A stretch of 53,844 nt of DNA from Candidatus Theseobacter exili. Its GTDB lineage: Bacteria > Auribacterota > JACPWU01 > Theseobacterales > Theseobacteraceae. The position numbers and the translations under genes were made by a program. Of this stretch, positions 1 through 53,844 are shown piece after piece (positions within the stretch are counted from its first letter, which is position 1; every line of letters starts with the position of its first letter). The DNA is taken from assembly GCA_030765365.1 (NCBI GenBank), contig JAVCCS010000076.1, positions 1-53,844 of the forward strand, in the 5' to 3' direction. Under the pieces are notes generated by a model. It worked only from the letters and a program-made list of their open reading frames with translations, searched no databases and was not told the origin of the DNA.

Positions 1-162
1 ATTGAATCAGAGGATACAAACATACCGAAAGAAACCGCAGCTATTGAAATAGATTCTGAAAACAACCGGATATCGAAACTTGAGGAGAAAGCAACAGCTA
101 TGGAGCATGAACTTAATGAATTAAAAGTAAAGCTTACCGAAGTTACTAAACAATTTGAATAA
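1..162 (+). CDS. 3' end of an upstream CDS (partial); coiled-coil-like C-terminus, family unknown
   Basis: Frame +1 is open from the window edge to TAA at 160-162. It translates to ...NRISKLEEKATAMEHELNELKVKLTEVTKQFE*. The pattern is heptad-like. No family motif recognised. Confidence 0.45.
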   Translation: MESEDTNIPKETAAIEIDSENNRISKLEEKATAMEHELNELKVKLTEVTKQFE

Positions 163-229
163 TAGCCCTTTCCTGTTGTTTACGACAAGATAAAAAACCT
201 TTCGTTTTTTCAACAACATTGGAAAAAAT

Positions 230-337
230 ATGAAACACTCAACAATTCATGTTGCACTAGTTAATGCTGTAAATGATTTCCGCGCTGAAATACCGCAAAA
301 AGATGATATTACTATGGTAATTATTAAAGCTTTATAG
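230..337 (+). pseudogene. Possible remnant of the C-terminal tail of a SpoIIE/PP2C-type phosphatase (35 codons)
   Basis: The short ORF MKHSTIHVALVNAVNDFRAEIPQKDDITMVIIKAL* ends like the last strand of SpoIIE-family phosphatases (..DDITxxVIK). There is no catalytic domain upstream in any frame (in-frame stop at 191-193). Confidence 0.3.
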
Positions 338-353
338 AATACGGAGGTGTTGC

Positions 354-1856
354 ATGCTGGAAAATATTGACCTCACAAAAAAAATTAAAAAAAGCGGTTA
401 TAAGGAACAAATTCCAACCCTTGAATACAAACTTGGAGAATTGCAGAGAAAAGCAAGGGAACTAAAAATTCCAATTATTATAGTTTTTGAAGGCTGGGAT
501 GCTGCGGGTAAAGGAACAATGATTAACAGACTCATGATTTCAATGGATCCTAGAGGCTACACTGTTAATCCAACGAATCCCCCTAACGAAGAAGAACTGT
601 TAAGACCTTTTCTCTGGAGATTCTGGAAAAAAACTCCTGAACGCGGGAGGATTGCTATCTTTGATAGAAGCTGGTATGGAAAAGTCCTCGTCGAAAAAAT
701 CAATAAGATTGTTAAAAAGAAAGACTGCCTGGCTGCATATCCGGAAATATGTTCTTTTGAAAGACAGCTAACCGATGAAGGCACAGTAATTATTAAGTTC
801 TTTCTTCACATAAATAAAAACGAACAAAAACGCAGGTTTAAACTCCTTCTAAAAAACCCTTCTACTGCCTGGAAGGTAACAAAAGAAGACTGGAAACATC
901 ATAAAAAATATGATGAATATGCAAAAGCCGTTGAAGAAATGCTGGAAAAAACTGATACCGAATATGCCCCATGGACAATTATTGAAGCAAATGACCGTCG
1001 TTTTGCAACATTGAAAATCTTTAATACAGTGGCTGCAACTATAGAACAAAAAATAAATACCATGACTCAGCCTTCCAATAAATCTGCAAGTAAAATTATT
1101 TCAAAATCCTCAGTATCTCTCAAAAAAATGACTAGTTCTATTCTGGACAAAATTGATCTGTCCATCTCTATTTCAAAGGACGAATATACAGAAGAACTCA
1201 AAAAATATCAGCAACGCATAATGGAACTTGAACATGAAGCATATATACGCAGAATCCCTGTTATAATCCTTTATGAAGGATGGGATTCTGCAGGAAAAGG
1301 AGGAAATATTAAAAGACTTGTACGGGGAATGGATCCGCGCGGATATCAAGTAATTCCTATAGTGGCGCCAAATGATATTGAAAAGAATCATCATTATCTA
1401 TGGCGTTTCTGGGAACATATTCCCAAATCCGGACATATTGCTATTTTTGACCGTACATGGTATGGAAGAGTTCTTGTAGAGCGCGTGGAAGGTTACTGCA
1501 GTCAAAATGAATGGAAGCGTTCTTATAGAGAAATTAATGAAATGGAAGAACAATTAACCAACTTTGGAACTGTATTAATTAAGTTCTGGATTCACATTAG
1601 TGCTGAAGAGCAATTAAGCAGGTTCAAGGCCAGAGAAGCGACTCCTCACAAGCAATGGAAAATTACAGACGAAGACTGGAGAAACAGAAAAAAATGGAAC
1701 CAATATAAAACAGCTATTGATGAAATGCTCTTCAGAACCAGTACTACTTATTCACCCTGGACTATTGTTGAAGCAAACTCAAAGTTTTATGCCCGAATTA
1801 AAACCCTAAAAACAGTAGTAGAAACATTAGAGAAACATATAGAAAAAGAACGATGA
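354..1856 (+). CDS. pap: Two-domain PPK2-family polyphosphate kinase, class II / polyphosphate:AMP phosphotransferase-like
   Basis: 500 aa with two tandem PPK2 modules. Each has a Walker A (FEGWDAAGKG and YEGWDSAGKGG) and the RFWxxxPxxGxIxIFDRSWY lid motif. GGAGG RBS lies upstream of the ATG. Confidence 0.9.
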   Translation: MLENIDLTKKIKKSGYKEQIPTLEYKLGELQRKARELKIPIIIVFEGWDAAGKGTMINRLMISMDPRGYTVNPTNPPNEEELLRPFLWRFWKKTPERGRIAIFDRSWYGKVLVEKINKIVKKKDCLAAYPEICSFERQLTDEGTVIIKFFLHINKNEQKRRFKLLLKNPSTAWKVTKEDWKHHKKYDEYAKAVEEMLEKTDTEYAPWTIIEANDRRFATLKIFNTVAATIEQKINTMTQPSNKSASKIISKSSVSLKKMTSSILDKIDLSISISKDEYTEELKKYQQRIMELEHEAYIRRIPVIILYEGWDSAGKGGNIKRLVRGMDPRGYQVIPIVAPNDIEKNHHYLWRFWEHIPKSGHIAIFDRTWYGRVLVERVEGYCSQNEWKRSYREINEMEEQLTNFGTVLIKFWIHISAEEQLSRFKAREATPHKQWKITDEDWRNRKKWNQYKTAIDEMLFRTSTTYSPWTIVEANSKFYARIKTLKTVVETLEKHIEKER

Positions 1857-1903
1857 ATCAAATAAGCTTAAATATAATGATTTAAAATATTAGGAAAAGC
1901 TCT

Positions 1904-2881
1904 ATGAACGAAAAATACTGGATAGGTTTTGATCTTGGCGGCACTAAAATGTTAGCCACCGTTTTTAATGAAAAATTTACTTCTATAGGCCAGAAACGAA
2001 GGAAAACAAAGTCTCATGAAGGTATAGAAGCTGGTCTTAAACGCATGATTCAAACTATTAACGATGCTCTTAATAATTCAGGGATATCTGCAGATCAGCT
2101 TTCCGGTATCGGGGTTGGTTGTCCTGGCCCCTTAGATCTCGATAAGGGTGTAATTCTTGATCTGCCCAATCTGGGATGGGAAAATGCTCCGGTAAAAGAA
2201 GTACTTGAATCTGCTTTTCATTGTCCAGTTGCTATCGTCAATGATGTTGACGCAGGCGTATATGGCGAATATCGCATGGGAGCTGCAAAAAAGGCACACT
2301 GCGTCGTTGGCGTTTTTCCTGGAACCGGCATTGGCGGTGGTTGTGTATATAATGGAAAGCTAATACGCGGGAAAACCGGTTCCTGCTTTGAAATAGGGCA
2401 TATACCCGTTTTTAAAGATGGGCCTCTCTGCGGATGCGGACGGAGAGGATGTTTAGAAGCAATCGCAGGAAGACTGGCTATATCATCTGCTGCTGCCGCT
2501 GCAGTATTCAGAGGAGAAGCACCTTATCTGCTCGAGAACGCTGGAACAGATTTATCAAATATTAAAAGCGGCACTCTTGCCCGGTCAATTGCTGCAGGAG
2601 ATAAAGCAATTGAACAAATCATACGTCACGCTGCTTCAATTCTTGGGTATTCACTTTCCGGTATCATTAATTTGATGAGTCCAGATATAGTTCTGCTTGG
2701 AGGAGGACTGCCTGAGGCTATGCCAAAGCTTTATACAGAAGAGGTATCCAATGCAATTAAAAACCAAGTAATGCCAATATATGATGGAACATATAAAATT
2801 GTTCTTGCCAAGCTTGGTGATGATGCAACTGTAACAGGTGCTGCTACATGGGTTCAGGAATCAACAACTAATAAGAAGTAA
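1904..2881 (+). CDS. ROK-family sugar kinase (glucokinase-like)
   Basis: 325 aa. N-terminal DLGGTK phosphate-1 motif, central GxGIGGG, and the ROK zinc motif GHIPV...CGCGRRGCLE. Confidence 0.85.
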   Translation: MNEKYWIGFDLGGTKMLATVFNEKFTSIGQKRRKTKSHEGIEAGLKRMIQTINDALNNSGISADQLSGIGVGCPGPLDLDKGVILDLPNLGWENAPVKEVLESAFHCPVAIVNDVDAGVYGEYRMGAAKKAHCVVGVFPGTGIGGGCVYNGKLIRGKTGSCFEIGHIPVFKDGPLCGCGRRGCLEAIAGRLAISSAAAAAVFRGEAPYLLENAGTDLSNIKSGTLARSIAAGDKAIEQIIRHAASILGYSLSGIINLMSPDIVLLGGGLPEAMPKLYTEEVSNAIKNQVMPIYDGTYKIVLAKLGDDATVTGAATWVQESTTNKK

Positions 2882-2888
2882 CATAATT

Positions 2889-4475
2889 ATGTCTGATAAA
2901 ACTAAAAAGAAGGCACTTACTAAAAACAAAGATGTGCAAACAAAACCTGTAGCTATAATTGATATAGGTTCTACAATGGTGCGTCTTGCTATCGCAGAGA
3001 TTGATGATGATGGAAATATAAGACCTTTAGAGTTTTTACAACGAGTCATTAGTTTAGGAAAAGACACATTTATCAAAGGTGTAATTGAAAGAGAGCGTAT
3101 AGAAGAATGTGTACATGCTTTAAAAAGTTTCAGAAAAGTTCTCGAAGAATACCAAATAATTAAATCCAACCAAATCAGGGCAGTTGCAACAACCGCGGTG
3201 TGCGAAGCTTCCAATAGAGATGTTTTTATAAATCGCATGTATATTGCAGCGGGAATACATGTTGATGCGATTGAACCTGCAGAAGTATTAAGGCTTACAT
3301 ACTTAAGTTTCTATTCCACAGTAAAAAAAGAACCAAGGTTGTTGAAATCTGACTTACTTATTACTGAACTCGGAGGCGGCAGTTTACAGACGATATTGCT
3401 TCAAAGCGGAAACGTATCATTCTCTAACACGTATCGGCTTGGTTCTTTACGACTCAGGCAAATGCTTGAAACATTCAGAGCTCCGGTTGTTAGGGAAAGA
3501 GAGTTGATGACAAGCAATATACAAAGAACAATTAATCAGTTTCGAAAATCTCTTCCTGACAATATTTCACCTAAAATTATTGCCCTGGGTGGAGATGCCA
3601 GATTTGCATATACACAGCTTATTAAAAACAAACAAAACGGATTATTAGCAAAAATATCATTAAGCGATTTTACGCGTTTTACTGAATCAATATTATCTTT
3701 GTCTGTAAACGAACTGGTCAAAAAATACCACTTACCTATACCAGAAGCAGAAACGATTGGTCCAACTTTATTAACATATGTTCTTCAGGCCCGTTCCTTT
3801 AAGCAAAAGTATCTTTATATCAGCCAGTCAACAATGCGCGAAGGTCTGTTAATGGAAATGGCTCAGCATAAAACATGGACTGAAAATTTTCGAAAACAAA
3901 TCGTTCTTTCAGCGCTGAAAATTGGAAGGCAATATAACTGTGATGAAGCACATGCTAAACATGTAGCACAGCTTAGCCGGCACCTTTTTCAGGATCTTGA
4001 ACATGAACATTTCCTTGAGCCATGGTACGAACTGTTACTTACAATTGCCTCACTTCTGCATGATATAGGTATGTTCATCAGCAACAGAAGTCACCATAAA
4101 CATTCTCTATATCTTATTAAAAACAGTGAATTATTTGGTTTAAGTCAAAGAGACAAACTGCTTGTCGCATTAGTGGCCCGATATCACCGTAGAGCATCAC
4201 CGAAGCCGACTCATCCGGATTATTTCACCCTGGATCAAAGAGATAAAATGATAGTCATGAAACTTGCAGCAATTTTACGGACAGCTGATGCTTTAGACCG
4301 TTCAAACAGTCAAAGAATTAAAAATATTCAATGCTCTTGTGAAGATAATAAGTTCATTATCTCCATCCCAAATATAAACGATTTAACATTGGAAAGATTG
4401 GCAATTAAACAAAAAGGCCCTCTGTTTGAAGAAGTCTTTGGGATGAATGTTGAATTACAAACTGTTGAATCTTAA
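2889..4475 (+). CDS. ppx: Ppx/GppA-family exopolyphosphatase with C-terminal HD domain
   Basis: ASKHA-fold N-terminus (IDIGSTMVRLAIAE, ELGGGS) and HD region (LLHDIGMFISNRSHHKHSLYLI, ARYHRR). Start moved from the ORF-track 2838 to ATG 2889 (MSDKTKKK), just after the ROK stop. Confidence 0.88.
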   Translation: MSDKTKKKALTKNKDVQTKPVAIIDIGSTMVRLAIAEIDDDGNIRPLEFLQRVISLGKDTFIKGVIERERIEECVHALKSFRKVLEEYQIIKSNQIRAVATTAVCEASNRDVFINRMYIAAGIHVDAIEPAEVLRLTYLSFYSTVKKEPRLLKSDLLITELGGGSLQTILLQSGNVSFSNTYRLGSLRLRQMLETFRAPVVRERELMTSNIQRTINQFRKSLPDNISPKIIALGGDARFAYTQLIKNKQNGLLAKISLSDFTRFTESILSLSVNELVKKYHLPIPEAETIGPTLLTYVLQARSFKQKYLYISQSTMREGLLMEMAQHKTWTENFRKQIVLSALKIGRQYNCDEAHAKHVAQLSRHLFQDLEHEHFLEPWYELLLTIASLLHDIGMFISNRSHHKHSLYLIKNSELFGLSQRDKLLVALVARYHRRASPKPTHPDYFTLDQRDKMIVMKLAAILRTADALDRSNSQRIKNIQCSCEDNKFIISIPNINDLTLERLAIKQKGPLFEEVFGMNVELQTVES

Positions 4476-4490
4476 TAAAAGCAAACAAAT

Positions 4491-6590
4491 ATGAAAAAAA
4501 CGCAATATTTCAATAGAGAATTAAGTTGGTTGGAATTTAATCAAAGAGTACTTGACCAAGCATTAGATATCTCTCTGCCACTTCTGGAACGATTAAAGTT
4601 TATTGCTATAACAGCCTCAAATCTTGATGAGTTTTTTATGGTTCGAGTAGGCGGTTTACAGATTATTTCTGAAGAAAAACTGTCTGTTAAGGATCCATCG
4701 GGAATGACACCTTTACAACAGCTCAATGCAATCAGTAAACGTATTAAGTCTATGGTTGAACTTATGCATAAATGTTATACAGATGATATTGAGAGAAAAT
4801 TGTCCACGGCAGGTATTCGAAGAGTTAAACAAAACGAACTTAACGAATATCAGAGTCAACATATAGAATATGTATTTGAAAATGAGATTTTTCCGGTACT
4901 ATCTCCTATAGCCATAAAAGATATCGAAAATCCGCCACTATTTAAAAACCAGATATTGAATTTATGTGTCAGGCTCAAAAACAATAAAAGCAATCAAAAC
5001 AATACACAATATGCTGTTATTCCTATTGGGAAAATACTTGACCGCTTCATAACACTTCCATCTGATGGCGGCTATCAATTCATGTTTATAGAAGATGTTG
5101 TAAAAATATTTGTACATAGATTTTTTACAGGATCAAAAATTCTTGAATGCGTCCCGTTTAGAATAACCAGAAATGCAGATCTAAGTGCAAGAGAAGACCT
5201 GTCTTTAAACATGCTTTCAGAAATGGAAAGGATAATTCTCGCCAGGAAAAGAAGCCATTGTGTCAGGCTTGAAATAGCAGAAGGATATACAAAAACCTTA
5301 CTTTTATTCATCAGCAAGGTGTTTTGCATTAAAAGTGAAAACATCTACATTGTTAACGGTCCATTAGCTTTATCTTCATTTTTCAGCATTACAGAAGTAG
5401 AAGGATTTGACTCGCTCAAACTTGAAAATTGGCCTTCTCAGGCTTCTCCTCAGATAGATAGTAGAAAAACAATGTTTGAAATGCTTTCTTCAAAAAACAT
5501 ATTACTATTTCATCCTTATGAAAATTTTGATCCGGTTGTTCGCTTGATTGAAGAAGCGGCAGATGACGAAAACGTAATCGCTTTAAAACAGATTTTATAT
5601 AGAACCAGCCGTAACAGTCCAGTTGTTAGAGCATTATCAAGAGCTGCTCAAAAGGGCAAATATGTTACTGTAGTTGTAGAACTTAAAGCCCGTTTTGATG
5701 AAGAAAGAAATATAGAATGGGCAAAAGAATTGGAAGATGCAGGAGTTCAGGTGATCTACGGGATTAAAAACCTGAAAACACATGGAAAAATCTGTTTAAT
5801 CATTCGCAGAGAGACTCATGGTGTAAAGCGCTATATTCATTTTGGAACTGGGAACTATAATGAAATAACAGCAAAACTGTATTCTGACATAAGCTATATG
5901 ACAAGTGACGAAGACCTGGGAGCTGATGCATCTACATTTTTCAATGCTATTACTGGTTATTCTCATCCTCAAAAATTCAGAAAAATTGAAATTGCACCAA
6001 TTCGTTTAAGAGAAGCGATTATTGAACTTATTGAATCAGAAACTGAAAGAAAGAAACAAGGCCAAAAAGCAATAATAATGGCAAAACTAAATTCACTTGT
6101 GGATAGAGATGTAATAGACTCATTATACAAAGCATCATCTGCCGGTGTTAAAATAAGGCTTAACATACGAGGCATATGCTGCTTAAAGCCGGGCATACCA
6201 GGGCTAAGTGAAAACATTTCTATTATAAGCATTGTTGACCGGTTTCTCGAACACAGCAGAATTATGTATTTCTATCAGGGTGGTCAGGAAAAAGTTTATA
6301 TTTCAAGTGCAGACTGGATGCCCAGAAATCTGGATAAACGTGTTGAATTGCTAATACCGGTTGAAGATAGTGCATGTGCGAAAAGACTGAAAAAAATACT
6401 TGAAATATGCTTTCAAGATAACGTGAATGCCTGGAAACTGCAAAAAAGCGGTCACTATATTCGCTTAACTTTTAAAAATAAAAACAGGTTCAGAAGCCAG
6501 GAAGAATTTTACAAACTCGCATGTGAGAAAGACAAACAACAAAAAGAAATGCATCAAATTATCTTTGAACCGCACAAACCATCTTCATAG
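4491..6590 (+). CDS. ppk1: Polyphosphate kinase 1
   Basis: 699 aa. N-terminal YFNRELSWLEFNQRVL signature, the phospho-histidine segment NLKTHGKICLIIRRE, and two PLD-like C-terminal modules (RFLEHSRI). Confidence 0.95.
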   Translation: MKKTQYFNRELSWLEFNQRVLDQALDISLPLLERLKFIAITASNLDEFFMVRVGGLQIISEEKLSVKDPSGMTPLQQLNAISKRIKSMVELMHKCYTDDIERKLSTAGIRRVKQNELNEYQSQHIEYVFENEIFPVLSPIAIKDIENPPLFKNQILNLCVRLKNNKSNQNNTQYAVIPIGKILDRFITLPSDGGYQFMFIEDVVKIFVHRFFTGSKILECVPFRITRNADLSAREDLSLNMLSEMERIILARKRSHCVRLEIAEGYTKTLLLFISKVFCIKSENIYIVNGPLALSSFFSITEVEGFDSLKLENWPSQASPQIDSRKTMFEMLSSKNILLFHPYENFDPVVRLIEEAADDENVIALKQILYRTSRNSPVVRALSRAAQKGKYVTVVVELKARFDEERNIEWAKELEDAGVQVIYGIKNLKTHGKICLIIRRETHGVKRYIHFGTGNYNEITAKLYSDISYMTSDEDLGADASTFFNAITGYSHPQKFRKIEIAPIRLREAIIELIESETERKKQGQKAIIMAKLNSLVDRDVIDSLYKASSAGVKIRLNIRGICCLKPGIPGLSENISIISIVDRFLEHSRIMYFYQGGQEKVYISSADWMPRNLDKRVELLIPVEDSACAKRLKKILEICFQDNVNAWKLQKSGHYIRLTFKNKNRFRSQEEFYKLACEKDKQQKEMHQIIFEPHKPSS

Positions 6591-6607
6591 CAAAAAGAAG
6601 AGTTGAA

Positions 6608-8086
6608 ATGGAACCAAAACCATCCATTAGCGAACTATGTTCCAGATATCATAATGAAGACCCGCATACTGAACATGTAACTTCTTTGGCAATTAATATT
6701 TATAACAGAATATATAAGAAATTTGACATTCCCAAAAAGCATAAACCTTTGCTCAAGGCAGCATGCCGTCTTCATGATCTTGGTTATTTCATAGATCCAT
6801 CGAACCATGCCATAGCAAGTACTGAAATTATTATTCAGGAAGGAATAACCGGCTTTTCTTCAGATCAAACTCTCTTAATTGCAGGCATAATTCTGTTACA
6901 TCAAAAAGGTTATAAGAAATTTCTAAATAATCCATTAATCAAGAAATCAAAAAATTCAGATATACTTTTAAAATTTGCAGCAATATTGAGGATATCTGAT
7001 GGACTTGATCATGGCCATATTCAAAATGCACAAATAACCTCTTCAAGGTTTAGAGAAGATGCATTTTACTTAACTATCAACAGTACTGGGTATGATGGGA
7101 ATATACCCTGGGCCAGAAGTAAGTCAGACTTATGGCATCAGGTGTTCCCGGTTCCAATCAAGCTTTCATATATTACCCTCAAAGACAATATATCAAGATA
7201 TCAGGGAGTTATTAGATCAAATGATTCAGTATTAGAAACAGCTCGCCGATTGTTTTATATACATTACAGAACAATTGTGGACAACCTGCCTTCAACACTG
7301 GTTGCGGAAGAATCTGAACCACTTCATGATCTTCGGGTTGCTAGTCGAAGATTTCGAGCTGTTTTTCATAACTTCAGAAACCACCTTGTTGAAACATCTG
7401 CGGTTGATTTAGCAAACAGATTATCCGATCTTTCATCAAAACTTGGACCTATACGTGATTCTGATATCTGGGTGGAAATACTAAAAAATCAGAAAACAGC
7501 CACATACATTAAAAACCCGGAAGCATGGCAATCTTTCATAAAACAGGCCGAAGAACTCAGAAACAAGAATATTAGTAGACTTAGAGAGATATTACAGAGT
7601 AAGGTTTTTTCATCCCTGCTCTATGATATAGTTTTTTTCCTAAGAGTAGAAATTAGAGATTCATGCAAAACAGCACCGCAAACACCGTTAAAACCCTATG
7701 CAGCAAAAAAACTACGCAATGTATTTAAACGCATTCAGACAACCTCAAAAATAAACAATAAAACCTCTGCAAAAACGTTGCACGTGCTTCGCAAACAATG
7801 CAGAAAGGAACGATATCGTTTAGAGTTTTTTGCCCCGGTTTTTGATCCCTATATATCTAAACTTGCTATACAATTTAAAGAACTCACTGATGCTTTAGGA
7901 TACATTCATGATTTGGATGTTGGATTAGCCCGTCTTAAATGCAATTCAGGAACGACAGGCAAAAACATTTTTTCTTATCTGACGGAGGAAAGAGACGCAG
8001 CATTTATGAATTTTCTGAGTATATGGAACAATCTTCAAAAGAAAAAGACACAAAAAAAACTTGAAAAATTAATGAAGGAGTTATAA
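6608..8086 (+). CDS. HD-domain (Ppx C-terminal-like) fused to a CHAD domain protein
   Basis: N-terminus has LHDLGYFID...LRISDGLDHGH (HD-like). C-terminal half has CHAD hallmarks LHDLRVASRRFRAVF, LHVLRKQCRKERYRLEFF and IHDLDV. Confidence 0.8.
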   Translation: MEPKPSISELCSRYHNEDPHTEHVTSLAINIYNRIYKKFDIPKKHKPLLKAACRLHDLGYFIDPSNHAIASTEIIIQEGITGFSSDQTLLIAGIILLHQKGYKKFLNNPLIKKSKNSDILLKFAAILRISDGLDHGHIQNAQITSSRFREDAFYLTINSTGYDGNIPWARSKSDLWHQVFPVPIKLSYITLKDNISRYQGVIRSNDSVLETARRLFYIHYRTIVDNLPSTLVAEESEPLHDLRVASRRFRAVFHNFRNHLVETSAVDLANRLSDLSSKLGPIRDSDIWVEILKNQKTATYIKNPEAWQSFIKQAEELRNKNISRLREILQSKVFSSLLYDIVFFLRVEIRDSCKTAPQTPLKPYAAKKLRNVFKRIQTTSKINNKTSAKTLHVLRKQCRKERYRLEFFAPVFDPYISKLAIQFKELTDALGYIHDLDVGLARLKCNSGTTGKNIFSYLTEERDAAFMNFLSIWNNLQKKKTQKKLEKLMKEL

Positions 8087-8089
8087 CAA

Positions 8090-8605
8090 ATGGATCTTTT
8101 TCTGGTCAGGCACGGCATCGCTCTTGATATTGGAGTGAACGGAATAAATACCGACTATGACAGAACTCTCTCACCCAAAGGAAGAACAAAGACAAAAGAA
8201 GTATCAGTTGCACTCTCGACAATAGAATGCTGTCCGAAAAAAATTCTGACAAGCCCTCTTTGTCGCGCTGTTGAAACCGCAGTTATCATTGCAGAAAATC
8301 TCTCAGATACTCCAGTTATGGAAGAATCAGACCACCTTGCATGCGGATCTGATATGAATTTGCTTATTAGATGGCTTGGGAAACAATCTGAAGATCAGAT
8401 AATGATTGTGGGACATATGCCCGACTTATCTATTCTTTCTTCATTATTATTATCCAGCACTCATAATGTTCGTATTGCTTTTAAAAAAGCAGGAGTGTGC
8501 TGCATTTCCTTTCAGCACAGAATCAAACCAGGTGAAGGAGTATTAAAATTTCATCTGGAACCTAAACAGCTGCTATTAATAGCGGCACCAGCAAATCAAA
8601 AATAA
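8090..8605 (+). CDS. sixA: SixA-like phosphohistidine phosphatase (histidine phosphatase superfamily)
   Basis: 171 aa. LVRHG (RHG catalytic motif) at the N-terminus and VGHMPDL second His motif. Size is typical of SixA. Lies 3 nt downstream of the CHAD gene. Confidence 0.75.
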   Translation: MDLFLVRHGIALDIGVNGINTDYDRTLSPKGRTKTKEVSVALSTIECCPKKILTSPLCRAVETAVIIAENLSDTPVMEESDHLACGSDMNLLIRWLGKQSEDQIMIVGHMPDLSILSSLLLSSTHNVRIAFKKAGVCCISFQHRIKPGEGVLKFHLEPKQLLLIAAPANQK

Positions 8606-8658
8606 CAGATACTTCGTATAATTAAATTAATCCAAATAATTCATCTCTTAGGAGCAAC

Positions 8659-10053
8659 TCAGGATTCTGGATGTGCATATTCATTCCCTACTCCCCTATC
8701 CTTTACTCTAAGCATAAGCAATGCTGCAATTATCATACAAACACCTCCTGTCACAACCCCAAGCAACCTGTTATTCCCCATCCAATGGAACATAATCCAG
8801 CCCAAACCCAATGAAACAATAATTTGAGGAATGGTAATAAAAAAATTAAAAATACCCATATACACACCAATTTTTTCTTTTGGGACGGATGTTGAAAGAA
8901 TTGCATATGGCATGGCAAGAATGCAGGACCATGCAATACCAACACCAATCATAAGAATTAGAAGCATGTTTTTATCATGAACAAAAGCAACACCCAGAAG
9001 ACCTGCTGCACCAAAAAGCAAACCAATAATGTGAGTTATTTTCCGTGAAAGCATCTTTGCTATCTTCGATAAAAACAATGAAAAAACAAGGCATACACCA
9101 TTGTAAGTGGCAAAACATATACCAGCCCACTCCACACCGTTAAGATAAGCGTCCGTCCCCTCTTTTGCTCCAAAGATGTTATTTGCTACAGTTACCGGGA
9201 AATAAATAAACATGCAAAAAAGACCCATCCATGTAAATATCTGAACCCATGCCAATTCACGCATCGTTTCAGGCATATGAATTAGATCTTGAAATATCTC
9301 TTTTGCAGCAATTCCTAATCCTTTCTTTTTACTTTTCATTTTTTTGAAAGCTTCCATATCCTCAGGCGGATATTCTTTCGTTGTCAGAACAGTCCAAAGA
9401 ACAGCAATAAAGAAAACAACAGCACCAACATGAAATGAAATTCTCACAATATCCGGAATTGCGTTATGAGCAGGAAAAAGCTTTGATAGCAGATGGTGCG
9501 TTGCACCATGAGCCGGAGGAGTAACAGAATGAGGAGAAACCACAGATCCAACTAAACCAAAAACATTTTTCAAAAGCCATGGAAACGCTGAAGCCGTCAC
9601 AGCCCCTAAACCAATAAATACTCCCTGCATTGTAAATCCAAATGTTCTTTGTTCTTCAGGAAGGACGTCGGCAACAAAAGCTCTGAAAGGCTCCATACTT
9701 ATATTAACGGATGCATCCAAAATCCATAAAAGTCCGGCAGCCATCCATAAAGAACCTGAATAAGGCATCATAAATAATGCCAATGTTGCAAGAATTGCTC
9801 CAACAAGAAAATATGGCCTTCTCCTTCCTAATCTGCACCATGTATTATCGCTCATATGACCTATAAAAGGCTGAACCAAGAGTCCAGTAAGCGGAGCGGC
9901 AAGCCACAAAATAGGAATCTTGTCTGGTTTTGCACCAAGAAACTCATAAATTGCACTCATATTTGCCATCTGAAGCCCCCAGCCAAACTGGATACCCATA
10001 AAACCGATACTCATATTGCAAATCTGTCTAATACTAAGCAAAGGCTTTTTCAT
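8659..10053 (-). CDS. MFS transporter, GPH/SLC45 sucrose-H+ symporter-like
   Basis: 464 aa, about 12 hydrophobic segments. N-terminal GIQFGWGLQ...LG motif and RLGRRRPY loop are typical of the glycoside-pentoside-hexuronide/SLC45 group. Confidence 0.75.
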   Translation of the reverse strand: MKKPLLSIRQICNMSIGFMGIQFGWGLQMANMSAIYEFLGAKPDKIPILWLAAPLTGLLVQPFIGHMSDNTWCRLGRRRPYFLVGAILATLALFMMPYSGSLWMAAGLLWILDASVNISMEPFRAFVADVLPEEQRTFGFTMQGVFIGLGAVTASAFPWLLKNVFGLVGSVVSPHSVTPPAHGATHHLLSKLFPAHNAIPDIVRISFHVGAVVFFIAVLWTVLTTKEYPPEDMEAFKKMKSKKKGLGIAAKEIFQDLIHMPETMRELAWVQIFTWMGLFCMFIYFPVTVANNIFGAKEGTDAYLNGVEWAGICFATYNGVCLVFSLFLSKIAKMLSRKITHIIGLLFGAAGLLGVAFVHDKNMLLILMIGVGIAWSCILAMPYAILSTSVPKEKIGVYMGIFNFFITIPQIIVSLGLGWIMFHWMGNNRLLGVVTGGVCMIIAALLMLRVKDRGVGNEYAHPES

Positions 10054-10150
10054 GATCCGTTCTCCTTTCTTTTTAATAAATATACCATTGAAATCACCTT
10101 GCTTTCCATTACTTTAGCTTTAACAAAATCACGTTCATTTTTTTTCGTTA

Positions 10151-10183
10151 TTCTTCATTCGGTGTTCGACATTCAATTCTTTT
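10151..10183 (+). repeat. Dispersed intergenic repeat, copy D (short fragment)
   Basis: TTCTTCATTCGGTGTTCGACATTCAATTCTTTT matches the 3' end of copy B (ATTCTTAAATCGGTGTTCGACATTCATTATTCTTT). Confidence 0.6.
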
Positions 10184-10303
10184 AGCCCGACTAGGAACAG
10201 AAATACGTAATAAAAGTATAATTAATACAAAAACGTATACTCAAAGATTTTTCTTTCTGATATAAAGATAAATATTCATAAAAACCATTTTTAGGATAAA
10301 CCT

Positions 10304-12547
10304 ATGCGTAAAATAAAAATTAAGAAGCTTGGTGGTGTTTCTCAGTTGGCCATTGAAGTCCCTGAAGATCTTGATCAAATCTGCAAGTTGGATAAAACAC
10401 ATTGGATAGCGACAAGTGCGCCATGTGATAGTTTTATATGCGATCAGGCCTTTTTAAAATATATGGATTCAGACAAAAACAACCGTATACGTACAGAGGA
10501 AATTAAAAACGCTCAGGAATGGCTGTTCAGAATGTTGTCAGACAAAAGCAGACTAGCCGAAAAAACAGATATTCTTCATCTTTCAGCTATTGATACCAGT
10601 CACCCGGAAGGAACGGCCCTACATGCAGCGGCAAAACGTATTCTTACAAACCTCAAGATTAAAGACAGCGATACAATTACACTTCAGCAAGCACAAAACC
10701 GTCAGGATATTGTTGCTCAAGTAACTTGCAACGGCGATGGCATTATTCCTCCGGAATCAATAGAAGATCCTGAAACATCAGAAGTTGCACATGATATAAT
10801 GCGTTCCATGGGAAGCACAGAAGATGCAAGTGGTGTTCAAGGAATTACTATCAAACATCTTGATAGCTTTTTGCAGGACGCACAAGCATATCTGGGATGG
10901 AACAAAAAAAGCCTCGCTCAGGAAAGACAAAAACATTCATCAATATTTGTATGGGGAGAAGACACAGCCCAAGCCTATAACTGCATACATGCAATTAAAC
11001 CAAAAATTAATGAATTTTTCAACTTATGCCATCTCATACAGTTTAATCAGGAATTTGAAAAAAAGTTCATTCTTGATGAAAAAGAGCTTGAACAATTAAA
11101 AATTAACGATTCTGAATCGTTAAAAACCTATCTTTCTGAAGCCCCGTTAAGAATACCAAATACTGAAGAAATTCTGGTTATTGATGAACATATTAATCCA
11201 ATGTACAGAAATTTACTGAACAATTTCAAAAAAACCGTTTTGTCAAAAATAACGTCAAATTCGGATGTAAATAAGCTTGATAAAAACATATGGGAAAAAA
11301 TACAGGAAGTTTTTTCTGAGTATTCGGCATGGCAAGCAGAAAAACCTGAATCACAAATAGGAATCATAAGCGCAGATACTCTTCAAAAACATCTGAACGG
11401 GCCATGCATTGATAAGCTGAGAAAGCTGATGGAAAAAGATCTTGCTATAGGAAATGAACTGCAGCAGGTAATGGATTTAGAAAAATTGATTCTATATCAA
11501 AAATGGCTATTTGAATTTTTAAGAAATTTCATTTCTTTTGAAAGCCTGTTCAACCCTGCTTCTCCATCCATAATACAGGTTGGAGCACTGATTATGGATG
11601 GACGTGTTTTCTCACTATGCACAAAGGTAACCAATCATGAAGAACACAGAAATATTGCTGCAAAAAGCAACATTTGCATTATGTATCTTTCAATAACCGG
11701 AAAAATTAAAGAAATATCCGAAACAATGGAAATTGCAACCGCGGTTACTTCCGGCACCATGTCAAATCTGTATATAGGGAAAAACGGCGTTTTTTTTACC
11801 CCTGATGGACGTGAATGGGACGCAAAGGTTACAGACATAATTATAAATCCTGTATCTTTATCTGAAGCTCTTCTAATGCCGTTTAAAAAGCTCAGTTCTT
11901 TTATAGAAAAAAACATCGATAGATTTCGTTCCAGCAAATACAACGAGATGGAAAAAGGACTTGTTAAAGGAATTGATGAAGCCGGTAATTCTCTTTCTGC
12001 GTCAAAAGAAGTCCGGAAACAAAGCCAGCCAAAAGCATCAAACGGCGGCGTCCGTGATCTGGTACTTGGAGGAAGCATTGCAATAGCTGCTCTTGGCAGT
12101 TCTTTTGCATTTATTACGAACACACTTAAAAACGTTTCTTTACTGAACATACTCTCCGTAATACTTGGTCTAATGATTCTAATAGCAGTTCCCACAATTA
12201 TCGGAGCTTATATAAAACTTCGTCAGCGAAATCTGGGTATGTTCCTTGAAGCCTGCCAATGGTCAATAAACGCACCATTCCGGCTTACTGTAAAAACAGG
12301 ACTACTTTTTACATATGTTCCAGGTTTGCCTAAAAAAACCAGTTATGGCAATTATGATATTTCCAATATATTTTTAAATCAGAAACCTGATAACAAAAAC
12401 AAATGGCTCAAATTGATTATATACATTTTGATTGCCGTTTTGTTTGGCTTAACAATTGGGTATCTGCTTTCTCGCACAGAAATTACCGAAACAATTGTTC
12501 ACTACATAAACCCGGCTTTATCAGCAACTGAAACTGTAAACAAGTAG
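10304..12547 (+). CDS. Hypothetical 747-aa protein: large soluble N-terminal region plus three C-terminal TM helices
   Basis: Long clean ORF with no family recognised. EF-hand-like loop DSDKNNRIRTEE (nt 10466-10501). Hydrophobic segments LVLGGSIAIAALGSSFAFI, LSVILGLMILIAVPTIIGAYI and LIIYILIAVLFGLTIGYLL. Confidence 0.6.
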   Translation: MRKIKIKKLGGVSQLAIEVPEDLDQICKLDKTHWIATSAPCDSFICDQAFLKYMDSDKNNRIRTEEIKNAQEWLFRMLSDKSRLAEKTDILHLSAIDTSHPEGTALHAAAKRILTNLKIKDSDTITLQQAQNRQDIVAQVTCNGDGIIPPESIEDPETSEVAHDIMRSMGSTEDASGVQGITIKHLDSFLQDAQAYLGWNKKSLAQERQKHSSIFVWGEDTAQAYNCIHAIKPKINEFFNLCHLIQFNQEFEKKFILDEKELEQLKINDSESLKTYLSEAPLRIPNTEEILVIDEHINPMYRNLLNNFKKTVLSKITSNSDVNKLDKNIWEKIQEVFSEYSAWQAEKPESQIGIISADTLQKHLNGPCIDKLRKLMEKDLAIGNELQQVMDLEKLILYQKWLFEFLRNFISFESLFNPASPSIIQVGALIMDGRVFSLCTKVTNHEEHRNIAAKSNICIMYLSITGKIKEISETMEIATAVTSGTMSNLYIGKNGVFFTPDGREWDAKVTDIIINPVSLSEALLMPFKKLSSFIEKNIDRFRSSKYNEMEKGLVKGIDEAGNSLSASKEVRKQSQPKASNGGVRDLVLGGSIAIAALGSSFAFITNTLKNVSLLNILSVILGLMILIAVPTIIGAYIKLRQRNLGMFLEACQWSINAPFRLTVKTGLLFTYVPGLPKKTSYGNYDISNIFLNQKPDNKNKWLKLIIYILIAVLFGLTIGYLLSRTEITETIVHYINPALSATETVNK

Positions 12548-12554
12548 TACAAAA

Positions 12555-13784
12555 ATGTCTCACACCTGTAATTACAAACCAAAAATCGGGATCAGCGCCT
12601 GTCTTTTAGGAAAGCCGGTAAGATATGACGGTGGACACAAACTTAATCAATTTATAAAAACGAACCTTGAAAATCTTGTTGATTTTATTGGTGTATGTCC
12701 GGAAACGGAATGTGGTTTCGGTATTCCACGTGAACAGATCAGACTCGAAGGCAATCCAGAATCTCCTCGAATTGTCGGTAAAAAAACACACACAGATAAA
12801 ACAGAAAGACTTTCAGCATGGATACAAAAGAAAATAATGGAGCTTAAAACAGAAAACCTTAACGGATTTATATTTAAAAGCAAATCACCGAGCTGCGGGC
12901 TGTACAGTCTTCCTGTTTTTACCTGTAATGAAAAGTTTCAATCAACCGGAACAGGACTTTTTACCAAAGCGTTTATAAAAAAATTCCCGAACATACCTGC
13001 AGAAGAAGACAGTACTCTTAAGACAAAAACTCAATTAAATAAATTCCTGAAAAACGTTTTTCCCGCGATAAAATTTAATTATATGGAGAAAAAAATGAAT
13101 TTTCCCGACATTATAAATACTTTAAAATCCCATTCAAATCCGGAATCAATAAAAGGTATGGCACGGTTCGGAATTAATCCTGAAACTGCGTTAGGTGTTT
13201 CGATGCCGACACTTAGAAGTATTGCCAAAACAGCCGGGAAAAGCCATTCTCTTGCCGAAAAGTTATGGTCTTCAGGTATTCATGAAGCAACAATACTTGC
13301 AAGTATTGTTGATGATCCCAAAGAAGTTACTGAAAGCCAGTTGGAAAATTGGGCTCATGATTTCAATTCATGGGATATTTGCGACCAGTGCTGCATTAAT
13401 CTTTTTAGAAAAACTCCTTTTGCCTGGCCCAAAGCCATTGAATGGAGTCAGAGAAGTCCGGAATTTGTAAAAAGAGCCGGATTTGCACTTATGGCTACAC
13501 TTGCAGTTCATGATAAAAAAGCTACTGACAATCAATTCAATATTCTTTTTGAAGCGATAAAAAGAGAATCAACAGATGAAAGAAACTTTGTAAAAAAAGC
13601 CGTTAACTGGGCACTCAGACAAATCGGGAAACGCAATCTTTCTTTGAATGAAGCAGCAATCAGGGTTTCAAAAGAAATTCAGCTAACTAATTCCAAAAGC
13701 GCAAAATGGATTGCTTCCAATGCAATCAAGGAACTTACTGACCTAAAAGTACAAGATAGACTAGCAAATACAAAAAATTCATAA
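12555..13784 (+). CDS. Fusion protein: DUF523 (TudS-like, Cys-rich) N-terminal domain + DNA-alkylation-repair (AlkC/AlkD HEAT-like) C-terminal domain
   Basis: N-terminus GISACLLGKPVRYDGGHK, GVCPE and SPSCG resembles DUF523. From about aa 177 the sequence resembles the DNA_alkylation family (MARFGINPETALGVSMPTLRSIAK...LWSSGIHEATILA...WDICDQCC...NFVKKAVNWALRQIGKRN). No stop codon separates the two parts. Confidence 0.75.
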   Translation: MSHTCNYKPKIGISACLLGKPVRYDGGHKLNQFIKTNLENLVDFIGVCPETECGFGIPREQIRLEGNPESPRIVGKKTHTDKTERLSAWIQKKIMELKTENLNGFIFKSKSPSCGLYSLPVFTCNEKFQSTGTGLFTKAFIKKFPNIPAEEDSTLKTKTQLNKFLKNVFPAIKFNYMEKKMNFPDIINTLKSHSNPESIKGMARFGINPETALGVSMPTLRSIAKTAGKSHSLAEKLWSSGIHEATILASIVDDPKEVTESQLENWAHDFNSWDICDQCCINLFRKTPFAWPKAIEWSQRSPEFVKRAGFALMATLAVHDKKATDNQFNILFEAIKRESTDERNFVKKAVNWALRQIGKRNLSLNEAAIRVSKEIQLTNSKSAKWIASNAIKELTDLKVQDRLANTKNS

Positions 13785-13863
13785 CAACGACTGGCATTCT
13801 ACTTATTTTTAAACGTCGAGCGAGACTTTACCCTAAAACGTTATACAAAGAGTCGAGCGTCCT

Positions 13864-13892
13864 GTTGAAAGCCTTTCTGCTAACCTTTCAAC
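13864..13892 (+). terminator. Candidate hairpin terminator downstream of the DUF523-AlkD gene
   Basis: GTTGAAAG (13864-13871) pairs perfectly with CTTTCAAC (13885-13892) around a 13-nt loop, followed by a T/C-rich tract. The stem is AT-rich and there is no clean U-run. Confidence 0.35.
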
Positions 13893-13999
13893 ACTTCCCT
13901 CTTCTTTCTTTTAAAACAATATGGTAGTATTTTTTAAATTAAATCGTATTTTTACAACTCAAATAGAATTTTCTGGATTAAATTCAAAAGGAGTAAAAA

Positions 14000-14602
14000 A
14001 TGATTCACTTATCAAAAAAGTTTTTGCCAAACATATTTCTAATTTTTATAGCTATGCTTTTTGCCGGCAATATTTTTGCAGATGATGTAACTGACTCAAT
14101 TGATGAAGCCGTTGATCACTATAAGAAAGGACAATTCAGAAAAGCGACAAGCAGCCTGGATTTCGCGACACAGCTAATCCGTCAGAAACGCGGAGAAAGC
14201 CTTAAAACAATTCTTCCTGAGCCTCTACAGGGATGGACATCTGAAAAAGCTTCTTCTCAAGCCATGGGATCTGCAATGATGGGAGGGATGATATCTTCTG
14301 AAAGAATGTATAAAAAAGGAGATAGTACAATAACAATCCGTATTACAACAGATTCACCTATGATTCAGGGAATGGTAATGATGATGTCCAATCCTGCATT
14401 TGCCTCCTCAACAGGAGGAAAAGCGATTAAGGTTAAAGAGCAACAGGCAATAATGAATTTTAGAGAAGCAGGTAATAGCGGAGACGTTAACATAATTGCT
14501 AATGACAAGTTTATGATCACTGTCGAAGGAAATAATATTACTGAAAAAGACCTCACAGATTATGCTTCAGCAGTTGATTACGAACAATTAAAAAGTCTGT
14601 AA
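14000..14602 (+). CDS. Secreted hypothetical protein (signal peptide), Met-rich
   Basis: 200 aa. N-terminal KKFLPNIFLIFIAMLFAGNIFA/DD looks like a signal peptide. AAGGAG RBS upstream. No recognised domain. Met-rich stretch SQAMGSAMMGGMIS...IQGMVMMMSNP. Confidence 0.6.
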   Translation: MIHLSKKFLPNIFLIFIAMLFAGNIFADDVTDSIDEAVDHYKKGQFRKATSSLDFATQLIRQKRGESLKTILPEPLQGWTSEKASSQAMGSAMMGGMISSERMYKKGDSTITIRITTDSPMIQGMVMMMSNPAFASSTGGKAIKVKEQQAIMNFREAGNSGDVNIIANDKFMITVEGNNITEKDLTDYASAVDYEQLKSL

Positions 14603-14645
14603 ATCATACAGACGTTTTGTTTGCATAATTTGCACAAAAACAAGT

Positions 14646-15401
14646 CTATAATTCTGTCGGAATATCTATAAAAAGAACCTCGAGGCCAAGGTCTGATTTT
14701 ACTCTTTCCATTAGTGCTTTTAATCCGAAAGTTTCAGTAGCATAGTGGCCTCCAAACACAACATTAATACCGAGCTCTTTAGCCAGGTCAAACGCTGCAA
14801 GTTTGGATTCTCCGGTTATAAAAAGATCAACACCTTCATCCACTGCCTCTTCAAGAGCAGAAACCCCACTGCCTGACACAACCCCAATCCTCTGCACTTT
14901 ATTTTTTCCGAACAAAAGTTCCCTGCATGGCATCTTTAATACATGCTCAATTCGTTCAATAACGCTTTCTATGCTCTCAGACTTGTTCAAGTCTCCCCAT
15001 ACTCCAACCTTCATTGGTCCATACTGCCCGAACTTTCCTTTGACATCTATTTTTAAAGCTTTGAGGAACAAAGCCCCGTGTCCGAATTCCGGATGCACAT
15101 CCATAGGCAAGTGTGCTGCATAAAGCGATGTGCCCCTATCCATAATGACTTTCAATCTGGAATAAACAATCCCTGTAATTTCTTTTAAACCGCCCCAGAT
15201 CAAACCATGATGACAAACAATCAGATCAGCTCCCTCTTTACAAGCTCTTTCGGCTCCTTCCTGACAGAAATTCACCATAAAAGCAATTCTGGATATATTT
15301 GCCCCCCCCTCAACCTGAAGTCCGTTAAGGGATTCGTCCGGAATTTCATGAATATGAAGCAACTCATCAAGATAACGGCAAACATCTTTAAGATTTTTCA
15401 T
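14646..15401 (-). CDS. Nif3-family dinuclear metal centre protein (GTP cyclohydrolase I type 2 homolog)
   Basis: Motifs CHHGLIWGG, AAHLPMDVHPEFG and GGHYATETFG. Start set to ATG 15401 (MKNLKDV), because the ORF-track start at 15410 is a GTG. Confidence 0.85.
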   Translation of the reverse strand: MKNLKDVCRYLDELLHIHEIPDESLNGLQVEGGANISRIAFMVNFCQEGAERACKEGADLIVCHHGLIWGGLKEITGIVYSRLKVIMDRGTSLYAAHLPMDVHPEFGHGALFLKALKIDVKGKFGQYGPMKVGVWGDLNKSESIESVIERIEHVLKMPCRELLFGKNKVQRIGVVSGSGVSALEEAVDEGVDLFITGESKLAAFDLAKELGINVVFGGHYATETFGLKALMERVKSDLGLEVLFIDIPTEL

Positions 15402-15434
15402 TACACACACTCTTTTCTATCTAATTAAAGTAAA

Positions 15435-16013
15435 CTACATGTCCAGAAAGTTTTTTAATAGGGCTTTGCCCTGCACCGTTAAAATCGACTCCGGGTGAAA
15501 CTGCACACCCCAAATAGGACTGCTCTTATGACGCACGCCCATTATCTCGTTATCATCTTTTGAAGTAGCGGTAATCTCCAGTTCGGTTTCGGGAAAAGTC
15601 TGCTTATCTATCACTAAAGAATGATATCTGGTGGCTTCAAAAGGACAGGGAATAGAATCGAATATTTCAGAGCCGTTATGTTCTATCATGGAAGTCTTGC
15701 CATGCATAATATTTGCAGCTCTTACAATATTACCTCCAAAAACTTTTCCAACACATTGATGACCAAGACAAACGCCAAATATTGGAATCTTCCCAGCGAA
15801 ATATTCAATTACATCACAAGAGATCCCCGCTTCATTAGGAGTGCATGGTCCCGGAGAAATTACGATTCTCCGTGGATTAAGATCTTCAAGTTCCTCAATC
15901 CTCGCCTGGTCGTTACGAACAACAAGCGGAGTTGTTCCTAATTCCCCGAAATATTGAACAAGATTATATGTAAACGAATCGTAGTTATCAATCAACAAAA
16001 GTTCAGTTTTCAT
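15435..16013 (-). CDS. trpG: Anthranilate synthase component II (glutamine amidotransferase)
   Basis: [20 protein letters not shown] (catalytic Cys) and FHPES motifs. Immediately downstream of trpE and overlapping it. Start set to ATG 16013 (MKTELL). Confidence 0.85.
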
Positions 16014-17496
16014 TAGTATCCTTGAATGCTTCTGCCATAACAAGAGCTTCCATCATGGCTTCAGCTTTGTTCAATGTTTCCTGGTGTTCTGTCGCTGGAT
16101 CTGAATCAGCAACAATACCGGCACCGGCTTGTATATAAGCCTTACCGCCTTTCATCAGAACTGTTCGAATAGTAATACATGAATCCAAATTACCTGTAAA
16201 TCCAAAATAAGTTACTGCACCTGCATAAGGCCCCCTGCGGGTATCCTCAAGCTCCTCAATTATTTCCATTGCTCTTATTTTTGGTGATCCGGAAACTGTT
16301 CCTGCAGGGAAAGCTGCTCTTAGGACATCAAACTGATCGCATCCTTCTTTAATATGACCTATTACACTTGTAACTATATGCATCACATGAGAATATTTCT
16401 CTATTACCATTTTTTCAGGAATTTCTATTGTTCCAAAACGACTTACCCTGCCTACATCGTTCCTTCCCAGATCAACCAGCATAATATGCTCAGCCCTCTC
16501 TTTAGGGTCTGCAAGCAGTTCTTTTTCCAATTCCAGATCTTCCTGAGGATTCTTTCCTCTAGGCCTTGTTCCGGCAATCGGTCTAACCTCTATCCTACCA
16601 TCCTCACACCTAACCATAATTTCAGGTGAAGCTCCGGCCAGAGATACTTCACCAAATTTGAGAAAAAACATGTATGGAGATGGATTCACAGACCTTAAAG
16701 ACCTGTATACAGAAAAAGGAGAAGCATTAATATCCGCCTCAAAACGCTGAGATAACACAACCTGGATAACATCACCGTCAAAAATGTATTCCTTCGCTTT
16801 TTCAACCATTGATTCAAATTTTTCTTTACTCATATTGGATTTTATATCTAACTTGCGATGCTCAGTTTTTGCTTCCATGGAAGGAAGAACAGCAGGTTCT
16901 TTCAATCGTAGTACTATATTGTCAATTTTTTCTATAGCCTGCTGATATGCTTCCAGAGGATCATCTTTAATAAAAGCATTGCTAACAACCTTGACAGTAT
17001 GACTTATCCTGTCAAACACCAGTAAAGTATCCGCAATCATAAAAAAGGTTTCGGGTACACTCAATTCATCTTTAGCTGTATCCGGAAGACGCTCAAAATA
17101 CCTTACCACGTCATAGCCGATATATCCCACAGCACCACCGCAAAAACGCGGTAAGTTCTCATCTTCCACCAATGAATAACAATTTATAATTTTACGCAAT
17201 TCATCAAGAGGATCGCCCTTACAATCAAAAACCTTCTCCTGATTGTTTTCCTCAATTTTAATCCTTCTGCCAGTGCTTGAAAAAGTGATTGCCGGATCAG
17301 CGCCTAAAAACGAATAGCGCCCAATTTTTTCACCACCTTCAACACTTTCCAGCAAAAAGCCATAATCCTGTCCCTGACCAAGCTTTACATAAGCAGATAC
17401 AGGAGTTTCCATATCTGCCAAAAGCTCACGATAAACAGGAACAACATTTCCTTCTTTTGACTTTTTGAGAAACTCTTCTTTATTAGGATAAATCAT
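16003..17496 (-). CDS. trpE: Anthranilate synthase component I
   Basis: 497 aa. [16 protein letters not shown] Trp-feedback motif, chorismate-binding C-terminus ([38 protein letters not shown]). Confidence 0.9.
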
Positions 17497-17511
17497 TAGA
17501 TGCCCTCTCTC

Positions 17512-17898
17512 TTAATACACCTTGTCTGGATCAAATATCTTATCCATTATAATTTCCAGCTCACCGGATTCAGTATCCAGCTTCCTGAAAAAACACGATC
17601 TGTAACCTTTGTGACAAGCCCCTCCAATCTGTTCAACAAAAAGCACGACTGTATCAAGATCACAATCGAAAAGGATTTCCTGAACATTCTGAACATGTCC
17701 GGATGTTTCACCTTTTGCCCACAGTTTTTTTCTTGATCTACTCCAGAAATGTGCCTTTCCGGTTTCAATTGTTTTATCCAGCGCTTCCTTATTCATATAT
17801 GCAACCATCAATACAACTCCGTTTTCAGCATCTTGAACAATCGCCGGCAAAAGACCCCGTTCATCGAATTTTACCCAATCAAGTTTATTTTCGCTCAT
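17512..17898 (-). CDS. hisI: Phosphoribosyl-AMP cyclohydrolase (monofunctional HisI)
   Basis: LLPAIVQD...VLMVAYMN...WSRSR..LW.KGETSGH.Q...DCD.D motifs. ATGA start/stop overlap with hisF at 17895-17898. No HisE domain is present. Confidence 0.9.
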
Positions 17899-18665
17899 CT
17901 GACACACACATTCCTTTCTCTTAAATATTCTTTAACCTGTTTTACAGATGTTTGTCTGAAATGAAATATTGACGCCGCCAGGACTGCGTCTGCTTTACCC
18001 TCAGCTAACACATGGTACATATGTTCCAAAGCACCTGCACCGCCTGAAGCAATTAAAGGGACCGGCACAGCCTCTGATACAGCCCTGTTTAAAGGAATAT
18101 CATACCCTTCCTTTGTGCCGTCAGCATCCATACTTGTTAAAAGAATTTCTCCGGCACCCAGTGAAACAACTTTCCGTATCCACCCTATTGCATCCATGCC
18201 AGTAGCATTTCTTCCTCCATGGGTATACACTTCCCAGGAAAGCCCTCTTTCTGTAACATCGCTTTTTCTTTTAGCATCTACAGCTACAACAATACACTGG
18301 CTTCCAAACCGATCCGCAGCACTCTTAACAAAGTCCGGGTTATTAACTGCAGCAGTATTGATGGATACTTTATCTGCCCCTGCTTTCAGAAGAGCACGAA
18401 TATCGTCAAGATTGCGTATACCTCCACCAACAGTAAGAGGTATAAAAACACGTTCAGCAGTCCTTGCAACTACATCAAGCATTATCTTTCTTTCATCAGA
18501 CGATGCAGTAATATCAAGAAATACAAGCTCATCAGCTCCTTCTTTATCATAAAAACTTGCAGCTTCAACAGGATCGCCTGCATCTCTCAGATTTACAAAC
18601 TTCGTTCCCTTAACAACACGCCCTCCTGTTACATCAAGGCAAGGGATAATACGTTTAGCCAACAT
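17895..18665 (-). CDS. hisF: Imidazole glycerol phosphate synthase cyclase subunit
   Basis: 256 aa. [32 protein letters not shown] and ASGGAG motifs. Located within the his operon. Confidence 0.95.
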
Positions 18666-18681
18666 AGAACATACACCTTAT

Positions 18682-19392
18682 CTAGATTATTTCTTCTAAT
18701 TTTACGTTTCCTGTATAAAGAGCCTGGCCAACAATGACACCTTCTAATTGTGGATTTTTCATTTCTTTTAGACGAACTACATCTTCTTTACAGGAAATTC
18801 CTCCCGATGCTATTACATTCATCGAAGTATTATCAATAAGACGCTCTAACGCATCATAATTTGGTCCCTTAAGTGTTCCATCACACTTAACATCAGTGTA
18901 AATTACAGTCTTCACACCCAAATTTTCAAGTTCTTTAGAAAAATCCAGAACGTCTTTACCAGTATCCTCAACCCAGCCTTTTGCAACCAACTTCCCGTCA
19001 CGCGCATCAAGAGCAACTGCTATTTGATCTGAGTATAAATCTAATGCCTTTTCCAAGAAATCAACTGATTTGTAAGCGCTTGTTCCAAGTATTGCGCGAT
19101 GTACCCCTGCATTAAACACAACTTCCAGATCATTCAAAGTTCTAATACCGCCACCCAGTTCTATCGGAATATTAAGCTGCTTTACAATATCTTTAACAAT
19201 ATGTATTTGAACCGGACTACCCTGAAATGCTCCATCAAGATCAACAAGATGCAAATATTGTGCACCCTTTCCCTGCCATTTTAAAGCAGCATTTACTGGT
19301 ACTTCATCGTATACTGTCTCAGCATCAGCTTTACCCTGATAAAGCCTGACACACCTTCCTCCTTTTATATCTACCGCGGGGAAAATCATCAT
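18682..19392 (-). CDS. hisA: ProFAR isomerase
   Basis: 236 aa. IFPAVDIKGGRCVRL, LHLVDLDGA, ELGGGIR and ASGGIS motifs. Confidence 0.93.
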   Translation of the reverse strand: MMIFPAVDIKGGRCVRLYQGKADAETVYDEVPVNAALKWQGKGAQYLHLVDLDGAFQGSPVQIHIVKDIVKQLNIPIELGGGIRTLNDLEVVFNAGVHRAILGTSAYKSVDFLEKALDLYSDQIAVALDARDGKLVAKGWVEDTGKDVLDFSKELENLGVKTVIYTDVKCDGTLKGPNYDALERLIDNTSMNVIASGGISCKEDVVRLKEMKNPQLEGVIVGQALYTGNVKLEEII

Positions 19393-19414
19393 TCGTTATA
19401 CTCCAAATATATGA

Positions 19415-20026
19415 CTATAATTTACCAAAGTTATCCAGAAGCTTAAGTCCCTGCTTCTGGCTCTTTTCAGGATGGAACTGAAGAGCAAAAATATTATCTT
19501 TCCAAATCATGGCTGTAAATAAATCTCCGTATTCAGATTCAAGAGCAACACAAGACTTATCAGAAGGATGAACAAAATAAGAATGAACAAAATAGAAAAA
19601 GGTTCCTTCTTCAATCCCTTTTAGGATTGGACAGGTCCGCCCTTTTTCAGTAAAAACTACCTGGTTCCATCCCATATGAGGGATTTTTAATCCTTCGGGA
19701 AAACGTTCAACTTTTCCCAGTATAACATCTAAACCCTTGTAAATTTGACTTTCATCGCTCTCAGAAAAAAGCGACTGAAGCCCAAGACAAATACCTAGAA
19801 AAGGTTTTCCCAGATTTATAACTTCATTGATTGTATTAATGAGTCCAAGGTTTTCCAGGTTCTTCATACAATCACCAAACGCACCAACCCCGGGAAACAC
19901 AACTTTATCTGACGAGACAATTTCGTCCGGATTAGATGTTACAACAGTTTCATACCCCAAATGTTCAAGCGCCTTCTGAACACTTCTGAGATTTCCCATT
20001 CCATAATCTATAATTGCGATTGACAT
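19415..20026 (-). CDS. hisH: Imidazole glycerol phosphate synthase glutaminase subunit
   Basis: 203 aa. IIDYGMGNLRSV, GICLGLQ (catalytic Cys) and QFHPEKS motifs. Confidence 0.93.
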   Translation of the reverse strand: MSIAIIDYGMGNLRSVQKALEHLGYETVVTSNPDEIVSSDKVVFPGVGAFGDCMKNLENLGLINTINEVINLGKPFLGICLGLQSLFSESDESQIYKGLDVILGKVERFPEGLKIPHMGWNQVVFTEKGRTCPILKGIEEGTFFYFVHSYFVHPSDKSCVALESEYGDLFTAMIWKDNIFALQFHPEKSQKQGLKLLDNFGKL

Positions 20027-20042
20027 TATATTCCTGTTTTCT

Positions 20043-20633
20043 CTACAAAATTCCCTTTGATGAAGGGATACCCTTTCTTCGTGGTTCTATTGATGTTGCA
20101 ATATCCATCGCTCTTCCAAAAGCTTTAAAAACAGATTCATACACATGATGTGCATTTACTCCGTATGGAGATTCAATATGAATCGTGATTTCAGCTTTAA
20201 CAGCAAAAGCCCTGAAAAATTCCTCAATCATTTGAAGATCAAATGAGCCGGATTTTCTTTTTCGGCACTTGATTCTGTATTCCAGGCAGGGTCTTCCGCT
20301 TATATCAACTGTAACCTGACCAAGAGATTCATCCATTGGAACAACACTAAATCCATATCGTGCTATGCCTGAACAGTCCCCAAGCGCTTTTTTGAAAGCT
20401 CCACCCAGAACAATACCTATATCTTCAACTGTATGATGCTCATCAACATGCAAATCTCCTTTTGCGGAAATTTTCAGATTGAAAAAACCATGTTTTGAAA
20501 AAAGCTCAAGCATATGATCCAAAAAACCAACTCCGGTGTTAATTGAATACTCACCTGCTCCATCCAAACACAAGTCAACATCAATATTTGTTTCTTTAGT
20601 TTCCCTTTTCACTTGTGCTTTTCGTGTAGTCAT
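20043..20633 (-). CDS. hisB: Imidazoleglycerol-phosphate dehydratase (monofunctional)
   Basis: 196 aa. RETKETNI, GFLDHML, DLHVDEHHTVEDIGI and NAHHVYES motifs. Confidence 0.93.
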   Translation of the reverse strand: MTTRKAQVKRETKETNIDVDLCLDGAGEYSINTGVGFLDHMLELFSKHGFFNLKISAKGDLHVDEHHTVEDIGIVLGGAFKKALGDCSGIARYGFSVVPMDESLGQVTVDISGRPCLEYRIKCRKRKSGSFDLQMIEEFFRAFAVKAEITIHIESPYGVNAHHVYESVFKAFGRAMDIATSIEPRRKGIPSSKGIL

Positions 20634-21694
20634 TTTCTATCTCCGTGTAAAATTTTATCCAAAACATCAAGAAATGCTACTACTTCCTGATGCTTTCCAA
20701 CTGTTATCCTCAAACACTCACCTAAATAATCAAGATGAAAATAGCGAACGAGAAATCCTGCTTCTCTTAGCTTGGAAAATATACTTTTTGCTTTCCCATT
20801 CTCTGCAAAACGAGTCATAACAAAATTTGCCTGAGATGGGAAAGATTCTATCCCCATTCTTGACAGCCCTACCTTTAAAAAGGCCCTGTCTCTTTTCACA
20901 ATCTGAACATTTTTCTGCATGTGATCGACATCATCCAAAGCAGCAATTGCAGCTGCACCAGTCAAAGCGTTTACATTATAGGAGTCCTTGACCTTCGTCA
21001 TTTGAGTAATAACTTCAGGTCTCCCAATAGCTAGACCTAAGCGTATTCCCGCAAGAGAATAGGATTTTGAAAGAGTTCTTGATAAAACGATATTATCGCA
21101 CCGTCTGTATAGCTCTAAGCAATTATCATCAGCAAAGTCAGCGTAAGCCTCATCAATCAACAATACCCCTTTAATTGACCGGGCAAGGCGTTCAACTTCA
21201 TCTAAAGCAAAAGATGCTCCGGTTGGAGCATTAGGTCTTGCTAAAAAAACAAGTTTTGCCTTGCTTGAAAACATTTCCTCTGGGATACAAACACCTTCAG
21301 TTAACGGATACTTTTCAATCCTGCCTTCCTGAATTTCGGCTAATGTTTTGTACAGACTATACGTTGGCTCAGTCAAGGCAACAGAATCCGATTTGCCAAC
21401 AACTGTCCTTATTAAAATAGACAAAATATCATCAGAACCATTCCCTACCAGGATCTCCCCCGAATCAACCCCATATATAGTAGCAGCTTTTTCTTTGACC
21501 TTTGTCATTGCCGAATCAGGATAAAGCCTCATTGATTCGTTAAGACGAGCTTTAACCGCATCAAAAACCTTTGGTGAAGGAGGATACGGATTTTCATTGG
21601 TATTCAATTTAATAAACTTCTTGCCTATAGGTTGTTCTCCGGGAACATAACCTTCCATATTCTCAATTGCTGAACGAAAATAATTAATACTCAT
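20630..21694 (-). CDS. hisC: Histidinol-phosphate aminotransferase
   Basis: Class-II aminotransferase with NENPYPPSP, GNGSDD and the SRTLSKSYSLAGIRLG PLP-lysine motif. Start moved to ATG 21694 (MSINYF), preceded by a GGTGGAG RBS. 4-nt overlap with hisB. Confidence 0.9.
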   Translation of the reverse strand: MSINYFRSAIENMEGYVPGEQPIGKKFIKLNTNENPYPPSPKVFDAVKARLNESMRLYPDSAMTKVKEKAATIYGVDSGEILVGNGSDDILSILIRTVVGKSDSVALTEPTYSLYKTLAEIQEGRIEKYPLTEGVCIPEEMFSSKAKLVFLARPNAPTGASFALDEVERLARSIKGVLLIDEAYADFADDNCLELYRRCDNIVLSRTLSKSYSLAGIRLGLAIGRPEVITQMTKVKDSYNVNALTGAAAIAALDDVDHMQKNVQIVKRDRAFLKVGLSRMGIESFPSQANFVMTRFAENGKAKSIFSKLREAGFLVRYFHLDYLGECLRITVGKHQEVVAFLDVLDKILHGDRK

Positions 21695-21802
21695 TTCTCC
21701 ACCTATCCAGTATCTAGAAATTGTTTCAAGTATTATTACATATATATACAAAAATTTTATGAATTTTTTGTTTCATAGAAGAAAAAACAAGGAAATGCTG
21801 TA

Positions 21803-22630
21803 CTAATAGTCTTTTCTTGAAAAAAGAAGCATTGAAAACCCAAGAAAAACAACTCCAAAAATTACTGATGTCCAAAGCACAGACCAGTCAGGTACACTGT
21901 CCCCTTTAACCAGAATTCCAGTCATTGCGAACAATTCGAATAATTTAGGAAAAAAATGGTAGAGTGCTGTTGCAGCCTTTTTCCAGAAAGGGCTTAAAAG
22001 ACGAAAAACATTAGGCACCTTTACAAGAGTAACCAGAATAAAACTCATAAAATTCAAAAAAACATATGCTATAAGAATTGACAGCACCGTGCTTTTAGTA
22101 AATATTCCCAAAAAAGTCATTACAGCCATAATTATTGCGTAAGTGACAAGTATAGTCCCACCGGAAGCAAGAAAGCCGAAATTCCAAATACCGGTTTTTG
22201 CTGATAAAATAAGCCAGACACCACCTACCAGGTAAAAAACATTAATACCAACTATGATTACTGCACCAAAATACTTTCCCAGGATAATAACTGGACGCGA
22301 AACTGGCTTGGAAAGGACTAAATCAATATAACCAGGCATCTGAAAACCGGGGATAATACTTGCAGTAGCTAAAGTTGACACTAATATCCCGAAAACAAAT
22401 AATACCGCTGCAACAACAGCCTGTGAAGTACGCACTAACTGTACAAGATCTACCGAAGCATCATTGTAAGCAATTAGCTTTATTGTACCTATACCCTTAT
22501 CAATAATATCCACATTAAGCACAAATAAAAAAAGGATAAGAATCAGTGTTGAAAAACCAAAGAAAAGAATAAACATCTTTCTTTTCATCGATTCGTGAAT
22601 TGTATTTAAAATCAACCCAAACAATGCCAT
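21803..22630 (-). CDS. ABC-2-type transporter permease
   Basis: 275 aa, about 6 TM segments. Directly downstream (3 nt) of an ABC ATPase. Substrate is not inferable. Confidence 0.7.
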   Translation of the reverse strand: MALFGLILNTIHESMKRKMFILFFGFSTLILILFLFVLNVDIIDKGIGTIKLIAYNDASVDLVQLVRTSQAVVAAVLFVFGILVSTLATASIIPGFQMPGYIDLVLSKPVSRPVIILGKYFGAVIIVGINVFYLVGGVWLILSAKTGIWNFGFLASGGTILVTYAIIMAVMTFLGIFTKSTVLSILIAYVFLNFMSFILVTLVKVPNVFRLLSPFWKKAATALYHFFPKLFELFAMTGILVKGDSVPDWSVLWTSVIFGVVFLGFSMLLFSRKDY

Positions 22631-22633
22631 TTC

Positions 22634-23557
22634 TTAATTACCCTTCAGTGTTTCAATAAACATATCTTCAAGAGAGCTTTTCTCTGGTATAACTGCATCT
22701 ATTCCAATCTTCATTTTTCTTAATTCATCTATTATCTTGTCCAGTTCATCAATTTTTCCTATATGTATTCTGAAACACCGGTTATCGCTATCAAGTGTTT
22801 CAGCTTTACTGCCCAGAACTTCCTTATAATTATTCAAAGGATCCCTTAATTCAATTCTGTATTCCTGAGTATGTCTTGTCAGGTCCCTGACTGATCCCAC
22901 CTTAAGCAGTTTTCCCTTGTTAAGAATAGCTACTCTGTCACAGATCATTTCCACTTCCGAAAGAAGATGCGAATTAAGGAACATAGTTTTACCCTGAGAT
23001 TTAAGGTTCAGGAGTATATCTCTTATTTCTTTTCTGCCGACAGGATCAACTCCGCCGGTAGGCTCATCCAAAACAATAAGATCAGGATCAGAAAGCAATG
23101 CCTGTGCAACGCCCAACCGCTGAAGCATCCCTTTTGAAAATTTTCCTACTTCCATATCCAATACATCTGCAAGACCAACATCTTTAAGAAGTTTTCCTAT
23201 CCGTTGAGTTCTCAAACTCTTTTCAATACCTGAAAGCCTCCCCATAAAATGCAAAAGACTTTTAGCCGTCATAAAAGATGGATATCTATGGTTTTCTGAA
23301 AGATACCCAACGCGTATTCTGGATGCAGAGCTTGAAACCGGAACGTCAAAAAGCGAAGCTTCACCTTTGCCTGCTTTAACAATACCAAGAAGAATTTTAA
23401 CAAAGGTTGTTTTACCAGCACCGTTAGGGCCCAAAAGCCCAAAAATCTCACCTTTATTGACGTTTAAAGAAACACTTTTAAGCGCCTGAACTTTTTTACG
23501 GGAAAATATGCCGCAAAGATAGGTTTTAGAAATTGATTTTGCTTCAATTATCTTCAT
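22634..23557 (-). CDS. ABC transporter ATP-binding protein
   Basis: Walker A GPNGAGKTT, signature FSKGMLQRL, Walker B LIVLDEPTGGVD and H-loop SHLL. Overlaps the hisD 3' end by 14 nt. Confidence 0.9.
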   Translation of the reverse strand: MKIIEAKSISKTYLCGIFSRKKVQALKSVSLNVNKGEIFGLLGPNGAGKTTFVKILLGIVKAGKGEASLFDVPVSSSASRIRVGYLSENHRYPSFMTAKSLLHFMGRLSGIEKSLRTQRIGKLLKDVGLADVLDMEVGKFSKGMLQRLGVAQALLSDPDLIVLDEPTGGVDPVGRKEIRDILLNLKSQGKTMFLNSHLLSEVEMICDRVAILNKGKLLKVGSVRDLTRHTQEYRIELRDPLNNYKEVLGSKAETLDSDNRCFRIHIGKIDELDKIIDELRKMKIGIDAVIPEKSSLEDMFIETLKGN

Positions 23558-24848
23558 TCTTTTTCCGCCTGATGCTCACTGAACGCGCATGTGCATCAAG
23601 GCCTTCTGTATTGGCTATTTCAAGAATAGTTTTTTCCCAGAAAGAAAGACCCTCTGCTGAACAGTTTATTACGTTAATCCTCTTAACAAAATTCTCTACT
23701 GACAAAGCTGAAAAAAACCTGCTTGTTCCGTTTGTAGGCAATACGTGACTTGCTCCTGCAATATAATCCCCCACAGCTTCGGGTGTATACTGACCAACAA
23801 AAATTGCCCCTGCATTCTGTATTCTGTCTATAAAACTGTCAGGATTTGATACAACGAGTTCAAGATGCTCAGGTCCAATTTTGTTTGCAACTACCACAGC
23901 CTCAGCAAGGTCTTTTACCTGAAATATTGCGGACCTGTTGTCAATAGACTCAACAGCAGTTTCTTCTCTGGTCAAAGCCGAAAGCTGCGTATCTATCTGC
24001 TTTTGCACACTAACTGCCAACTCCTCACTTGGAGTTAAAAGAAAAGTCCTGGCCCTTGAATCATGTTCAGCCTGACTAAGCATATCAGCCGCAATATAAT
24101 CCGCTCGTGCTGTATCATCAGCAATAATTAAAATTTCGCTTGGCCCTGCAACCATATCAATTCCGACAATTCCAAAAACCTGTCTTTTGGCAGCAGTTAC
24201 GTATGCATTTCCAGGCCCTGCTATTACGTCAACTTTCCGAATGGTTTCTGTCCCGTAAGCCAATGCACCAATAGCCTGAGCTCCACCAGTCCTGAAAACA
24301 CGGTTAACACCGGATATTTTGCATGCAGCAAGAATTTTAGGGTGGATATCACCGTTTTCAGTTGGAGGAGACACAACAATAATATCTTTAACACCTGCAA
24401 CCTTTGCCGGGATAGCACTCATAAGGACAGTTGAAACAAGAGGAGCCGTTCCGCCAGGGACATACAGGCCCACGCGGCTAACAGGTCTCTCAATTTGAGA
24501 AACCTTGATATCGCCATCCTGTATACATTCCCAGCTTGATTCAATCCTCTTTCGCTGAAACTTTTCAATATTTGAAGCTATAGCTTTTAAATGGTCCTTA
24601 AATTCACCCGAAATAGAATTGTATGCCTTATCTATTTCATCAGCCGTTACCTCTAAAGAATCTTTATCCAATGCAACACCATCAAACTTCTCAGTAAACG
24701 CAATTACTGCTGCGTCACCATTCTTGCGGACTTCTGCAAGAATTTCTGCCGCTGAATTTTCAATAGAAGGATCAGGCACCCACGCCTGCTCTGCGGTTAA
24801 AACTTCTTCGTTAAAATCTTTATCAGTATATTTAAATATCTTTATCAT
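23544..24848 (-). CDS. hisD: Histidinol dehydrogenase
   Basis: 434 aa. [28 protein letters not shown] and EHLEL motifs. GAGGAG RBS upstream. Confidence 0.95.
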
Positions 24849-24933
24849 TTTCTATCTCCTCAAAATCCATTTATATAAAATATCATTCTCAGGCAATGTA
24901 GACAATAGTATTCATTGGTTAAGGAGCATAAAG

Positions 24934-25012
24934 AGAATATCGAATGTCGAACACCGATTAAAGAATGTCGAAGTAAAAGCAAAAGAAACCACCTCGCAAC
25001 TAAACGCCGCAG
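24934..25012 (-). repeat. Dispersed intergenic repeat, copy C (inverted relative to copies A and B; shares their 3' half)
   Basis: GAATGTCGAACACCGATTAAAGAATGTCGAAGTAAAAGCAAAAGAAAC..CGCAACTAAACGCCGCAG aligns by eye with the reverse complement of 29201-29275 and 26303-26350. Confidence 0.75.
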
Positions 25013-25222
25013 TATAATCCAGTAATGAAAATTGAACTAAAACATAATTCGCACAAAGACACATAACCACGAAGATTTTTATAATATATAATAGTAACCA
25101 TTCCTTATGAAGATGTTATAATAATTTAGATATTAATATGAATTGCGAAAACATTTTATTTTAAATAATAAATTACCCCCATATTGCAGAATTCTATATA
25201 ATAAGATGTTGGGAGATTAGAT

Positions 25223-25588
25223 ATGTCACATGAACTTCGCTATGATTCTGATATCGACTGCATTTTCTTGTGCTTCCAAGGCAGGGTGACTATAGAACTG
25301 ATTACTGAGATTGCTCCAGAAGTAGCCCGTATGTCTGCGAAAACAGGATGCCATCGACTGCTCAATAACATGAGTGCGGCTACTGTCGATATATCAATTT
25401 CAGATTTGTATTATAGCCCCGAAGTTATGGACAAATCTGGAGTATTGCGCACACTCAAGAAAGCCCTTGTGGTTCCTCCCTCTTTTGACGAGTCGGGATT
25501 TCTTGAAGATGTTACGCGCAACAGAGGTCACAATCTCATGGTTTTTAAGGATATCGAGAACGCCAAGAAATGGCTTTTTGATAAGTAA
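25223..25588 (+). CDS. Hypothetical 121-aa protein (possibly STAS/SpoIIAA-like fold; not established)
   Basis: Clean ORF with GGGAG RBS. No diagnostic motif. Bracketed by a 12-bp perfect inverted repeat. Confidence 0.55.
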   Translation: MSHELRYDSDIDCIFLCFQGRVTIELITEIAPEVARMSAKTGCHRLLNNMSAATVDISISDLYYSPEVMDKSGVLRTLKKALVVPPSFDESGFLEDVTRNRGHNLMVFKDIENAKKWLFDK

Positions 25589-25724
25589 GAAATCTCCCAA
25601 CAAGGAAATCGACTTTATGTCGCATACACGCCAAAAGTCATTTCAAACATTAGATTGAAATAATAATTAAACAATATTAGACCCTTACGGTCTATTTACA
25701 ACAATCAAAAAGGAGAAACTATCT

Positions 25725-26138
25725 ATGGAACACTCAAGCGAATTGAAGGAGCTTTATCTTGGAATTTGCGAAGCCCTGTCAAGTGGGGACTATTCATTTT
25801 TCGAAGACTACTTTTCGCAGGAGTCTGGCGTACTTGCGATTGGCACTGACCCGACGGAATGGTGGTCCGGTTACGCCACAATTACCAAGGTATTCACGAC
25901 CCAGCTAAAAAAAATGGATGGATTTAAAATCCTGGCAGATACCCCTCAAGCTTATCGTGACGGTTCAATCGGTTGGGTAGCGGGACACCCCATACTCAAA
26001 CTCCCAGATGGCAAGGAAATGCCGGTCCGATTGACTGCAGTCTTCCAAAAGGAGCAGAATGACTGGAAGATTGTTCAGTGGCACTTTTCGATTGGAATCC
26101 CCAATGAGGATTCAATTGGCGAAATGCCAACGGCATAA
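25725..26138 (+). CDS. SnoaL-like / NTF2-fold family protein
   Basis: 137 aa. Length and pattern (DYFSQESGVLAIGTDPTEWWSG...GWVAG...VRLTAVFQKEQNDWKIVQWHFS) are typical of SnoaL_3/DUF4440-type cone-shaped alpha+beta proteins. AAAGGAG RBS upstream. Confidence 0.6.
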   Translation: MEHSSELKELYLGICEALSSGDYSFFEDYFSQESGVLAIGTDPTEWWSGYATITKVFTTQLKKMDGFKILADTPQAYRDGSIGWVAGHPILKLPDGKEMPVRLTAVFQKEQNDWKIVQWHFSIGIPNEDSIGEMPTA

Positions 26139-26190
26139 GGAAGAATCGGAGTCATGCCTTGAATAGTGAATAAAGGATGAAACCCAGAAC

Positions 26191-26374
26191 AGCCCAACTA
26201 ACTAATTAATTTTAGTTTAGGAGGATTCATTATTCTTTTTTTTAAATCTTTACGGAAAACATCTTTTATAGTAATTTTTATCTCTCGTTTTTGCTGCGGC
26301 ATCTAGTTGCGGATTAGTTTCTTTTGCTTTTAATTCGATATCCTTAAATCTTCAATCCTTGTTCAATACTCATT
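26191..26374 (+). repeat. Dispersed intergenic repeat, copy A (long form, about 185 bp)
   Basis: Aligns with 29099-29280 at roughly 85-90 percent identity by eye. It starts with CCAACTAACTAATTAATTTTAG, which has stops in all six frames, followed by AGGAGGATTCATTATTC. Confidence 0.85.
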
Positions 26375-26394
26375 TATTGTGATAATATCCCCTC

Positions 26395-26529
26395 TCACGT
26401 CCTCGTCTTCCAGTCTCTTACGCAAAGTGCTTCTAAAACTATTCTTATTTTTTCTTCTGCACTGAATTTGCGTCTGGTTTTCCTGCGAATTTCTCTTACA
26501 ACAGATTCCGTGTTCCTTCTTTTTCCCAT
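26395..26529 (-). mobile_element. Truncated IS3-family transposase OrfA (N-terminal 44 codons only)
   Basis: Manual translation gives MGKRRNTESVVREIRRKTRRKFSAEEKIRIVLEALCVRDWKTRT*. The RKFSAEEKIRIVLE segment matches the HTH start of COG2963/IS3-IS911-type OrfA proteins. The ORF then degenerates and stops where repeat copy A begins. Confidence 0.6.
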
Positions 26530-26652
26530 TTTAAAACTCCTTTTACTTTTCAAAAGTACACCTTAATTATATTATAAAATCTGTCCGATTAATTCTGAAG
26601 TCAAACAAACTTGACTGTTTAATTAAATAAACTATAAAAAAAGGAGAGGTAA

Positions 26653-27618
26653 ATGAAAACAAATGAGATTACATTGCAGGAACTGAATACGAACCAGTTC
26701 ATCGAAAAGAAAGTAAAAGAGATATCGTCTCTTGTAGGAAATGGCATAGCCATCAACGCTCTTTCCGGAGGTGTAGATTCTGCGGCAGTCACTATGCTTG
26801 GTCACAAAGCGCTTGGGAAAAGGCTTAAAACATATTTCATAGAAAATGGCCTTATGCGAAAAGACGAGCCTCAACAGATCGTTAAGCTTTTCAAGAAACA
26901 TGGCGTTGAAGTCATCATTATCGATGCGAAAGAAAAATTTTTCAGCGCGCTTAAAGGCATCACTGACCCTGAACAAAAAAGAGAAGCCATAACGCAGACG
27001 TTCTATAAAAATGTTTTCGGTGAGCTTGTAAAAGAAAGCGGTTCAAAATATCTTCTTCAGGGAACAATACTGACCGATGTTGATGAAACTGTAGCAGGCA
27101 TCAAGCGCCAACACAATGTTTTTGAGCAGCTGGGCATCGATCCTCAGGAAATGTTCGGCTACAAAATCATCGAACCCCTTGTACAGATCAGAAAAGATGG
27201 GGTCAGAAAAGTAGCCAAAGCACTGGATTTGCCTCCATCCATCTACAACCGCATGCCTTTCCCGGGACCTGCGCTTTCCGCAAGAGTCATTGGTGAAGCC
27301 ACGCCTGAAAAGATCGAGCTTGTTCGGCAGGCAACAGTTATAACGGAAGAGATTCTTGCTGATGTAGCTGCTTTCCAATACATGGCCATTCTGCACAATG
27401 ACAGGGTAACCGGTATGCGCAACGGCAAAAGAGATTTCGGGTTGCAGATAGAGATACGTTGCTGGAACAGCATTGATGCAAGGACGGCCACACCCACAAA
27501 TCTTTCCTACGAGACCCTTATGGAACTCTCAAGATTGATACTGGAAAATGTGCCGGGAGTGGTGAGTGTAACGTATAATATTGCAACGAAACCACCATCA
27601 ACAATGGAAGCAATTTAA
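26653..27618 (+). CDS. GMP-synthase-like PP-loop ATP pyrophosphatase (subunit-B type, no glutaminase domain)
   Basis: 321 aa. PP-loop SGGVDSAA, GTILTDVDE...IKRQHNV, IEPL..IRKDGVRKVAKALDLP, MPFPGPALSARV and C-terminal NIATKPPSTMEAI. It is collinear with the GuaA C-terminal half, but several signature residues differ. Confidence 0.75.
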   Translation: MKTNEITLQELNTNQFIEKKVKEISSLVGNGIAINALSGGVDSAAVTMLGHKALGKRLKTYFIENGLMRKDEPQQIVKLFKKHGVEVIIIDAKEKFFSALKGITDPEQKREAITQTFYKNVFGELVKESGSKYLLQGTILTDVDETVAGIKRQHNVFEQLGIDPQEMFGYKIIEPLVQIRKDGVRKVAKALDLPPSIYNRMPFPGPALSARVIGEATPEKIELVRQATVITEEILADVAAFQYMAILHNDRVTGMRNGKRDFGLQIEIRCWNSIDARTATPTNLSYETLMELSRLILENVPGVVSVTYNIATKPPSTMEAI

Positions 27619-27674
27619 ACGGGTATAATACCGCATCTACTACTAAAAATACTTGAAACTAAAAGGGAGGTTAC

Positions 27675-28439
27675 ATGAACCAGATAAAGATAATGCCGTG
27701 TTTGGATATGAAAGAGGGCAGAATAGTAAAAGGGATACATTTTGTCGACCTGAAAGATGCGGGCGATCCTGTTGAGAATGCAGCTTTTTACCAGAAGGAA
27801 GGCGCTGATGAGCTGGCTATGCTGGACATTGCGGCAACGCTTGAAAACAGAAAGACAAGGCTTAAATGGGTCAAAGATGTTTCCGTAGTTATCGACATAC
27901 CTTTAACGGTGGGTGGCGGCATCTCCAGCCTGGAAGATATTGGAATGGTCCTCGATGCGGGTGCTTCAAAAGTTTCTATGAACAGCGCTGCGGTCAAAGA
28001 CCCGGAACTTATTAAGCAGGCAGCAGAAAAGTTCGGTTCCGAAAAGATAGTTGTGGCCATCGATGCCAGAAGAAACACTGAAGTCCCTTCAGGATTTGAG
28101 CTGGTCGTTTCCGGCGGCACAAAACCGGTAAACAAAGATGCCGTTGCCTGGGCAAAAGAGTGTCAGAATCTTGGAGCAGGCACTATCCTCCCGACAAGCA
28201 TGGACGGTGACGGTACACAAACAGGCTATGACCTGGAATTTACCAAAGCTATTTCAGATACAGTGAACCTTCCTGTCATTGCTTCCGGCGGAGCAGGAAC
28301 ACTTGAACATTTTTATGAAGGTGTTATAAAAGGCGGAGCAAATATTCTTCTTGCGGCTTCTGTTTTTCACTATCGCACGCTGAGTATTGGGGAGGTAAAA
28401 ACATACTTAAAAAACAAAGGTCTTGAAATAAACGAATAA
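27675..28439 (+). CDS. Second HisF-type (beta/alpha)8 cyclase paralog
   Basis: 254 aa, roughly half identical by eye to the operon HisF. Motifs MPCLDM, LTVGGGIS, AIDARR, PTSMDGDGT and ASGGAG. Not adjacent to any hisH. Confidence 0.85.
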   Translation: MNQIKIMPCLDMKEGRIVKGIHFVDLKDAGDPVENAAFYQKEGADELAMLDIAATLENRKTRLKWVKDVSVVIDIPLTVGGGISSLEDIGMVLDAGASKVSMNSAAVKDPELIKQAAEKFGSEKIVVAIDARRNTEVPSGFELVVSGGTKPVNKDAVAWAKECQNLGAGTILPTSMDGDGTQTGYDLEFTKAISDTVNLPVIASGGAGTLEHFYEGVIKGGANILLAASVFHYRTLSIGEVKTYLKNKGLEINE

Positions 28440-28575
28440 ACACTATTATGACCAAATATTAACCTTTAACATAAAAATATATATTGTGGAAACGCTACGC
28501 ATATAAAATAGTTAAGTGATTTTTTAGTGCTGCTCTTTAGTCGATTTTATAAGTAATAACAATTGGAGTTAATTT

Positions 28576-29061
28576 ATGAAGAGATCAGTAATTAAAATGG
28601 TTGAAGAATTTAGATTATTTTGGAAAAATTATGTATTTCAGAGTCTTTTTGCTACTTTTACAACATTCATAGTGCTTTTATTTTTGAGTTTACAATACGC
28701 GGTAATAATAGCATCAATAGCCTCTACTGCCTTTATTGTATTTGCAATGCCGAAAAGCATTACTGCTAAACCAAGGAATATTATAGGAGGTCATTTGGTG
28801 GGACTCTTCTTTGGATCTTTATGTGCGCTAATTCCGCACCATTTATTTTTACCCTCTATTATTGCATACTCATTTGCTGTTGGTTTCTCGATTTTCATAA
28901 TGGTAATTACAGATACAGAACATCCCCCTGCATCAGGTACTGCGTTGGGAGTTGCAATCACAGGCCCGTCTTTGAATATAACTATCGCTGTGATAACAAG
29001 TGTTATAATATTATCACTAGTTCATTATTTCTTTAAGCCATTCTTGAAAGATTTAACATAA
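28576..29061 (+). CDS. HPP-family integral membrane protein
   Basis: 161 aa, 4-5 TM segments, with the diagnostic TEHPPASGTALG motif. Confidence 0.8.
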   Translation: MKRSVIKMVEEFRLFWKNYVFQSLFATFTTFIVLLFLSLQYAVIIASIASTAFIVFAMPKSITAKPRNIIGGHLVGLFFGSLCALIPHHLFLPSIIAYSFAVGFSIFIMVITDTEHPPASGTALGVAITGPSLNITIAVITSVIILSLVHYFFKPFLKDLT

Positions 29062-29098
29062 TATAGAAATTGATATTCCTGATAAATGGAAAGAATCA

Positions 29099-29280
29099 AG
29101 CCAACTAACTAATTAATTTTAGTTTGGGAGGATTCATTATTCTTTTTTTTAAATCTTTGCGGGAAACATCTTTTATAGTAATTATTGTCGCTCGATTATG
29201 CTACGGCGTCTAGTTACGAGTTAGTTTCTTTTGCTTTTAATTCGATATTCTTAAATCGGTGTTCGACATTCATTATTCTT
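29099..29280 (+). repeat. Dispersed intergenic repeat, copy B (long form)
   Basis: Direct repeat of copy A. Its 3' end carries CGGTGTTCGACATTC, also seen at 10159-10173 and, inverted, in copy C. Confidence 0.85.
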
Positions 29281-29285
29281 TATAC

Positions 29286-29594
29286 TTACTTATCCATCTC
29301 ACTAATCACTTCCCAGCCAGCATCTTCTTTTCTCACAACTACATCTACATTCTTCCCTAGAGTTGCAAAATTTGGCCAGGTTAGTTTTACCAGTACTTTA
29401 ACGGTTTTCGCATTTTCCTGGTTAAACTTGAGGAACTTAACTGATATTTCTTTATCTTTTTTATCGTAATACTGAATTATCTTTTCGGAAATTTCAGTTT
29501 TTGTTTTTTGAAAAATCTGAGAGCTGCTGCATGAAACAGAAATAAATGCGGCTAATAGGATACTAAGAAATGAATAACTAGCAACTGATTTCAA
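29286..29594 (-). CDS. Small putative lipoprotein
   Basis: 102 aa. Signal peptide ending in the lipobox-like ISVSC. Lies 10 nt downstream of the SDR gene on the same strand. Confidence 0.6.
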   Translation of the reverse strand: MKSVASYSFLSILLAAFISVSCSSSQIFQKTKTEISEKIIQYYDKKDKEISVKFLKFNQENAKTVKVLVKLTWPNFATLGKNVDVVVRKEDAGWEVISEMDK

Positions 29595-29604
29595 TCGCTT
29601 CTCC

Positions 29605-30360
29605 CTATTTGGTAAAAGAAGTGCCTTTTAGATGCCGTCCTCCATCCACAAACAATACCTGCCCGGTAGTAAAACTACTTTGCAACAGAAACAACACTGC
29701 ATCAGAAACATCCTTTTCACAACCGTGCTGTTCTAAAGGAATCATCTTTGCTCTTTCTTCAACATAAGACATATCGGTGCCTTCTGGAGGCAGAACAAGA
29801 CCTGGAGCAACCGCATTTACTGTTATGTCGGGGGCAAGTTCAAGAGCCAACATTTTTGTCATTTCAAGAAGAAGTTTTTTACTTAAATCATATGCAGCAT
29901 GATCCCTGTCATAGCCAGTAATTCTGGAGTCAAGCAGGTTTATAATTCTTCCTGTACTGCCTGTTTTAACAAATTTACGGGAAAGGATAAATGGGGCTAC
30001 AGCATTAATTTGAAGATTCTTCAAAAGATCTTCAATGGAAAACTCCAACAATCTGTCTGAAGGGAAAATTGATGCATTGTTAATCAAGATATGAATATCA
30101 CCTGCTATTTGAAGACATCTTGAAATAAGATCATCACATTGATCTCTGGATTCAAGGTCTGCCTTAATAGTCCATACGTTAACTCCTAAAGCACGAATCT
30201 CATCTTTTAATATATTGGCTTCTGTCTCTGATTCATTGTAATGAACTAAAATATTTACGCCCTTTTTTGCTAATGCAATACAAATAGCCCTTCCAAGACG
30301 GCGTGCAGCACCGGTAACTAAAGCAGTTTTTCCTTTGAGCGAAAAATCTTTTTGCTTCAT
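29605..30360 (-). CDS. SDR-family oxidoreductase of the pteridine-reductase (PTR1/FolM-like) subtype
   Basis: 251 aa. TGAARRLGRAI (the TGxxxRxG variant of the cofactor motif) followed by ILVHYNESETEA, then NNASIF and the catalytic YDLSK. Confidence 0.7.
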   Translation of the reverse strand: MKQKDFSLKGKTALVTGAARRLGRAICIALAKKGVNILVHYNESETEANILKDEIRALGVNVWTIKADLESRDQCDDLISRCLQIAGDIHILINNASIFPSDRLLEFSIEDLLKNLQINAVAPFILSRKFVKTGSTGRIINLLDSRITGYDRDHAAYDLSKKLLLEMTKMLALELAPDITVNAVAPGLVLPPEGTDMSYVEERAKMIPLEQHGCEKDVSDAVLFLLQSSFTTGQVLFVDGGRHLKGTSFTK

Positions 30361-30403
30361 ATCTAAATCAATCTCTTAATTTGAAATTTACATTCCTGTT
30401 TTC

Positions 30404-31981
30404 TCAAGATTTTTTCCAGGAATAGTACGAAAGAGCATCTTCCAACCATTCATTTGAATTTCTGATGAGTCTTTCCCAATTTGATGCAAGAGAAAGGCCT
30501 CGTGCTGTATCAGCATTCCCTTCACATAACAAAGCAGAAGGAGCAGCTAAATCAATTTGCACTCTTACAGGAACCCTGCAGCGTTCTTCTTCAGGAAGAC
30601 TCTCAAGCAATTGAACCATTGCCTTTGCACCGCTGGACAAAGCACGAAACAATTGAGCTTCACCGCCTATCGCATTAACCATTAACTTATTTATCGGAAC
30701 TAGTCTAACAATTTCCAGAGCACCTGTTTGCTTGTTAGAAATATTGTCAGCTCCAACATACCCTATTCCATCAGGTGAAAATTCTATTTGAAAGATTCTT
30801 GAATATATTGTCTCAAGTATAATTCCTTCTGTTGAAAGCCTGTAATGAGCCCTTAATCCCCATGTTCCGAATTCAATTTGACGGTTTACAATAGGATGAT
30901 ATCTTTTCTGAAATTTGTTTTCAAAATCACAAACGGCATTAACGATAGTTTGCGCTGTTTCAGCACGGGTCTTAGCCTCTTTTCCCATTGCTTCATGCTG
31001 TTTTTCCCCGGATACACCTAAATATGCTTTCATTGTTTCTTCTCGTGAACTCAATCCCATTTCTTTCTGCATTTGTTCAATGTTTAATTTTAAATAAGTA
31101 TCCCGGGTTGATTCCTCCGTTTTAAAAAGGTCATAGATCCAAAGTAGTTCTCTTATTACATGCGGATTATCTGCGTCAAAATCAATAAAGCTGGGATGAG
31201 CGACTGAAGATTTTTCTGAAACCTTTGACATATCCGGCAACAGATAATCATCACCGTGTTTGAGTATTCTGAAACCTCCGAGTCCTCCTCCGCCTTCAGC
31301 CGGTTTAATAAAAAATTTCTTAATCCCCAGCTGACATTCCATATCATCCACCGCTGCCATGATCCTTTCAACTACCTCTTCCACCGAATCATCACCAACA
31401 TGAACCGCGTAAAAATGTGCAACAAGATCCCATTCAGAAGAATTTTTCGAAAGAAGATCGTACGTTCTGGCTTTATCTGAAAATACACTTCCCGGAGCAG
31501 TCAATTTACCCGGCACTACTACAGCACCATTTTCTTCTATTACATTACAAAGGGACAAATCATATGCTCTCTTGTCAACACACTGACTAAACACAAGGGT
31601 ATCATGTGCATTTCCATCAAGAGCCTTTAGCAGTTCATCTCTTTCATTAACTACAACTATCGGAATTTGCACTCCTTTTTTATCTAAACTGGTTTTGAAA
31701 ATCCGCATGGATTCATGAGAAAGAGGCAGGCTGTCGTTAGATGCATCAATTATTACTATTTTATCAGGAGAAACTTCACACTCTTCTCTATTTAATCTAA
31801 ATGCATTGAATTCAGTGTTTATCTTCAAATGTTTATTGAATTGATCAATAAGCTTCCCGTTATATTCTGCTTCAAGTCCATCAAATTTCTTTGCAGCAAT
31901 AAAAAATGGCGCTGACGTTTCTGGAACTGTCGGTGTCTTGCCCTGATAAGCTGACGCATCTCTTTTTAAAGTGTCTTTCAT
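30404..31981 (-). CDS. Divergent ATP-grasp-like ligase (525 aa) with a large insertion
   Basis: FFIKPAEGGGGLGGFRI (ATP-binding Lys strand) and VRVQIDLAAPSALLCEGNAD (a D...E-x-N metal triad-like motif), separated by about 230 aa of unrecognised sequence. N-terminus has DK-containing pre-grasp-like VVVPGKLTAPGSVFSDKARTYDLL. Confidence 0.5.
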   Translation of the reverse strand: MKDTLKRDASAYQGKTPTVPETSAPFFIAAKKFDGLEAEYNGKLIDQFNKHLKINTEFNAFRLNREECEVSPDKIVIIDASNDSLPLSHESMRIFKTSLDKKGVQIPIVVVNERDELLKALDGNAHDTLVFSQCVDKRAYDLSLCNVIEENGAVVVPGKLTAPGSVFSDKARTYDLLSKNSSEWDLVAHFYAVHVGDDSVEEVVERIMAAVDDMECQLGIKKFFIKPAEGGGGLGGFRILKHGDDYLLPDMSKVSEKSSVAHPSFIDFDADNPHVIRELLWIYDLFKTEESTRDTYLKLNIEQMQKEMGLSSREETMKAYLGVSGEKQHEAMGKEAKTRAETAQTIVNAVCDFENKFQKRYHPIVNRQIEFGTWGLRAHYRLSTEGIILETIYSRIFQIEFSPDGIGYVGADNISNKQTGALEIVRLVPINKLMVNAIGGEAQLFRALSSGAKAMVQLLESLPEEERCRVPVRVQIDLAAPSALLCEGNADTARGLSLASNWERLIRNSNEWLEDALSYYSWKKS

Positions 31982-32040
31982 TTTTTTCTATCCTGACAAT
32001 TTGTTTAACATAAAAAATATCATATATTTATTTGGACAGG

Positions 32041-33492
32041 TTACAAACCTGTATGCCCAAATTCACAAGGCACAGCAGACATTGAATCAGCTGGAACCAG
32101 TTTCAGTTTATCATATAAAAATTTTGCTATTTTTTCAGATTCAGCATTAAGATTTATTAAATCAGGCCCAAGAACACTGCCCCATCTCTGCATTTTTAAT
32201 ACAGGCGCACCGGATTCAACACTCATACCTTGTGGCATTCCTCCGGCAACAACAATTTCGTTTTCTGCAACGCTGTCAGTTAATGTTACATCATCTCTTA
32301 TAAATTCAATCTCACTATCTTTAACTCTATAAACTCCAGATTTTACATGGCCCGTAGCAACACAGGTTTCCTTATGCAGGTTGTGAAGGATCAGTTGAGA
32401 ACCGGATAAAACTACTTCCCTATTATTTTCATTGAGATAATCTTTTAATACATACTCATTTAAAAAACTATTTATATGATAAAAAACAATAGGAACCGCG
32501 CCCTCTTTTGTCTCGGCAAGTGTTTGCAACGGCGTTGAATTCTGGAAACGTGGATTAATTTCCAAAGGATAAGGTTTCCCTTCATGAACAATAAAATCGA
32601 TCCCGAATATTCCTTTATAACCATAATGCGCCATCATTTTACCTATAGTACGAGTGTATTCACGAACTTCATCAACAATTTTACTGTCCAGGAATCTAAC
32701 CGAAGTAAAATCATTTCCACAATAGATTGTTTCGCGCATGGCACAAGATTCAGGGCCAACAATCTGTAAAGAAGGCTGACTGACATGGACGGATATCTGG
32801 CCTTTATCATTAAATACTACTGCATTTATATTTAGAGAATATCCGTTAAGATATCGGGATAAAATTGCAGTCTTATCAATATTGCTTTTTTGAATTTTAT
32901 CCAGATCCTCCGATGTCTCAATAAAGAATGTATTCAACCCTGAAGACCCATAAGGAAACTGAACAACCGGCCTTCTGCCGAACTTTGCTACAATTTCGGG
33001 AAAGCGAATATTACCAAGTTCAGCTGTTTCTCCAGGTATTTTTGGAATGCCAAGTTTCTTCAAAAGCCTTCGAAAAATAATTTTATTGTCAAAAAAATTC
33101 TTAATTCTTTCTGGAACAGCCACAATCAGAAAGTTTTTCTGTTTACTTACAAGATTTTCCAGTTCGCCAAAGGACCTATAGCAAAGAAAATATACAGGCT
33201 TCTTAAGTGTATCCAGGAAACTATAGAATCTCTGTCCTTCGACACCTGAAACAGACTGATCCAGGCTTTTATTGCTCCAGAACCTTCTGAATCCCAACAT
33301 CTTTTCAACAGAAAAAGGAGTAATATTGTTAGAAAATGCTGTAACTTCCGGTCCGGAATCACAACTGTAAATAAAGGAAAATGGTATTAAATGGCACATT
33401 GACACCCCATCGTGCGCCCTTTGTCCAAACCAGCCCCAGCTTCCTTCCGGAAGAATTTCAGGCCGTTCTTTTTGTGCTGTATTTGGATACAT
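32041..33492 (-). CDS. ATP-grasp domain ligase (483 aa), substrate unknown
   Basis: DNKIIFRRLLKKLGIPKIPG, VVQFPYGSSGLNTFFI and GYKGIFGIDFIVHEGKPYPLEINPRFQNS (the classical ExN motif). GGAGAA RBS lies inside the upstream gene, with a 1-nt TAATG overlap. Confidence 0.8.
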   Translation of the reverse strand: MYPNTAQKERPEILPEGSWGWFGQRAHDGVSMCHLIPFSFIYSCDSGPEVTAFSNNITPFSVEKMLGFRRFWSNKSLDQSVSGVEGQRFYSFLDTLKKPVYFLCYRSFGELENLVSKQKNFLIVAVPERIKNFFDNKIIFRRLLKKLGIPKIPGETAELGNIRFPEIVAKFGRRPVVQFPYGSSGLNTFFIETSEDLDKIQKSNIDKTAILSRYLNGYSLNINAVVFNDKGQISVHVSQPSLQIVGPESCAMRETIYCGNDFTSVRFLDSKIVDEVREYTRTIGKMMAHYGYKGIFGIDFIVHEGKPYPLEINPRFQNSTPLQTLAETKEGAVPIVFYHINSFLNEYVLKDYLNENNREVVLSGSQLILHNLHKETCVATGHVKSGVYRVKDSEIEFIRDDVTLTDSVAENEIVVAGGMPQGMSVESGAPVLKMQRWGSVLGPDLINLNAESEKIAKFLYDKLKLVPADSMSAVPCEFGHTGL

Positions 33493-34601
33493 TATTTCTC
33501 CAATGTTAAAAAATCCGGAATATGATATGGATCTTCAATTATTCCTTCATCCAGCATTTTTTCGATTAAAATAATATCATTCAATGAAACCTTACCAACA
33601 TATAAAAGATTAATATTATTGCCATTCTGAACGAATTCCTTGATCTTTTTCCTTCCGCTAAGATAATGCACATCTTTTATTAATGCGCCAGGCCCGGAAG
33701 TATCAACCAGTCCTCTTTTTGTCCTTTCCACCAAACGATATGCTAACTGTTCAGGGAAATATTTATTCAGTTCCATATAAGTTTCATAGAAAGACAATTT
33801 CAATGATAACTCAACAGCCAGAGCACGCCCTGCATAAACCTTCTCCTGGGCACAATCTAAACAGGAACAAATATCCTCTGCATACACTGCCAAACCCTCT
33901 TCTGTTTCATTATACCCGGCAAAACCGGTCTGAAACATTTTAAATGGCTGCCTGCTTCCGTTTTCGCCTCTTAAAACATGCACCTGTATTTCATGAACCT
34001 TCAGCCTTTCAATTTCACTCGACATATAATTAAGATCCCGATTTACAATTACTTTTTTATGCCGTGGATCTATACGAACCTTTGAAGCTACATTTGATTC
34101 CAGAACAATCTTCCAGGGCAAAGATAAACGTTCCAATTCATTTTTTAAGGATTCAAACACTTCATGAGCTGAAACAGGTTCATTAAAATCTGCCATACTG
34201 GTATTTAAAAGTATCTTTCTGGCATCTTTGATGACCTCTTTATCACATACACCATGCAATTTCTCGGAAAAAACGCTGAAATTCCTGTCGTGCCTGAATT
34301 CCAGAAAATCAAGTTCAATTAAAAGCCTTTTCAACTGCTTGCTGTATAATTTTCCTAAAGCAGAATCATCAAAAGTAAATTCGGATAAAGACTTACGGAA
34401 AGAATCAAGTTCAGGACTAGTTTGATATATGTATTGTGGATTATATATTTTCCCGCTGCTGATATTATCTAAAAATAGTTTTCTCTCTTCAGGTCTGTTA
34501 ACTGGAAGTAAAACAGATGAAAAGTCTATTTTCCCCAGCATTTGCCTGACATAATTTTCAAAAATAATTATTTGTTCAAATACATTATTCATAAAATCCA
34601 T
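33492..34601 (-). CDS. DUF1704 / MATCAP-like metallo-carboxypeptidase family protein ('QEGLA motif' family)
   Basis: 369 aa. HEIQVH (HExxxH, nt 33978-33995) followed 26 residues later by ETEEGLAVYAE (the EEGLA part is at nt 33888-33902). This is the signature arrangement of the DUF1704 family. Confidence 0.75.
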   Translation of the reverse strand: MDFMNNVFEQIIIFENYVRQMLGKIDFSSVLLPVNRPEERKLFLDNISSGKIYNPQYIYQTSPELDSFRKSLSEFTFDDSALGKLYSKQLKRLLIELDFLEFRHDRNFSVFSEKLHGVCDKEVIKDARKILLNTSMADFNEPVSAHEVFESLKNELERLSLPWKIVLESNVASKVRIDPRHKKVIVNRDLNYMSSEIERLKVHEIQVHVLRGENGSRQPFKMFQTGFAGYNETEEGLAVYAEDICSCLDCAQEKVYAGRALAVELSLKLSFYETYMELNKYFPEQLAYRLVERTKRGLVDTSGPGALIKDVHYLSGRKKIKEFVQNGNNINLLYVGKVSLNDIILIEKMLDEGIIEDPYHIPDFLTLEK

Positions 34602-34719
34602 ACTAATATATTTTAAAAATTCAATTATAGTAAGTGCTCATCATAAAATATATTAGGCTCAAATAATAACTAATATTTTAAAAAAAGAACCTTAGATAGA
34701 AGAGAGAAGAACCCGACAT

Positions 34720-34758
34720 AAAAAAACGCAGCAACCGGAGTAAACAGCTGCTGCGTTT
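34720..34758 (-). terminator. Rho-independent terminator of the adhesin gene
   Basis: On the minus strand, AAAACGCAGCA...TGCTGCGTTTT forms a perfect stem of at least 9 bp (34725-34733 pairs with 34749-34757), followed by a 7-nt U-run. It lies about 20-60 nt after the stop at 34780. Confidence 0.8.
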
Positions 34759-34779
34759 TAATAGATAATTCAATTACAT

Positions 34780-37578
34780 TTATTTAGCGTTTGGATCGTT
34801 GGATAATGGTTTACTATAATCAACTTTTCCTCCGAACTTCCCTGGTTTAGGGTTCTTTGTTCCCCACCAGTTATACTCAGCTTTCACCTTTGACTTCCCC
34901 TTATTTACAATGTCATATTTTTCATGACCATATATTGAATTTTTACCAATACTTCCCTTTTCACCGCCGCCAAAATCAACATATCCCCTTTTAACATCAG
35001 GATCAGTTCCAATATATAGACCAGCCCCGCCATTATTGGCTATTACATTATTTTCACCAAAAATCTTCGCTATTGCATTATCTTTGCTATAAACATTAAT
35101 ATCCGCTCCTGACTTTTGGTTATTTGACAAATTACAACCTGTCATATTTATTTTTGTTGTGCCCAAATAGCTTCTTAAGCCAAAACCATGATTATTCTTC
35201 TTTGCCTCAAGCCCTGATATGTTCACTACAGTTTTTTGATTATCAAAACTACCTTCAATGCCCGCACTGTCTTTATTTCTATTCGCGATCGTGTCTTTTA
35301 CATTTATGCTTGCCTTCTTAAATCCATCTACATCGAATCTAGCACCAAAATAACCGTTTTTTGAAATATTACAATTTGAGATATCAGCTTCGAATTTATT
35401 ACCACTTTTGGATCCTGCCACTACCAGAAAACCAACACCTTTATTCTCCGCAAAAGAAGAACTCGATATATTATGCTGAACGTTTTCAAACCCGGATATT
35501 GCAGTAATTAATCCACCCTCATTTTTTTCAAACTTACAATCAGAAATATTTAAAGCATAATTTCCCCCATCCGATGAAGAGGTACTGGACCCTCCTCCCG
35601 GAGTGGTATAGCCCAAAGCGCTTACTCCACTGGCTGGTGCCTCTCTTTCATAACGAGACCGGATAAGCACACCACAATATTCAGTGGGAATACTAGCCTC
35701 AACATCTCCGCCGCCTTCAAATTTTTTCTCATAATTCTTACTAAAAACCGAATTCAGCAAATCAATGGAAGTATCTTTGTAATTAAAAGTACTAATCTGT
35801 ACGCCACTATTATTTTCTGAAATATCACAGTTAGAGATTACCGCTTTAAAAGATTCTCCTGGTTCGCCCATATATGAATCTGACGCGGTAACAAAACCTG
35901 GCCTCCTTATTCTTCCATACATAGCATTAATAACAACACCAGAATCATTACTGTTCTTAATTGTGCACTGATCAATTGTTACATCTAGCTCTTTTAAAGA
36001 ATCAGCAATTATCAAAACCCCAACATCCTCGCCATTAATAACGTTATTTCTTATCACCAAATCACTAACATTATAAGCAACTACCCCATAAGCGCCGAAG
36101 GGTATTTGACTAGCCTCACTTCCCGAAGCGCTCACACTGCCAAAAGGATTCACAACATATTCACCGCCGCCTGGGGGAAAAGTTCCTCTGGGAAGATCAA
36201 CAAATCCAAAAGCCGATGCGCTCTTTAGCTTAAATCCGTAAACCTGCGATTTGTCAGCCATCGTAACAGCAGGCCCACCCTGTCCGTCAATCACCGGACG
36301 TTTGCCGGATTCACAACCGTATATTACCTCGCCGCTGCCCCAGAGTTTTACATTCTTTCTGAGAGTAACGTTTTCCTTGTAGCTTGATTTTGCGTCGGAT
36401 ACATATACGTATTTTTTTCCGAAAGCCTTTTTAACGCCCTTACCTATTGTAGGATATGGATTTTCATATTTACCGTTTGATGTGCCGTTAAAATCCTTAT
36501 CAACAAATGTAATATCATCAAGTAAAACCGCTTTAAGCGACCTTGTTTCAACACTGACTTCATCTTTCAGCTTGCTTGCATCTTCAATATAGTCAGACTC
36601 ATCAAGGATTATATCTATGTCACGAATGACCATTTCAGTCATTCTTTCTTTCATTGTCCTTTTCCGCATAGTAAACCAGTCTTTGGCTCCTTCAAACGGG
36701 TTCTTTCCGCTGAACAGGTTCCCGAAATCAAAAGGAACATTCAGGCGCGCTCCCACATAGTAATCTGTCCCGTGAAGCTCATCATTCTCGTAAATCTCAG
36801 CATCAAATATCAAAGCAGGCATAGCACGAACTTCAAGACGCCCCTTAAATCCTTTGATGTCCTTTCCGTAATCGTTATCGTAATAATAGTATCCTCCAAA
36901 GATACGTGTTTCCATTACATCCTGCAGCACAGGCAATCTGACTCCAATCTCAAAATCCACACCGTCAAGCGCTTTTTCAAATCGGTCATAATGCCGGTTT
37001 GTGATCCTGGTAGTTGCAACCTGTTTACCACTCTGACTTACAGTATTCTCAGTAAAATAAGGGCTGCCCCATGAAGACTCCATTGAAGTTTCAGATTCCT
37101 GCATGTCATATGAATCAATTATTTCTTCATCATCTTGAGGCCAGTAAAAATTAATCCTGGCATCAACCCAGTCAGTTAACATCTCACCGCCAACACCAAC
37201 CTGATTGAAGCGATTCTTGTTAACTGTTTCACGAGTATCAAAAAAAACGTTACCGCCAAAAATAAACTTTTCATCAAACACCAGTGTACGGCCGCCAATA
37301 CCTACATTCTGTTCATTTGCCGGCCCCTCGGAAATAGCCACTCTTGGATCTATAAAGAGAAATGCCGTATCAGATCCAACAACAGGCGCAAGAATATCAA
37401 CATAACCCGTATTGTCATCTGAACTGAATTTGCCCCCAAGTGTTACAGCAGCAGGAGGAAGGGGTGCTTTAACCTGCGGCTGTTCCGGTGTTTGTGCAAA
37501 AGAAGCCTTAACACCTGCAAACATAACCATTAACAATAAAAAAACAATTACGCTTTTACCAAAAAAATTCTTTCTCAT
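34780..37578 (-). CDS. Inverse-autotransporter-type outer membrane protein with parallel beta-helix (PbH1) passenger
   Basis: 932 aa. Signal peptide (..FAGVKASFA/Q). The N-terminal about 300 aa resembles the intimin/invasin beta-domain (NVGIGGRTLVF..FGGNVFFD..RFNQVGVGGE..ARINFYWP..GVDFEIGVRLP..GGYYYYDND). The rest is repetitive NxxIxxN beta-helix turns (ISNCDISENN, ISDCKFEKNEG, ISNCNISKNG) ending in YNWWG. Confidence 0.7.
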   Translation of the reverse strand: MRKNFFGKSVIVFLLLMVMFAGVKASFAQTPEQPQVKAPLPPAAVTLGGKFSSDDNTGYVDILAPVVGSDTAFLFIDPRVAISEGPANEQNVGIGGRTLVFDEKFIFGGNVFFDTRETVNKNRFNQVGVGGEMLTDWVDARINFYWPQDDEEIIDSYDMQESETSMESSWGSPYFTENTVSQSGKQVATTRITNRHYDRFEKALDGVDFEIGVRLPVLQDVMETRIFGGYYYYDNDYGKDIKGFKGRLEVRAMPALIFDAEIYENDELHGTDYYVGARLNVPFDFGNLFSGKNPFEGAKDWFTMRKRTMKERMTEMVIRDIDIILDESDYIEDASKLKDEVSVETRSLKAVLLDDITFVDKDFNGTSNGKYENPYPTIGKGVKKAFGKKYVYVSDAKSSYKENVTLRKNVKLWGSGEVIYGCESGKRPVIDGQGGPAVTMADKSQVYGFKLKSASAFGFVDLPRGTFPPGGGEYVVNPFGSVSASGSEASQIPFGAYGVVAYNVSDLVIRNNVINGEDVGVLIIADSLKELDVTIDQCTIKNSNDSGVVINAMYGRIRRPGFVTASDSYMGEPGESFKAVISNCDISENNSGVQISTFNYKDTSIDLLNSVFSKNYEKKFEGGGDVEASIPTEYCGVLIRSRYEREAPASGVSALGYTTPGGGSSTSSSDGGNYALNISDCKFEKNEGGLITAISGFENVQHNISSSSFAENKGVGFLVVAGSKSGNKFEADISNCNISKNGYFGARFDVDGFKKASINVKDTIANRNKDSAGIEGSFDNQKTVVNISGLEAKKNNHGFGLRSYLGTTKINMTGCNLSNNQKSGADINVYSKDNAIAKIFGENNVIANNGGAGLYIGTDPDVKRGYVDFGGGEKGSIGKNSIYGHEKYDIVNKGKSKVKAEYNWWGTKNPKPGKFGGKVDYSKPLSNDPNAK

Positions 37579-37671
37579 AATCCTCCCCTTTTGAAAAACT
37601 GTTTAAAAAATTCTGTAAAATATATTTATTATCGTTCAATTTAAAATATTTACGACACTTGCTACTGCGTT

Positions 37672-37700
37672 ATTATACCTGCTGTTTTGCCATGAATCAA
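37672..37700 (-). promoter_or_regulatory. Sigma70-like promoter for the adhesin gene
   Basis: On the minus strand, TTGATT (37700-37695) is followed by a 17-nt spacer and TATAAT (37677-37672), about 90 nt upstream of the start codon at 37578. Confidence 0.5.
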
Positions 37701-37707
37701 CTTTTTT

Positions 37708-38178
37708 TTACCGGCTCTCAGTTCGGCGTATCACTGATACCAAAAAACCATATGCTTTCTCATAAATACCGGGGCAGGAGGTTTCCCTGGGACCTGCAAT
37801 ATTCAGGGTTTCAATACAGCATTTCTTCAGCCAATTGAATACATCATCACCTCTGTTTTCGAAGTCATTAATATTTACTACCAGGCAAGGTTTTTTTAGC
37901 CGTTTTGCAACCTTCAATGTAAATGCAGTGCCTCCGGTCAAAGGGTCCGTAGATAAAATGAGAGTACCATCGCTGTCACGGACATTCCATTCGGTACGCT
38001 GTGAATACCTCTTTTGAGGTGTTTCTTTTAGAATATAACACTCAGGCAATATGCCGTCCTCAGCTATTCTTCCATTAGGGCACCAGCCTCCTGTCCTAAC
38101 ACCTGCTGTCAATGCAACATCAAGTGCTGCACGATCAACACCTGTTTGCCCGCCGGATATGATTTTTTGAAATTCCAC
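37708..38178 (-). CDS. cpYpsA-type SLOG-fold protein ('putative molybdenum carrier' family)
   Basis: 156 aa. ISGGQTGVDRAALDVAL..G...GGWCPNGRIAEDG...RTEWNVRDSDGTLI..GGT matches the circularly permuted YpsA family pattern. Confidence 0.75.
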   Translation of the reverse strand: MEFQKIISGGQTGVDRAALDVALTAGVRTGGWCPNGRIAEDGILPECYILKETPQKRYSQRTEWNVRDSDGTLILSTDPLTGGTAFTLKVAKRLKKPCLVVNINDFENRGDDVFNWLKKCCIETLNIAGPRETSCPGIYEKAYGFLVSVIRRTESR

Positions 38179-38313
38179 GATTCCGCAACCATTTTTCTGT
38201 TCACTGGTAAAAAAACTTAAACTTGCAGTAAAAATAAGTTATATTAATTACTAATACTGTAGCACTCATATAATAATCGTAAATGATAATATCTTCAAAG
38301 GAAGGTAATGCTA

Positions 38314-40737
38314 ATGAAAACGGCATATCTATTAACTACTCTTTTTGTATCACTAATAATTACCTGCCCCATATTGGCAGAGACTGTTGACAAAGGATCG
38401 GGAGAAAGCAAAAACAAAGCAACTATTGCTATTGTTCAGGATGGACAATCACAACTTCTCAATGAGCAGAAAGCCAAAATCAAAAAGGAACTTAATGTTT
38501 TAGTTGACGATGATTTTGTCGTGATTTTTAAAGATATTCCTGACTTTAACGCCAACTGGAAATTAAACGAAATGGACAAGGTTCTGAATAATGCACTTAA
38601 CGATCCAGAAGTTGATTACATCATAACAATAGGTCCCCTGGTTACACATGCCGCTATTCATTATAAAGGAAAGTTGTCTAAACCTGTTATCGGCGGCGGC
38701 CTTTATGAAGATGTAGACGCGCTTGGCTTGCTTTACGATGATAAAGGACGCTCGTTGGTGCCAAACTTTACTTTCGTTGTTGTTCCCTTCCAGTTGACAA
38801 ATGACTTAAAAGTATTTAAATCATTAATACCTTTCAAAAAAGTCCATATTCTCGTTGATTCAGCATTTATTGAAGGTACTCCTGACACCGAAATGAATGA
38901 AGCTACAACCAGTATTGAAAAAAAATCCGGGGTCGAATTAGTTCTGGTACCAATGGATACAAAAGCCGATGATATCCTCGCACAACTGGATGATAAAATT
39001 GAAGCTGTTTATATCACTCCGCCTTTACGTATGAATACATCGGAATTCCAGAAACTTATAGCCGGAATCAATGTCAAAAAAATCCCGTCTTTTTCAATGA
39101 TGGGTATTGTAGATGTTGAAAAAGGTGTACTGGCCGGTCAGGCACCTATATTGGATAAGCGTCATGCCAGAAGGTCAGCGCTGAATATCCAGCAAATTTT
39201 GATGGGAACATCACCTAACGAACTTTCTGTTTTTATGCCAATCGATGAAAAGCTGACAATCAACGGGAAAACTGCTCACAAAATTGGTTTCAATCCTAAT
39301 TTTCAAACACTATTAAATGCTAATGTGCTTTATTGGGAAGATTTGCAATCGGGCAAGCTGCTAACAATGGAAAAATCAATACAAATTGCGTTAAAAAACA
39401 ATATAAACCTTGCAATAAAAAAATCTGCCCAGGAAAGTGCCCGACAGGACAAAAACATAGCTCTGAGCAGTATGTTTCCTCAATTAGATGGAAATACCAG
39501 GTATTACCAGGTTGATAAAGACAGGGCAGAAACATCCATGGGATTACAGCCTGAAAACCGGACTTCGGCAAGAATTTCAGTCAGCCAGATGGTTTTCAGC
39601 GATTCAATAATCAGTAATTTCCGCGCAACAGGTCAAACTTACCTTTCAAGTAAACTAGAAACAGAAACGCAGCGTCTGGATATTATTGAATCTGCCGCAA
39701 AATATTTCCTTTCATATTTGTCGTCTGAAGCTCTTCTAAAGATAGAAACCGACAACTTGAAACTTACTCAAAAGAATCTTGATCTAGCCAGACTACGAAA
39801 AAAAGTTGGAACTTCTGGACCAGAAGAGGTTTACAGGTGGGAAGCAGAAGAAGCCCAGCAAAAAAGCTCAGTTATTAATGCAGAGAAAAATGTTCAGCAA
39901 ACCAGAATAGCATTAAATCAGGTTCTTGGTATTGATCAAAACACTAAATGGACTCCTCAAAATATAATACTGGGTGAGAGAGAATACTATTTTCTGGATG
40001 ATCGTCTTAAAAATCTTGTCTACAACCAGGAACAATTGATTAACTTTGAAAATTTTTTAGTGAGTGCAGCTCTTGAAAATTCTCCTGAGATTCAGACTAT
40101 GAACCATGCAATAAAGGCACAGAAAGTACTGCTGGGTTTATCAAAACGCAGATTCATATTGCCGGACGTTTATGCCGGTTTCTCCTATGACCGAGAACTA
40201 AGTGAAAAGGTAATTGGGCCAACTCTTTCCGACCCGATATTTTCTACAGAGGAACCAGACCGCAACGAATGGATGGCTACACTATCAGCATCTCTCCCTC
40301 TTTTTGAAGGGGGCGGCCGTTTTTTTAAAGTTGCAAAAAACAAAGCTGATCTTGAAAAAACCATTGAAAAGAAAACTCAAGTTTCACAGCTTGTCGAGCA
40401 AAGAACACGCACGGCCGTTCTTTCAATAGGAAGTTCGTGGCCAAACATTCAGTTAAGCAGACAAGCCGCAGAAAGCGCCCATAAAAACCTGGATATTGTC
40501 CAGGACAAATATGCTCAGGGCACTGTCTCTATCCTGGATCTTCTGGATGCACAAAATCAATCTTTCAGCCAGGATCAGGCTGCTACAATTGCTGTATACA
40601 CATACATGGAAGATATCGTTGAACTTCAAAGATCTGCCTCCTGGTTTGAAATAGATAAAAATCCCGAAGAAAAAGAAATATTCTTAACTAATCTTGAGGC
40701 ATACTTTAATCAGCATACTGCCAAAAAGGGAGAATAA
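38314..40737 (+). CDS. TolC-family outer membrane factor with about 345-aa N-terminal periplasmic-binding-protein-like extension
   Basis: The C-terminal about 460 aa has the OEP double-repeat character (LTMEKSIQIALKNNINL.., LDLARLRKKVG, YAQGTVSILDLLDAQ). The N-terminal part after the signal peptide (ATIAIVQDG...VDYIITIGPL...KPVIGGG) resembles ABC_sub_bind-type domains; this is tentative. ATG 38314 is preferred because of the GGAAGG spacing. Confidence 0.75.
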   Translation: MKTAYLLTTLFVSLIITCPILAETVDKGSGESKNKATIAIVQDGQSQLLNEQKAKIKKELNVLVDDDFVVIFKDIPDFNANWKLNEMDKVLNNALNDPEVDYIITIGPLVTHAAIHYKGKLSKPVIGGGLYEDVDALGLLYDDKGRSLVPNFTFVVVPFQLTNDLKVFKSLIPFKKVHILVDSAFIEGTPDTEMNEATTSIEKKSGVELVLVPMDTKADDILAQLDDKIEAVYITPPLRMNTSEFQKLIAGINVKKIPSFSMMGIVDVEKGVLAGQAPILDKRHARRSALNIQQILMGTSPNELSVFMPIDEKLTINGKTAHKIGFNPNFQTLLNANVLYWEDLQSGKLLTMEKSIQIALKNNINLAIKKSAQESARQDKNIALSSMFPQLDGNTRYYQVDKDRAETSMGLQPENRTSARISVSQMVFSDSIISNFRATGQTYLSSKLETETQRLDIIESAAKYFLSYLSSEALLKIETDNLKLTQKNLDLARLRKKVGTSGPEEVYRWEAEEAQQKSSVINAEKNVQQTRIALNQVLGIDQNTKWTPQNIILGEREYYFLDDRLKNLVYNQEQLINFENFLVSAALENSPEIQTMNHAIKAQKVLLGLSKRRFILPDVYAGFSYDRELSEKVIGPTLSDPIFSTEEPDRNEWMATLSASLPLFEGGGRFFKVAKNKADLEKTIEKKTQVSQLVEQRTRTAVLSIGSSWPNIQLSRQAAESAHKNLDIVQDKYAQGTVSILDLLDAQNQSFSQDQAATIAVYTYMEDIVELQRSASWFEIDKNPEEKEIFLTNLEAYFNQHTAKKGE

Positions 40738-40738
40738 A

Positions 40739-41845
40739 ATGAGATTTCTGAAAAAAGTTTATTGCATCGGAATCAGTGTTTCCGTAGCTTTATGTCTGGT
40801 TTCCTGTTCCCGCAATGAAACACCTGAACAGAAAGTGATCAGGCCTGTTGTAACTATCCAGCTTCAAGAACCCACGTCCGGTCGAAAAATATCTTTCTCT
40901 GGTACAGCAAAAGCCGCGCTTGAGACAGTACTAAGTTTCAGGGTATCCGGTGAAATACGTGAATTACCGGCAAAACCCGGGAATAAGGTTCAAAAGGGTG
41001 ATGTGATTGCAAAACTTGATACCACAGATTATGAACTCCAGGCAAATCAGTCTAAAGCTCAGTTAAATCAAACAGAAGCTCAATTCAAGCAGGCAAAAGC
41101 TGAATACGAGCGTTCCAGATCTCTTTATGAAGCCGGAAATCTCAGCAAAAGCGATCTGGATGGAGCACAAGCATCTTTTGAATCAGCTAAAGCCCAAAAA
41201 GACGCCAACCAAAAGAGCCTTATGCTTTCCAGGCAGCAACTCAAATATTGCACTCTTAAAGCACCTGTTGACGGATACATTTCATCTGTCCCGGTAGAAG
41301 TTTATACAACTATTCAGGCTGGACAAACTATTGCAACAGTTGATTCGGGAAAAGAAATGAAAATAAAAACAGGTATACCGGAAGCAATCATAGGTCAAAT
41401 CACTAAAGGAAAGCCGGCTGTAGTAAGTTTTGAATCTGTTCCAGGAACATTTTTTGATGCAACCATATGTGAAGTCGGCATTACTTCTTCAGAAAGCGGA
41501 ACATATTCTGTCGAACTGCTTTTAAAAAAAATGGACAATCGCATCAAATCAGGCATGGTCGGTGAAGCTACATTTTTACTTGAAAGATCACAAATAAATT
41601 GCTTCGTAGTTCCGGCCGTAGCTATAGCTTCTGAAGCAAACGGAACAAGATTCGTATGGATATATCAACCGTCCAGCTCCACTGTTAAGAAACGCACAGT
41701 TGAAGTTGGTAGCCTTACAACAAAAGGCCTTGAGGTTATTAAGGGTATTTCTCCTGGAGATATCATTGTAATCAGGGGTGTCCACCGCCTGAACGAAAGT
41801 CAAAAAGTAAGACTCCAGGAAACCGGAAAAGGGGCAGCATCATGA
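40739..41845 (+). CDS. RND efflux periplasmic adaptor (MFP/HlyD family), lipoprotein
   Basis: Lipobox LVSC, coiled-coil hairpin (QANQSKAQLNQTEAQFKQAKAEYERS...), and barrel domains (APVDGYIS). Start moved to ATG 40739, directly after the tolC-like stop. Confidence 0.88.
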   Translation: MRFLKKVYCIGISVSVALCLVSCSRNETPEQKVIRPVVTIQLQEPTSGRKISFSGTAKAALETVLSFRVSGEIRELPAKPGNKVQKGDVIAKLDTTDYELQANQSKAQLNQTEAQFKQAKAEYERSRSLYEAGNLSKSDLDGAQASFESAKAQKDANQKSLMLSRQQLKYCTLKAPVDGYISSVPVEVYTTIQAGQTIATVDSGKEMKIKTGIPEAIIGQITKGKPAVVSFESVPGTFFDATICEVGITSSESGTYSVELLLKKMDNRIKSGMVGEATFLLERSQINCFVVPAVAIASEANGTRFVWIYQPSSSTVKKRTVEVGSLTTKGLEVIKGISPGDIIVIRGVHRLNESQKVRLQETGKGAAS

Positions 41846-44800
41846 ATCCCGGACTCTGGTGTATAAAAAACAACAGGACAACTGCTGTTTTGCTTCTACT
41901 TCTGGTTCTGTCCGGAATATTCACATTTAAAAATATTTCAAGGCTTGAAGACCCAGAATTTACTATCAGATGTGCTACAGTCATAACCTCATTCCCAGGA
42001 GCATCACCTCAACGTGTAGAAGAGCTGATAACAGATAAAATTGAAAAAAAACTGAGGGAAATGCCTGAAGTCGAAGACGTTCTGTCCCAATCAATGACAG
42101 GACTTTCAATTATTTTTGTTCAGGTTGCAGAAAAATACAAGAATATGGCTCCAATTTGGAATGATCTGCGAAATAAAGTTGATGACATAAAATCCGGATT
42201 ACCCGAAGGATCCTATCCCCCTGCCATAAATGAATCATTTGGAGATGTTTTCGGAATAGTTATATCAATAACCGGTGACGGATACACATATCGGGAAATG
42301 AAAGATGTAGCAGAAGACGTACGGGATAAATTTCTAAAGATTGACAGTGTTGCCAAAGTTGACTTTTACGGAACTCAGAAAGAACAGATCTTCGTTGATT
42401 TTTCAACAGCAAAACTCGCTGAATACGGGATCAGCCCATATCAGCTTTCACAAATGCTGCAAGCTCAAAACACTATCCAGTCCGGCGGAGAAGCCCTTCT
42501 TCAACCTGAACGAATAGTAATAGAAGCCACAGGCGAATTTAAATCCATTGATGAACTGAAAAGAGCTACTATCAGGATCCCGGGACAGTCAGGATTGCTT
42601 TATCTGGAAGACATTGCCACAGTCAAACGAAGTTTTGTTGACCCACCCACAACCATGACCCGATTTAATGGAAAACCCTCTATTACAATGGCAATAAGCA
42701 TGGCCAGTGGCGGGAATATAGTCAAACTGGGCAAACTTATTACAGATGAAATGGAAAAGATCGAGTCCGGACTTCCAGTTGGACTGGATTTCAACATGCT
42801 GGTATATCAACCCAAATACGTAGATAAATCCATAAATGAATTCATGGTAAATCTACTTGAAGCCTTTGCTCTGGTTATAATCGTTATGCTTCTTTTTGCA
42901 GGATTGAGAACAGGACTCATAACAGGTTTGCTTGTACCAATGGCTATGCTGATGTGCATAATTCTTATGCCTCTTTTCGGTGTTGTTCTTCAAAGGGTTT
43001 CCATCGCGTCACTTATCATTGCACTTGGAATGCTTGTTGATAACGGTGTTGTTGTAAGTGAAAGCATACTGGTACGTCTGGCTGAAGGAGAAGAGCGCCT
43101 GAAAGCCGTGGGAGACACTGTAAAAGAGCTTTGGCTTCCGTTATTAATAGCTTCACTAACAACGATTTGCGCATTTTTACCAATTGCCACCGCAAAATCA
43201 GCTATAGGCGAATACTGTATTTCGCTATTTATTGTTATATCGCTGACCCTTTTAAGCTCATGGGTTTTGTCCATTACAATGATGCCTCTTTTATGCTATT
43301 ACTTTTTAAAACCCCGAAGAATGGCCCAAAATTTCAAGGGCAGGTTTTATCGTTTTTACAGATCTTTCCTTATTTTTAATCTCAAACGAAGATCGATGTT
43401 TATTATCGCGGTTGTTGCTCTACTTCTATTATCACTCTGGGGATTTAGATTTATTCCAAATATCTTCTTCCCGCCCAACTCTAGAGATATGTTTATGGTA
43501 GATTTCTGGCAGCCATACAGTACTGACATACGTATAACACAACAAAGAGCCAAAAAACTTGAATCCTTTTTAATGAACCAAAAAGAAGTTGTTTCTGTAG
43601 GAACATTTACCGGATCAGGCGGACCTAGATGGTATCTGGGTCTTAATCCTGAACAGGACAATTCGAATTATGCATTTTTATTAATAAATACAAAAAACAA
43701 TTCAGCAGTGCCTGGCCTAATGCGGAAAACACGTACATTTCTAAGCAAAATTTTTCCTGACTGCCAGTATACGATTAAGGAACTTGAGAGCGGAACGCCT
43801 GTAGGTGCTCCGATTCAAATAAGGCTCTCGGGAAAAGATATTTCAACAATATATGAGCTTCGGAACAAAATATTTAACGCAATATCCGTTATCCCTGGAA
43901 TAAGTAATGTCAGGGATGATTGGGGAGAATGGACAAAAAAAATCGTTGTCAATGTAAATCAGGATCAGGCAAAACGTGCAGGAATAACCAGTCAGGACAT
44001 AGCTCTTTCGCTTCAAACCCAGATGACAGGTCTTAATGCGACAGAATTCAGGGAAGGGAAGGAAGCTATTCCCATAATAATTCGTTCCGGAGAAGCATAC
44101 AGGCAGGATCTTGGAAAACTTGGCAGCATGAACGTCTATTCATATTCCAACGGAGCGAATGTTCCTTTGCTGCATGTAGCAAAAGAAAATTTAACGTGGC
44201 AACCGAGTAATATCTTGCGAAGAAACCAAACAAGAACAATGGTTATAAAAACAAACATTATAGGCAGAACTGCCAGTGAAGTCTTGAATGAAGTTATCCC
44301 AAAAGTCAATGCATTAAAAGCTTCTCAAGACTGGATTGCCGGTTATGAAATTGAATACGGCGGTGAATTCGAAGAATCAGCTAAAGCACAAAAATCTATC
44401 ATTGACGGTTTGCCTCTGGCGCTTGGACTTATAATTATCCTTCTCATTTCCCAGTTCAATTCAATACGGCGGTCTATTATTATTGCTCTTACTATCCCTG
44501 GAATGATAATCGGTATAACACCTGGTCTTCTTATAACTAACGCCCCTTTTGGCTTTATGGCAATGCTTGGCATGATCAGCCTTATGGGCATAATAGTTAA
44601 TAATGCTATTATGATGATTGACCGTATAGAAATAGAAAGAGGACTTGGTCAAAGGATAGAAGATTCAATTATAATTGCAGCTCAGCACAGGTTCAGACCT
44701 ATCTTAATGACTACAATAACTACTATTCTTGGCCTGATACCGCTTTCTTTACAGGGAGGGGAAATGTGGCGTCCAATGGCAAACGTAATAATCTTTGGGC

Positions 44801-44922
44801 TGGCATTTTCAACAATTTTAACTCTGGTTTTATGTCCTGTACTATACTCTTTATTCTTCGGATCAAATTTCAAAGAGTACAAATGGACACCGAAAATTTT
44901 GGTTAAAGATAAAAAAGCATAG
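41842..44922 (+). CDS. RND-family efflux permease (AcrB/HAE1-like)
   Basis: 1026 aa, 12-TM two-lobe organisation, GMLVDNGVVVSE and GIIVNNAIMMID motifs. 4-nt overlap with the MFP gene. Confidence 0.92.
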   Translation: MNPGLWCIKNNRTTAVLLLLLVLSGIFTFKNISRLEDPEFTIRCATVITSFPGASPQRVEELITDKIEKKLREMPEVEDVLSQSMTGLSIIFVQVAEKYKNMAPIWNDLRNKVDDIKSGLPEGSYPPAINESFGDVFGIVISITGDGYTYREMKDVAEDVRDKFLKIDSVAKVDFYGTQKEQIFVDFSTAKLAEYGISPYQLSQMLQAQNTIQSGGEALLQPERIVIEATGEFKSIDELKRATIRIPGQSGLLYLEDIATVKRSFVDPPTTMTRFNGKPSITMAISMASGGNIVKLGKLITDEMEKIESGLPVGLDFNMLVYQPKYVDKSINEFMVNLLEAFALVIIVMLLFAGLRTGLITGLLVPMAMLMCIILMPLFGVVLQRVSIASLIIALGMLVDNGVVVSESILVRLAEGEERLKAVGDTVKELWLPLLIASLTTICAFLPIATAKSAIGEYCISLFIVISLTLLSSWVLSITMMPLLCYYFLKPRRMAQNFKGRFYRFYRSFLIFNLKRRSMFIIAVVALLLLSLWGFRFIPNIFFPPNSRDMFMVDFWQPYSTDIRITQQRAKKLESFLMNQKEVVSVGTFTGSGGPRWYLGLNPEQDNSNYAFLLINTKNNSAVPGLMRKTRTFLSKIFPDCQYTIKELESGTPVGAPIQIRLSGKDISTIYELRNKIFNAISVIPGISNVRDDWGEWTKKIVVNVNQDQAKRAGITSQDIALSLQTQMTGLNATEFREGKEAIPIIIRSGEAYRQDLGKLGSMNVYSYSNGANVPLLHVAKENLTWQPSNILRRNQTRTMVIKTNIIGRTASEVLNEVIPKVNALKASQDWIAGYEIEYGGEFEESAKAQKSIIDGLPLALGLIIILLISQFNSIRRSIIIALTIPGMIIGITPGLLITNAPFGFMAMLGMISLMGIIVNNAIMMIDRIEIERGLGQRIEDSIIIAAQHRFRPILMTTITTILGLIPLSLQGGEMWRPMANVIIFGLAFSTILTLVLCPVLYSLFFGSNFKEYKWTPKILVKDKKA

Positions 44923-44978
44923 ACTAAATAGCGCTTTTATTAACTACCATTCAGCTAAACAAAGATACTGAGTTTACA

Positions 44979-46346
44979 ATGAACATTTATGAAATAACGA
45001 CTGTCCCAGGTCCATACCGAAACATGTTCATATCAGAACAAATTAAATGGGTAAAAAGAAGTGTTTCTATACAATGTTTATTGATAATCGCAGTCTATAT
45101 AATATTTACTCCTCTTAATTTTGTTCTTGATCCTGACGAATTCAGAATAGCGGAAATCCCGTGGGGTCTTCTTTTAATAGCTGGAACACTCCTTGTCTTT
45201 TACTTTAACAGGATAACTAAAACTCTTTTTACAACAAAGGCCAGTGCATTTTTGTTTATAATTCTATTGTTAATCGTTGTAACAAAAACTTCTCTGCTTT
45301 ACAAAGAATACGGACCATTTATTTTCAGCATCTATGTATTGACCCTTTTTATGGTTTCGCTGGTTATTCCCTGGTCACCTTCTGAAGCGTTAGTTATTGC
45401 GGCACTACATTTTATAGCTTATGACATTTTCTACATATTTATGACTCATGCCGTCGTTTTAACTTTAAATATAAAACAGTTCATGGACGGCCTTATGCTT
45501 TTATTTTTCTCCACTATAATCTGTATCGTTGTCCGATCAAAGGAAACGCGCCGTAACATAGAAAAGTTTATTCTTCAAAAAGAAGTAGAATCACAAAACG
45601 AACAAATGAAAAGCGAACTAAAGCTGGCTCTTCGCATCCAAAAGACTCTAAACCCTGTTCCGTTGTATTCCAGGTACGTCGATGTTTATGCTCATTTTTT
45701 ACCTGCCAGCTTTCTAGGAGGAGACTACGCTCAATTTGTTTTTCTCAACCGCAATCAACTGCTTTTTATTATAAGCGATGTCACAGGACATGGAGTTGCA
45801 TCAGCTCTCCTTGTAAACAGGTTCCACGCAGAATTTCAGATACTCTCGCAAAACGCAACTGACCCCGGCCTGCTAATGAATCATCTAAACGCCTTTATTA
45901 AAAGAGACTTTGCGGGCACCTATATGTATTTGAGTTCCTTTTGTGGTATTCTTGATTTTTCCTCAGGAATCCTCAGATATTCAAATTATGGCCATCCATC
46001 CCAGTTCTTATATTGTTCTGCGGAAGAAAAAGTTATTGAACTGGAATCTCATACCAGTTTTCTCGGTTTGCCTTTTCATGACGGGCACCTGTACCAAAGT
46101 GAACAAACTATTCAGGCAGGAGACCGTCTCCTTCTGTTCACTGACGGTGTTATTGAAATCAGAGATCTTTTCGGACAGGAATACGGTTATGAACGTCTAA
46201 AAGGTTTTCTTAAACAAAATCACGCTATGAATGTGAAAGAATTTGATCAGGAACTGCTTGAACATTTGCGTGCTTATAAATCCGGTCCTTTTATGGATGA
46301 TATTTTTCTTGTAGACTTTAAAATCAAGGAAATTGAAAAATCCTGA
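44979..46346 (+). CDS. Membrane-anchored PP2C/SpoIIE-family phosphatase (RsbU-like)
   Basis: 455 aa. About 5-6 N-terminal TM segments, then LALRIQKTL, GGDYAQF, ISDVTGHGVASALL, LLLFTDGVIE and MDDIFLVDFK. Confidence 0.85.
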   Translation: MNIYEITTVPGPYRNMFISEQIKWVKRSVSIQCLLIIAVYIIFTPLNFVLDPDEFRIAEIPWGLLLIAGTLLVFYFNRITKTLFTTKASAFLFIILLLIVVTKTSLLYKEYGPFIFSIYVLTLFMVSLVIPWSPSEALVIAALHFIAYDIFYIFMTHAVVLTLNIKQFMDGLMLLFFSTIICIVVRSKETRRNIEKFILQKEVESQNEQMKSELKLALRIQKTLNPVPLYSRYVDVYAHFLPASFLGGDYAQFVFLNRNQLLFIISDVTGHGVASALLVNRFHAEFQILSQNATDPGLLMNHLNAFIKRDFAGTYMYLSSFCGILDFSSGILRYSNYGHPSQFLYCSAEEKVIELESHTSFLGLPFHDGHLYQSEQTIQAGDRLLLFTDGVIEIRDLFGQEYGYERLKGFLKQNHAMNVKEFDQELLEHLRAYKSGPFMDDIFLVDFKIKEIEKS

Positions 46347-46370
46347 ACTCAACCTGATTCAGCATTCTGT

Positions 46371-49300
46371 TTACGCCATTGCATCAATAGCTTTTTGTGC
46401 CCGTATATAAGAATCAATATCTTCTACTTTCTTATTATAAACAGGCGGTAAGAGAAACTTTTCCGGATCATTCAATATCTCTTCAATAGATAATCCGGCT
46501 AACGCTTCTTCTGAAATCTGGTCTGTTTCATAAAACTCACGTAATATTTGTCTAAGCAATTTAGAGGCTCTATCATCCAGAACAGCATCGTCTTTTCCTA
46601 CGCTTGCTATATATCCAGCCAGATCCATTGAAATATCAATATATCCAACCTGGCTTGCTGATAGCGGCAAAATGCTTGCTTTCTGTACTGAAGAAGGAGA
46701 TTTTCCTTCTTCTGAAAGAACAATTGCAATCTGATTGTTCTCAGGAAGCATTTTAAACCTTTTCCAATTGTTATTAAGTTGTTCCTGCGCAGTAGAAGAA
46801 AGGCCATGTATCTTCTTTCCGTCAAGAATAGCCAAACGGCTTATATTTTTCATAATAAACTGCGTTCTTTTCATTTCATCCATCCATTCAAGTAAACGAC
46901 CATCTACAACGACCGGCATTTCTTTATCAGTGCTATCTCTGAAATAATCAATACCTTCAAGAACACGTGACGCAGCTTCTTTTGAACTGCTAACAGTGGT
47001 TTTGCCATGTGACAAGTGACAATAAGTGCCTGTTGGCCCTTCCATATGTTCGGCTGAATAACCATCAGGTATTTCCCCTGTATTAAGAAGCGCCTCAACA
47101 CAGTTTCTTACAATAACTGTCAGCTCTTCAAACGAACTATTCCTTATGTTATCTATTAATACCCATTCAGCGTCTCCTGCCCGTTTACCAACCATCATAC
47201 TGATAACAGACATCGCATCTTCCAATATAGCTGAATCAGGCTCTGCGTTTTCACTATACATGCTGACATCACCACTAAGCAAATTGATTACAATAACTTC
47301 TGTCTCTGGCTTAAGAGCAAATAACTCCATAAGCTCCTTTGTAAGAAGGTCTGCCGCTTCCTTTAGTCTTTGTTCTTCCTGTTTCTTAATAACAGCTCCT
47401 GCAACTCCAATTAATCTTTTGCCAGAGAGTTGTGCCTCGGTTTTCATCCATTCCGCCAGTTCTTCAGCTACAGCATCTAAAACTGCTCCCTTCAATTTAC
47501 CAATCTCCACTCCACCTATCTGGACATACCATATTCCTCTTGAATCCAGCACGGCAGATGCCCTTTCAACAGCTTCGGCTACTTCAGCATGTCCAAACTG
47601 TTTCAGTATTTTTCTGGCTTCGGCTTTTGCTATAACCTTTTTTAATCTGCTGATCTCTTCGGCGCTAATACCAGCCTCTTTAACAACAACAGCAGAACTT
47701 CTGAAATCTTTAAGTCCTTTTTCCATCCTATAACGTTTGCGTTCCATTTCAATCTTAAGCAGAGTCTTCAAACAGTCCAGATTCTTCCCTTCTGAATCTA
47801 AAAGTTCTTCAAGCAATTCTTCTCCAATAAATACTGTTGATCCAAAAGATTCACCATAATGAGCATAGCTGCTTCCTTTCACAGAATCATCAGCTACAGC
47901 AACACAATTAGCTAAAACTGCTAAACGTGTTTCAGCAAACATCTTTCTGATAGACTCATCTTTCATTAAAAAACTATTAAAACGATCAGCCAGATCTTCA
48001 GAGTTAATCATTTCACCAAGTGTTTCAACAATGATATCTCCATCAAGAGATGTCCTTGTTCGCGGCAAATCAGATTCCATAACCGGCCTGATTATATCTC
48101 CTATATCTGTATTAGTTAGCTTTTCACGATCTGATGGTCCTGAAACCTGTCCATCAGCAGTCAAAGCAAAATTCCCACTTGGTTTTGTTTGACTAAATAT
48201 CGATTTGGCTTCATCAATAGCATCCAAAACCATTTTATTATCAACTCCAACTTCATCCAGTCTGGACTCCAATTCATCAATTATTCCACTAATACTCATT
48301 TTAATAGTAGCCTGATGCAGGGCAGTCATTTCTTCACTAGGCATATCGACACCTGGAGAAATTTCAGGTCCTTCCGGTACAGGGTTAATTGTAAGGTCTT
48401 CTATCTGCGCAAGGAATCGTTTCATATCATCCAGTAGATCCTGGATAGGAACAGGTTCCATCTTCACTTCAGAACCCACACCTTCCTCCGCATCAAATTC
48501 AGTATCCCCAAGATCTGCAACTGCATCTAATAACGCAGAATGTTCCTCAGGTGTAAAAAGGCCGCGTCCGGCAGATTCGATTTCAGTTACTGGTTGATCC
48601 TTTTTAGGCCTAACTCTATTGACATGTTCATAAATAAGCGCTTTCAGATTATCCGTATCATTGATATTTACATCAAATTGAGGTTCTGTTCCTATAATAT
48701 TCACTACAAACATACGTAATGCATTATTTAATAGCTCATCATCCTCAATTCCTGAAATTCGAAGCACTTTAATAAGATTATCAACCCACGCCTGTACAGA
48801 CTTTTCAAAAAATTCTTCGTGCTCATCGATTAGTTTATTAATAACATAAAAATCACCAAAATCCGTTCCGCGCCCAAGTATATCAACATTGATTATTGAA
48901 CCATGAGCAGCTTGCAATATACCTGTCTGCACTGCACTGAGAAATGTTTTTCCATAATTTGCAGAAAGCATAATAATATATTCTTCAGGAGTCATACCCA
49001 TCTCTGCAATAACTGAATTAAATAATTCTATATTTGGTTTTCCGTTTACATGAAAGAAACTTGCTAAACGCCTGTAATCGCTCACTGGAACACGCAAGCT
49101 CGCGTAATAAGAATCATCAAGATATAGTACACTTAACGACCAACGGCTCAAATCACCGCCAATTGTTAGTAAACTCTCTTCCCTTTGAAGTGAAAGACTT
49201 TCACCTGTGCTCATTCCAACCGGAGTGCCTCTTCCAAATTGATGTTCCCAGTCAAGGAACAAACCAGGTTTTCCTACAAACCCATCAAATACAGTGGAAG

Positions 49301-52300
49301 GAAACATATTATTGATATTATGTTCTTTATATGCTGGCGTACCAAGATTTTTAAATTCAATCCCATAAACATGATGTCGCTGAAGCGTTTCAGACTGAAG
49401 ATCATCACTGCTTCCAACGATTCTAATACCATTCCCATTTTTAATAGTTGCAATAGAATATGGAATAGGAAGCAGCATCGAACGCCCTGATATTCCTAAA
49501 AGAGGCATTTCAAAAGGACTTTCTCCATCTTCATCTACAACACGACGAAGACCGTACCTTTCATATACCTCCAAGTCTGTCAGAGGCCTGACATCTCGCG
49601 TTGTTAGCGCGTCTTCTTTTTTTACATAAAATGGACCTGCTGTAAAAACAAGAGAACCATCTTCGCCATCAATCAATTCTTTATATTCATCTGGCAATTC
49701 TACACCAGCAGGCATATTCCATGAAGCATTCGCCTTTACGTAAACATGCGCATTAACGGGCACAAATGCTGTTCCTTGCTGTAAATACTCAATCTCACCA
49801 GTATTTCTGTCAACCTGAATACTTGCAGCTTTATTTGACAAAGCGGTACTGACTTCTTTTGAAACCCGGTCTTTCAACTTTAATAATACTTTACTAGCTA
49901 TAACAGGAGAATAAACTGACTCAATATTTCTTACAATCCTTGTACAAACACCGCCGCTGTCAATTCTTGAAATGTTTTCTGGATTAGTAATTATTACTTC
50001 GTCTGCAGCACCCGATTGGACTGCTTCAACGGCTGCCTGAACCTTAGGAAGCATACTGCCGGCAGCAAAATGCCCTGCTTCAATATAACCTTTCATTTTT
50101 TCAGGAGTTGCAACAAGAACCTTCTGTTCCTTGACTGAATCTCCAAAATTTAGATAAACACATGGAACCGCTGTTGAAATAATAAGTCTTCTAGTCTTCA
50201 CTTTTCCGGGAGGGCCACGTTCGGTAAATTCTTTTGCTAGTTGTACGGTTGCAAGATCTTTATCGATAACAGCAGGCAGGGGTTCAAGTCTCCCAAACTG
50301 TTTATAAGTTTCATAATCCACAGGGATTCCTCCCCCACCAACGCAAATAACAATCTTTCCATCCTCTACATGTTGTTTAATTCTCTCCATTTCAACAATT
50401 TCAAGAGGGATAGGAGAAGCAACCCTGGGTCTTGTATCAGGACCTTCTGCTGGTTCTATTCCTATAGGTTTTGTCGGATTCTGAAAACCTGAATCATCAC
50501 CGTCTACTGCAACGTGCGTGGGAACAAATACGATCTGCTCACGATCTACACCAAGCTCTACCAAGGCTTCAATAATATCCTCGGCAATCCAGTCCTGAGT
50601 ATCACTCACAACGTCAGCAAGCTGAGCAAGAATTTCATCCGGAGTTTGCCCTGGTCTTTTCCTCCTCTCAAGCAACACTCCTACTTCAGGTCCATTCCCG
50701 TGAGTAATTACTCCGCCGTCCCTAATTGCAGGCAGAACCTTCCTGAGTGTTACCTTTATCTTTCTTTTCTGCTCTCCTCGAATACGGTCAAAATCCTCCG
50801 GATTTTTAGGATCGGCTTCACCAATATCTTCTCCGGAAAGAAGCGAATTTCCTCCTATCGAAATCCAGTTAACAGGCTTAACCGTTCCATTATTTGTTTT
50901 CTTCTGCACCTGATCTTCAAGTTCTTTAAGAAAAACAAATATATCCTTTGGATCAATAGCCGTTACGTTAGGCGATCCTCCTTTAGGAATAAGCCGCCCT
51001 ACCAGTTCCGGCGTAAGATCCTTTATATTAAGAGGTTCTGTAAGTTCTTCTGTATCAAGTAACTCAAACAATGCCTGTTCAAGAAAATCGCGTCCCTTTT
51101 CCTCTCCCAGATATTCAATAAAACTTTCATAAAACGCTCTCTTGAATTCTCTATCCAGCAACTTACTTTGTGCAGCCTCCATATCCCAATCAACATCCCA
51201 CGATCTTGGCATGTGCCCCCAAAGATGAAATATCATATTGCCAGGTGTCTTTAATTCAATTCGATCATCAACATCAAGAATTCTTGGTCCCCTTGTAGTT
51301 CTTTTTGCGTTTCTCCACTTTGCGTCAAGAGCTATTCGGCCATCACCGGTTGCCCATAAATGAATCCATGATTTAACAAATTCCTTTATTAATTCAGGTT
51401 CAATTTTATCTCTGAATATATCCTCATAGGTAGGACCTTCAATGAATTCATCAAACATGAAATTTCTGCCTCTTGCATAAAATTCCGGATAAATATCAGG
51501 ATCACGACTATTTATTCTCTCCTGATGATCGCTATACCCGCCAACATAATCCATATCTGTCTTTCCGGTTTTAGCAGCAATTTTAAGCTCTCCCTGTAGT
51601 GGTTCTTTCCCGGCAATCATGTTAACTCGTACTGAAAAAACCCTCTTTTGAGCGCCTTGAACTGTTTCTCTTGCAATAGAAACAGACTCAATGTCATCAA
51701 TATCTATATCCTTGTTCTTCAATATTTCCTGAACCGCCGTGGCGTCTGCATAAAATCTACTTCTATCTTCCCGTGAAACATCATTATCAAACAGCATCAA
51801 ATCACGTACAGCATTAGCCCGAACACCTGCGTCTGATTTCATTAATTCTCTATGTCTTTGAAGAGCTATATGCCCGGCAAGCCAGAGTAGCTGATGATAA
51901 AACCTTGACTCTGTATCCTTGTATTCTGTCCTCCAGTCCTCTAGACCATCCTGGACCTTAACAACCTTTTCAATTGCCTCAACAACTGCAGACTGCTCCT
52001 GTATCTCGTGGTTCATTTCGGAAGCAGCCTTTGCTGGACGGGTAATAGCTGAAAAATCAAGATATATCTGGGAACGCGACACACCATAATGAGCTCCTGG
52101 AAAATAATGCGGCGGACTACGTCCTGTTTTTTTCCTATAAAAATCTTTGAAATTTTTGTCCAGGTTCTGCACCAGTAACAAAACAGATCCATCGGACGGT
52201 TTCTGAAAAAGTTCAACCTCATTGATTGCATCTATTTGTACCTGAGTAAGAGCAGGCAGACTGCTTTCAATAACGCTACCGTCATCGTCCAGTAATTCAG

Positions 52301-53844
52301 TAGGAACATACTCTCCGTTCTCGTATCTCAGCGCCTGGAATCTGCCTTCATCTAAAATCAATCTTTGTAGAACGGAAGTATATAATGCATTTGCCACATC
52401 AACCATACCCCTTCTTTGTTCATTTAAAGAAAGTTTCTGTATTTCCTGCAACAATAATTCATCCATTCCACCTGGCTGAAGCTTGTCAATAACCGCATTT
52501 GCACCAATCTTACGCAATTTTCCTTCATCGCTGGCTGCACCTGCTGCCAAAACAACAATGTCTGGCTGGGGAATTGCAGAATTGCGAATCTCTGCAATCA
52601 AACGCCCGCCCTGCTTTTCTACAGCAGCCATTCCCTGTGTATCATTACCCATTTTCAAGTCAGTAACCACTAAATCAATCGGAGTTCCTCTATCAGCATT
52701 GTCCTGCAAAATTTTCATTGCTTCTGCATGATCTCTGGCCTGCAGTAACTGTTGTCCCGGAAACCTTTCCCTTAAAACACTATTCAAGTGCAATAAAATT
52801 TTCAGTTTATCATCAACATGCAAAATCCTCTGATATCCGGTTTCTGTTTCGGTTGCGGCTTCCCGTTCGGCACCATAAGTTTCTGTTAAAGTGGCACCTG
52901 GTGTTTCCGCTGTAATTCTCCTCTTCTTTTTTATAGCCAAAGCACAGGGCTGACCGGCAGATGTTTCAAATTCATGTATATCTTCAACCAGTCCAGAAAA
53001 AGGTTCACTTTCAAATATTTCACGAGCTTTTCCAATAGGAGAGGCCTCAAAAGTATTTATATTCAACTGTCCATCATAAAAAAAGACAAGAACACCGTCC
53101 TCAGCAACCAGATTTTCCAGTATATGTCTTAGAAAATACGTATAAGGCATTATTGCGTCTGCATCAGACGGGTGAAATCCCCTTCTAAGTGCAAAAAGCT
53201 CTATAAAAGGCCACATGTTATACATTATGACCCCTTTTGCCTTACCCTTTTTTCTGCTGATAAAATCAAGCTCATCATGCATCTTCTCGAGAAAAGCGTC
53301 GTCAAAGAAATCCCCATTGAAAAATAAAATCTTCGGAAGCTCCCTTGCATCTGTATAAACATTTTCAGGTTCCAATTCCAGCCTGTCAACATTGACAATG
53401 CGATAAGCATCGATATTAACCGGAAAAGATCCGGATCCCAGGTTAAGGTAATAATCATCGGGATTTCTTGTTTCCATTCCCAACTGATCCAAAAGTGAAG
53501 TCATGTTAATTGTAACCTGCGCTCTATATTCGGCTGGCTCCTCTTCCTGATTTATTGACAAGTTAATTGGATTAAACTGGTGCACCCTTGACCAATCAAT
53601 TGTTCTTGATGAAGTTTGCATTCTATTGACAAACGCATTCCAGTCTTCGCGATCTTCCTGCATCCGCATCCTGTTTTCTTCCTCAAGGCATTTTACATCA
53701 TCACCAAAATAGTCAGATGAAGCATTGTCAAGTTTTCCAACAAAAGCTTTTCCCTCATCCGGAGCAGCAGTAAATGCGTCAATTATCCATCCGTCATCTG
53801 TCTGCACCCACACATGATATGCCGGAGCTCTGATATAATAAAAC
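46371..53844 (-). CDS. Giant multidomain protein (>2,480 aa; 5' end outside window): MTase-like, receiver, kinase-like, carbamate-kinase and SelO-like modules plus an unknown C-terminal region
   Basis: Single uninterrupted frame. The ORF-track 'M' at 53813 is a GTG, and the frame stays open to the window edge (..FYYIRAPAYH-VWVQTDDGW..), so the true start is probably upstream. Domain evidence is listed separately. Confidence 0.85.
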   Translation of the reverse strand, partial: FYYIRAPAYHVWVQTDDGWIIDAFTAAPDEGKAFVGKLDNASSDYFGDDVKCLEEENRMRMQEDREDWNAFVNRMQTSSRTIDWSRVHQFNPINLSINQEEEPAEYRAQVTINMTSLLDQLGMETRNPDDYYLNLGSGSFPVNIDAYRIVNVDRLELEPENVYTDARELPKILFFNGDFFDDAFLEKMHDELDFISRKKGKAKGVIMYNMWPFIELFALRRGFHPSDADAIMPYTYFLRHILENLVAEDGVLVFFYDGQLNINTFEASPIGKAREIFESEPFSGLVEDIHEFETSAGQPCALAIKKKRRITAETPGATLTETYGAEREAATETETGYQRILHVDDKLKILLHLNSVLRERFPGQQLLQARDHAEAMKILQDNADRGTPIDLVVTDLKMGNDTQGMAAVEKQGGRLIAEIRNSAIPQPDIVVLAAGAASDEGKLRKIGANAVIDKLQPGGMDELLLQEIQKLSLNEQRRGMVDVANALYTSVLQRLILDEGRFQALRYENGEYVPTELLDDDGSVIESSLPALTQVQIDAINEVELFQKPSDGSVLLLVQNLDKNFKDFYRKKTGRSPPHYFPGAHYGVSRSQIYLDFSAITRPAKAASEMNHEIQEQSAVVEAIEKVVKVQDGLEDWRTEYKDTESRFYHQLLWLAGHIALQRHRELMKSDAGVRANAVRDLMLFDNDVSREDRSRFYADATAVQEILKNKDIDIDDIESVSIARETVQGAQKRVFSVRVNMIAGKEPLQGELKIAAKTGKTDMDYVGGYSDHQERINSRDPDIYPEFYARGRNFMFDEFIEGPTYEDIFRDKIEPELIKEFVKSWIHLWATGDGRIALDAKWRNAKRTTRGPRILDVDDRIELKTPGNMIFHLWGHMPRSWDVDWDMEAAQSKLLDREFKRAFYESFIEYLGEEKGRDFLEQALFELLDTEELTEPLNIKDLTPELVGRLIPKGGSPNVTAIDPKDIFVFLKELEDQVQKKTNNGTVKPVNWISIGGNSLLSGEDIGEADPKNPEDFDRIRGEQKRKIKVTLRKVLPAIRDGGVITHGNGPEVGVLLERRKRPGQTPDEILAQLADVVSDTQDWIAEDIIEALVELGVDREQIVFVPTHVAVDGDDSGFQNPTKPIGIEPAEGPDTRPRVASPIPLEIVEMERIKQHVEDGKIVICVGGGGIPVDYETYKQFGRLEPLPAVIDKDLATVQLAKEFTERGPPGKVKTRRLIISTAVPCVYLNFGDSVKEQKVLVATPEKMKGYIEAGHFAAGSMLPKVQAAVEAVQSGAADEVIITNPENISRIDSGGVCTRIVRNIESVYSPVIASKVLLKLKDRVSKEVSTALSNKAASIQVDRNTGEIEYLQQGTAFVPVNAHVYVKANASWNMPAGVELPDEYKELIDGEDGSLVFTAGPFYVKKEDALTTRDVRPLTDLEVYERYGLRRVVDEDGESPFEMPLLGISGRSMLLPIPYSIATIKNGNGIRIVGSSDDLQSETLQRHHVYGIEFKNLGTPAYKEHNINNMFPSTVFDGFVGKPGLFLDWEHQFGRGTPVGMSTGESLSLQREESLLTIGGDLSRWSLSVLYLDDSYYASLRVPVSDYRRLASFFHVNGKPNIELFNSVIAEMGMTPEEYIIMLSANYGKTFLSAVQTGILQAAHGSIINVDILGRGTDFGDFYVINKLIDEHEEFFEKSVQAWVDNLIKVLRISGIEDDELLNNALRMFVVNIIGTEPQFDVNINDTDNLKALIYEHVNRVRPKKDQPVTEIESAGRGLFTPEEHSALLDAVADLGDTEFDAEEGVGSEVKMEPVPIQDLLDDMKRFLAQIEDLTINPVPEGPEISPGVDMPSEEMTALHQATIKMSISGIIDELESRLDEVGVDNKMVLDAIDEAKSIFSQTKPSGNFALTADGQVSGPSDREKLTNTDIGDIIRPVMESDLPRTRTSLDGDIIVETLGEMINSEDLADRFNSFLMKDESIRKMFAETRLAVLANCVAVADDSVKGSSYAHYGESFGSTVFIGEELLEELLDSEGKNLDCLKTLLKIEMERKRYRMEKGLKDFRSSAVVVKEAGISAEEISRLKKVIAKAEARKILKQFGHAEVAEAVERASAVLDSRGIWYVQIGGVEIGKLKGAVLDAVAEELAEWMKTEAQLSGKRLIGVAGAVIKKQEEQRLKEAADLLTKELMELFALKPETEVIVINLLSGDVSMYSENAEPDSAILEDAMSVISMMVGKRAGDAEWVLIDNIRNSSFEELTVIVRNCVEALLNTGEIPDGYSAEHMEGPTGTYCHLSHGKTTVSSSKEAASRVLEGIDYFRDSTDKEMPVVVDGRLLEWMDEMKRTQFIMKNISRLAILDGKKIHGLSSTAQEQLNNNWKRFKMLPENNQIAIVLSEEGKSPSSVQKASILPLSASQVGYIDISMDLAGYIASVGKDDAVLDDRASKLLRQILREFYETDQISEEALAGLSIEEILNDPEKFLLPPVYNKKVEDIDSYIRAQKAIDAMA
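48654..49376 (-). other. SelO/YdiU-like (protein-kinase-fold) module inside the giant protein (aa about 1480-1720)
   Basis: Three collinear blocks resemble SelO: IEFKNLGTPAYKE (compare LKGxGxTPYSR), SLRVPVSDYRRLASFFH (compare RVxxSxxRxGxFEH), and AAHGSIINVDILGRGTDFGDF (compare HGVMNTDNxSILGxTIDYGPF). The match was made by eye only. Confidence 0.4.
49926..50870 (-). other. Carbamate-kinase-type amino-acid-kinase module inside the giant protein (aa about 982-1296)
   Basis: Collinear with all carbamate kinase signature blocks that I recall: ISIGGNSLL, VITHGNGPEVG, FQNPTKPIG, VASPIPLEIVE, ICVGGGGIPV, AVIDKDLA, GHFAAGSMLPKVQAA and VIITNPENI. Confidence 0.8.
52476..52829 (-). other. Receiver (REC) domain inside the giant protein (aa about 329-446)
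   Basis: RILHVDDK.. (acidic pair), IDLVVTDLKM (phospho-acceptor Asp), IVVLAAG, and AVIDKLQ (conserved Lys). Confidence 0.75.

Follow-up and report, generated by a model that had tools for sequence, protein, structure and literature searches.

A MATCAP-family peptidase gene and two divergent ATP-grasp genes form a conserved module in little-known bacterial phyla

Organization of the gene cluster

The DNA that we analyzed, referred to here as the window, is a stretch of 53,844 nucleotides from Candidatus Theseobacter exili. It carries five minus-strand genes that are all read in one direction (34601..29286), and each open reading frame is present at its coordinates in the following list:

34723..34759, minus strand: terminator-like hairpin (15-bp stem, 7 G-C pairs, T-run)
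33492..34601, minus strand: g1, 369 aa, predicted MATCAP/DUF1704 zinc peptidase (Pfam and catalytic motifs)
32041..33492, minus strand: g2, 483 aa, predicted ATP-grasp ligase (ATP-grasp_3 and structure model)
30404..31981, minus strand: g3, 525 aa, ATP-grasp protein by predicted structure (AlphaFold2 and Foldseek)
29605..30360, minus strand: g4, 251 aa, predicted PTR1/FolM-type SDR (TGAARRLG motif and best NCBIfam matches)
29286..29594, minus strand: g5, 102 aa, small signal-peptide or lipoprotein-like protein (hydrophobic N-terminus, Cys22)

A previous sequence-only reading of this DNA had described five tightly packed co-directional genes with a TAATG overlap and gaps of 10-59 nt, and both the coordinates and the junction sequence agree with this description. 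The g1/g2 junction reads ...GGAGAAATAATGTAT, a one-base TAATG overlap preceded by a GGAG ribosome-binding site; gaps of 59, 43, and 10 nt follow between g2 and g3, g3 and g4, and g4 and g5, respectively. The strong terminator that had been noted just upstream was recovered as the hairpin at 34759..34723, located between the stop of an upstream inverse-autotransporter gene (34780) and the start of g1. It belongs to the inverse-autotransporter gene and sets the 5' boundary of the transcription unit. The AT-rich gap of about 120 nt down to position 34602 should contain the promoter; a TATAAT-like box is present in this gap near 34628-34623.

Properties of the encoded proteins

The assignment of g1 to the DUF1704 peptidases, with HEIQVH and EEGLA motifs, was borne out by the Pfam MATCAP model PF08014 (E=1.6e-44, 152.8 bits, cutoff 27); in the NCBIfam search, g1 reached 173 bits against TIGR02421, below the cutoff of 338. 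The HEIQVH motif occupies residues 203-208 and ETEEGLA residues 232-238 (EEGLA 234-238), and H203, E204, H208, E232, and E234-A238 are invariant across 30 g1 orthologs. When the ortholog profile was compared with human MATCAP (7z5g; E=6e-26), HExxxH and EEGLA co-aligned with the catalytic residues of MATCAP. By these sequence criteria, g1 is predicted to be a cytoplasmic gluzincin metallocarboxypeptidase of the MATCAP/DUF1704 family that has kept the complete HExxxH...EEG zinc site. To our knowledge, the only family members with a biochemical characterization act on C-terminal tails of proteins, namely on those of tubulin. Mutation of the glutamate of HExxxH abolishes the activity of MATCAP (PMC13522474; PMC10499314), and characterized family members take Tyr and Glu off the acidic tails of proteins and also remove chains of polyglutamate (PMC10499314).

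The ATP-grasp identity of g2 and its ExN motif were likewise confirmed: the protein matches Pfam ATP-grasp_3 (E=1.5e-11, 45 bits), and the columns invariant among its relatives are D299, E311-x-N313 (here E311-I-N313), R315, and Q317. Its AlphaFold2 model (mean pLDDT 89.3) finds biotin carboxylase, the BC domain of pyruvate carboxylase, and PurK as best Foldseek matches (E ~1e-15, TM ~0.6, 12% identity), which places g2, as modeled, in the biotin-carboxylase/PurK/CPS-like structural class of ATP-grasp proteins. The best NCBIfam match, PRK06524, which is also the closest relative of g2 that bears a name, is collinear over ~300 residues, with a score of 97 bits (cutoff 684); in the same search, g2 fell far under the cutoffs of the PurK, CPS, and ACC models. 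A PRK06524 member on a Chondrinema plasmid has genes for an ornithine decarboxylase, a GABA transaminase, a CN-hydrolase, an amino-acid permease, and a C45 peptidase as neighbors. In one Nanoarchaeota contig, a SagB/nitroreductase gene adjoins a g2-like gene.

No Pfam or NCBIfam model matched g3 in our profile searches, and a profile comparison of g3 with g2 found no similarity between them. The description of g3 as an ATP-grasp-like protein with a large insertion is nevertheless upheld by its AlphaFold2 model (mean pLDDT 89.5), which adopts the ATP-grasp fold and contains a helical insertion of ~85 aa at about residues 273-357. Its best Foldseek matches are D-Ala-D-Ala ligases, CPS, DcsG, and a Streptomyces ATP-grasp peptide ligase (E 2e-6 to 1e-4; TM ~0.6, normalized to the target). 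A Gly-rich loop, K226-P-x-E-G-G-G-G-L-G-G-F-R238, is invariant among g3 relatives, as is the ExN motif E487-G-N489; G407-Y-x-G-x-D-N-I-S-N-K-Q-T-G420 forms a mobile loop, and R473/D477 complete the set. A search of 1.84 billion representative proteins gave only 43 clusters of this kind; g3 represents, by its modeled fold, an uncatalogued and sequence-isolated ATP-grasp family, of which it is the founding member for the window.

As ATP-grasp enzymes, g2 and g3 differ greatly from each other, and both have kept the residues for Mg-ATP binding and acyl-phosphate chemistry. HExxxH (30 g1 orthologs) and ExN (g2 and g3) proved invariant, and structural comparison returned ATP-grasp folds for both ligases; RimK and TTL, which had been named for this comparison, are missing from the top 50 Foldseek matches of g2 and of g3. 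Profile searches recovered DUF1704, ATP-grasp (g2), and, with pteridine-reductase scores under the cutoffs, the PTR1-type SDR, but no model for g3. In a Pfam census, the ligases and their relatives had zero TTL matches, and RimK matches were weak and confined to 6 of 39 g2 relatives.

The predicted pteridine-reductase signature TGxxxRxG is present in g4 as T-G-A-A-R-R-L-G; its best NCBIfam matches are PRK09134 and PRK09135 (pteridine reductase), although each score lies under its cutoff. We read g4 from its sequence as a PTR1/FolM-type reductase, probably co-transcribed with g1-g2-g3 here, given the 43-nt gap and no detected terminator. The nearest relatives of g4 (41-59% identity) reside in SDR-FolB-FolK(HPPK)-FolE(GTP cyclohydrolase I) folate/pterin operons, and the trio was not found on the five longest contigs of the closest relatives. 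The g5 gene starts with TTG behind a GGAG ribosome-binding site. Its annotation as a lipoprotein stands as far as the small size, the hydrophobic N-terminus (...FISVSC22), and Cys22 are concerned, but the lipobox is imperfect; neither Pfam nor NCBIfam yielded a family match.

Conservation of the trio across phyla

In all 48 other loci (46 unique loci plus L132 and L133), g2 stands beside g3, frequently with a 4-nt overlap, so that the two genes are always neighbors and often translationally coupled. Directly upstream of this pair, g1 is present in 32 of the 38 assessable loci and missing from six; the median gaps are 5 nt (g1-g2) and 3 nt (g2-g3). The host bacteria belong to the Omnitrophota, Elusimicrobiota, Chlamydiota, KSB1, and Desulfobacterales, and the flanking genes are unrelated from group to group. 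This order repeats in dozens of loci that are independent of each other, which puts the arrangement far outside what chance would produce. The suggested pairing of a peptidase with two divergent ATP-grasp ligases is thus kept across phyla, with g2 as the obligate partner of g3 and g1 as a frequent, but not obligatory, member.

The conserved neighborhood ends there. Neither a g4-type SDR, nor any folate/pterin gene, nor a g5 homolog was found beside the trio in any of the 48 other loci, and the proposed five-gene system consequently does not hold: the conserved unit is g1-g2-g3, g5 is lineage-specific, and the SDR and the lipoprotein are neighbors of the module, not components. No further gene conserved across phyla was seen among the trio loci, and since nothing but the trio is conserved, its product cannot be named from gene context. 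Partners of the biotin-carrier, carboxyltransferase, or amidotransferase type are missing from every trio locus examined, and with intergenic gaps of a few nucleotides, no conserved small ORF was seen beside the trio. Small ORFs upstream of a radical SAM gene that seemed conserved turned out to be translated tRNA genes.

Within the Omnitrophota, a CstA-type peptide/pyruvate transporter gene directly follows g3 in 24 loci, frequently with overlap, and in 16-24 loci genes for a SagB-family peptide dehydrogenase (136 bits against TIGR03605, cutoff 78) and an SPL-like radical SAM enzyme precede the trio in a tight operon. Neither of the latter two occurs in the loci of the Elusimicrobiota, Chlamydiota, or Desulfobacterales, nor in the window. 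In Rhizobiaceae, a MATCAP-domain gene is flanked by genes for an N-formylglutamate amidohydrolase and a GshB-type ATP-grasp protein; linkage of MATCAP-type peptidases with ATP-grasp enzymes is therefore a general bacterial theme, there in a small-peptide setting.

Proposed function and alternative explanations

The reading that we prefer, and to which we give an even chance, is that two successive ATP-dependent amide ligations, carried out by g2 and g3, give rise to a short tail or product resembling a peptide, which g1 trims. The two ligases would work in sequence or as a heteromer on common cytoplasmic carboxylate and amine compounds, e.g., amino acids, and yield a di- or tripeptide, a pseudopeptide, or a short amino-acid chain, from which g1 might cut C-terminal residue(s) for turnover, length control, or recycling. 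As some lineages lack g1, the ligase pair would form the biosynthetic core and the peptidase an accessory. A small-molecule or oligopeptide substrate is favored over a protein tail; we lean this way on the modeled similarity of g2 to biotin carboxylase and PurK and of g3 to Ddl, DcsG, CPS, and a peptide ligase, and also on the TTL/RimK profile results, the PRK06524 context, the Rhizobiaceae cluster, and the CstA-type transporter gene. Against it stand the protein tails processed by characterized g1 relatives and the SagB and radical SAM context of the Omnitrophota, a pairing more typical of the maturation of genetically encoded peptides. Moreover, structural nearest neighbors of ATP-grasp enzymes are poor predictors of substrate class.

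The write/erase cycle on a protein C-terminus that had been suggested earlier is conceivable, but our evidence favors a small product no less, and we regard it as unlikely that g2/g3 extend a specific cellular protein encoded elsewhere, at its C-terminus or on a side chain, with amino acids such as Glu or Tyr that g1 then removes, much as RimK and RimB act on ribosomal protein S6 or as TTL/TTLL and MATCAP oppose each other on tubulin. Such a cycle would suit the identical metal site of g1, a clear MATCAP homolog, the trimming of acidic tails by its relatives (PMC10499314), and the lack of biosynthetic partners conserved across phyla, which fits a housekeeping-protein substrate; RimABK is reported as a bacterial precedent in which an ATP-grasp writer comes with an erasing protease (PMC11957791, PMC4741518). 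Neither ligase, however, falls into the RimK, TTL, or R2K families by profile or has them in its top 50 structural matches, no candidate target gene linked to the trio was found, and 6 of 38 loci do without g1. Improbable, in our view, is a genetically encoded precursor, RiPP-like or with carrier-peptide chemistry as in LysW/LysX/LysK or pearlins, on which the ligases would attach or cross-link residues, lineage-specific enzymes would tailor, and g1 would release or trim. The SagB and radical SAM genes of the Omnitrophota operons and the Nanoarchaeota SagB/nitroreductase gene speak for it, as does a constant ligase/peptidase core with varying accessory enzymes, among which the g4 SDR could be counted; the restricted distribution of the SagB/radical SAM pair, the missing small ORF, and ligases that match neither graspetide nor LysX models speak against it.

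The motif of g2, E-x-N-P-R-x-Q, is typical of the biotin carboxylase/PurK/CPS clade to which its best structures belong, and CPS, itself with two ATP-grasp modules, is among the matches of g3. Both ligases might carboxylate or phosphorylate, via carboxyphosphate or acyl-phosphate, instead of forming amides, with g1 either functionally unrelated or an amidase on a non-peptide. The subthreshold scores of g2 for PRK06524, PurK, CPS, and ACC, the lack of carboxylase-type partners, and a peptidase tightly coupled in 32 of 38 loci, which argues for an amide product, leave this reading very little probability. A slightly smaller one still attaches to the option that the sequence-only reading preferred, in which a pterin, a folate, or another cofactor would gain and lose glutamyl-type tails and the PTR1-like SDR would act in the same pathway. 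ATP-grasp enzymes that tail cofactors do exist (MptN, CofF), and g4, a pterin-pathway-type SDR by its motif and relatives, follows g3 closely; but g2 and g3 match neither the MptN nor the CofF models of NCBIfam, and the earlier argument from the SDR to a pterin substrate is not supported, as the adjacency of g4 is not conserved and its closest relatives reside in folate operons with no trio close by.

Comparison with known systems

A bacterial MATCAP relative with two ATP-driven bond-forming enzymes thus makes up a module spread over several little-known bacterial phyla; in line with the sequence-only reading, we found no characterized pathway or equivalent of this composition in profile libraries or the literature. 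The uncharacterized proteobacterial clusters of FGase, DUF1704/"QEGLA motif protein" (TIGR02421), and GshB-type ATP-grasp genes, e.g., on a plasmid of Shinella sp. HZN7, likewise place a MATCAP-family peptidase gene beside that of an ATP-grasp amide ligase in one operon. The Shinella peptidase differs in its 617 aa with an extra N-terminal region (g1 has 369 aa and lies under the TIGR02421 cutoff), and a single GshB/RimK-type ligase plus an N-formylglutamate amidohydrolase replaces the g2-g3 pair. The PRK06524 family, the best NCBIfam match of g2, consists of uncharacterized ATP-grasp proteins for which "biotin carboxylase" is a misnomer; it adjoins C45 peptidase and amino-acid/polyamine genes but lacks both a g3-type partner and a MATCAP-type peptidase.

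RimABK, which polyglutamylates ribosomal protein S6, is likewise reported to combine a bacterial ATP-grasp writer with a trimming protease (PMC11957791, PMC4741518). RimK is a single RimK-family ligase and RimB a retropepsin-like aspartic protease, and neither family matches g1, g2, or g3. Small acidic peptide systems that join an ATP-grasp ligase to a zinc carboxypeptidase include mammalian RIMKLA/B with GCPII/III (NAAG, beta-citrylglutamate), LysX-LysW-LysK, and cyanophycin synthetase/cyanophycinase; in them, a dedicated peptidase breaks the amide bonds that an ATP-grasp enzyme has made, and some combine two ligation activities. All enzyme families of these systems differ from those of the trio, and Pfam and NCBIfam detected no carrier protein, Mur-ligase domain, or S51/M20/M28 peptidase among the locus genes.

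The tubulin tyrosination/glutamylation cycle, like the trio, joins an ATP-grasp ligase (TTL/TTLL) with a MATCAP-family gluzincin carboxypeptidase (MATCAP/TMCP). Unlike in that cycle, g2 and g3 are not TTL/TTLL proteins, the trio is a bacterial operon, and g1 aligns to the catalytic domain of MATCAP only. The two peptidases, g1 and MATCAP, have HExxxH, EEGLA, an RxKRGxxDTS block, and an N-terminal NPxFxY block in common.

Results

Gene Layout of the Locus

The sequence-only reading of the window had proposed an operon for amino-acid ligation and trimming, composed of five genes for a peptidase (g1), two ATP-grasp proteins (g2 and g3), an SDR (g4) and a small lipoprotein (g5). The five open reading frames, their coordinates, minus-strand orientation and packing are exactly as described there, including the one base common to the stop codon of g1 and the start codon of g2 (GGAGAAATAATGTAT), which a GGAG ribosome-binding site precedes. 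Gaps of 59, 43 and 10 nt separate g2 from g3, g3 from g4 and g4 from g5, respectively. At the place of the strong terminator described just upstream of the operon, a terminator-like hairpin is likewise present; it lies just past the stop codon of the upstream 932-aa gene and about 120 nt ahead of g1. As terminator-like sites were found neither in the g3-g4 nor in the g4-g5 gap, the five genes are probably co-transcribed as a single message in the window genome. Downstream of g5, a gene for an HPP-family membrane protein follows on the opposite strand in convergent orientation.

Features of the locus (window coordinates)
34780-37578, minus strand: gene for a surface protein (932 aa) combining an inverse-autotransporter beta-domain and a passenger of right-handed beta-helix type, directly upstream of g1-g2-g3
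34759..34723, minus strand: terminator-like hairpin with a G-C-rich 15-bp stem, followed by a T-run
34601..33492, minus strand: g1, MATCAP/DUF1704 peptidase, 369 aa
33492..32041, minus strand: g2, ATP-grasp protein, 483 aa
31981..30404, minus strand: g3, ATP-grasp-fold protein, 525 aa
30360..29605, minus strand: g4, SDR, 251 aa
29594..29286, minus strand: g5, small lipoprotein-like protein, 102 aa, with a TTG start and GGAG in front

The G+C content of the window is about 38%; an Rfam search of its whole length gave no matches, and no component of the PADLOC anti-phage defence models was matched by g1 to g5. Elsewhere in the window we observed a two-domain PPK2 (354-1856, plus strand) and a PPK1 polyphosphate kinase (4491-6590, plus strand) less than 6 kb apart, and a stand-alone circularly permuted YpsA (cpYpsA) SLOG-family protein (37708-38178, minus strand; 201 bits). 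On the plus strand, the region 38308-46346 begins with a gene for a fusion protein of 809 aa that joins an ABC-type substrate-binding domain to an outer-membrane efflux protein (OEP); genes for a HlyD-type adaptor, an AcrB-type RND pump and a SpoIIE-type phosphatase come after it. A giant 2480-aa open reading frame (46371-53813, minus strand) has an amino-acid-kinase domain at residues 1035-1277 as its only Pfam match.

Conservation of a Three-Gene Module

Scanning 185,579 species, each represented by one genome, revealed 42 loci with g3. Open reading frames were called in all fetched loci and searched with g1 to g5, giving 46 unique g3 loci (the fetched loci L003 and L036 are the same contig). 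Directly upstream of g3, g2 is present in every one of these 46 loci. The peptidase gene g1 directly precedes g2 in 30 of them and is absent from six despite enough upstream DNA (L009, L013, L019, L029, L040 and L045); the other ten were not assessable for g1. Two additional g1-g2-g3 loci, L132 from Desulfobacterales and L133, a contig of 3 kb that encodes a g2 with 89% identity to that of the window, bring the occurrence of g1 to 32/38 assessable loci. The association of the peptidase with two ATP-grasp genes noticed in the window is therefore a recurrent one. Spacing is tight, with median gaps of 5 nt (g1-g2) and 3 nt (g2-g3) and many 4-nt overlaps. The flanks of the module are wholly different between Omnitrophota, Elusimicrobiota, Chlamydiota and Desulfobacterales loci, which argues that the three genes are held together by selection rather than by shared ancestry of the region.

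One locus (L008) has g1 split into two open reading frames, perhaps by a frameshift or in a pseudogene. Twelve loci stem from third-party MAGs deposited as "uncultured Planctomycetia" (L007, L013, L014, L017, L021, L025, L027, L029, L031, L039, L044 and L047). Their module sequences are 45-49% identical to the query, which falls within the span of the loci labelled Omnitrophota, and some of them have the same wider gene order, so that the deposited label may be a placeholder.

No homolog of g4 or g5 accompanies g1-g2-g3 in any other locus. Hence, the idea of a conserved five-gene unit had to be abandoned in favor of g1-g2-g3. The description of g4 as an SDR with the TGxxxRxG signature is correct (T16-G-A-A-R-R-L-G23; adh_short_C2, 129 bits), and its best NCBIfam models are PRK09134 (221 bits, cutoff 281) and the pteridine reductase PRK09135 (190 bits, cutoff 288). 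Its nearest metagenome relatives (41-59% identity) are followed by genes for FolB, HPPK and GTP cyclohydrolase I, and the five longest of their contigs contain no g1-g2-g3. With relatives lacking the module and modules lacking g4, this gene is a local neighbor of the module in the window genome only; as judged from its relatives, it probably encodes a pterin/folate-pathway reductase. The g5 protein has a hydrophobic N-terminus ending in FISVSC, an imperfect lipobox, and matched no Pfam or NCBIfam family.

The MATCAP-Family Peptidase g1

The assignment of g1 to DUF1704 is borne out by Pfam PF08014 (MATCAP/DUF1704; 152.8 bits, cutoff 27, E=1.6e-44), a domain also precomputed on its orthologs in the fetched loci. 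The score against TIGR02421, the proteobacterial equivalog named "flavohemoglobin expression-modulating QEGLA motif protein", remained below the cutoff (173.5 versus 338.65 bits). Searched against the sequence of the human MATCAP (KIAA0895L) crystal structure 7z5g, g1 alone gave E=1e-11 and a profile of 22 orthologs E=6e-26. In the alignment, HEIxVH of the g1 orthologs pairs with HEIGTH and E(T/A)EEGLA with TEEGLA, and the g1 family and the human enzyme also have in common an RxKRGxxDTS block and, near the N-terminus, an NPxFxY block. Invariant in 30 g1 orthologs from the related loci are H203, E204, H208, E232 and E234-E235-G-L-A. In MATCAP, a gluzincin, the HExxxH motif is degenerate, the third metal ligand resides in the "EEG" motif, and the E281Q and E281A mutants are dead (PMC13522474; PMC10499314). 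Profile and motif comparisons thus place g1 firmly within the MATCAP family, as a subfamily separate from TIGR02421.

The ATP-Grasp Ligase g2

The g2 protein scores 45.1 bits against ATP-grasp_3 (cutoff 23.2), and its ExN motif, already recognized in the sequence-only reading, belongs to a set of residues invariant across 39 relatives (D299, E311-x-N313, R315 and Q317). Its AlphaFold2 model (mean pLDDT 89.3) has as nearest solved structures in Foldseek biotin carboxylases, the BC domains of pyruvate carboxylases and PurK (E about 1e-15, TM about 0.6, 12% identity). Among the 39 relatives, Pfam TTL (PF03133) found no match and Pfam RimK (PF08443) gave weak matches only, in six proteins (best E 0.009). 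By these profile criteria, g2 is a member of the ATP-grasp superfamily that stands outside every curated equivalog.

An Uncatalogued ATP-Grasp Family Founded by g3

The g3 protein matched nothing in Pfam and NCBIfam. Even with Pfam thresholds relaxed to E values up to 5, no consistent match emerged among all 34 g3 relatives, TTL and RimK (PF03133, PF08443) being absent, and a g3 profile retrieved from the PDB sequences only spurious VPS28 matches (E about 0.05). Structural matches of the AlphaFold2 model (pLDDT 89.5, pTM 0.91), each at a probability of 1.00 and a target-normalized TM of about 0.6, include D-Ala-D-Ala ligases (Ddl), carbamoyl-phosphate synthetase (CPS), PurK, the D-cycloserine synthetase DcsG and an ATP-grasp peptide ligase from Streptomyces. 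The modeled fold consequently supports the earlier description of an ATP-grasp-like protein with a large insertion: about 85 helical residues (about 273-357) are inserted inside the catalytic region, and this segment is shorter in the Elusimicrobiota versions. By predicted fold only, g3 belongs to the ATP-grasp superfamily.

Invariant in the family alignment are a lysine with a Gly-rich loop, K226-P-x-E-G-G-G-G-L-G-G-F-R (including G230-G236), the loop G-Y-x-G-x-D-N-I-S-N-K-Q-T-G (407-420), and R473, D477 and E487-G-N489. Since residues 407-420 are the only low-confidence stretch of the model, they probably form a mobile lid. As in g1 with its HExxxH, the catalytic ExN residues are thus invariant in both g2 and g3. 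A profile kinship between these two proteins was rejected by hhalign (probability 2%, no detectable similarity).

An exhaustive HMM search with the g3 profile through 1.84 billion representative proteins returned no more than 43 clusters and no trail of more distant relatives, hence no bridge to a known family. The g3 proteins therefore constitute a small, sequence-isolated family of ATP-grasp proteins that is lacking from Pfam and NCBIfam. Its approximately 124 members, all annotated as "hypothetical", come mainly from Candidatus Omnitrophota and also from Elusimicrobiota, Chlamydiota, KSB1 and Desulfobacterales. The window g3 is 45-48% identical to those of Omnitrophota, which share 55-79% identity among themselves; it branches deeply, as sister to the group of Omnitrophota and Chlamydiota, and a metagenome scan for close relatives of it found none.

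Lineage-Specific Partners and Related Gene Contexts

In Omnitrophota, the module lies within a compact operon that reads SPL-like radical SAM enzyme, SagB-family peptide dehydrogenase, g1, g2, g3 and CstA-type transporter (e.g., positions 3299-11281 of locus L001). Radical SAM and CstA genes occur in 24 loci and SagB in 16, often with negative gaps; the SagB-family gene scores 136 bits against TIGR03605 (cutoff 78). Five g1-less Omnitrophota loci (L009, L013, L019, L029 and L045) also miss SagB and have the radical SAM gene directly before g2; in L045 these two genes overlap by 4 nt. Homologs of the radical SAM, SagB and CstA genes were not found in the window. In several Omnitrophota loci, the radical SAM gene has tRNA genes upstream of it. 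In two Desulfobacterales loci (L005, 5589-6869; L132, 4630-5910), a citrate synthase gene precedes g1 by 12-17 nt in the same orientation. We considered it as a hint to a citryl-amino-acid product and rejected this; given that its product is a genuine type I GltA (610 bits) and that it occurs in only two related genomes, it is probably a housekeeping neighbor, and it may otherwise hint at a citrate-derived substrate.

Distant g2-like genes (about 30% identity) are found elsewhere in company of neither g1 nor g3. On a Nanoarchaeota contig (JAUSIT010000016.1; locus L006, 7012-11582), such a gene precedes those for an unassigned protein of 407 aa and a GshB/MptN-like ATP-grasp; on its upstream side are a divergent nitroreductase/SagB-like gene and, at about 1.5 kb, ftsZ, and a MATCAP gene is missing from this locus. 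Another distant g2-like gene follows a split NAD synthetase. The 407-aa neighbor in L006 and a 431-aa neighbor of a g2-like gene in locus L131 were rejected as g3 counterparts, as they show no relationship to g3 or to one another. The family nearest to g2, PRK06524, has a true member on a Chondrinema litorale plasmid (L135, 1-9241) amidst genes for GabT (GABA transaminase), a CN-hydrolase, ornithine decarboxylase, an APC (amino-acid) permease and a C45 peptidase. No biotin-dependent partners accompany it, and "biotin carboxylase", the name that NCBI gives to products of the PRK06524 family, looks like a misnomer.

On Rhizobiaceae plasmids, the gene for a 617-aa MATCAP-domain protein is flanked by those for an N-formylglutamate amidohydrolase and for an ATP-grasp of GshB type, as exemplified by the "QEGLA motif" protein of Shinella sp. 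HZN7 plasmid pShin-02 (L049, 5418-9162), whose first approximately 260 residues have no Pfam match. This arrangement marks the linkage of MATCAP-family proteins to ATP-grasp ligases as a general bacterial pattern.

Discussion

Our analysis uncovers a conserved three-gene module of a peptidase and two ligases, one of which belongs to an unrecognized ATP-grasp family. The comparative data show g2 and g3 to be mutually unrelated, obligately co-encoded ATP-grasps, often with signs of translational coupling, whose catalytic sites are predicted to be intact; usually, they are preceded by the putative zinc peptidase g1, with an active site that likewise appears intact. Because no evident signal peptide could be read by eye from the translations of g1, g2 and g3, the system would operate in the cytoplasm. 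The two ligases might carry out two successive ATP-dependent amide ligations or act as a heteromer, and g1 would take the C-terminal residue or residues off their product.

What this product might be can be viewed in several ways. A small peptide, pseudopeptide or short amino-acid chain has, in our estimate, an even chance of being correct. It is favored by the structural and profile neighbors of both ligases, which are small-molecule enzymes and not RimK or TTL, by the amino-acid or small-peptide gene contexts of related ligases and peptidases, and by the CstA-type transporter coupled to g3 in Omnitrophota. Every characterized MATCAP enzyme acts on protein tails, and this speaks for a write/erase cycle at a protein C-terminus, a reading that we consider rather unlikely. 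Its specific version, a bacterial protein-tail "code" in which the ligases extend a conserved cellular protein at its C-terminus and the extension is erased by the MATCAP homolog, is unlikely; if true, it would give the tubulin tyrosination/glutamylation cycle a prokaryotic forerunner, driven by an ATP-grasp family not recognized before. MATCAP has been known as a tubulin detyrosinase only since recently, and we found no functional accounts of its bacterial relatives in the searchable literature (DUF1704, COG3930, QEGLA, KIAA0895L).

The SagB and radical SAM enzymes would be in keeping with chemistry on an encoded peptide. However, neither a conserved small open reading frame for an adjacent precursor or carrier peptide nor room for one was found, the only candidates, located ahead of the Omnitrophota operon, proved to be tRNA genes in translation, and LysX and graspetide ligase models were not matched; we regard this explanation as quite improbable. 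Carboxylase-type chemistry appears very unlikely. As a biotin carboxylase, g2 was rejected by its scores (97.4 bits against the PRK06524 cutoff of 684, with the ACC, PC, PurK and CPS models far below cutoff), and genes for a biotin carrier (BCCP) or a carboxyltransferase were not found near g2 in any locus. Least probable of all is the modification of a pterin or cofactor tail, which the sequence-only reading had preferred on account of the PTR1-like SDR: its sole remaining basis is the adjacency of g4, which is not conserved among the loci with g1-g2-g3, and a misleading lead is thereby removed. That reading was hence sound in its observations and, as to their interpretation, right about a peptidase with two ligases and wrong about a five-gene, pterin-linked operon.

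For the small-peptide product that we favor, as for a modification of peptide type, the module opens a route of study in Omnitrophota, Elusimicrobiota and other uncultivated lineages. The sequence-only reading had named no characterized bacterial pathway with the composition of the five-gene set, and we found no description of the module in profile libraries, the defence-system library or the searchable literature. A 2009 survey of amidoligase gene contexts by Iyer et al. reportedly may discuss ATP-grasp/peptidase and DUF1704 contexts.

An ATP-grasp ligase opposed by a dedicated peptidase follows a known logic, that of TTL/TTLL versus MATCAP and of RimK versus RimB; the same holds for RIMKLA/B versus GCPII, LysX versus LysK, and cyanophycin synthetase versus cyanophycinase. 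The module differs from the first two of these systems in that g2 and g3 fall outside both the TTL/TTLL and the RimK families (Pfam TTL PF03133, RimK PF08443, TIGR00768). Collectively, ATP-grasp amide ligases are recurrent partners of the MATCAP family in bacteria, here as an obligate pair that includes a sequence-isolated family, and the three genes g1-g2-g3 consequently offer a concrete way into the biochemistry that is ancestral to this peptidase family.

Follow-up and report, generated by a model that had tools for sequence, protein, structure and literature searches.

Among the traits of the Omnitrophota and related ultra-small bacteria of the PVC group, none is as conspicuous, or as poorly understood, as their giant mosaic proteins, whose sequence is for the most part without annotation. 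West-Roberts et al. (2023; bioRxiv 10.1101/2023.11.21.568195) described giant proteins of Omnitrophota, including the "Archaeovorins", which are defined by size (gene >90 kb, protein of at least 30,000 aa) and characterised by many transmembrane helices, SecA_DEAD, HEAT repeats, glycosyl transferases/hydrolases and NUDIX. In a second preprint, Nielsen & Lui (2026; bioRxiv 10.64898/2026.06.07.730766) distinguished a class of "multi-enzyme metabolic clusters" among the long proteins of Omnitrophota; of 779 long proteins, 105 had receivers and 48% a signal peptide, and 46% were read as membrane-anchored with a cytoplasmic bulk.

The protein analysed here, from Candidatus Theseobacter exili (Auribacterota), resembles the Omnitrophota giants in the presence of unrelated enzyme domains (kinases, methyltransferases, GNAT, receivers, metabolic enzymes) on one polypeptide, in its divergent domains and much dark sequence, and in belonging to a group with frequent signal peptides found in Omnitrophota and their allies. 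In contrast, the published sets comprise proteins of at least 10 kaa or genes of >90 kb, whereas at least 2.49 kaa are visible here and complete relatives measure 0.5–6.5 kaa. A first-pass annotation of this DNA had called the domain chain unprecedented and unlike any described family. The exact chain is unique and no curated family spans the whole protein; its kind, however, is known, since Omnitrophota and allied bacteria of the PVC group have mosaic multi-enzyme giants led by a signal peptide, and mosaic long proteins with receivers, methyltransferases, kinases and metabolic enzymes have been published for Omnitrophota. What is new is two domain families, here termed modules A and C: the accessible text of the two preprints contains no mention of a SelO-like module and no description of a conserved C-terminal module, and that of bioRxiv 10.64898/2026.06.07.730766 mentions neither carbamate kinase nor cytidylate kinase. 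These results leave current ideas standing and widen an established phenomenon so that it takes in smaller proteins and the Auribacterota.

The window, that is the whole stretch of DNA analysed, is the 53,844-nt contig JAVCCS010000076.1 (assembly GCA_030765365.1). Translation of its minus strand yielded 2,490 sense codons (46374–53843) and a stop codon at 46371–46373, with zero internal stops. This agrees with the previously claimed single minus-strand frame of >2,480 aa, open at the window edge; the claimed end at 53844 lies one base out of frame. The encoded modules are, in order, an orphan N-terminal segment, a receiver, about 525 orphan residues, a carbamate kinase, module A, an acidic linker and module C. 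Of the five domain calls of the first-pass annotation, three held (receiver, carbamate kinase, SelO-like segment). As first proposed, one polypeptide thus joins a receiver to two or more different modules for phosphoryl or nucleotidyl transfer, namely the carbamate kinase and the SelO-like kinase fold. The features are as follows.

46371..53844, minus strand: whole open frame, 2,490 sense codons plus stop, open at the window and contig edge
52839..53843, minus strand: residues 1–335, orphan N-terminal segment ending in a Lys/Thr/Glu-rich linker
52482..52826, minus strand: residues 340–454, CheY-like receiver (Pfam PF00072, E=2.3e-5; PDB matches)
51639..52463, minus strand: residues 461–735, segment without recognisable family or relatives
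50889..51638, minus strand: residues 736–985, candidate protein-kinase-like segment (motif spacing; no Pfam, PDB or hhalign support)
49923..50876, minus strand: residues 990–1307, carbamate-kinase-like module of amino-acid-kinase fold (NCBIfam, Pfam and PDB alignments)
48609..49922, minus strand: residues 1308–1745, module A (relatives, AF2 model, Foldseek)
48192..48608, minus strand: residues 1746–1884, acidic linker (pI 4.05), poorly conserved
46374..48191, minus strand: residues 1885–2490, module C (about 30 representatives; AF2 pLDDT 80.6)

The long open frame is a genuine gene encoding at least the 2,490 C-terminal residues of a larger mosaic multi-enzyme protein. A search of 1.84 billion representatives gave no second protein that combines carbamate kinase with modules A and C, as might be expected if mis-assembly or sequencing error had fused ordinary genes, or if the frame were a decaying pseudogene. 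However, a stop-free frame of 7.47 kb is impossible by chance in A+T-rich DNA (39% G+C), and G+C at the three codon positions (0.55/0.36/0.29) follows an equal pattern in every segment, which is also that of the neighbouring genes, as are the codon periodicity and codon usage, both uniform along the frame. Intact catalytic motifs occur in three modules (carbamate kinase, receiver, module A), the folds of modules A and C are predicted with high confidence, and the relatives show frames of such length and mosaic make-up to be usual in these lineages. We thus regard an artefact or pseudogene as very improbable, and are confident that the gene is real and that its product belongs with the mosaic giant proteins of the PVC group. 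No internal repeats were found within the 2,490 residues. As no Shine-Dalgarno-like sequence was visible by eye in the 30 nt preceding the first in-frame GTG (53813), the N-terminus of the protein probably lies beyond the window, a start at this GTG being the alternative. The first-pass annotation had suggested extending the contig towards the true start, but two metagenome scans with residues 1–335 and 461–985 returned no relatives and no overlapping contig, and the N-terminus was therefore not extended.

Residues 1–1300 have no detectable relatives except in the generic receiver and carbamate-kinase families, and the N-terminal segments matched none of the relatives or loci by BLAST or phmmer. 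Residues ~130–255 had been read as a SAM-methyltransferase-like segment. Motifs of this type can be picked out by eye at a plausible spacing (LNLGSGS within YYLNLGSGS at 131, VNVD at 150), making the segment a candidate; Pfam, PDB, BLAST and profile searches did not confirm it, residues 1–335 gave no significant match to the methyltransferase domains of relatives, and the alignment of the N-terminal segment with the DOT1-like motif I of relative P0002 was weak (E=0.61). The receiver fared better, although its PF00072 score of 24.9 bits lies under the Pfam gathering score of 30.2. Its top three PDB matches were all receiver domains (E=0.015–0.24), namely two named response regulators and a 120-residue chain labelled "Histidine kinase", and a hand alignment to CheY placed the DD pair at D344/D345, the phospho-acceptor at D395 and the conserved lysine at K454, with Ala in the position of Thr87.

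Further downstream, a protein-kinase-like reading of residues ~750–860 was not confirmed by Pfam, PDB, hhalign or profile searches, and it is the motif spacing that fits. The motifs comprise K758, a hinge FDEFIEG (797–803), D840-x-K-x-x-N845 and ILD857VDD, and the spacing K758-E799-D840-N845-D857 is 41/41/5/12, the corresponding values in PKA being 49/45/5/13. In a shuffle test with patterns that were written post hoc, 0.9% of the shuffled sequences contained the core motif, and none of 5,000 contained the full constellation. A small kinase-like domain may thus lie inside the ~525 orphan residues. An hhalign comparison of the segment with the module A profile gave no match. A word-index homology search with the whole protein matched only itself and P0002, and with residues 1–1020 and 455–1020 it gave no match and missed even the window's own protein; these negatives are weak evidence because an exhaustive search later gave >40 strong relatives of the C-terminal half.

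The proposal of a complete carbamate-kinase module at residues ~990–1307 was borne out by NCBIfam TIGR00746 (arcC; 161.5 bits, E=2.4e-47) and by full-length alignments to PDB 1b7b and 1e19 (E=5e-30). The Pfam AA_kinase superfamily model scored 36.5 bits, above its cut-off of 24.9, whereas TIGR00746 remained below its equivalog cut-off of 358 and PRK12352, with 162.8 bits, below its cut-off of 266. All signature motifs of ArcC are kept: HGNGPEVG (HGNGPQVG in the family), NPTKPIG, AVIDKD and GSMLPK align with their conserved counterparts in 1b7b and 1e19, and the GGN motif (ISIGGN at 994), like an insertion that follows it, was read by eye from the sequence. In Enterococcus faecalis carbamate kinase these are catalytic and substrate motifs, with Lys128 in NPTKPIG and Lys271 in GSMLPK. 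The protruding subdomain, which in carbamate kinase covers the carbamate site, is shorter here, as 15 residues are missing against 1b7b and 18 against 1e19 directly after NPTKPIG. Because of this shortening, and because the score is far under the equivalog cut-off (161 against 358), the substrate of the module may differ from that of carbamate kinase. ArcC is a free homodimer whose gene stands in an arginine deiminase operon; in contrast, the module here is embedded in a giant protein, and no arc genes were present among the window ORFs scanned.

Module A follows immediately, and its N-terminal part is the stretch of about 150 aa that the first-pass annotation had left unassigned. The exhaustive profile search placed the module in about 20 representative clusters, with 17 relatives at 30–49% identity, and recovered P0002–P0017 at E=1e-79 to 1e-239; the named members are Omnitrophota. 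The SelO-like segment noted at first reading proved correct at the level of the fold alone. The AF2 model of module A (pLDDT 89.7, pTM 0.88) has a SelO-type protein-kinase-like fold according to Foldseek, in which ranks 1–9 were all YdiU/SelO (entries 6eac, 6k20, 6iii, 6lna and 9jym; E=4.5e-6 to 5.8e-4, probability 0.99–1.00), ahead of thousands of ordinary kinases, and SelO/YdiU was the best and sole significant structural match. The global TM-score to SelO is 0.29–0.33 and the identity 12–15%. At the sequence level no Pfam (UPF0061) match was obtained at E≤1, profiles built from 2 and from 18 module A sequences retrieved no SelO from the PDB, and hhalign found no match to a YdiU sequence; by eye, the motifs LGxGGRS, EFKxxGTPxY and HGSxxNxD...G..TDFG are similar to those of SelO. 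Module A is a modelled SelO-like kinase-fold family of which we found no earlier description.

Six residues of module A are invariant, namely E1496 and K1498 (EFK), R1591 (DYRRL), D1654 (HGSIINVD), and D1661 and D1664 (TDFGDF), and a further two, E1555 (in predicted helix C) and R1592, are kept in ≥90% of sequences. K1498, R1591, D1654, D1661, D1664, E1555 and R1592 fall in the expected secondary-structure elements of the model, which makes them candidates for the catalytic Lys, the helix-C Glu, the metal-binding Asn/Asp and the gamma-phosphate-binding Arg residues of SelO. As the similarity to SelO is at fold level alone, the residue correspondence and the flipped-ATP chemistry are assumed. 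The intact Lys/Glu/Asp catalytic set suggests that module A is an active enzyme, and we consider it somewhat more likely than not that it is an active SelO-type transferase. SelO/YdiU itself is a free enzyme of ~480 aa, cytoplasmic or mitochondrial; in contrast, module A sits inside large signal-peptide-led proteins. This confidently modelled family, with its catalytic set intact, offers a handle on AMPylation/UMPylation. In five relatives (P0002, P0005, P0006, P0009 and the L005 protein) a cytidylate kinase lies upstream of module A.

The remaining 760 aa, previously thought to hold no recognisable motif, comprise the acidic linker and then a conserved C-terminal module of ~600 residues, module C, a second family of which we found no earlier description. 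Its first part, C1 (~1885–2140), bears the motifs SYAHYG and IEMxRxxYR; its second part, C2 (~2180–2490), ends FPP...DIxSYxRAxxxxxxMA-COOH and forms the extreme C-terminus in every carrier. Across the family the end pattern is ...ESYxRAxxxxxxMA, and all full tails in the alignment (17/17) finish in MA. Named members belong to Auribacterota, with one labelled Chlamydiota; Ca. Theseobacter exili has four paralogues and GCA_964640155.1 has two. A strictly conserved terminus and several paralogues per genome make module C a handle on a possible targeting or export signal. The AF2 model of module C had no significant match in PDB or BFVD. The best fold matches were anthrax lethal factor (E=0.013, probability 0.21), ERAP1/M1 and M34 peptidases, and assignment as a zincin was rejected because the match was faint and the family is without an HExxH motif.

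Two modules of the window's protein are shared with about 50 representative proteins, the named ones coming from Omnitrophota, Auribacterota and Chlamydiota, and the named members of the A and C families all belong to the PVC group (Omnitrophota, Auribacterota and one Chlamydiota). These are proteins of 0.5–6.5 kaa, of which the complete ones mostly start with a Sec-type signal peptide and a conserved leader of one of two types, and the cargo between leader and tail varies (cytidylate kinase, GNAT, methyltransferases, EPSP synthase, LOG/SLOG, AceK kinase, AAA+/VWA). Relatives of this kind also bear on the full length of the window's protein, whose frame, still open at the contig edge, could be the tail of a far larger protein (>10,000–30,000 aa) of the Archaeovorin or very-long type, with transmembrane helices and a SecA-like domain upstream. 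Module A occurs in an Omnitrophota MAG in a frame open for >7,045 aa over an entire 21-kb locus, the gene following P0028 encodes at least 7,589 aa, and genes of this type are often truncated by contig ends. Nevertheless, complete carriers measure 914–6,482 aa for module C and 477–5,544 aa for module A, and the visible 2,490 residues contain no transmembrane helix, SecA_DEAD, HEAT repeat, glycosyltransferase/hydrolase, NUDIX or dockerin. A protein of Archaeovorin size is thus rather improbable.

Observations that touch on cellular location point both ways. On the side of export are the signal-peptide-like N-termini and two conserved leader types of complete relatives, and a depletion of cysteine, which makes up 0.36% of the window's protein and a median 0.41% of relatives, against ~1–2.5% in most other window proteins and 0.12% in the window's TolC-like protein. 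On the other side, no signal peptide is seen in the window's protein because its N-terminus is missing, no hydrophobic or transmembrane segment occurs in the 2,490 visible residues, a receiver and ATP-dependent enzymes suit the cytoplasm better than the outside, and no secretion system adjoins the window's gene or the four relatives inspected.

Of the two readings, an exported enzyme array seems to us preferable to a signalling scaffold in the cytoplasm. The protein would be a beads-on-a-string array, exported or envelope-tethered, acting on another cell or on the envelope. Its SelO-like module would transfer a nucleotide monophosphate (AMP or UMP) onto protein hydroxyl groups, while nucleotide would be supplied or recycled locally by the upstream small-molecule kinase, which is a carbamate kinase in this protein and a cytidylate kinase in the five relatives; the receiver would gate activity via phosphorylation of Asp395, and module C would be the targeting, export or assembly domain of the family. 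Carbamate kinase can make ATP from carbamoyl phosphate and ADP, and since a complete carbamate kinase occupies the position of the relatives' cytidylate kinase, nucleotide supply is suggested to be built into these enzyme arrays. For the whole package (a mosaic giant-protein gene and an exported array with SelO-like transferase, kinase supply, receiver gate and module C targeting) we estimate a probability of about 0.45; export and action outside the producer's cytoplasm, taken separately, are proposed tentatively, at somewhat less than even odds.

The same modules could alternatively form a regulatory or metabolic scaffold in the cytoplasm, either soluble or anchored on the cytoplasmic side of the membrane, which corresponds to the self-contained signalling or modification machine suggested by the first-pass annotation and in which a histidine kinase would signal via the receiver to kinase and NMP-transferase modules that modify the cell's own proteins or metabolites. 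Such a scaffold is consistent with the intact DD/D/K residues of the receiver, the need for ATP of all recognisable modules, the 2,490 residues without a transmembrane segment and the role of bacterial SelO/YdiU as a cytoplasmic stress-response enzyme. A HATPase_c domain lies within the same polypeptide in the L006 relative, and the 46% of Omnitrophota long proteins read as membrane-anchored with cytoplasmic bulk (bioRxiv 10.64898/2026.06.07.730766) would provide a precedent. However, the 2,490 visible residues contain no histidine-kinase domain, Sec-type signal peptides, for which the positive-inside rule places the bulk outside, are found at the start of most complete relatives in both families, the cysteine depletion is like that of the window's outer-membrane protein, and paralogous cargo-swapping families are typical of conflict/effector proteins rather than of housekeeping regulators. 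We therefore consider the cytoplasmic scaffold unlikely.

In its logic only, the exported array that we favour is similar to MARTX and other modular multi-effector toxins, which have conserved N- and C-terminal regions, variable internal enzyme cargo and several paralogues. It differs in lacking the RTX repeats, the cysteine/autoprocessing protease domain and the adjacent type I secretion ABC transporter that are generally known from MARTX; no Pfam domains that are hallmarks of MARTX or polymorphic toxins were found in the visible protein, and no secretion or immunity genes adjoin it. A bolder proposal, to which we give little weight, is that modules A and C mark unrecognised modular effectors of PVC-group episymbionts or predators (Omnitrophota, Auribacterota, some Chlamydiota). 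The signal-peptide leader and module C, with its invariant ...ESYxRAxxxxxxMA-COOH, would together form a novel device for export or translocation, the enzymes of the exchangeable middle part would act inside the partner cell, and the SelO-like NMP-transferase "warhead" would be fed nucleotide by the fused carbamate or cytidylate kinase.

Scans with PHROGs and PADLOC gave no relevant match, and identification as a phage protein or known defence protein was rejected. No tRNAs, Rfam families or relevant tandem repeats were detected in the window, and no terminator around the convergent gene ends. Nearest to the gene lie a PP2C phosphatase gene, which converges on it from the other strand, and genes for RND efflux; the nearby RND/TolC genes are of the efflux type and on the opposite strand, and the four relatives inspected have housekeeping neighbours.

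Translation of the minus strand at the end of the window gave an uninterrupted frame of 2,490 codons (window:46374–53843, minus strand) that closes with a stop codon at 46371–46373 and runs open to the window edge. The first-pass annotation had described a single giant ORF here, and the uninterrupted frame stands, although its coordinates were one base out of frame. In the protein database the same protein (P0001) is 2,480 aa long with a GTG start at 53813. No Shine-Dalgarno-like sequence was seen by eye in the 30 nt before this GTG, and the first residues of the window protein are unlike the signal peptides of complete relatives, so the true start probably lies upstream of the window edge. 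The database places P0001 on one contig, whose 53,844 nt equal the length of the window, so the window appears to be the entire contig. G+C by codon position (0.55, 0.36 and 0.29 at positions 1, 2 and 3) followed a constant pattern across seven segments of the frame, and codon usage agrees with that of the other window genes (cosine 0.78–0.95 for the frame versus 0.86–0.97 for the others). The ORF is real, and the idea that it is an artefact is hardly credible. Its product is acidic (pI 4.8), has neither internal repeats nor a hydrophobic segment in the 2,490 residues, and contains 0.36% cysteine, compared with about 1–2.5% in most other window proteins and 0.12% in the window's TolC-like protein.

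Comparison of the whole protein with Pfam and NCBIfam recognised only two regions:

Residues 340–454, receiver (Pfam)
Residues ~1023–1305, amino-acid-kinase / carbamate-kinase module (Pfam, NCBIfam)

The receiver scored 24.9 bits, under the Pfam gathering threshold of 30.2. The top three PDB matches of the segment are nevertheless receiver domains, and a hand alignment to CheY showed that D344/D345, D395 and K454 are present, with Ala at the Thr87-equivalent position. The carbamate-kinase module could be aligned end to end with the solved carbamate kinases 1b7b and 1e19 (both 5e-30), the alignment to 8crv beginning at residue 996, and it keeps the motifs HGNGPEVG, NPTKPIG, AVIDKD and GSMLPK. 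Its score of 161 bits is far under the equivalog cut-off of 358; the protruding subdomain over the carbamate site is 15–18 residues short, and an extra insertion after the GGN motif could be read from the sequence by eye. These results bear out the receiver and carbamate kinase proposed at first reading.

A word-index search with the whole protein returned a single relative, P0002, a 2,017 aa protein with 48% identity limited to residues 1308–1740 of the window protein. In addition to the shared domain, P0002 carries a cytidylate kinase and a DOT1-like methyltransferase, and its N-terminus resembles a signal peptide. Searching residues 1300–2490 exhaustively with HMMER against 1.84 billion representatives recovered 53 proteins and resolved two independent modules, here termed module A (residues ~1308–1745) and module C (residues ~1885–2490); the word-index search had passed over more than 40 of these strong relatives (E down to 1e-188). 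Module A is carried by P0002–P0017, P0020, P0022 and P0029, in hosts of 477–5,544 aa. Named cluster members are Omnitrophota, Ca. Aadella gelida among them, and bear the database labels 'hypothetical protein' or '(d)CMP kinase'. Scanning one genome per species located the module in four MAGs, namely Ca. Makaraimicrobium thalassicum (Omnitrophota), two labelled 'Candidatus Omnitrophota bacterium' and one labelled Planctomycetia. In one Omnitrophota MAG it lies inside a frame that is open over an entire 21,137-nt locus (>7,045 aa). The same frame (L006 1–21137, from the 118,544-nt contig JAQUOV010000008.1) also carries DprA/SLOG, GNAT, DnaJ, HATPase_c and PRK-like P-loop domains.

The structure of module A was predicted with high scores (pLDDT 89.7, pTM 0.88) from an 18-sequence alignment. 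Ranks 1–9 of its PDB matches are all YdiU/SelO (9jym, 9jyn, 6lna, 6iii, 6k20, 9l29, 6eac; E=4.5e-6 to 5.8e-4, probability 0.99–1.00), with ordinary protein kinases appearing only at E>7e-3, so the SelO-like label of the earlier reading was right in kind. As global TM-scores to YdiU/SelO are 0.29–0.33 at 12–15% identity, and none of the profile methods run linked module A to SelO, the model places it outside the SelO family, in a new one that has a SelO-type kinase fold. Invariant across this family are K1498 (EFK, at a strand end), R1591 (DYRRL), D1654 (HGSxxNxD), and D1661 and D1664 (TDFGDF), and at least 90% of sequences also keep R1592 and, in the predicted helix C, E1555. In the predicted structure the invariant residues appear to fall in the secondary-structure elements where a kinase would require them. 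Module A is probably an active enzyme, most likely an NMP transferase like SelO/YdiU, with plain kinase chemistry also conceivable.

Two of the five domains originally proposed were not confirmed by comparison; the ORF, the receiver, the carbamate kinase and the SelO-like segment were. The methyltransferase-like segment (residues ~130–255) found no supporting match in Pfam, the PDB or BLAST against the relatives, although its LNLGSGS pairs with motif I in P0002's DOT1-like domain in a weak BLAST alignment (E=0.61). The protein-kinase-like segment (residues ~750–860) received no profile support. The spacing of K758, E799, D840-x-K-x-x-N845 and D857 resembles that of canonical kinases; the core motif arose in 0.9% of protein shuffles and the full constellation in 0 of 5,000, but because the patterns were composed after viewing the sequence we treat this as a lead and not as a test. 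Residues 1–1300 matched no relative in BLAST and phmmer comparisons with the relatives and their loci, and two metagenome scans gave no close relatives of the N-terminal segments. Word-index negatives for residues 1–1020 are weak, the same search having returned no hit from sub-segments even on the window's own protein.

About 30 representatives contain module C, the second half of which (C2) invariably forms the very C-terminus of the host (914–6,482 aa in complete proteins). Each of the 17 full tails that were aligned finishes with ...FPP-x8-D(I/V)ES(Y/F)xRAxxxxxxMA. Named carriers are four Ca. Theseobacter exili (Auribacterota) paralogues and one 'Chlamydiota bacterium' protein. Paralogues thus number at least four in the Ca. 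Theseobacter exili MAG (P0019, P0021, P0024 and P0026), and there are at least two in GCA_964640155.1 (L009; L010 21174–30977), where the gene immediately after one of the module C genes encodes at least 7,589 aa. A model from 25 sequences (pLDDT 80.6, pTM 0.71) is mixed alpha/beta with multiple subdomains, and no significant fold match was found in the PDB or a viral structure library. The faint top matches were to zincin-type peptidases, a candidate rejected because the HExxH motif is absent from the family.

In both families, most complete members have a Sec-type signal peptide at the N-terminus and then a conserved leader, of the type 'LQVQSIFKPI...' in the module A family and 'LIRDLHxxEEAQ...EGAxG' in the module C family. 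A leader of the form '...L(I/V)LIRD(L/I)H(C/A)xxEAQxxIA...(F/L)EGAxGxV...L(Y/F)xxFPD' comes immediately after the signal peptide in P0018, P0021, P0023, P0024, P0028, P0041, P0045, P0049 and P0051, and had no Pfam match in the three carriers scanned in full. Between leader and tail the cargo varies by protein and includes cytidylate kinase, GNAT, several methyltransferases, EPSP synthase, Dus, LOG/SLOG, HATPase_c, GT9, AAA_5+VWA and AceK kinase. Atypical kinase folds occur as AceK kinase/regulatory domains in P0051 (L009 10001–21589) and as a faint APH match in P0023 (L007 10001–29449); kinase-like cargo seems to be a repeated feature of the module C family. Among the representatives searched, the window protein was alone in combining modules A and C and in carrying a carbamate kinase.

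On this evidence the window protein belongs with the long, mosaic multi-enzyme proteins known from Omnitrophota and related PVC lineages. According to West-Roberts et al. 2023 (10.1101/2023.11.21.568195), methyltransferases, metabolic enzymes and PPDK-type kinases are present in giant Omnitrophota proteins, CheY-like receivers are common to Omnitrophota and actinobacterial giants, and the domains are highly divergent. Nielsen & Lui 2026 (10.64898/2026.06.07.730766) catalogue 916 proteins of at least 10 kaa, with 'multi-enzyme metabolic clusters' as one class. Receivers are present in 105 of the 779 proteins that have a Pfam match; 39% combine a signal peptide with transmembrane helices, and 9% have a signal peptide only. 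SelO-like domains did not come up in term searches of either paper, nor did carbamate kinase or cytidylate kinase in searches of the latter, and the sections consulted hold no description of a conserved C-terminal module. The visible part of the window protein is also much smaller than the published giants and is without a transmembrane helix, SecA-like domain or HEAT repeat, and the complete members of its two sequence families are just 0.5–6.5 kaa. We therefore file it under the broader mosaic long-protein kind and not as an Archaeovorin. That the window shows just the tail of a giant of more than 10 kaa, a situation compatible with either an exported or a cytoplasmic protein, is improbable. 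The architecture is unique in detail but of a known kind; new are the SelO-like kinase-fold family, the carbamate kinase embedded in such a protein and the conserved C-terminal module with its invariant terminus. The finding opens a class of proteins that is poorly understood to experiment, without amounting to a new principle.

Acidic or low-complexity linkers, together with the confident folding of each module alone, suggest a beads-on-a-string array of autonomous enzymes. We tentatively favour, at a probability of about 0.4, an array that is exported or tethered at the envelope, where it would act on another cell or on the envelope itself, given the signal peptides of the relatives, the cysteine depletion, and a paralogous, cargo-swapping family with conserved ends. 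Against export, the N-terminus of the window protein is out of view, the receiver and all ATP-dependent modules suit the cytoplasm better, and there are no secretion genes beside the window gene or beside four inspected relatives. A cytoplasmic scaffold, the 'signalling machine' of the first-pass annotation, we consider somewhat less likely than export. In an exported or tethered array, module C may be a family-specific targeting, export or assembly domain. The receiver might gate the array. Upstream of module A, five relatives have a cytidylate kinase and the window protein has a carbamate kinase; this recurrence of a small-molecule kinase suggests that the SelO-like transferase may have its nucleotide supply built in. 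Carbamate kinase can make ATP from carbamoyl phosphate and ADP, and could fill this role. Receivers can also take their phosphoryl group from small molecules, carbamoyl phosphate being one known donor, so coupling of the carbamate kinase with the receiver is conceivable.

The window is ordinary bacterial chromosome (35–42% G+C) with polyphosphate genes, trp/his genes, an RND/TolC efflux system and an inverse autotransporter. Individual features are as follows:

354–8086, plus strand, compact polyphosphate island: two-domain PPK2, ROK-family kinase, Ppx/GppA with HD domain, PPK1, and CHAD protein with Ppx domain III
10304–12547, plus strand, 747-aa ORF without Pfam match, before the desulfurase fusion
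12555–13784, plus strand, fusion of 2-thiouracil desulfurase and DNA-alkylation-repair domains
26395–26553, minus strand, 52-aa ORF '...RRKFSAEEKIRIVLEAL'
30404–34601, minus strand, three-gene run: 525-aa ORF without Pfam match, ATP-grasp protein, and MATCAP-like (tyrosine carboxypeptidase family) protein
34780–37578, minus strand, inverse autotransporter of 932 aa with IAT beta-domain and right-handed beta-helix
37708–38178, minus strand, circularly permuted YpsA/SLOG protein adjoining the inverse autotransporter
38308–44922, plus strand, TolC/OEP protein (809 aa) with a fused ABC-substrate-binding-like N-terminal domain, then HlyD-type and AcrB-type genes

The three-gene run may be a peptide-modification set. 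The 52-aa ORF looks like an IS3-type transposase OrfA remnant and lies within 1.8 kb of sequence in which all other ORFs are short. SLOG/LOG domains are also cargo of the giant relatives, and an 812-aa OEP, 30% identical to the window's TolC/OEP protein, is encoded about 9 kb downstream of the P0002 gene (L001 21505–22695).

Follow-up and report, generated by a model that had tools for sequence, protein, structure and literature searches.

Organization of the locus and of the giant protein

The window, that is, the whole stretch of 53,844 nucleotides that was analyzed, is a contig of the uncultured salt-lake bacterium Candidatus Theseobacter exili that carries a giant open reading frame (ORF) on its minus strand. 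The ORF and the regions of its product (aa, residues of the giant protein; CK, carbamate kinase) are as follows.

46371-53813, minus strand: giant ORF of 2480 aa, taking the earliest in-frame start codon (GTG) as its beginning
52827-53813, minus strand: orphan N-terminal region, aa 1-329, no HMM match
52482-52826, minus strand: receiver-like (Response_reg) domain, aa 330-444, weak Pfam match
50868-52481, minus strand: orphan region between the receiver-like and CK domains, aa 445-982, no relatives found
49923-50867, minus strand: CK domain, aa 983-1297, profile and PDB matches
48624-49922, minus strand: domain X, aa 1298-1730 (~430 aa), directly C-terminal of the CK domain
46374-48623, minus strand: orphan C-terminal 750 residues, aa 1731-2480, no significant match

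No in-frame stop is present in the 30 nt between the first start codon of the ORF and the edge of the window and contig (53844). As the frame is open up to this edge, the giant protein may extend further at its N-terminus, and its length is given here as at least 2480 aa. The preliminary description had placed the CK module correctly but mentioned neither the minus strand nor the possibly missing N-terminus.

The giant protein is soluble and acidic (D+E 16.8%, K+R 11.3%). It contains no TM-like segments, and a local phmmer comparison detected no internal repeats or duplication within it. Several unrelated enzyme domains are tiled along the polypeptide, namely the receiver-like domain, the CK domain and the kinase-fold domain X, together with around 1600 orphan residues. 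An exact-cluster look-up returned the giant protein, like the window's other proteins, as a singleton cluster. The word-indexed homology search with the whole protein gave one relative only, a result made nearly uninformative by its pre-filter of 8000 candidates. PADLOC gave no match of the giant protein to anti-phage defense systems, and none of the public RNA runs contains the locus.

A motif resembling those of SAM-methyltransferases (LNLGSGS) can be read in aa 1-329, by eye only. The receiver-like domain, which had escaped the preliminary description, is a weak, sub-threshold match (25.0 bits vs the Pfam cutoff of 30.2), and PDB receivers matched the same residues at E-values of just 0.6-1.2. 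On inspection by eye, a DD pair and an acceptor Asp (in LVVTDLKM) are present, and the Thr/Ser position is apparently occupied by Ala. For aa 445-982, no relative was found in the metagenome scan, and Pfam and PDB searches were empty even at E<=10. Local phmmer against the domain-X family gave nothing, and hhalign against domain X gave a probability of 0.3. A putative second kinase-like domain in this region, read by eye from short stretches (ELKIAAK, ALDAKWRN and ILDVDD), is not used as evidence. A single-sequence AF2 model of aa 680-985 was unusable (pLDDT 40.7).

A complete carbamate kinase domain is embedded in the giant protein

All seven CK motifs were found in order, in a single minus-strand frame inside the ORF.

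50844-50855, minus strand: GGNS, aa 987-990
from 50688, minus strand: THGNGPEVG, from aa 1037
50460-50480, minus strand: NPTKPIG, aa 1112-1118
minus strand: SPIP, aa 1133-1136
minus strand: GGGGIPV, aa 1159-1165
50256-50270, minus strand: VIDKD, aa 1182-1186; K1185/D1186 are the catalytic K209/D210 of the Enterococcus faecalis CK (efCK)
50043-50075, minus strand: GHFAAGSMLPK, aa 1247-1257; H1248/S1253/K1257 are efCK H262/S267/K271

That the module is complete, as proposed from its seven ordered motifs, was borne out both by these positions and by database matches. The NCBIfam CK models NF009007 and TIGR00746 (arcC) matched with E-values of 9e-48 and 2.3e-47, the latter over model positions 23-308 of 309, and Pfam AA_kinase matched at 5.5e-9. 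The solved CKs 1b7b, 1e19, 8crv and 3kzf were retrieved with E-values from 5e-30 (E. faecalis CK) to 2e-22. The match is far beyond chance, and the CK identity is genuine. The domain scored under the NCBIfam equivalog cutoff (161.5 vs 358.25 bits), and under the cutoff of the NCBIfam subfamily model too (162.8 vs 266 bits).

The first residue of the domain is 983, and a further 1183 residues come after it, in agreement with the earlier estimate of a start about 980 residues in and more than 1,100 residues beyond. A recent horizontal insertion of the segment was ruled out, since its GC3 (0.29) falls inside the range of the flanks (0.24-0.32). In IMG/VR, searched with a viral origin in mind, no relatives of the CK subfamily described below were found.

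With 56 canonical CKs as the reference, all of the 14 catalytic and ligand-binding residues checked are kept in the window CK domain (G988, N989, H1038-G1041, K1115, R1128, K1185, D1186, T1214, H1248, S1253 and K1257). Their efCK counterparts, with known roles, are G11, N12, G50-G52, K128, R158, K209, D210, T229, H262, S267 and K271 (PMC3659122); H262, S267 and K271 touch the nucleotide and its beta-phosphate (PMC3659122). The preliminary description had proposed an alignment to ArcC as a check, and the solved structures indeed match with no substitution of the key Lys and Asp residues (K1185/D1186, K1257 and K1115). The residue pattern indicates that the domain is probably competent as a phosphotransferase.

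The domain belongs to a subfamily found in stand-alone and embedded forms

The subfamily set comprised the window domain and three other loci, a feature that the preliminary description had missed along with the stand-alone and second giant contexts. The stand-alone member (430/447 aa) is the Ca. Omnitrophica MAG protein P0003 (“hypothetical protein KJ915_08265,” 430 aa), which corresponds to locus L014. It matched the window CK domain at an E-value of 3e-73, compared with ~1e-40 for ordinary CKs, and its gene is adjoined by radical-SAM and LexA genes. The other two loci, L012 (on contig Ga0208902_1000070) and L013, come from two metagenomes, are 100% identical, and carry a second embedded copy at about aa 3325-3647 of an ORF of at least 4309 aa. 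Beyond the CK domain (52% identity), this ORF is unrelated to the window protein: it has at least nine TM-like segments and a UDPGP domain, its CK domain lies between hydrophobic stretches, and domain X is absent. No receiver domain was found in the stand-alone copy or in the 4,300 scannable residues of the L012/L013 ORF. Of the 14 key residues, 13 are kept in all four subfamily sequences, the exception being H262, which is E in the stand-alone form.

The subfamily reads HGNGPE in place of the canonical HGNGPQ. It is also marked by a deletion in the following segment.

50418-50459, minus strand: shortened protruding-subdomain segment, aa 1119-1132 (IEPAEGPDTRPRVA), which keeps R1128 (= efCK R158)

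Measured from KPIG to SP, this segment has 14 aa in the window and 14-20 aa in the four subfamily members, against 31-33 aa in the 56 canonical CKs. Two spacers are longer in the subfamily than in canonical CKs, that from GGN to HGNGP (48 vs 38 aa) and that from D210 to T229 (23-28 vs 18 aa), and the subfamily lacks both the Trp and the first Arg of GRGWRR, a motif of canonical CKs. Subfamily members share 48-53% identity with one another and 38-42% with canonical CKs. By these signatures, the window CK domain is a member of a small Omnitrophota-associated subfamily distinct from ArcC. In solved CKs, the auxiliary (protruding) domain shuts over the carbamoyl-phosphate site (PMC3659122); as this subdomain is halved here, the substrate could differ.

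CKs had been described as usually stand-alone enzymes of ~310 aa, and indeed, of the top 120 CK relatives, 119 have lengths of 311-328 aa. This figure, together with the lack of a CK in the other domain-X proteins, also speaks against the embedding being a common feature of an already annotated family. The nearest relatives of the CK domain, like those of domain X, come from Omnitrophota MAGs, which may link the window to this lineage. As judged from the loci compared, the subfamily domain is a portable module, moving between a stand-alone form and two unrelated giant contexts. The 53.8-kb window encodes neither arginine deiminase nor ornithine carbamoyltransferase nor any further source of carbamoyl phosphate, and no carbamoyl-phosphate pathway genes (arcA/arcB, allantoin, oxamate) were found in the window or beside the stand-alone homolog. 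No carbamoyltransferase domain was detected in the giant protein.

The C-terminal neighbor is a rare domain with a predicted kinase fold

Domain X is rare. An exhaustive HMMER search of 1.84e9 representatives, which we used to define the family, retrieved 19 proteins with E<=1e-30, two of them being the window protein and P0002; an alignment-profile search gave two, a number rendered nearly uninformative by its 8000-candidate pre-filter. All source organisms that have a name are Omnitrophota, except for two bins with the label Planctomycetia. Invariant residues include E1486, K1488, H1498, R1581, R1582, D1644, D1651 and D1654. No Pfam match was found for aa 1298-1730, and a profile search of PDB sequences returned nothing at E<=10.

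The AF2 model of domain X had a pLDDT of 90.9. In a Foldseek comparison with the PDB, the best match was YdiU (9jyn), with an E-value of 5.3e-7 and a probability of 1.0, yet a TM-score of only 0.31 and an rmsd of 10.6. All remaining PDB fold matches were protein (Tyr) or lipid (PI) kinases, and no significant BFVD fold match was obtained. The spacing N1642-x-D1644...D1654 parallels N244, D246 and D256 of YdiU, three residues that were mutated in the YdiU study, where D256A was inactive. On the strength of the model, domain X is predicted to have a protein-kinase fold, with YdiU/SelO as the closest match.

Relatives of domain X carry Cytidylate_kin, GNAT, MTase, Dus, HATPase_c and GT9 domains. 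In four long paralogs (entries P0002, P0125, P0126, P0129 and L008), Cytidylate_kin lies upstream of domain X. The majority of domain-X proteins are without any kinase module, and none of the other ~18 contains a CK. The pairing of CK and domain X is unique to the window protein.

Possible roles of the embedded module

The preliminary description had offered two readings of an internal CK, local ATP generation and phosphorylation of a tethered substrate. We tentatively favor the former, a genuine CK-type module supplying ATP in cis to domain X, although we would put it at somewhat less than an even chance. The activity, substrate, direction and coupling that we infer are as follows. The module, positioned directly ahead of the rare SelO/YdiU-like kinase-fold domain, would catalyze the usual CK reaction in cis (carbamoyl phosphate + ADP <-> carbamate + ATP), and would hand on the ATP that it makes or keeps charged to the adjacent nucleotide-consuming domain X. 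Support for local ATP generation is circumstantial: the CK adjoins a kinase-fold domain expected to use nucleotides, and relatives of that domain have a cytidylate kinase in the corresponding region. A precedent is provided by other ATP-linked modules in giant Omnitrophota proteins, where pyruvate-phosphate-dikinase domains and a “kinase/phosphotransferase cluster” have been described. Several observations count against supply of ATP in cis, namely the lack of a carbamoyl-phosphate source in the window or beside the stand-alone homolog, the occurrence of domain X mostly without a kinase module and of the L012/L013 CK without domain X, the low TM-score of domain X against YdiU, the sub-equivalog score and halved protruding subdomain of the CK domain, and a CK/domain-X junction that lies outside independent public contigs. 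SelO/YdiU-type enzymes, moreover, give off PPi and not ADP, so direct recycling of ADP is not obviously needed for such a neighbor.

The halved protruding subdomain, which normally closes the carbamate pocket, lends some support to a non-carbamate acceptor. The module might then transfer the gamma-phosphate of ATP to a carboxylate- or carbamate-type oxygen of a larger acceptor, either a metabolite or a macromolecule or tethered partner, and the acceptor pocket might be left open by the shortening. The segment is short in four of four members, the Trp and first Arg of GRGWRR are gone, the auxiliary domain of solved CKs closes the very site concerned, the score lies beneath the arcC equivalog cutoff, and no arginine-deiminase-pathway genes stand beside the subfamily in the loci examined. 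However, both K128 and R158, the auxiliary domain's carbamoyl-phosphate-site residues, are kept and no candidate acceptor was found, and we consider a changed substrate, with its opened pocket, unlikely. The reversibility of the CK reaction would also allow a module that runs in the ATP-consuming direction and produces carbamoyl phosphate, either to serve a carbamoylation step in an unrecognized domain or to act as a small-molecule phosphodonor to the protein's own receiver-like domain. CK-like enzymes act as carbamoyl-phosphate synthetases in some archaea, and the archaeal structure 1e19 is among the matches of the CK domain. The acceptor Asp at aa 330-444 would provide a target, and carbamoyl phosphate acts in vivo as a phosphodonor of a response regulator in Campylobacter jejuni (PMC12469816). 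With no carbamoyltransferase domain detected, a receiver match below the Pfam threshold, and no receiver in the stand-alone copy or the L012/L013 ORF, such a producer seems rather improbable. An extension of it, which we regard as very unlikely, is a self-contained signaling device dispensing with a histidine kinase. The trimmed CK would turn ATP and carbamate into carbamoyl phosphate, and this carbamate, which arises spontaneously from CO2 and NH3, may be plentiful if the source salt lake is rich in carbonate and ammonia. The carbamoyl phosphate would act on the receiver-like domain, which lies 540 residues upstream, and phosphorylate its acceptor Asp, either as a locally released donor or directly via the opened pocket. 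Once phosphorylated, the receiver would switch the adjacent SelO/YdiU-like protein-modifying domain X. If so, receivers would have a new kind of input, a dedicated in-cis generator of their small-molecule phosphodonor.

The two remaining explanations dispense with catalysis or with the embedding itself. The CK domain could serve a regulatory giant protein by binding and sensing a nucleotide or carbamoyl phosphate, or by acting as a dimerization scaffold. Kinase-like domains of multi-domain proteins are often sensors and CKs are homodimers, so an embedded copy could dimerize the giant protein. We find this doubtful: the catalytic residues are kept across members that are only 48-53% identical, which argues for selection for catalysis and not for binding alone. 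An artifact, in which a stand-alone CK gene was joined to its neighbors by chimeric assembly or by an overlooked frameshift or stop codon, might be suspected from the 2-3x depth of the organism in public runs, from positions 49657-50104, which include the CK/domain-X junction and lie outside independent Logan contigs, and from the singleton status of the giant protein. However, the frame is unbroken over 7.4 kb, neither domain boundary has a start or a stop, and the GC3 of the CK segment continues that of the flanks. Logan contigs, which come from three salt-lake metagenomes, cover pieces inside and around the CK domain at 100% identity, its N-side boundary included, with no conflicting joints or loose ends. 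A domain of this subfamily also lies within a second giant ORF, whose assembly is identical in two metagenomes. We consider an artifact extremely improbable.

Comparison with known systems and significance

The window domain matches ArcC (E. faecalis 1B7B/2WE5, Pyrococcus furiosus 1E19, Giardia 3KZF; TIGR00746) over its full length at 38-42% identity, and shares with it the GGN and HGNGP phosphate-binding loops as well as K128, R158, K209, D210, T229, H262, S267 and K271. ArcC, however, is a ~310-aa stand-alone homodimer, whereas the window domain is embedded in at least 2480 aa, has the 14-aa protruding segment, insertions of ~10 aa after GGN and ~9 aa after VIDKD and the HGNGPE loop, and lies near no ADI-pathway genes. 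P0003 is of the same subfamily, with all three indel signatures and 47-50% identity, but is encoded by its own gene, bears tails of ~60 aa at the N-terminus and ~50 aa at the C-terminus, and has E for H262. The L012/L013 ORF shares the subfamily CK, in-frame and deep in a very long protein, and differs in its multi-membrane-spanning, UDPGP-containing host protein without domain X. The SelO/YdiU pseudokinases (AMPylating/UMPylating) resemble domain X in their kinase-like fold and Asn-x-Asp...Asp(+10) spacing; they are unlike it in giving no Pfam or PDB sequence match, only 13% identity and the TM-score of 0.31. Fusions of the amino acid kinase (AAK) fold, such as aspartokinase-homoserine dehydrogenase, P5C synthase and NAGK-NAGS, couple the kinase to an enzyme that uses its product. 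These join two domains of one pathway, between which the acyl phosphate is known to be handed over, in contrast to the window module, whose partners are a kinase-fold domain and orphan regions with no evident pathway.

Unrelated enzyme domains placed along one polypeptide are also the theme of the Omnitrophota “Archaeovorins” or “multi-enzyme metabolic cluster.” Long proteins of this phylum carry methyltransferase, GNAT, HATPase, receiver, kinase/phosphotransferase and PPDK modules. They are mostly encoded by genes of >20 kb, reach 147,155 aa and are often membrane-anchored, whereas the window protein is soluble and of 2.5 kaa. The two papers compared make no mention of carbamate kinase or cytidylate kinase, and PF00696 and PF02224 are absent from the supplementary text of the 2026 preprint on these proteins. 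The combination of domains in the window protein is new, while the stringing of enzymes into very long proteins is already known in Omnitrophota, a precedent that the preliminary description had missed.

CK is usually regarded as a stand-alone, catabolic, ATP-yielding enzyme. Here, very long multi-domain proteins of a little-understood and largely uncultured phylum have, on at least two occasions, taken up a trimmed CK subfamily with its active site intact, and in one of them it stands beside the rare SelO/YdiU-like, putatively protein-modifying domain. Its shortened protruding subdomain is a natural experiment on the substrate selectivity of CKs, and domain X (~430 aa) represents a kinase-fold family that has yet to be described and merits definition. 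If the module supplies its neighbors with ATP (or carbamoyl phosphate) in cis, it would represent a natural, built-in cofactor regeneration system on one polypeptide, and would offer a concrete, assayable handle on the role of the long proteins of Omnitrophota.

An intact carbamate kinase domain within a giant protein

The preliminary description proposed a complete carbamate kinase (CK) module in the middle of a giant protein. This protein is encoded on the minus strand, and its features are as follows.

46371-53813, minus strand: giant ORF, 2480 codons from the first in-frame GTG
49923-50867, minus strand: CK domain (aa 983-1297), from motifs and profile matches
aa 987-990, minus strand: GGNS motif of the CK domain
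from aa 1037, minus strand: THGNGPEVG motif of the CK domain
aa 1112-1118, minus strand: NPTKPIG motif of the CK domain
aa 1133-1136, minus strand: SPIP motif of the CK domain
aa 1159-1165, minus strand: GGGGIPV motif of the CK domain
aa 1182-1186, minus strand: VIDKD motif of the CK domain
aa 1247-1257, minus strand: GHFAAGSMLPK motif of the CK domain
48624-49922, minus strand: domain X (aa 1298-1730), directly after the CK domain
52482-52826, minus strand: receiver-like (REC) domain (aa 330-444), sub-threshold at 25 vs 30.2 bits

All seven motifs were found in the expected order and are followed by 1183 further residues, confirming the proposal. NCBIfam carbamate-kinase models match the domain over nearly their entire length (E 9e-48 and 2.3e-47), as do Pfam AA_kinase (E 5.5e-9) and six of six solved CK sequences (E 5e-30 to 2e-22). 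The giant protein is acidic, with no TM-like segments and no match in PADLOC. Its N-terminus may be missing, because no stop occurs in the 30 nt between the first GTG and the window edge and the window spans the full contig of 53,844 nt.

The catalytic and ligand-binding residues of the Enterococcus faecalis enzyme are G11/N12, the HGNG loop, K128, R158, K209, D210, T229, H262, S267 and K271 (PMC3659122). Using a HMMER alignment to that enzyme (chain numbering equals literature numbering) and a MAFFT alignment with 56 canonical CKs, we found every one of them kept, as G988, N989, H1038-G1041, K1115, R1128, K1185, D1186, T1214, H1248, S1253 and K1257; no catalytic Lys or Asp was substituted. 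That the whole apparatus is kept across subfamily members only 48-53% identical argues, at the sequence level, for a working phosphotransferase.

A distinct CK subfamily

The domain scored 161 bits, well below the NCBIfam equivalog cut-off of 358, and is not a textbook ArcC. Among the best 120 of 8000 scored candidates (E<=1e-10 for all 8000), P0003 from a Ca. Omnitrophica MAG, annotated as a "hypothetical protein" of 430 aa, was by far the nearest relative (E 3e-73, 47% identity); ordinary 311-328-aa proteins with E about 1e-40 made up the remaining 119. The window domain and P0003 have in common a derived HGNGPE in place of HGNGPQ, a 48-aa GGN-to-HGNGP spacer (38 in canonical CKs) and 23-28 aa after VIDKD (canonically 18). 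Their most notable common trait is a shortened protruding-subdomain segment, with 14-20 aa where canonical CKs have 31-33. Solved structures show this auxiliary subdomain closing over the carbamoyl-phosphate site, to which it supplies K128 and R158 (PMC3659122); the window domain retains both equivalents, but the surrounding hairpin is gone.

Recurrence of the module

Scanning metagenomes with the alignment of these two subfamily sequences gave three close matches. One, L014, is the stand-alone gene again, identical to P0003 and with the same neighbors. The other two, L012 and L013, come from different metagenome datasets, are 100% identical over 12.9 kb and encode a second giant ORF.

L012 29-12931 (= L013): second giant ORF, at least 4309 aa, its frame still open where the locus ends

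Its CK domain, at about aa 3325-3647 between hydrophobic stretches, is 52% identical to the window domain and has all key residues. The ORF also encodes a UDPGP domain and no fewer than nine TM-like segments; beyond the CK domain it has nothing in common with the window giant protein. The remaining matches, 27-36% identical, were either short-contig fragments or ORFs in the usual size range of CKs (complete ones about 255-430 aa). With a stand-alone form and two unrelated giant hosts, the subfamily is thus a portable module that occurs alone and, at least two independent times, in-frame within very long proteins.

This recurrence speaks against an assembly artefact as the source of the embedding in the window, a very improbable reading. 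The giant-gene frame is also uninterrupted for 7.4 kb, and the GC3 of the CK segment is continuous with its flanks. Logan contigs from three salt-lake metagenomes, 100% identical, carry parts of the CK domain and its N-side boundary with no loose ends, their coverage excluding 49657-50104, the stretch with the C-side junction. Three salt-lake metagenome runs contained positions 46000-53844 at 100% identity, though at a depth of only about 2-3x, and a marine metagenome run contained a 90-95%-identity variant; no RNA runs carrying this region were found.

A domain of SelO/YdiU-like predicted fold follows the CK domain

Besides the CK domain, domain X alone in the giant protein has relatives; none were found for aa 1-329, 445-982 or 1731-2480. 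Within these orphan regions, aa 680-985 shows kinase-like motifs by eye only (single-sequence AF2 pLDDT 40.7). The receiver-like region has, by eye, an apparent DD pair and an acceptor-like Asp, with Ala seeming to replace the conserved Thr/Ser.

Searched exhaustively with HMMER, 1.84 billion representatives yielded 27 domain-X proteins (19 at E<=1e-30) of 190-5544 aa. The domain occurs in eight species-representative genomes, six of them Omnitrophota MAGs and two bins labelled Planctomycetia or Planctomycetales. At about 430 aa, it forms a family not described before. An AF2 model built with 16 family members reached pLDDT 90.9, and its best PDB fold match was YdiU (E 5e-7, probability 1.0, TM only 0.31), with protein and lipid kinases alone ranking lower. 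YdiU is the bacterial SelO AMPylating/UMPylating pseudokinase. Invariant residues of domain X include E1486, K1488, H1498, R1581, R1582, D1644, D1651 and D1654, and the spacing N1642-x-D1644...D1654 is that of YdiU N244, D246 and D256, the residues mutated in the YdiU study, where D256A was inactive. Since no sequence-level match was found in Pfam or PDB, we describe domain X only as SelO/YdiU-like in predicted fold and do not assign it to that family.

A cytidylate kinase lies upstream of domain X in the proteins P0002, P0125, P0126 and P0129 and at locus L008; other modules in the long proteins are GNAT, SAM methyltransferases, Dus, HATPase_c and GT9. No CK was found in the other domain-X proteins. 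The DOT1-like methyltransferase part of P0002 (aa 1540-1662) matches PADLOC mad2, of methylation-associated defence (9.6e-10), probably through generic methyltransferase similarity.

Genomic neighborhood

The window is ordinary chromosome, with a polyphosphate cluster, histidine and tryptophan biosynthesis, an RND efflux system and an inverse autotransporter.

44979-46346, plus strand: SpoIIE/PP2C-type phosphatase gene, converging on the giant-gene stop with a 24-nt gap
354-8605, plus strand: compact polyphosphate cluster
30404-34601, minus strand: MATCAP-like gene, adjoining ATP-grasp gene and 525-aa orphan ORF
38308-40737, plus strand: OEP/TolC-like outer-membrane efflux protein (809 aa), ahead of HlyD and AcrB genes
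12555-13784, plus strand: single ORF with 2-thiouracil desulfurase and DNA-alkylation-repair domains

The window lacks genes for arginine deiminase, ornithine carbamoyltransferase and carbamoyl-phosphate synthetase, and no arginine deiminase operon surrounds P0003. The phosphatase might act together with a kinase-fold protein, though its orientation is not operonic. The polyphosphate cluster encodes a two-domain PPK2, a ROK-family kinase, Ppx/GppA with an HD domain, PPK1, a CHAD protein with Ppx domain III and a histidine-phosphatase-family protein. MATCAP is a microtubule-associated tyrosine carboxypeptidase family, and the MATCAP-like and ATP-grasp genes may form a peptide-ligase/carboxypeptidase pair in a bacterium. 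The N-terminal part of the 809-aa protein resembles an ABC-transporter substrate-binding protein; a similar 812-aa OEP ORF (30% identity) lies on the P0002-encoding contig (L001 21505-22695).

Possible roles of the embedded domain

The CK domain sits immediately before a nucleotide-using kinase-fold domain, four paralogues carry cytidylate kinase in the region before domain X, and giant Omnitrophota proteins reportedly contain PPDK and other phosphotransferase modules (bioRxiv 10.1101/2023.11.21.568195; 10.64898/2026.06.07.730766), which suggests that the CK domain helps domain X in cis. By default it would catalyze carbamoyl phosphate + ADP <-> carbamate + ATP, and it would act as a nucleotide-handling helper for its neighbor. 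Against such coupling count the release of PPi rather than ADP by SelO-type enzymes, the lack of any kinase module in most domain-X proteins, the other embedded CK, which has no domain X, and the absence of a carbamoyl-phosphate source nearby.

The halving of the protruding subdomain leaves a changed acceptor substrate plausible; we regard this as unlikely overall, yet as the foremost alternative to the in-cis role. Somewhat less probable is that the domain runs in reverse, making carbamoyl phosphate. A variant in which this product is the phosphodonor for the receiver-like domain is attractive but unsupported; carbamoyl phosphate is an in vivo phosphodonor for Campylobacter jejuni BumR (PMC12469816). 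A purely structural or sensor role is improbable and, like an artefact, less likely than either a changed substrate or the reverse direction.

Very long polypeptides that string together unrelated enzymes are known from Omnitrophota (bioRxiv 10.1101/2023.11.21.568195; 10.64898/2026.06.07.730766; PMC10066038), so the embedded CK is not a new category, and new chemistry is so far without evidence. Neither carbamate nor cytidylate kinase is mentioned in the texts of the two preprints or in the supplementary text of the latter. The new elements are a CK subfamily whose protruding subdomain is truncated, the recruitment of this subfamily by giant proteins, and its position next to a domain family, SelO/YdiU-like in predicted fold, that had not been described. 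The embedded CK is a clean starting point, open to assay, for work on what long Omnitrophota proteins do and on how CKs gate their substrates.
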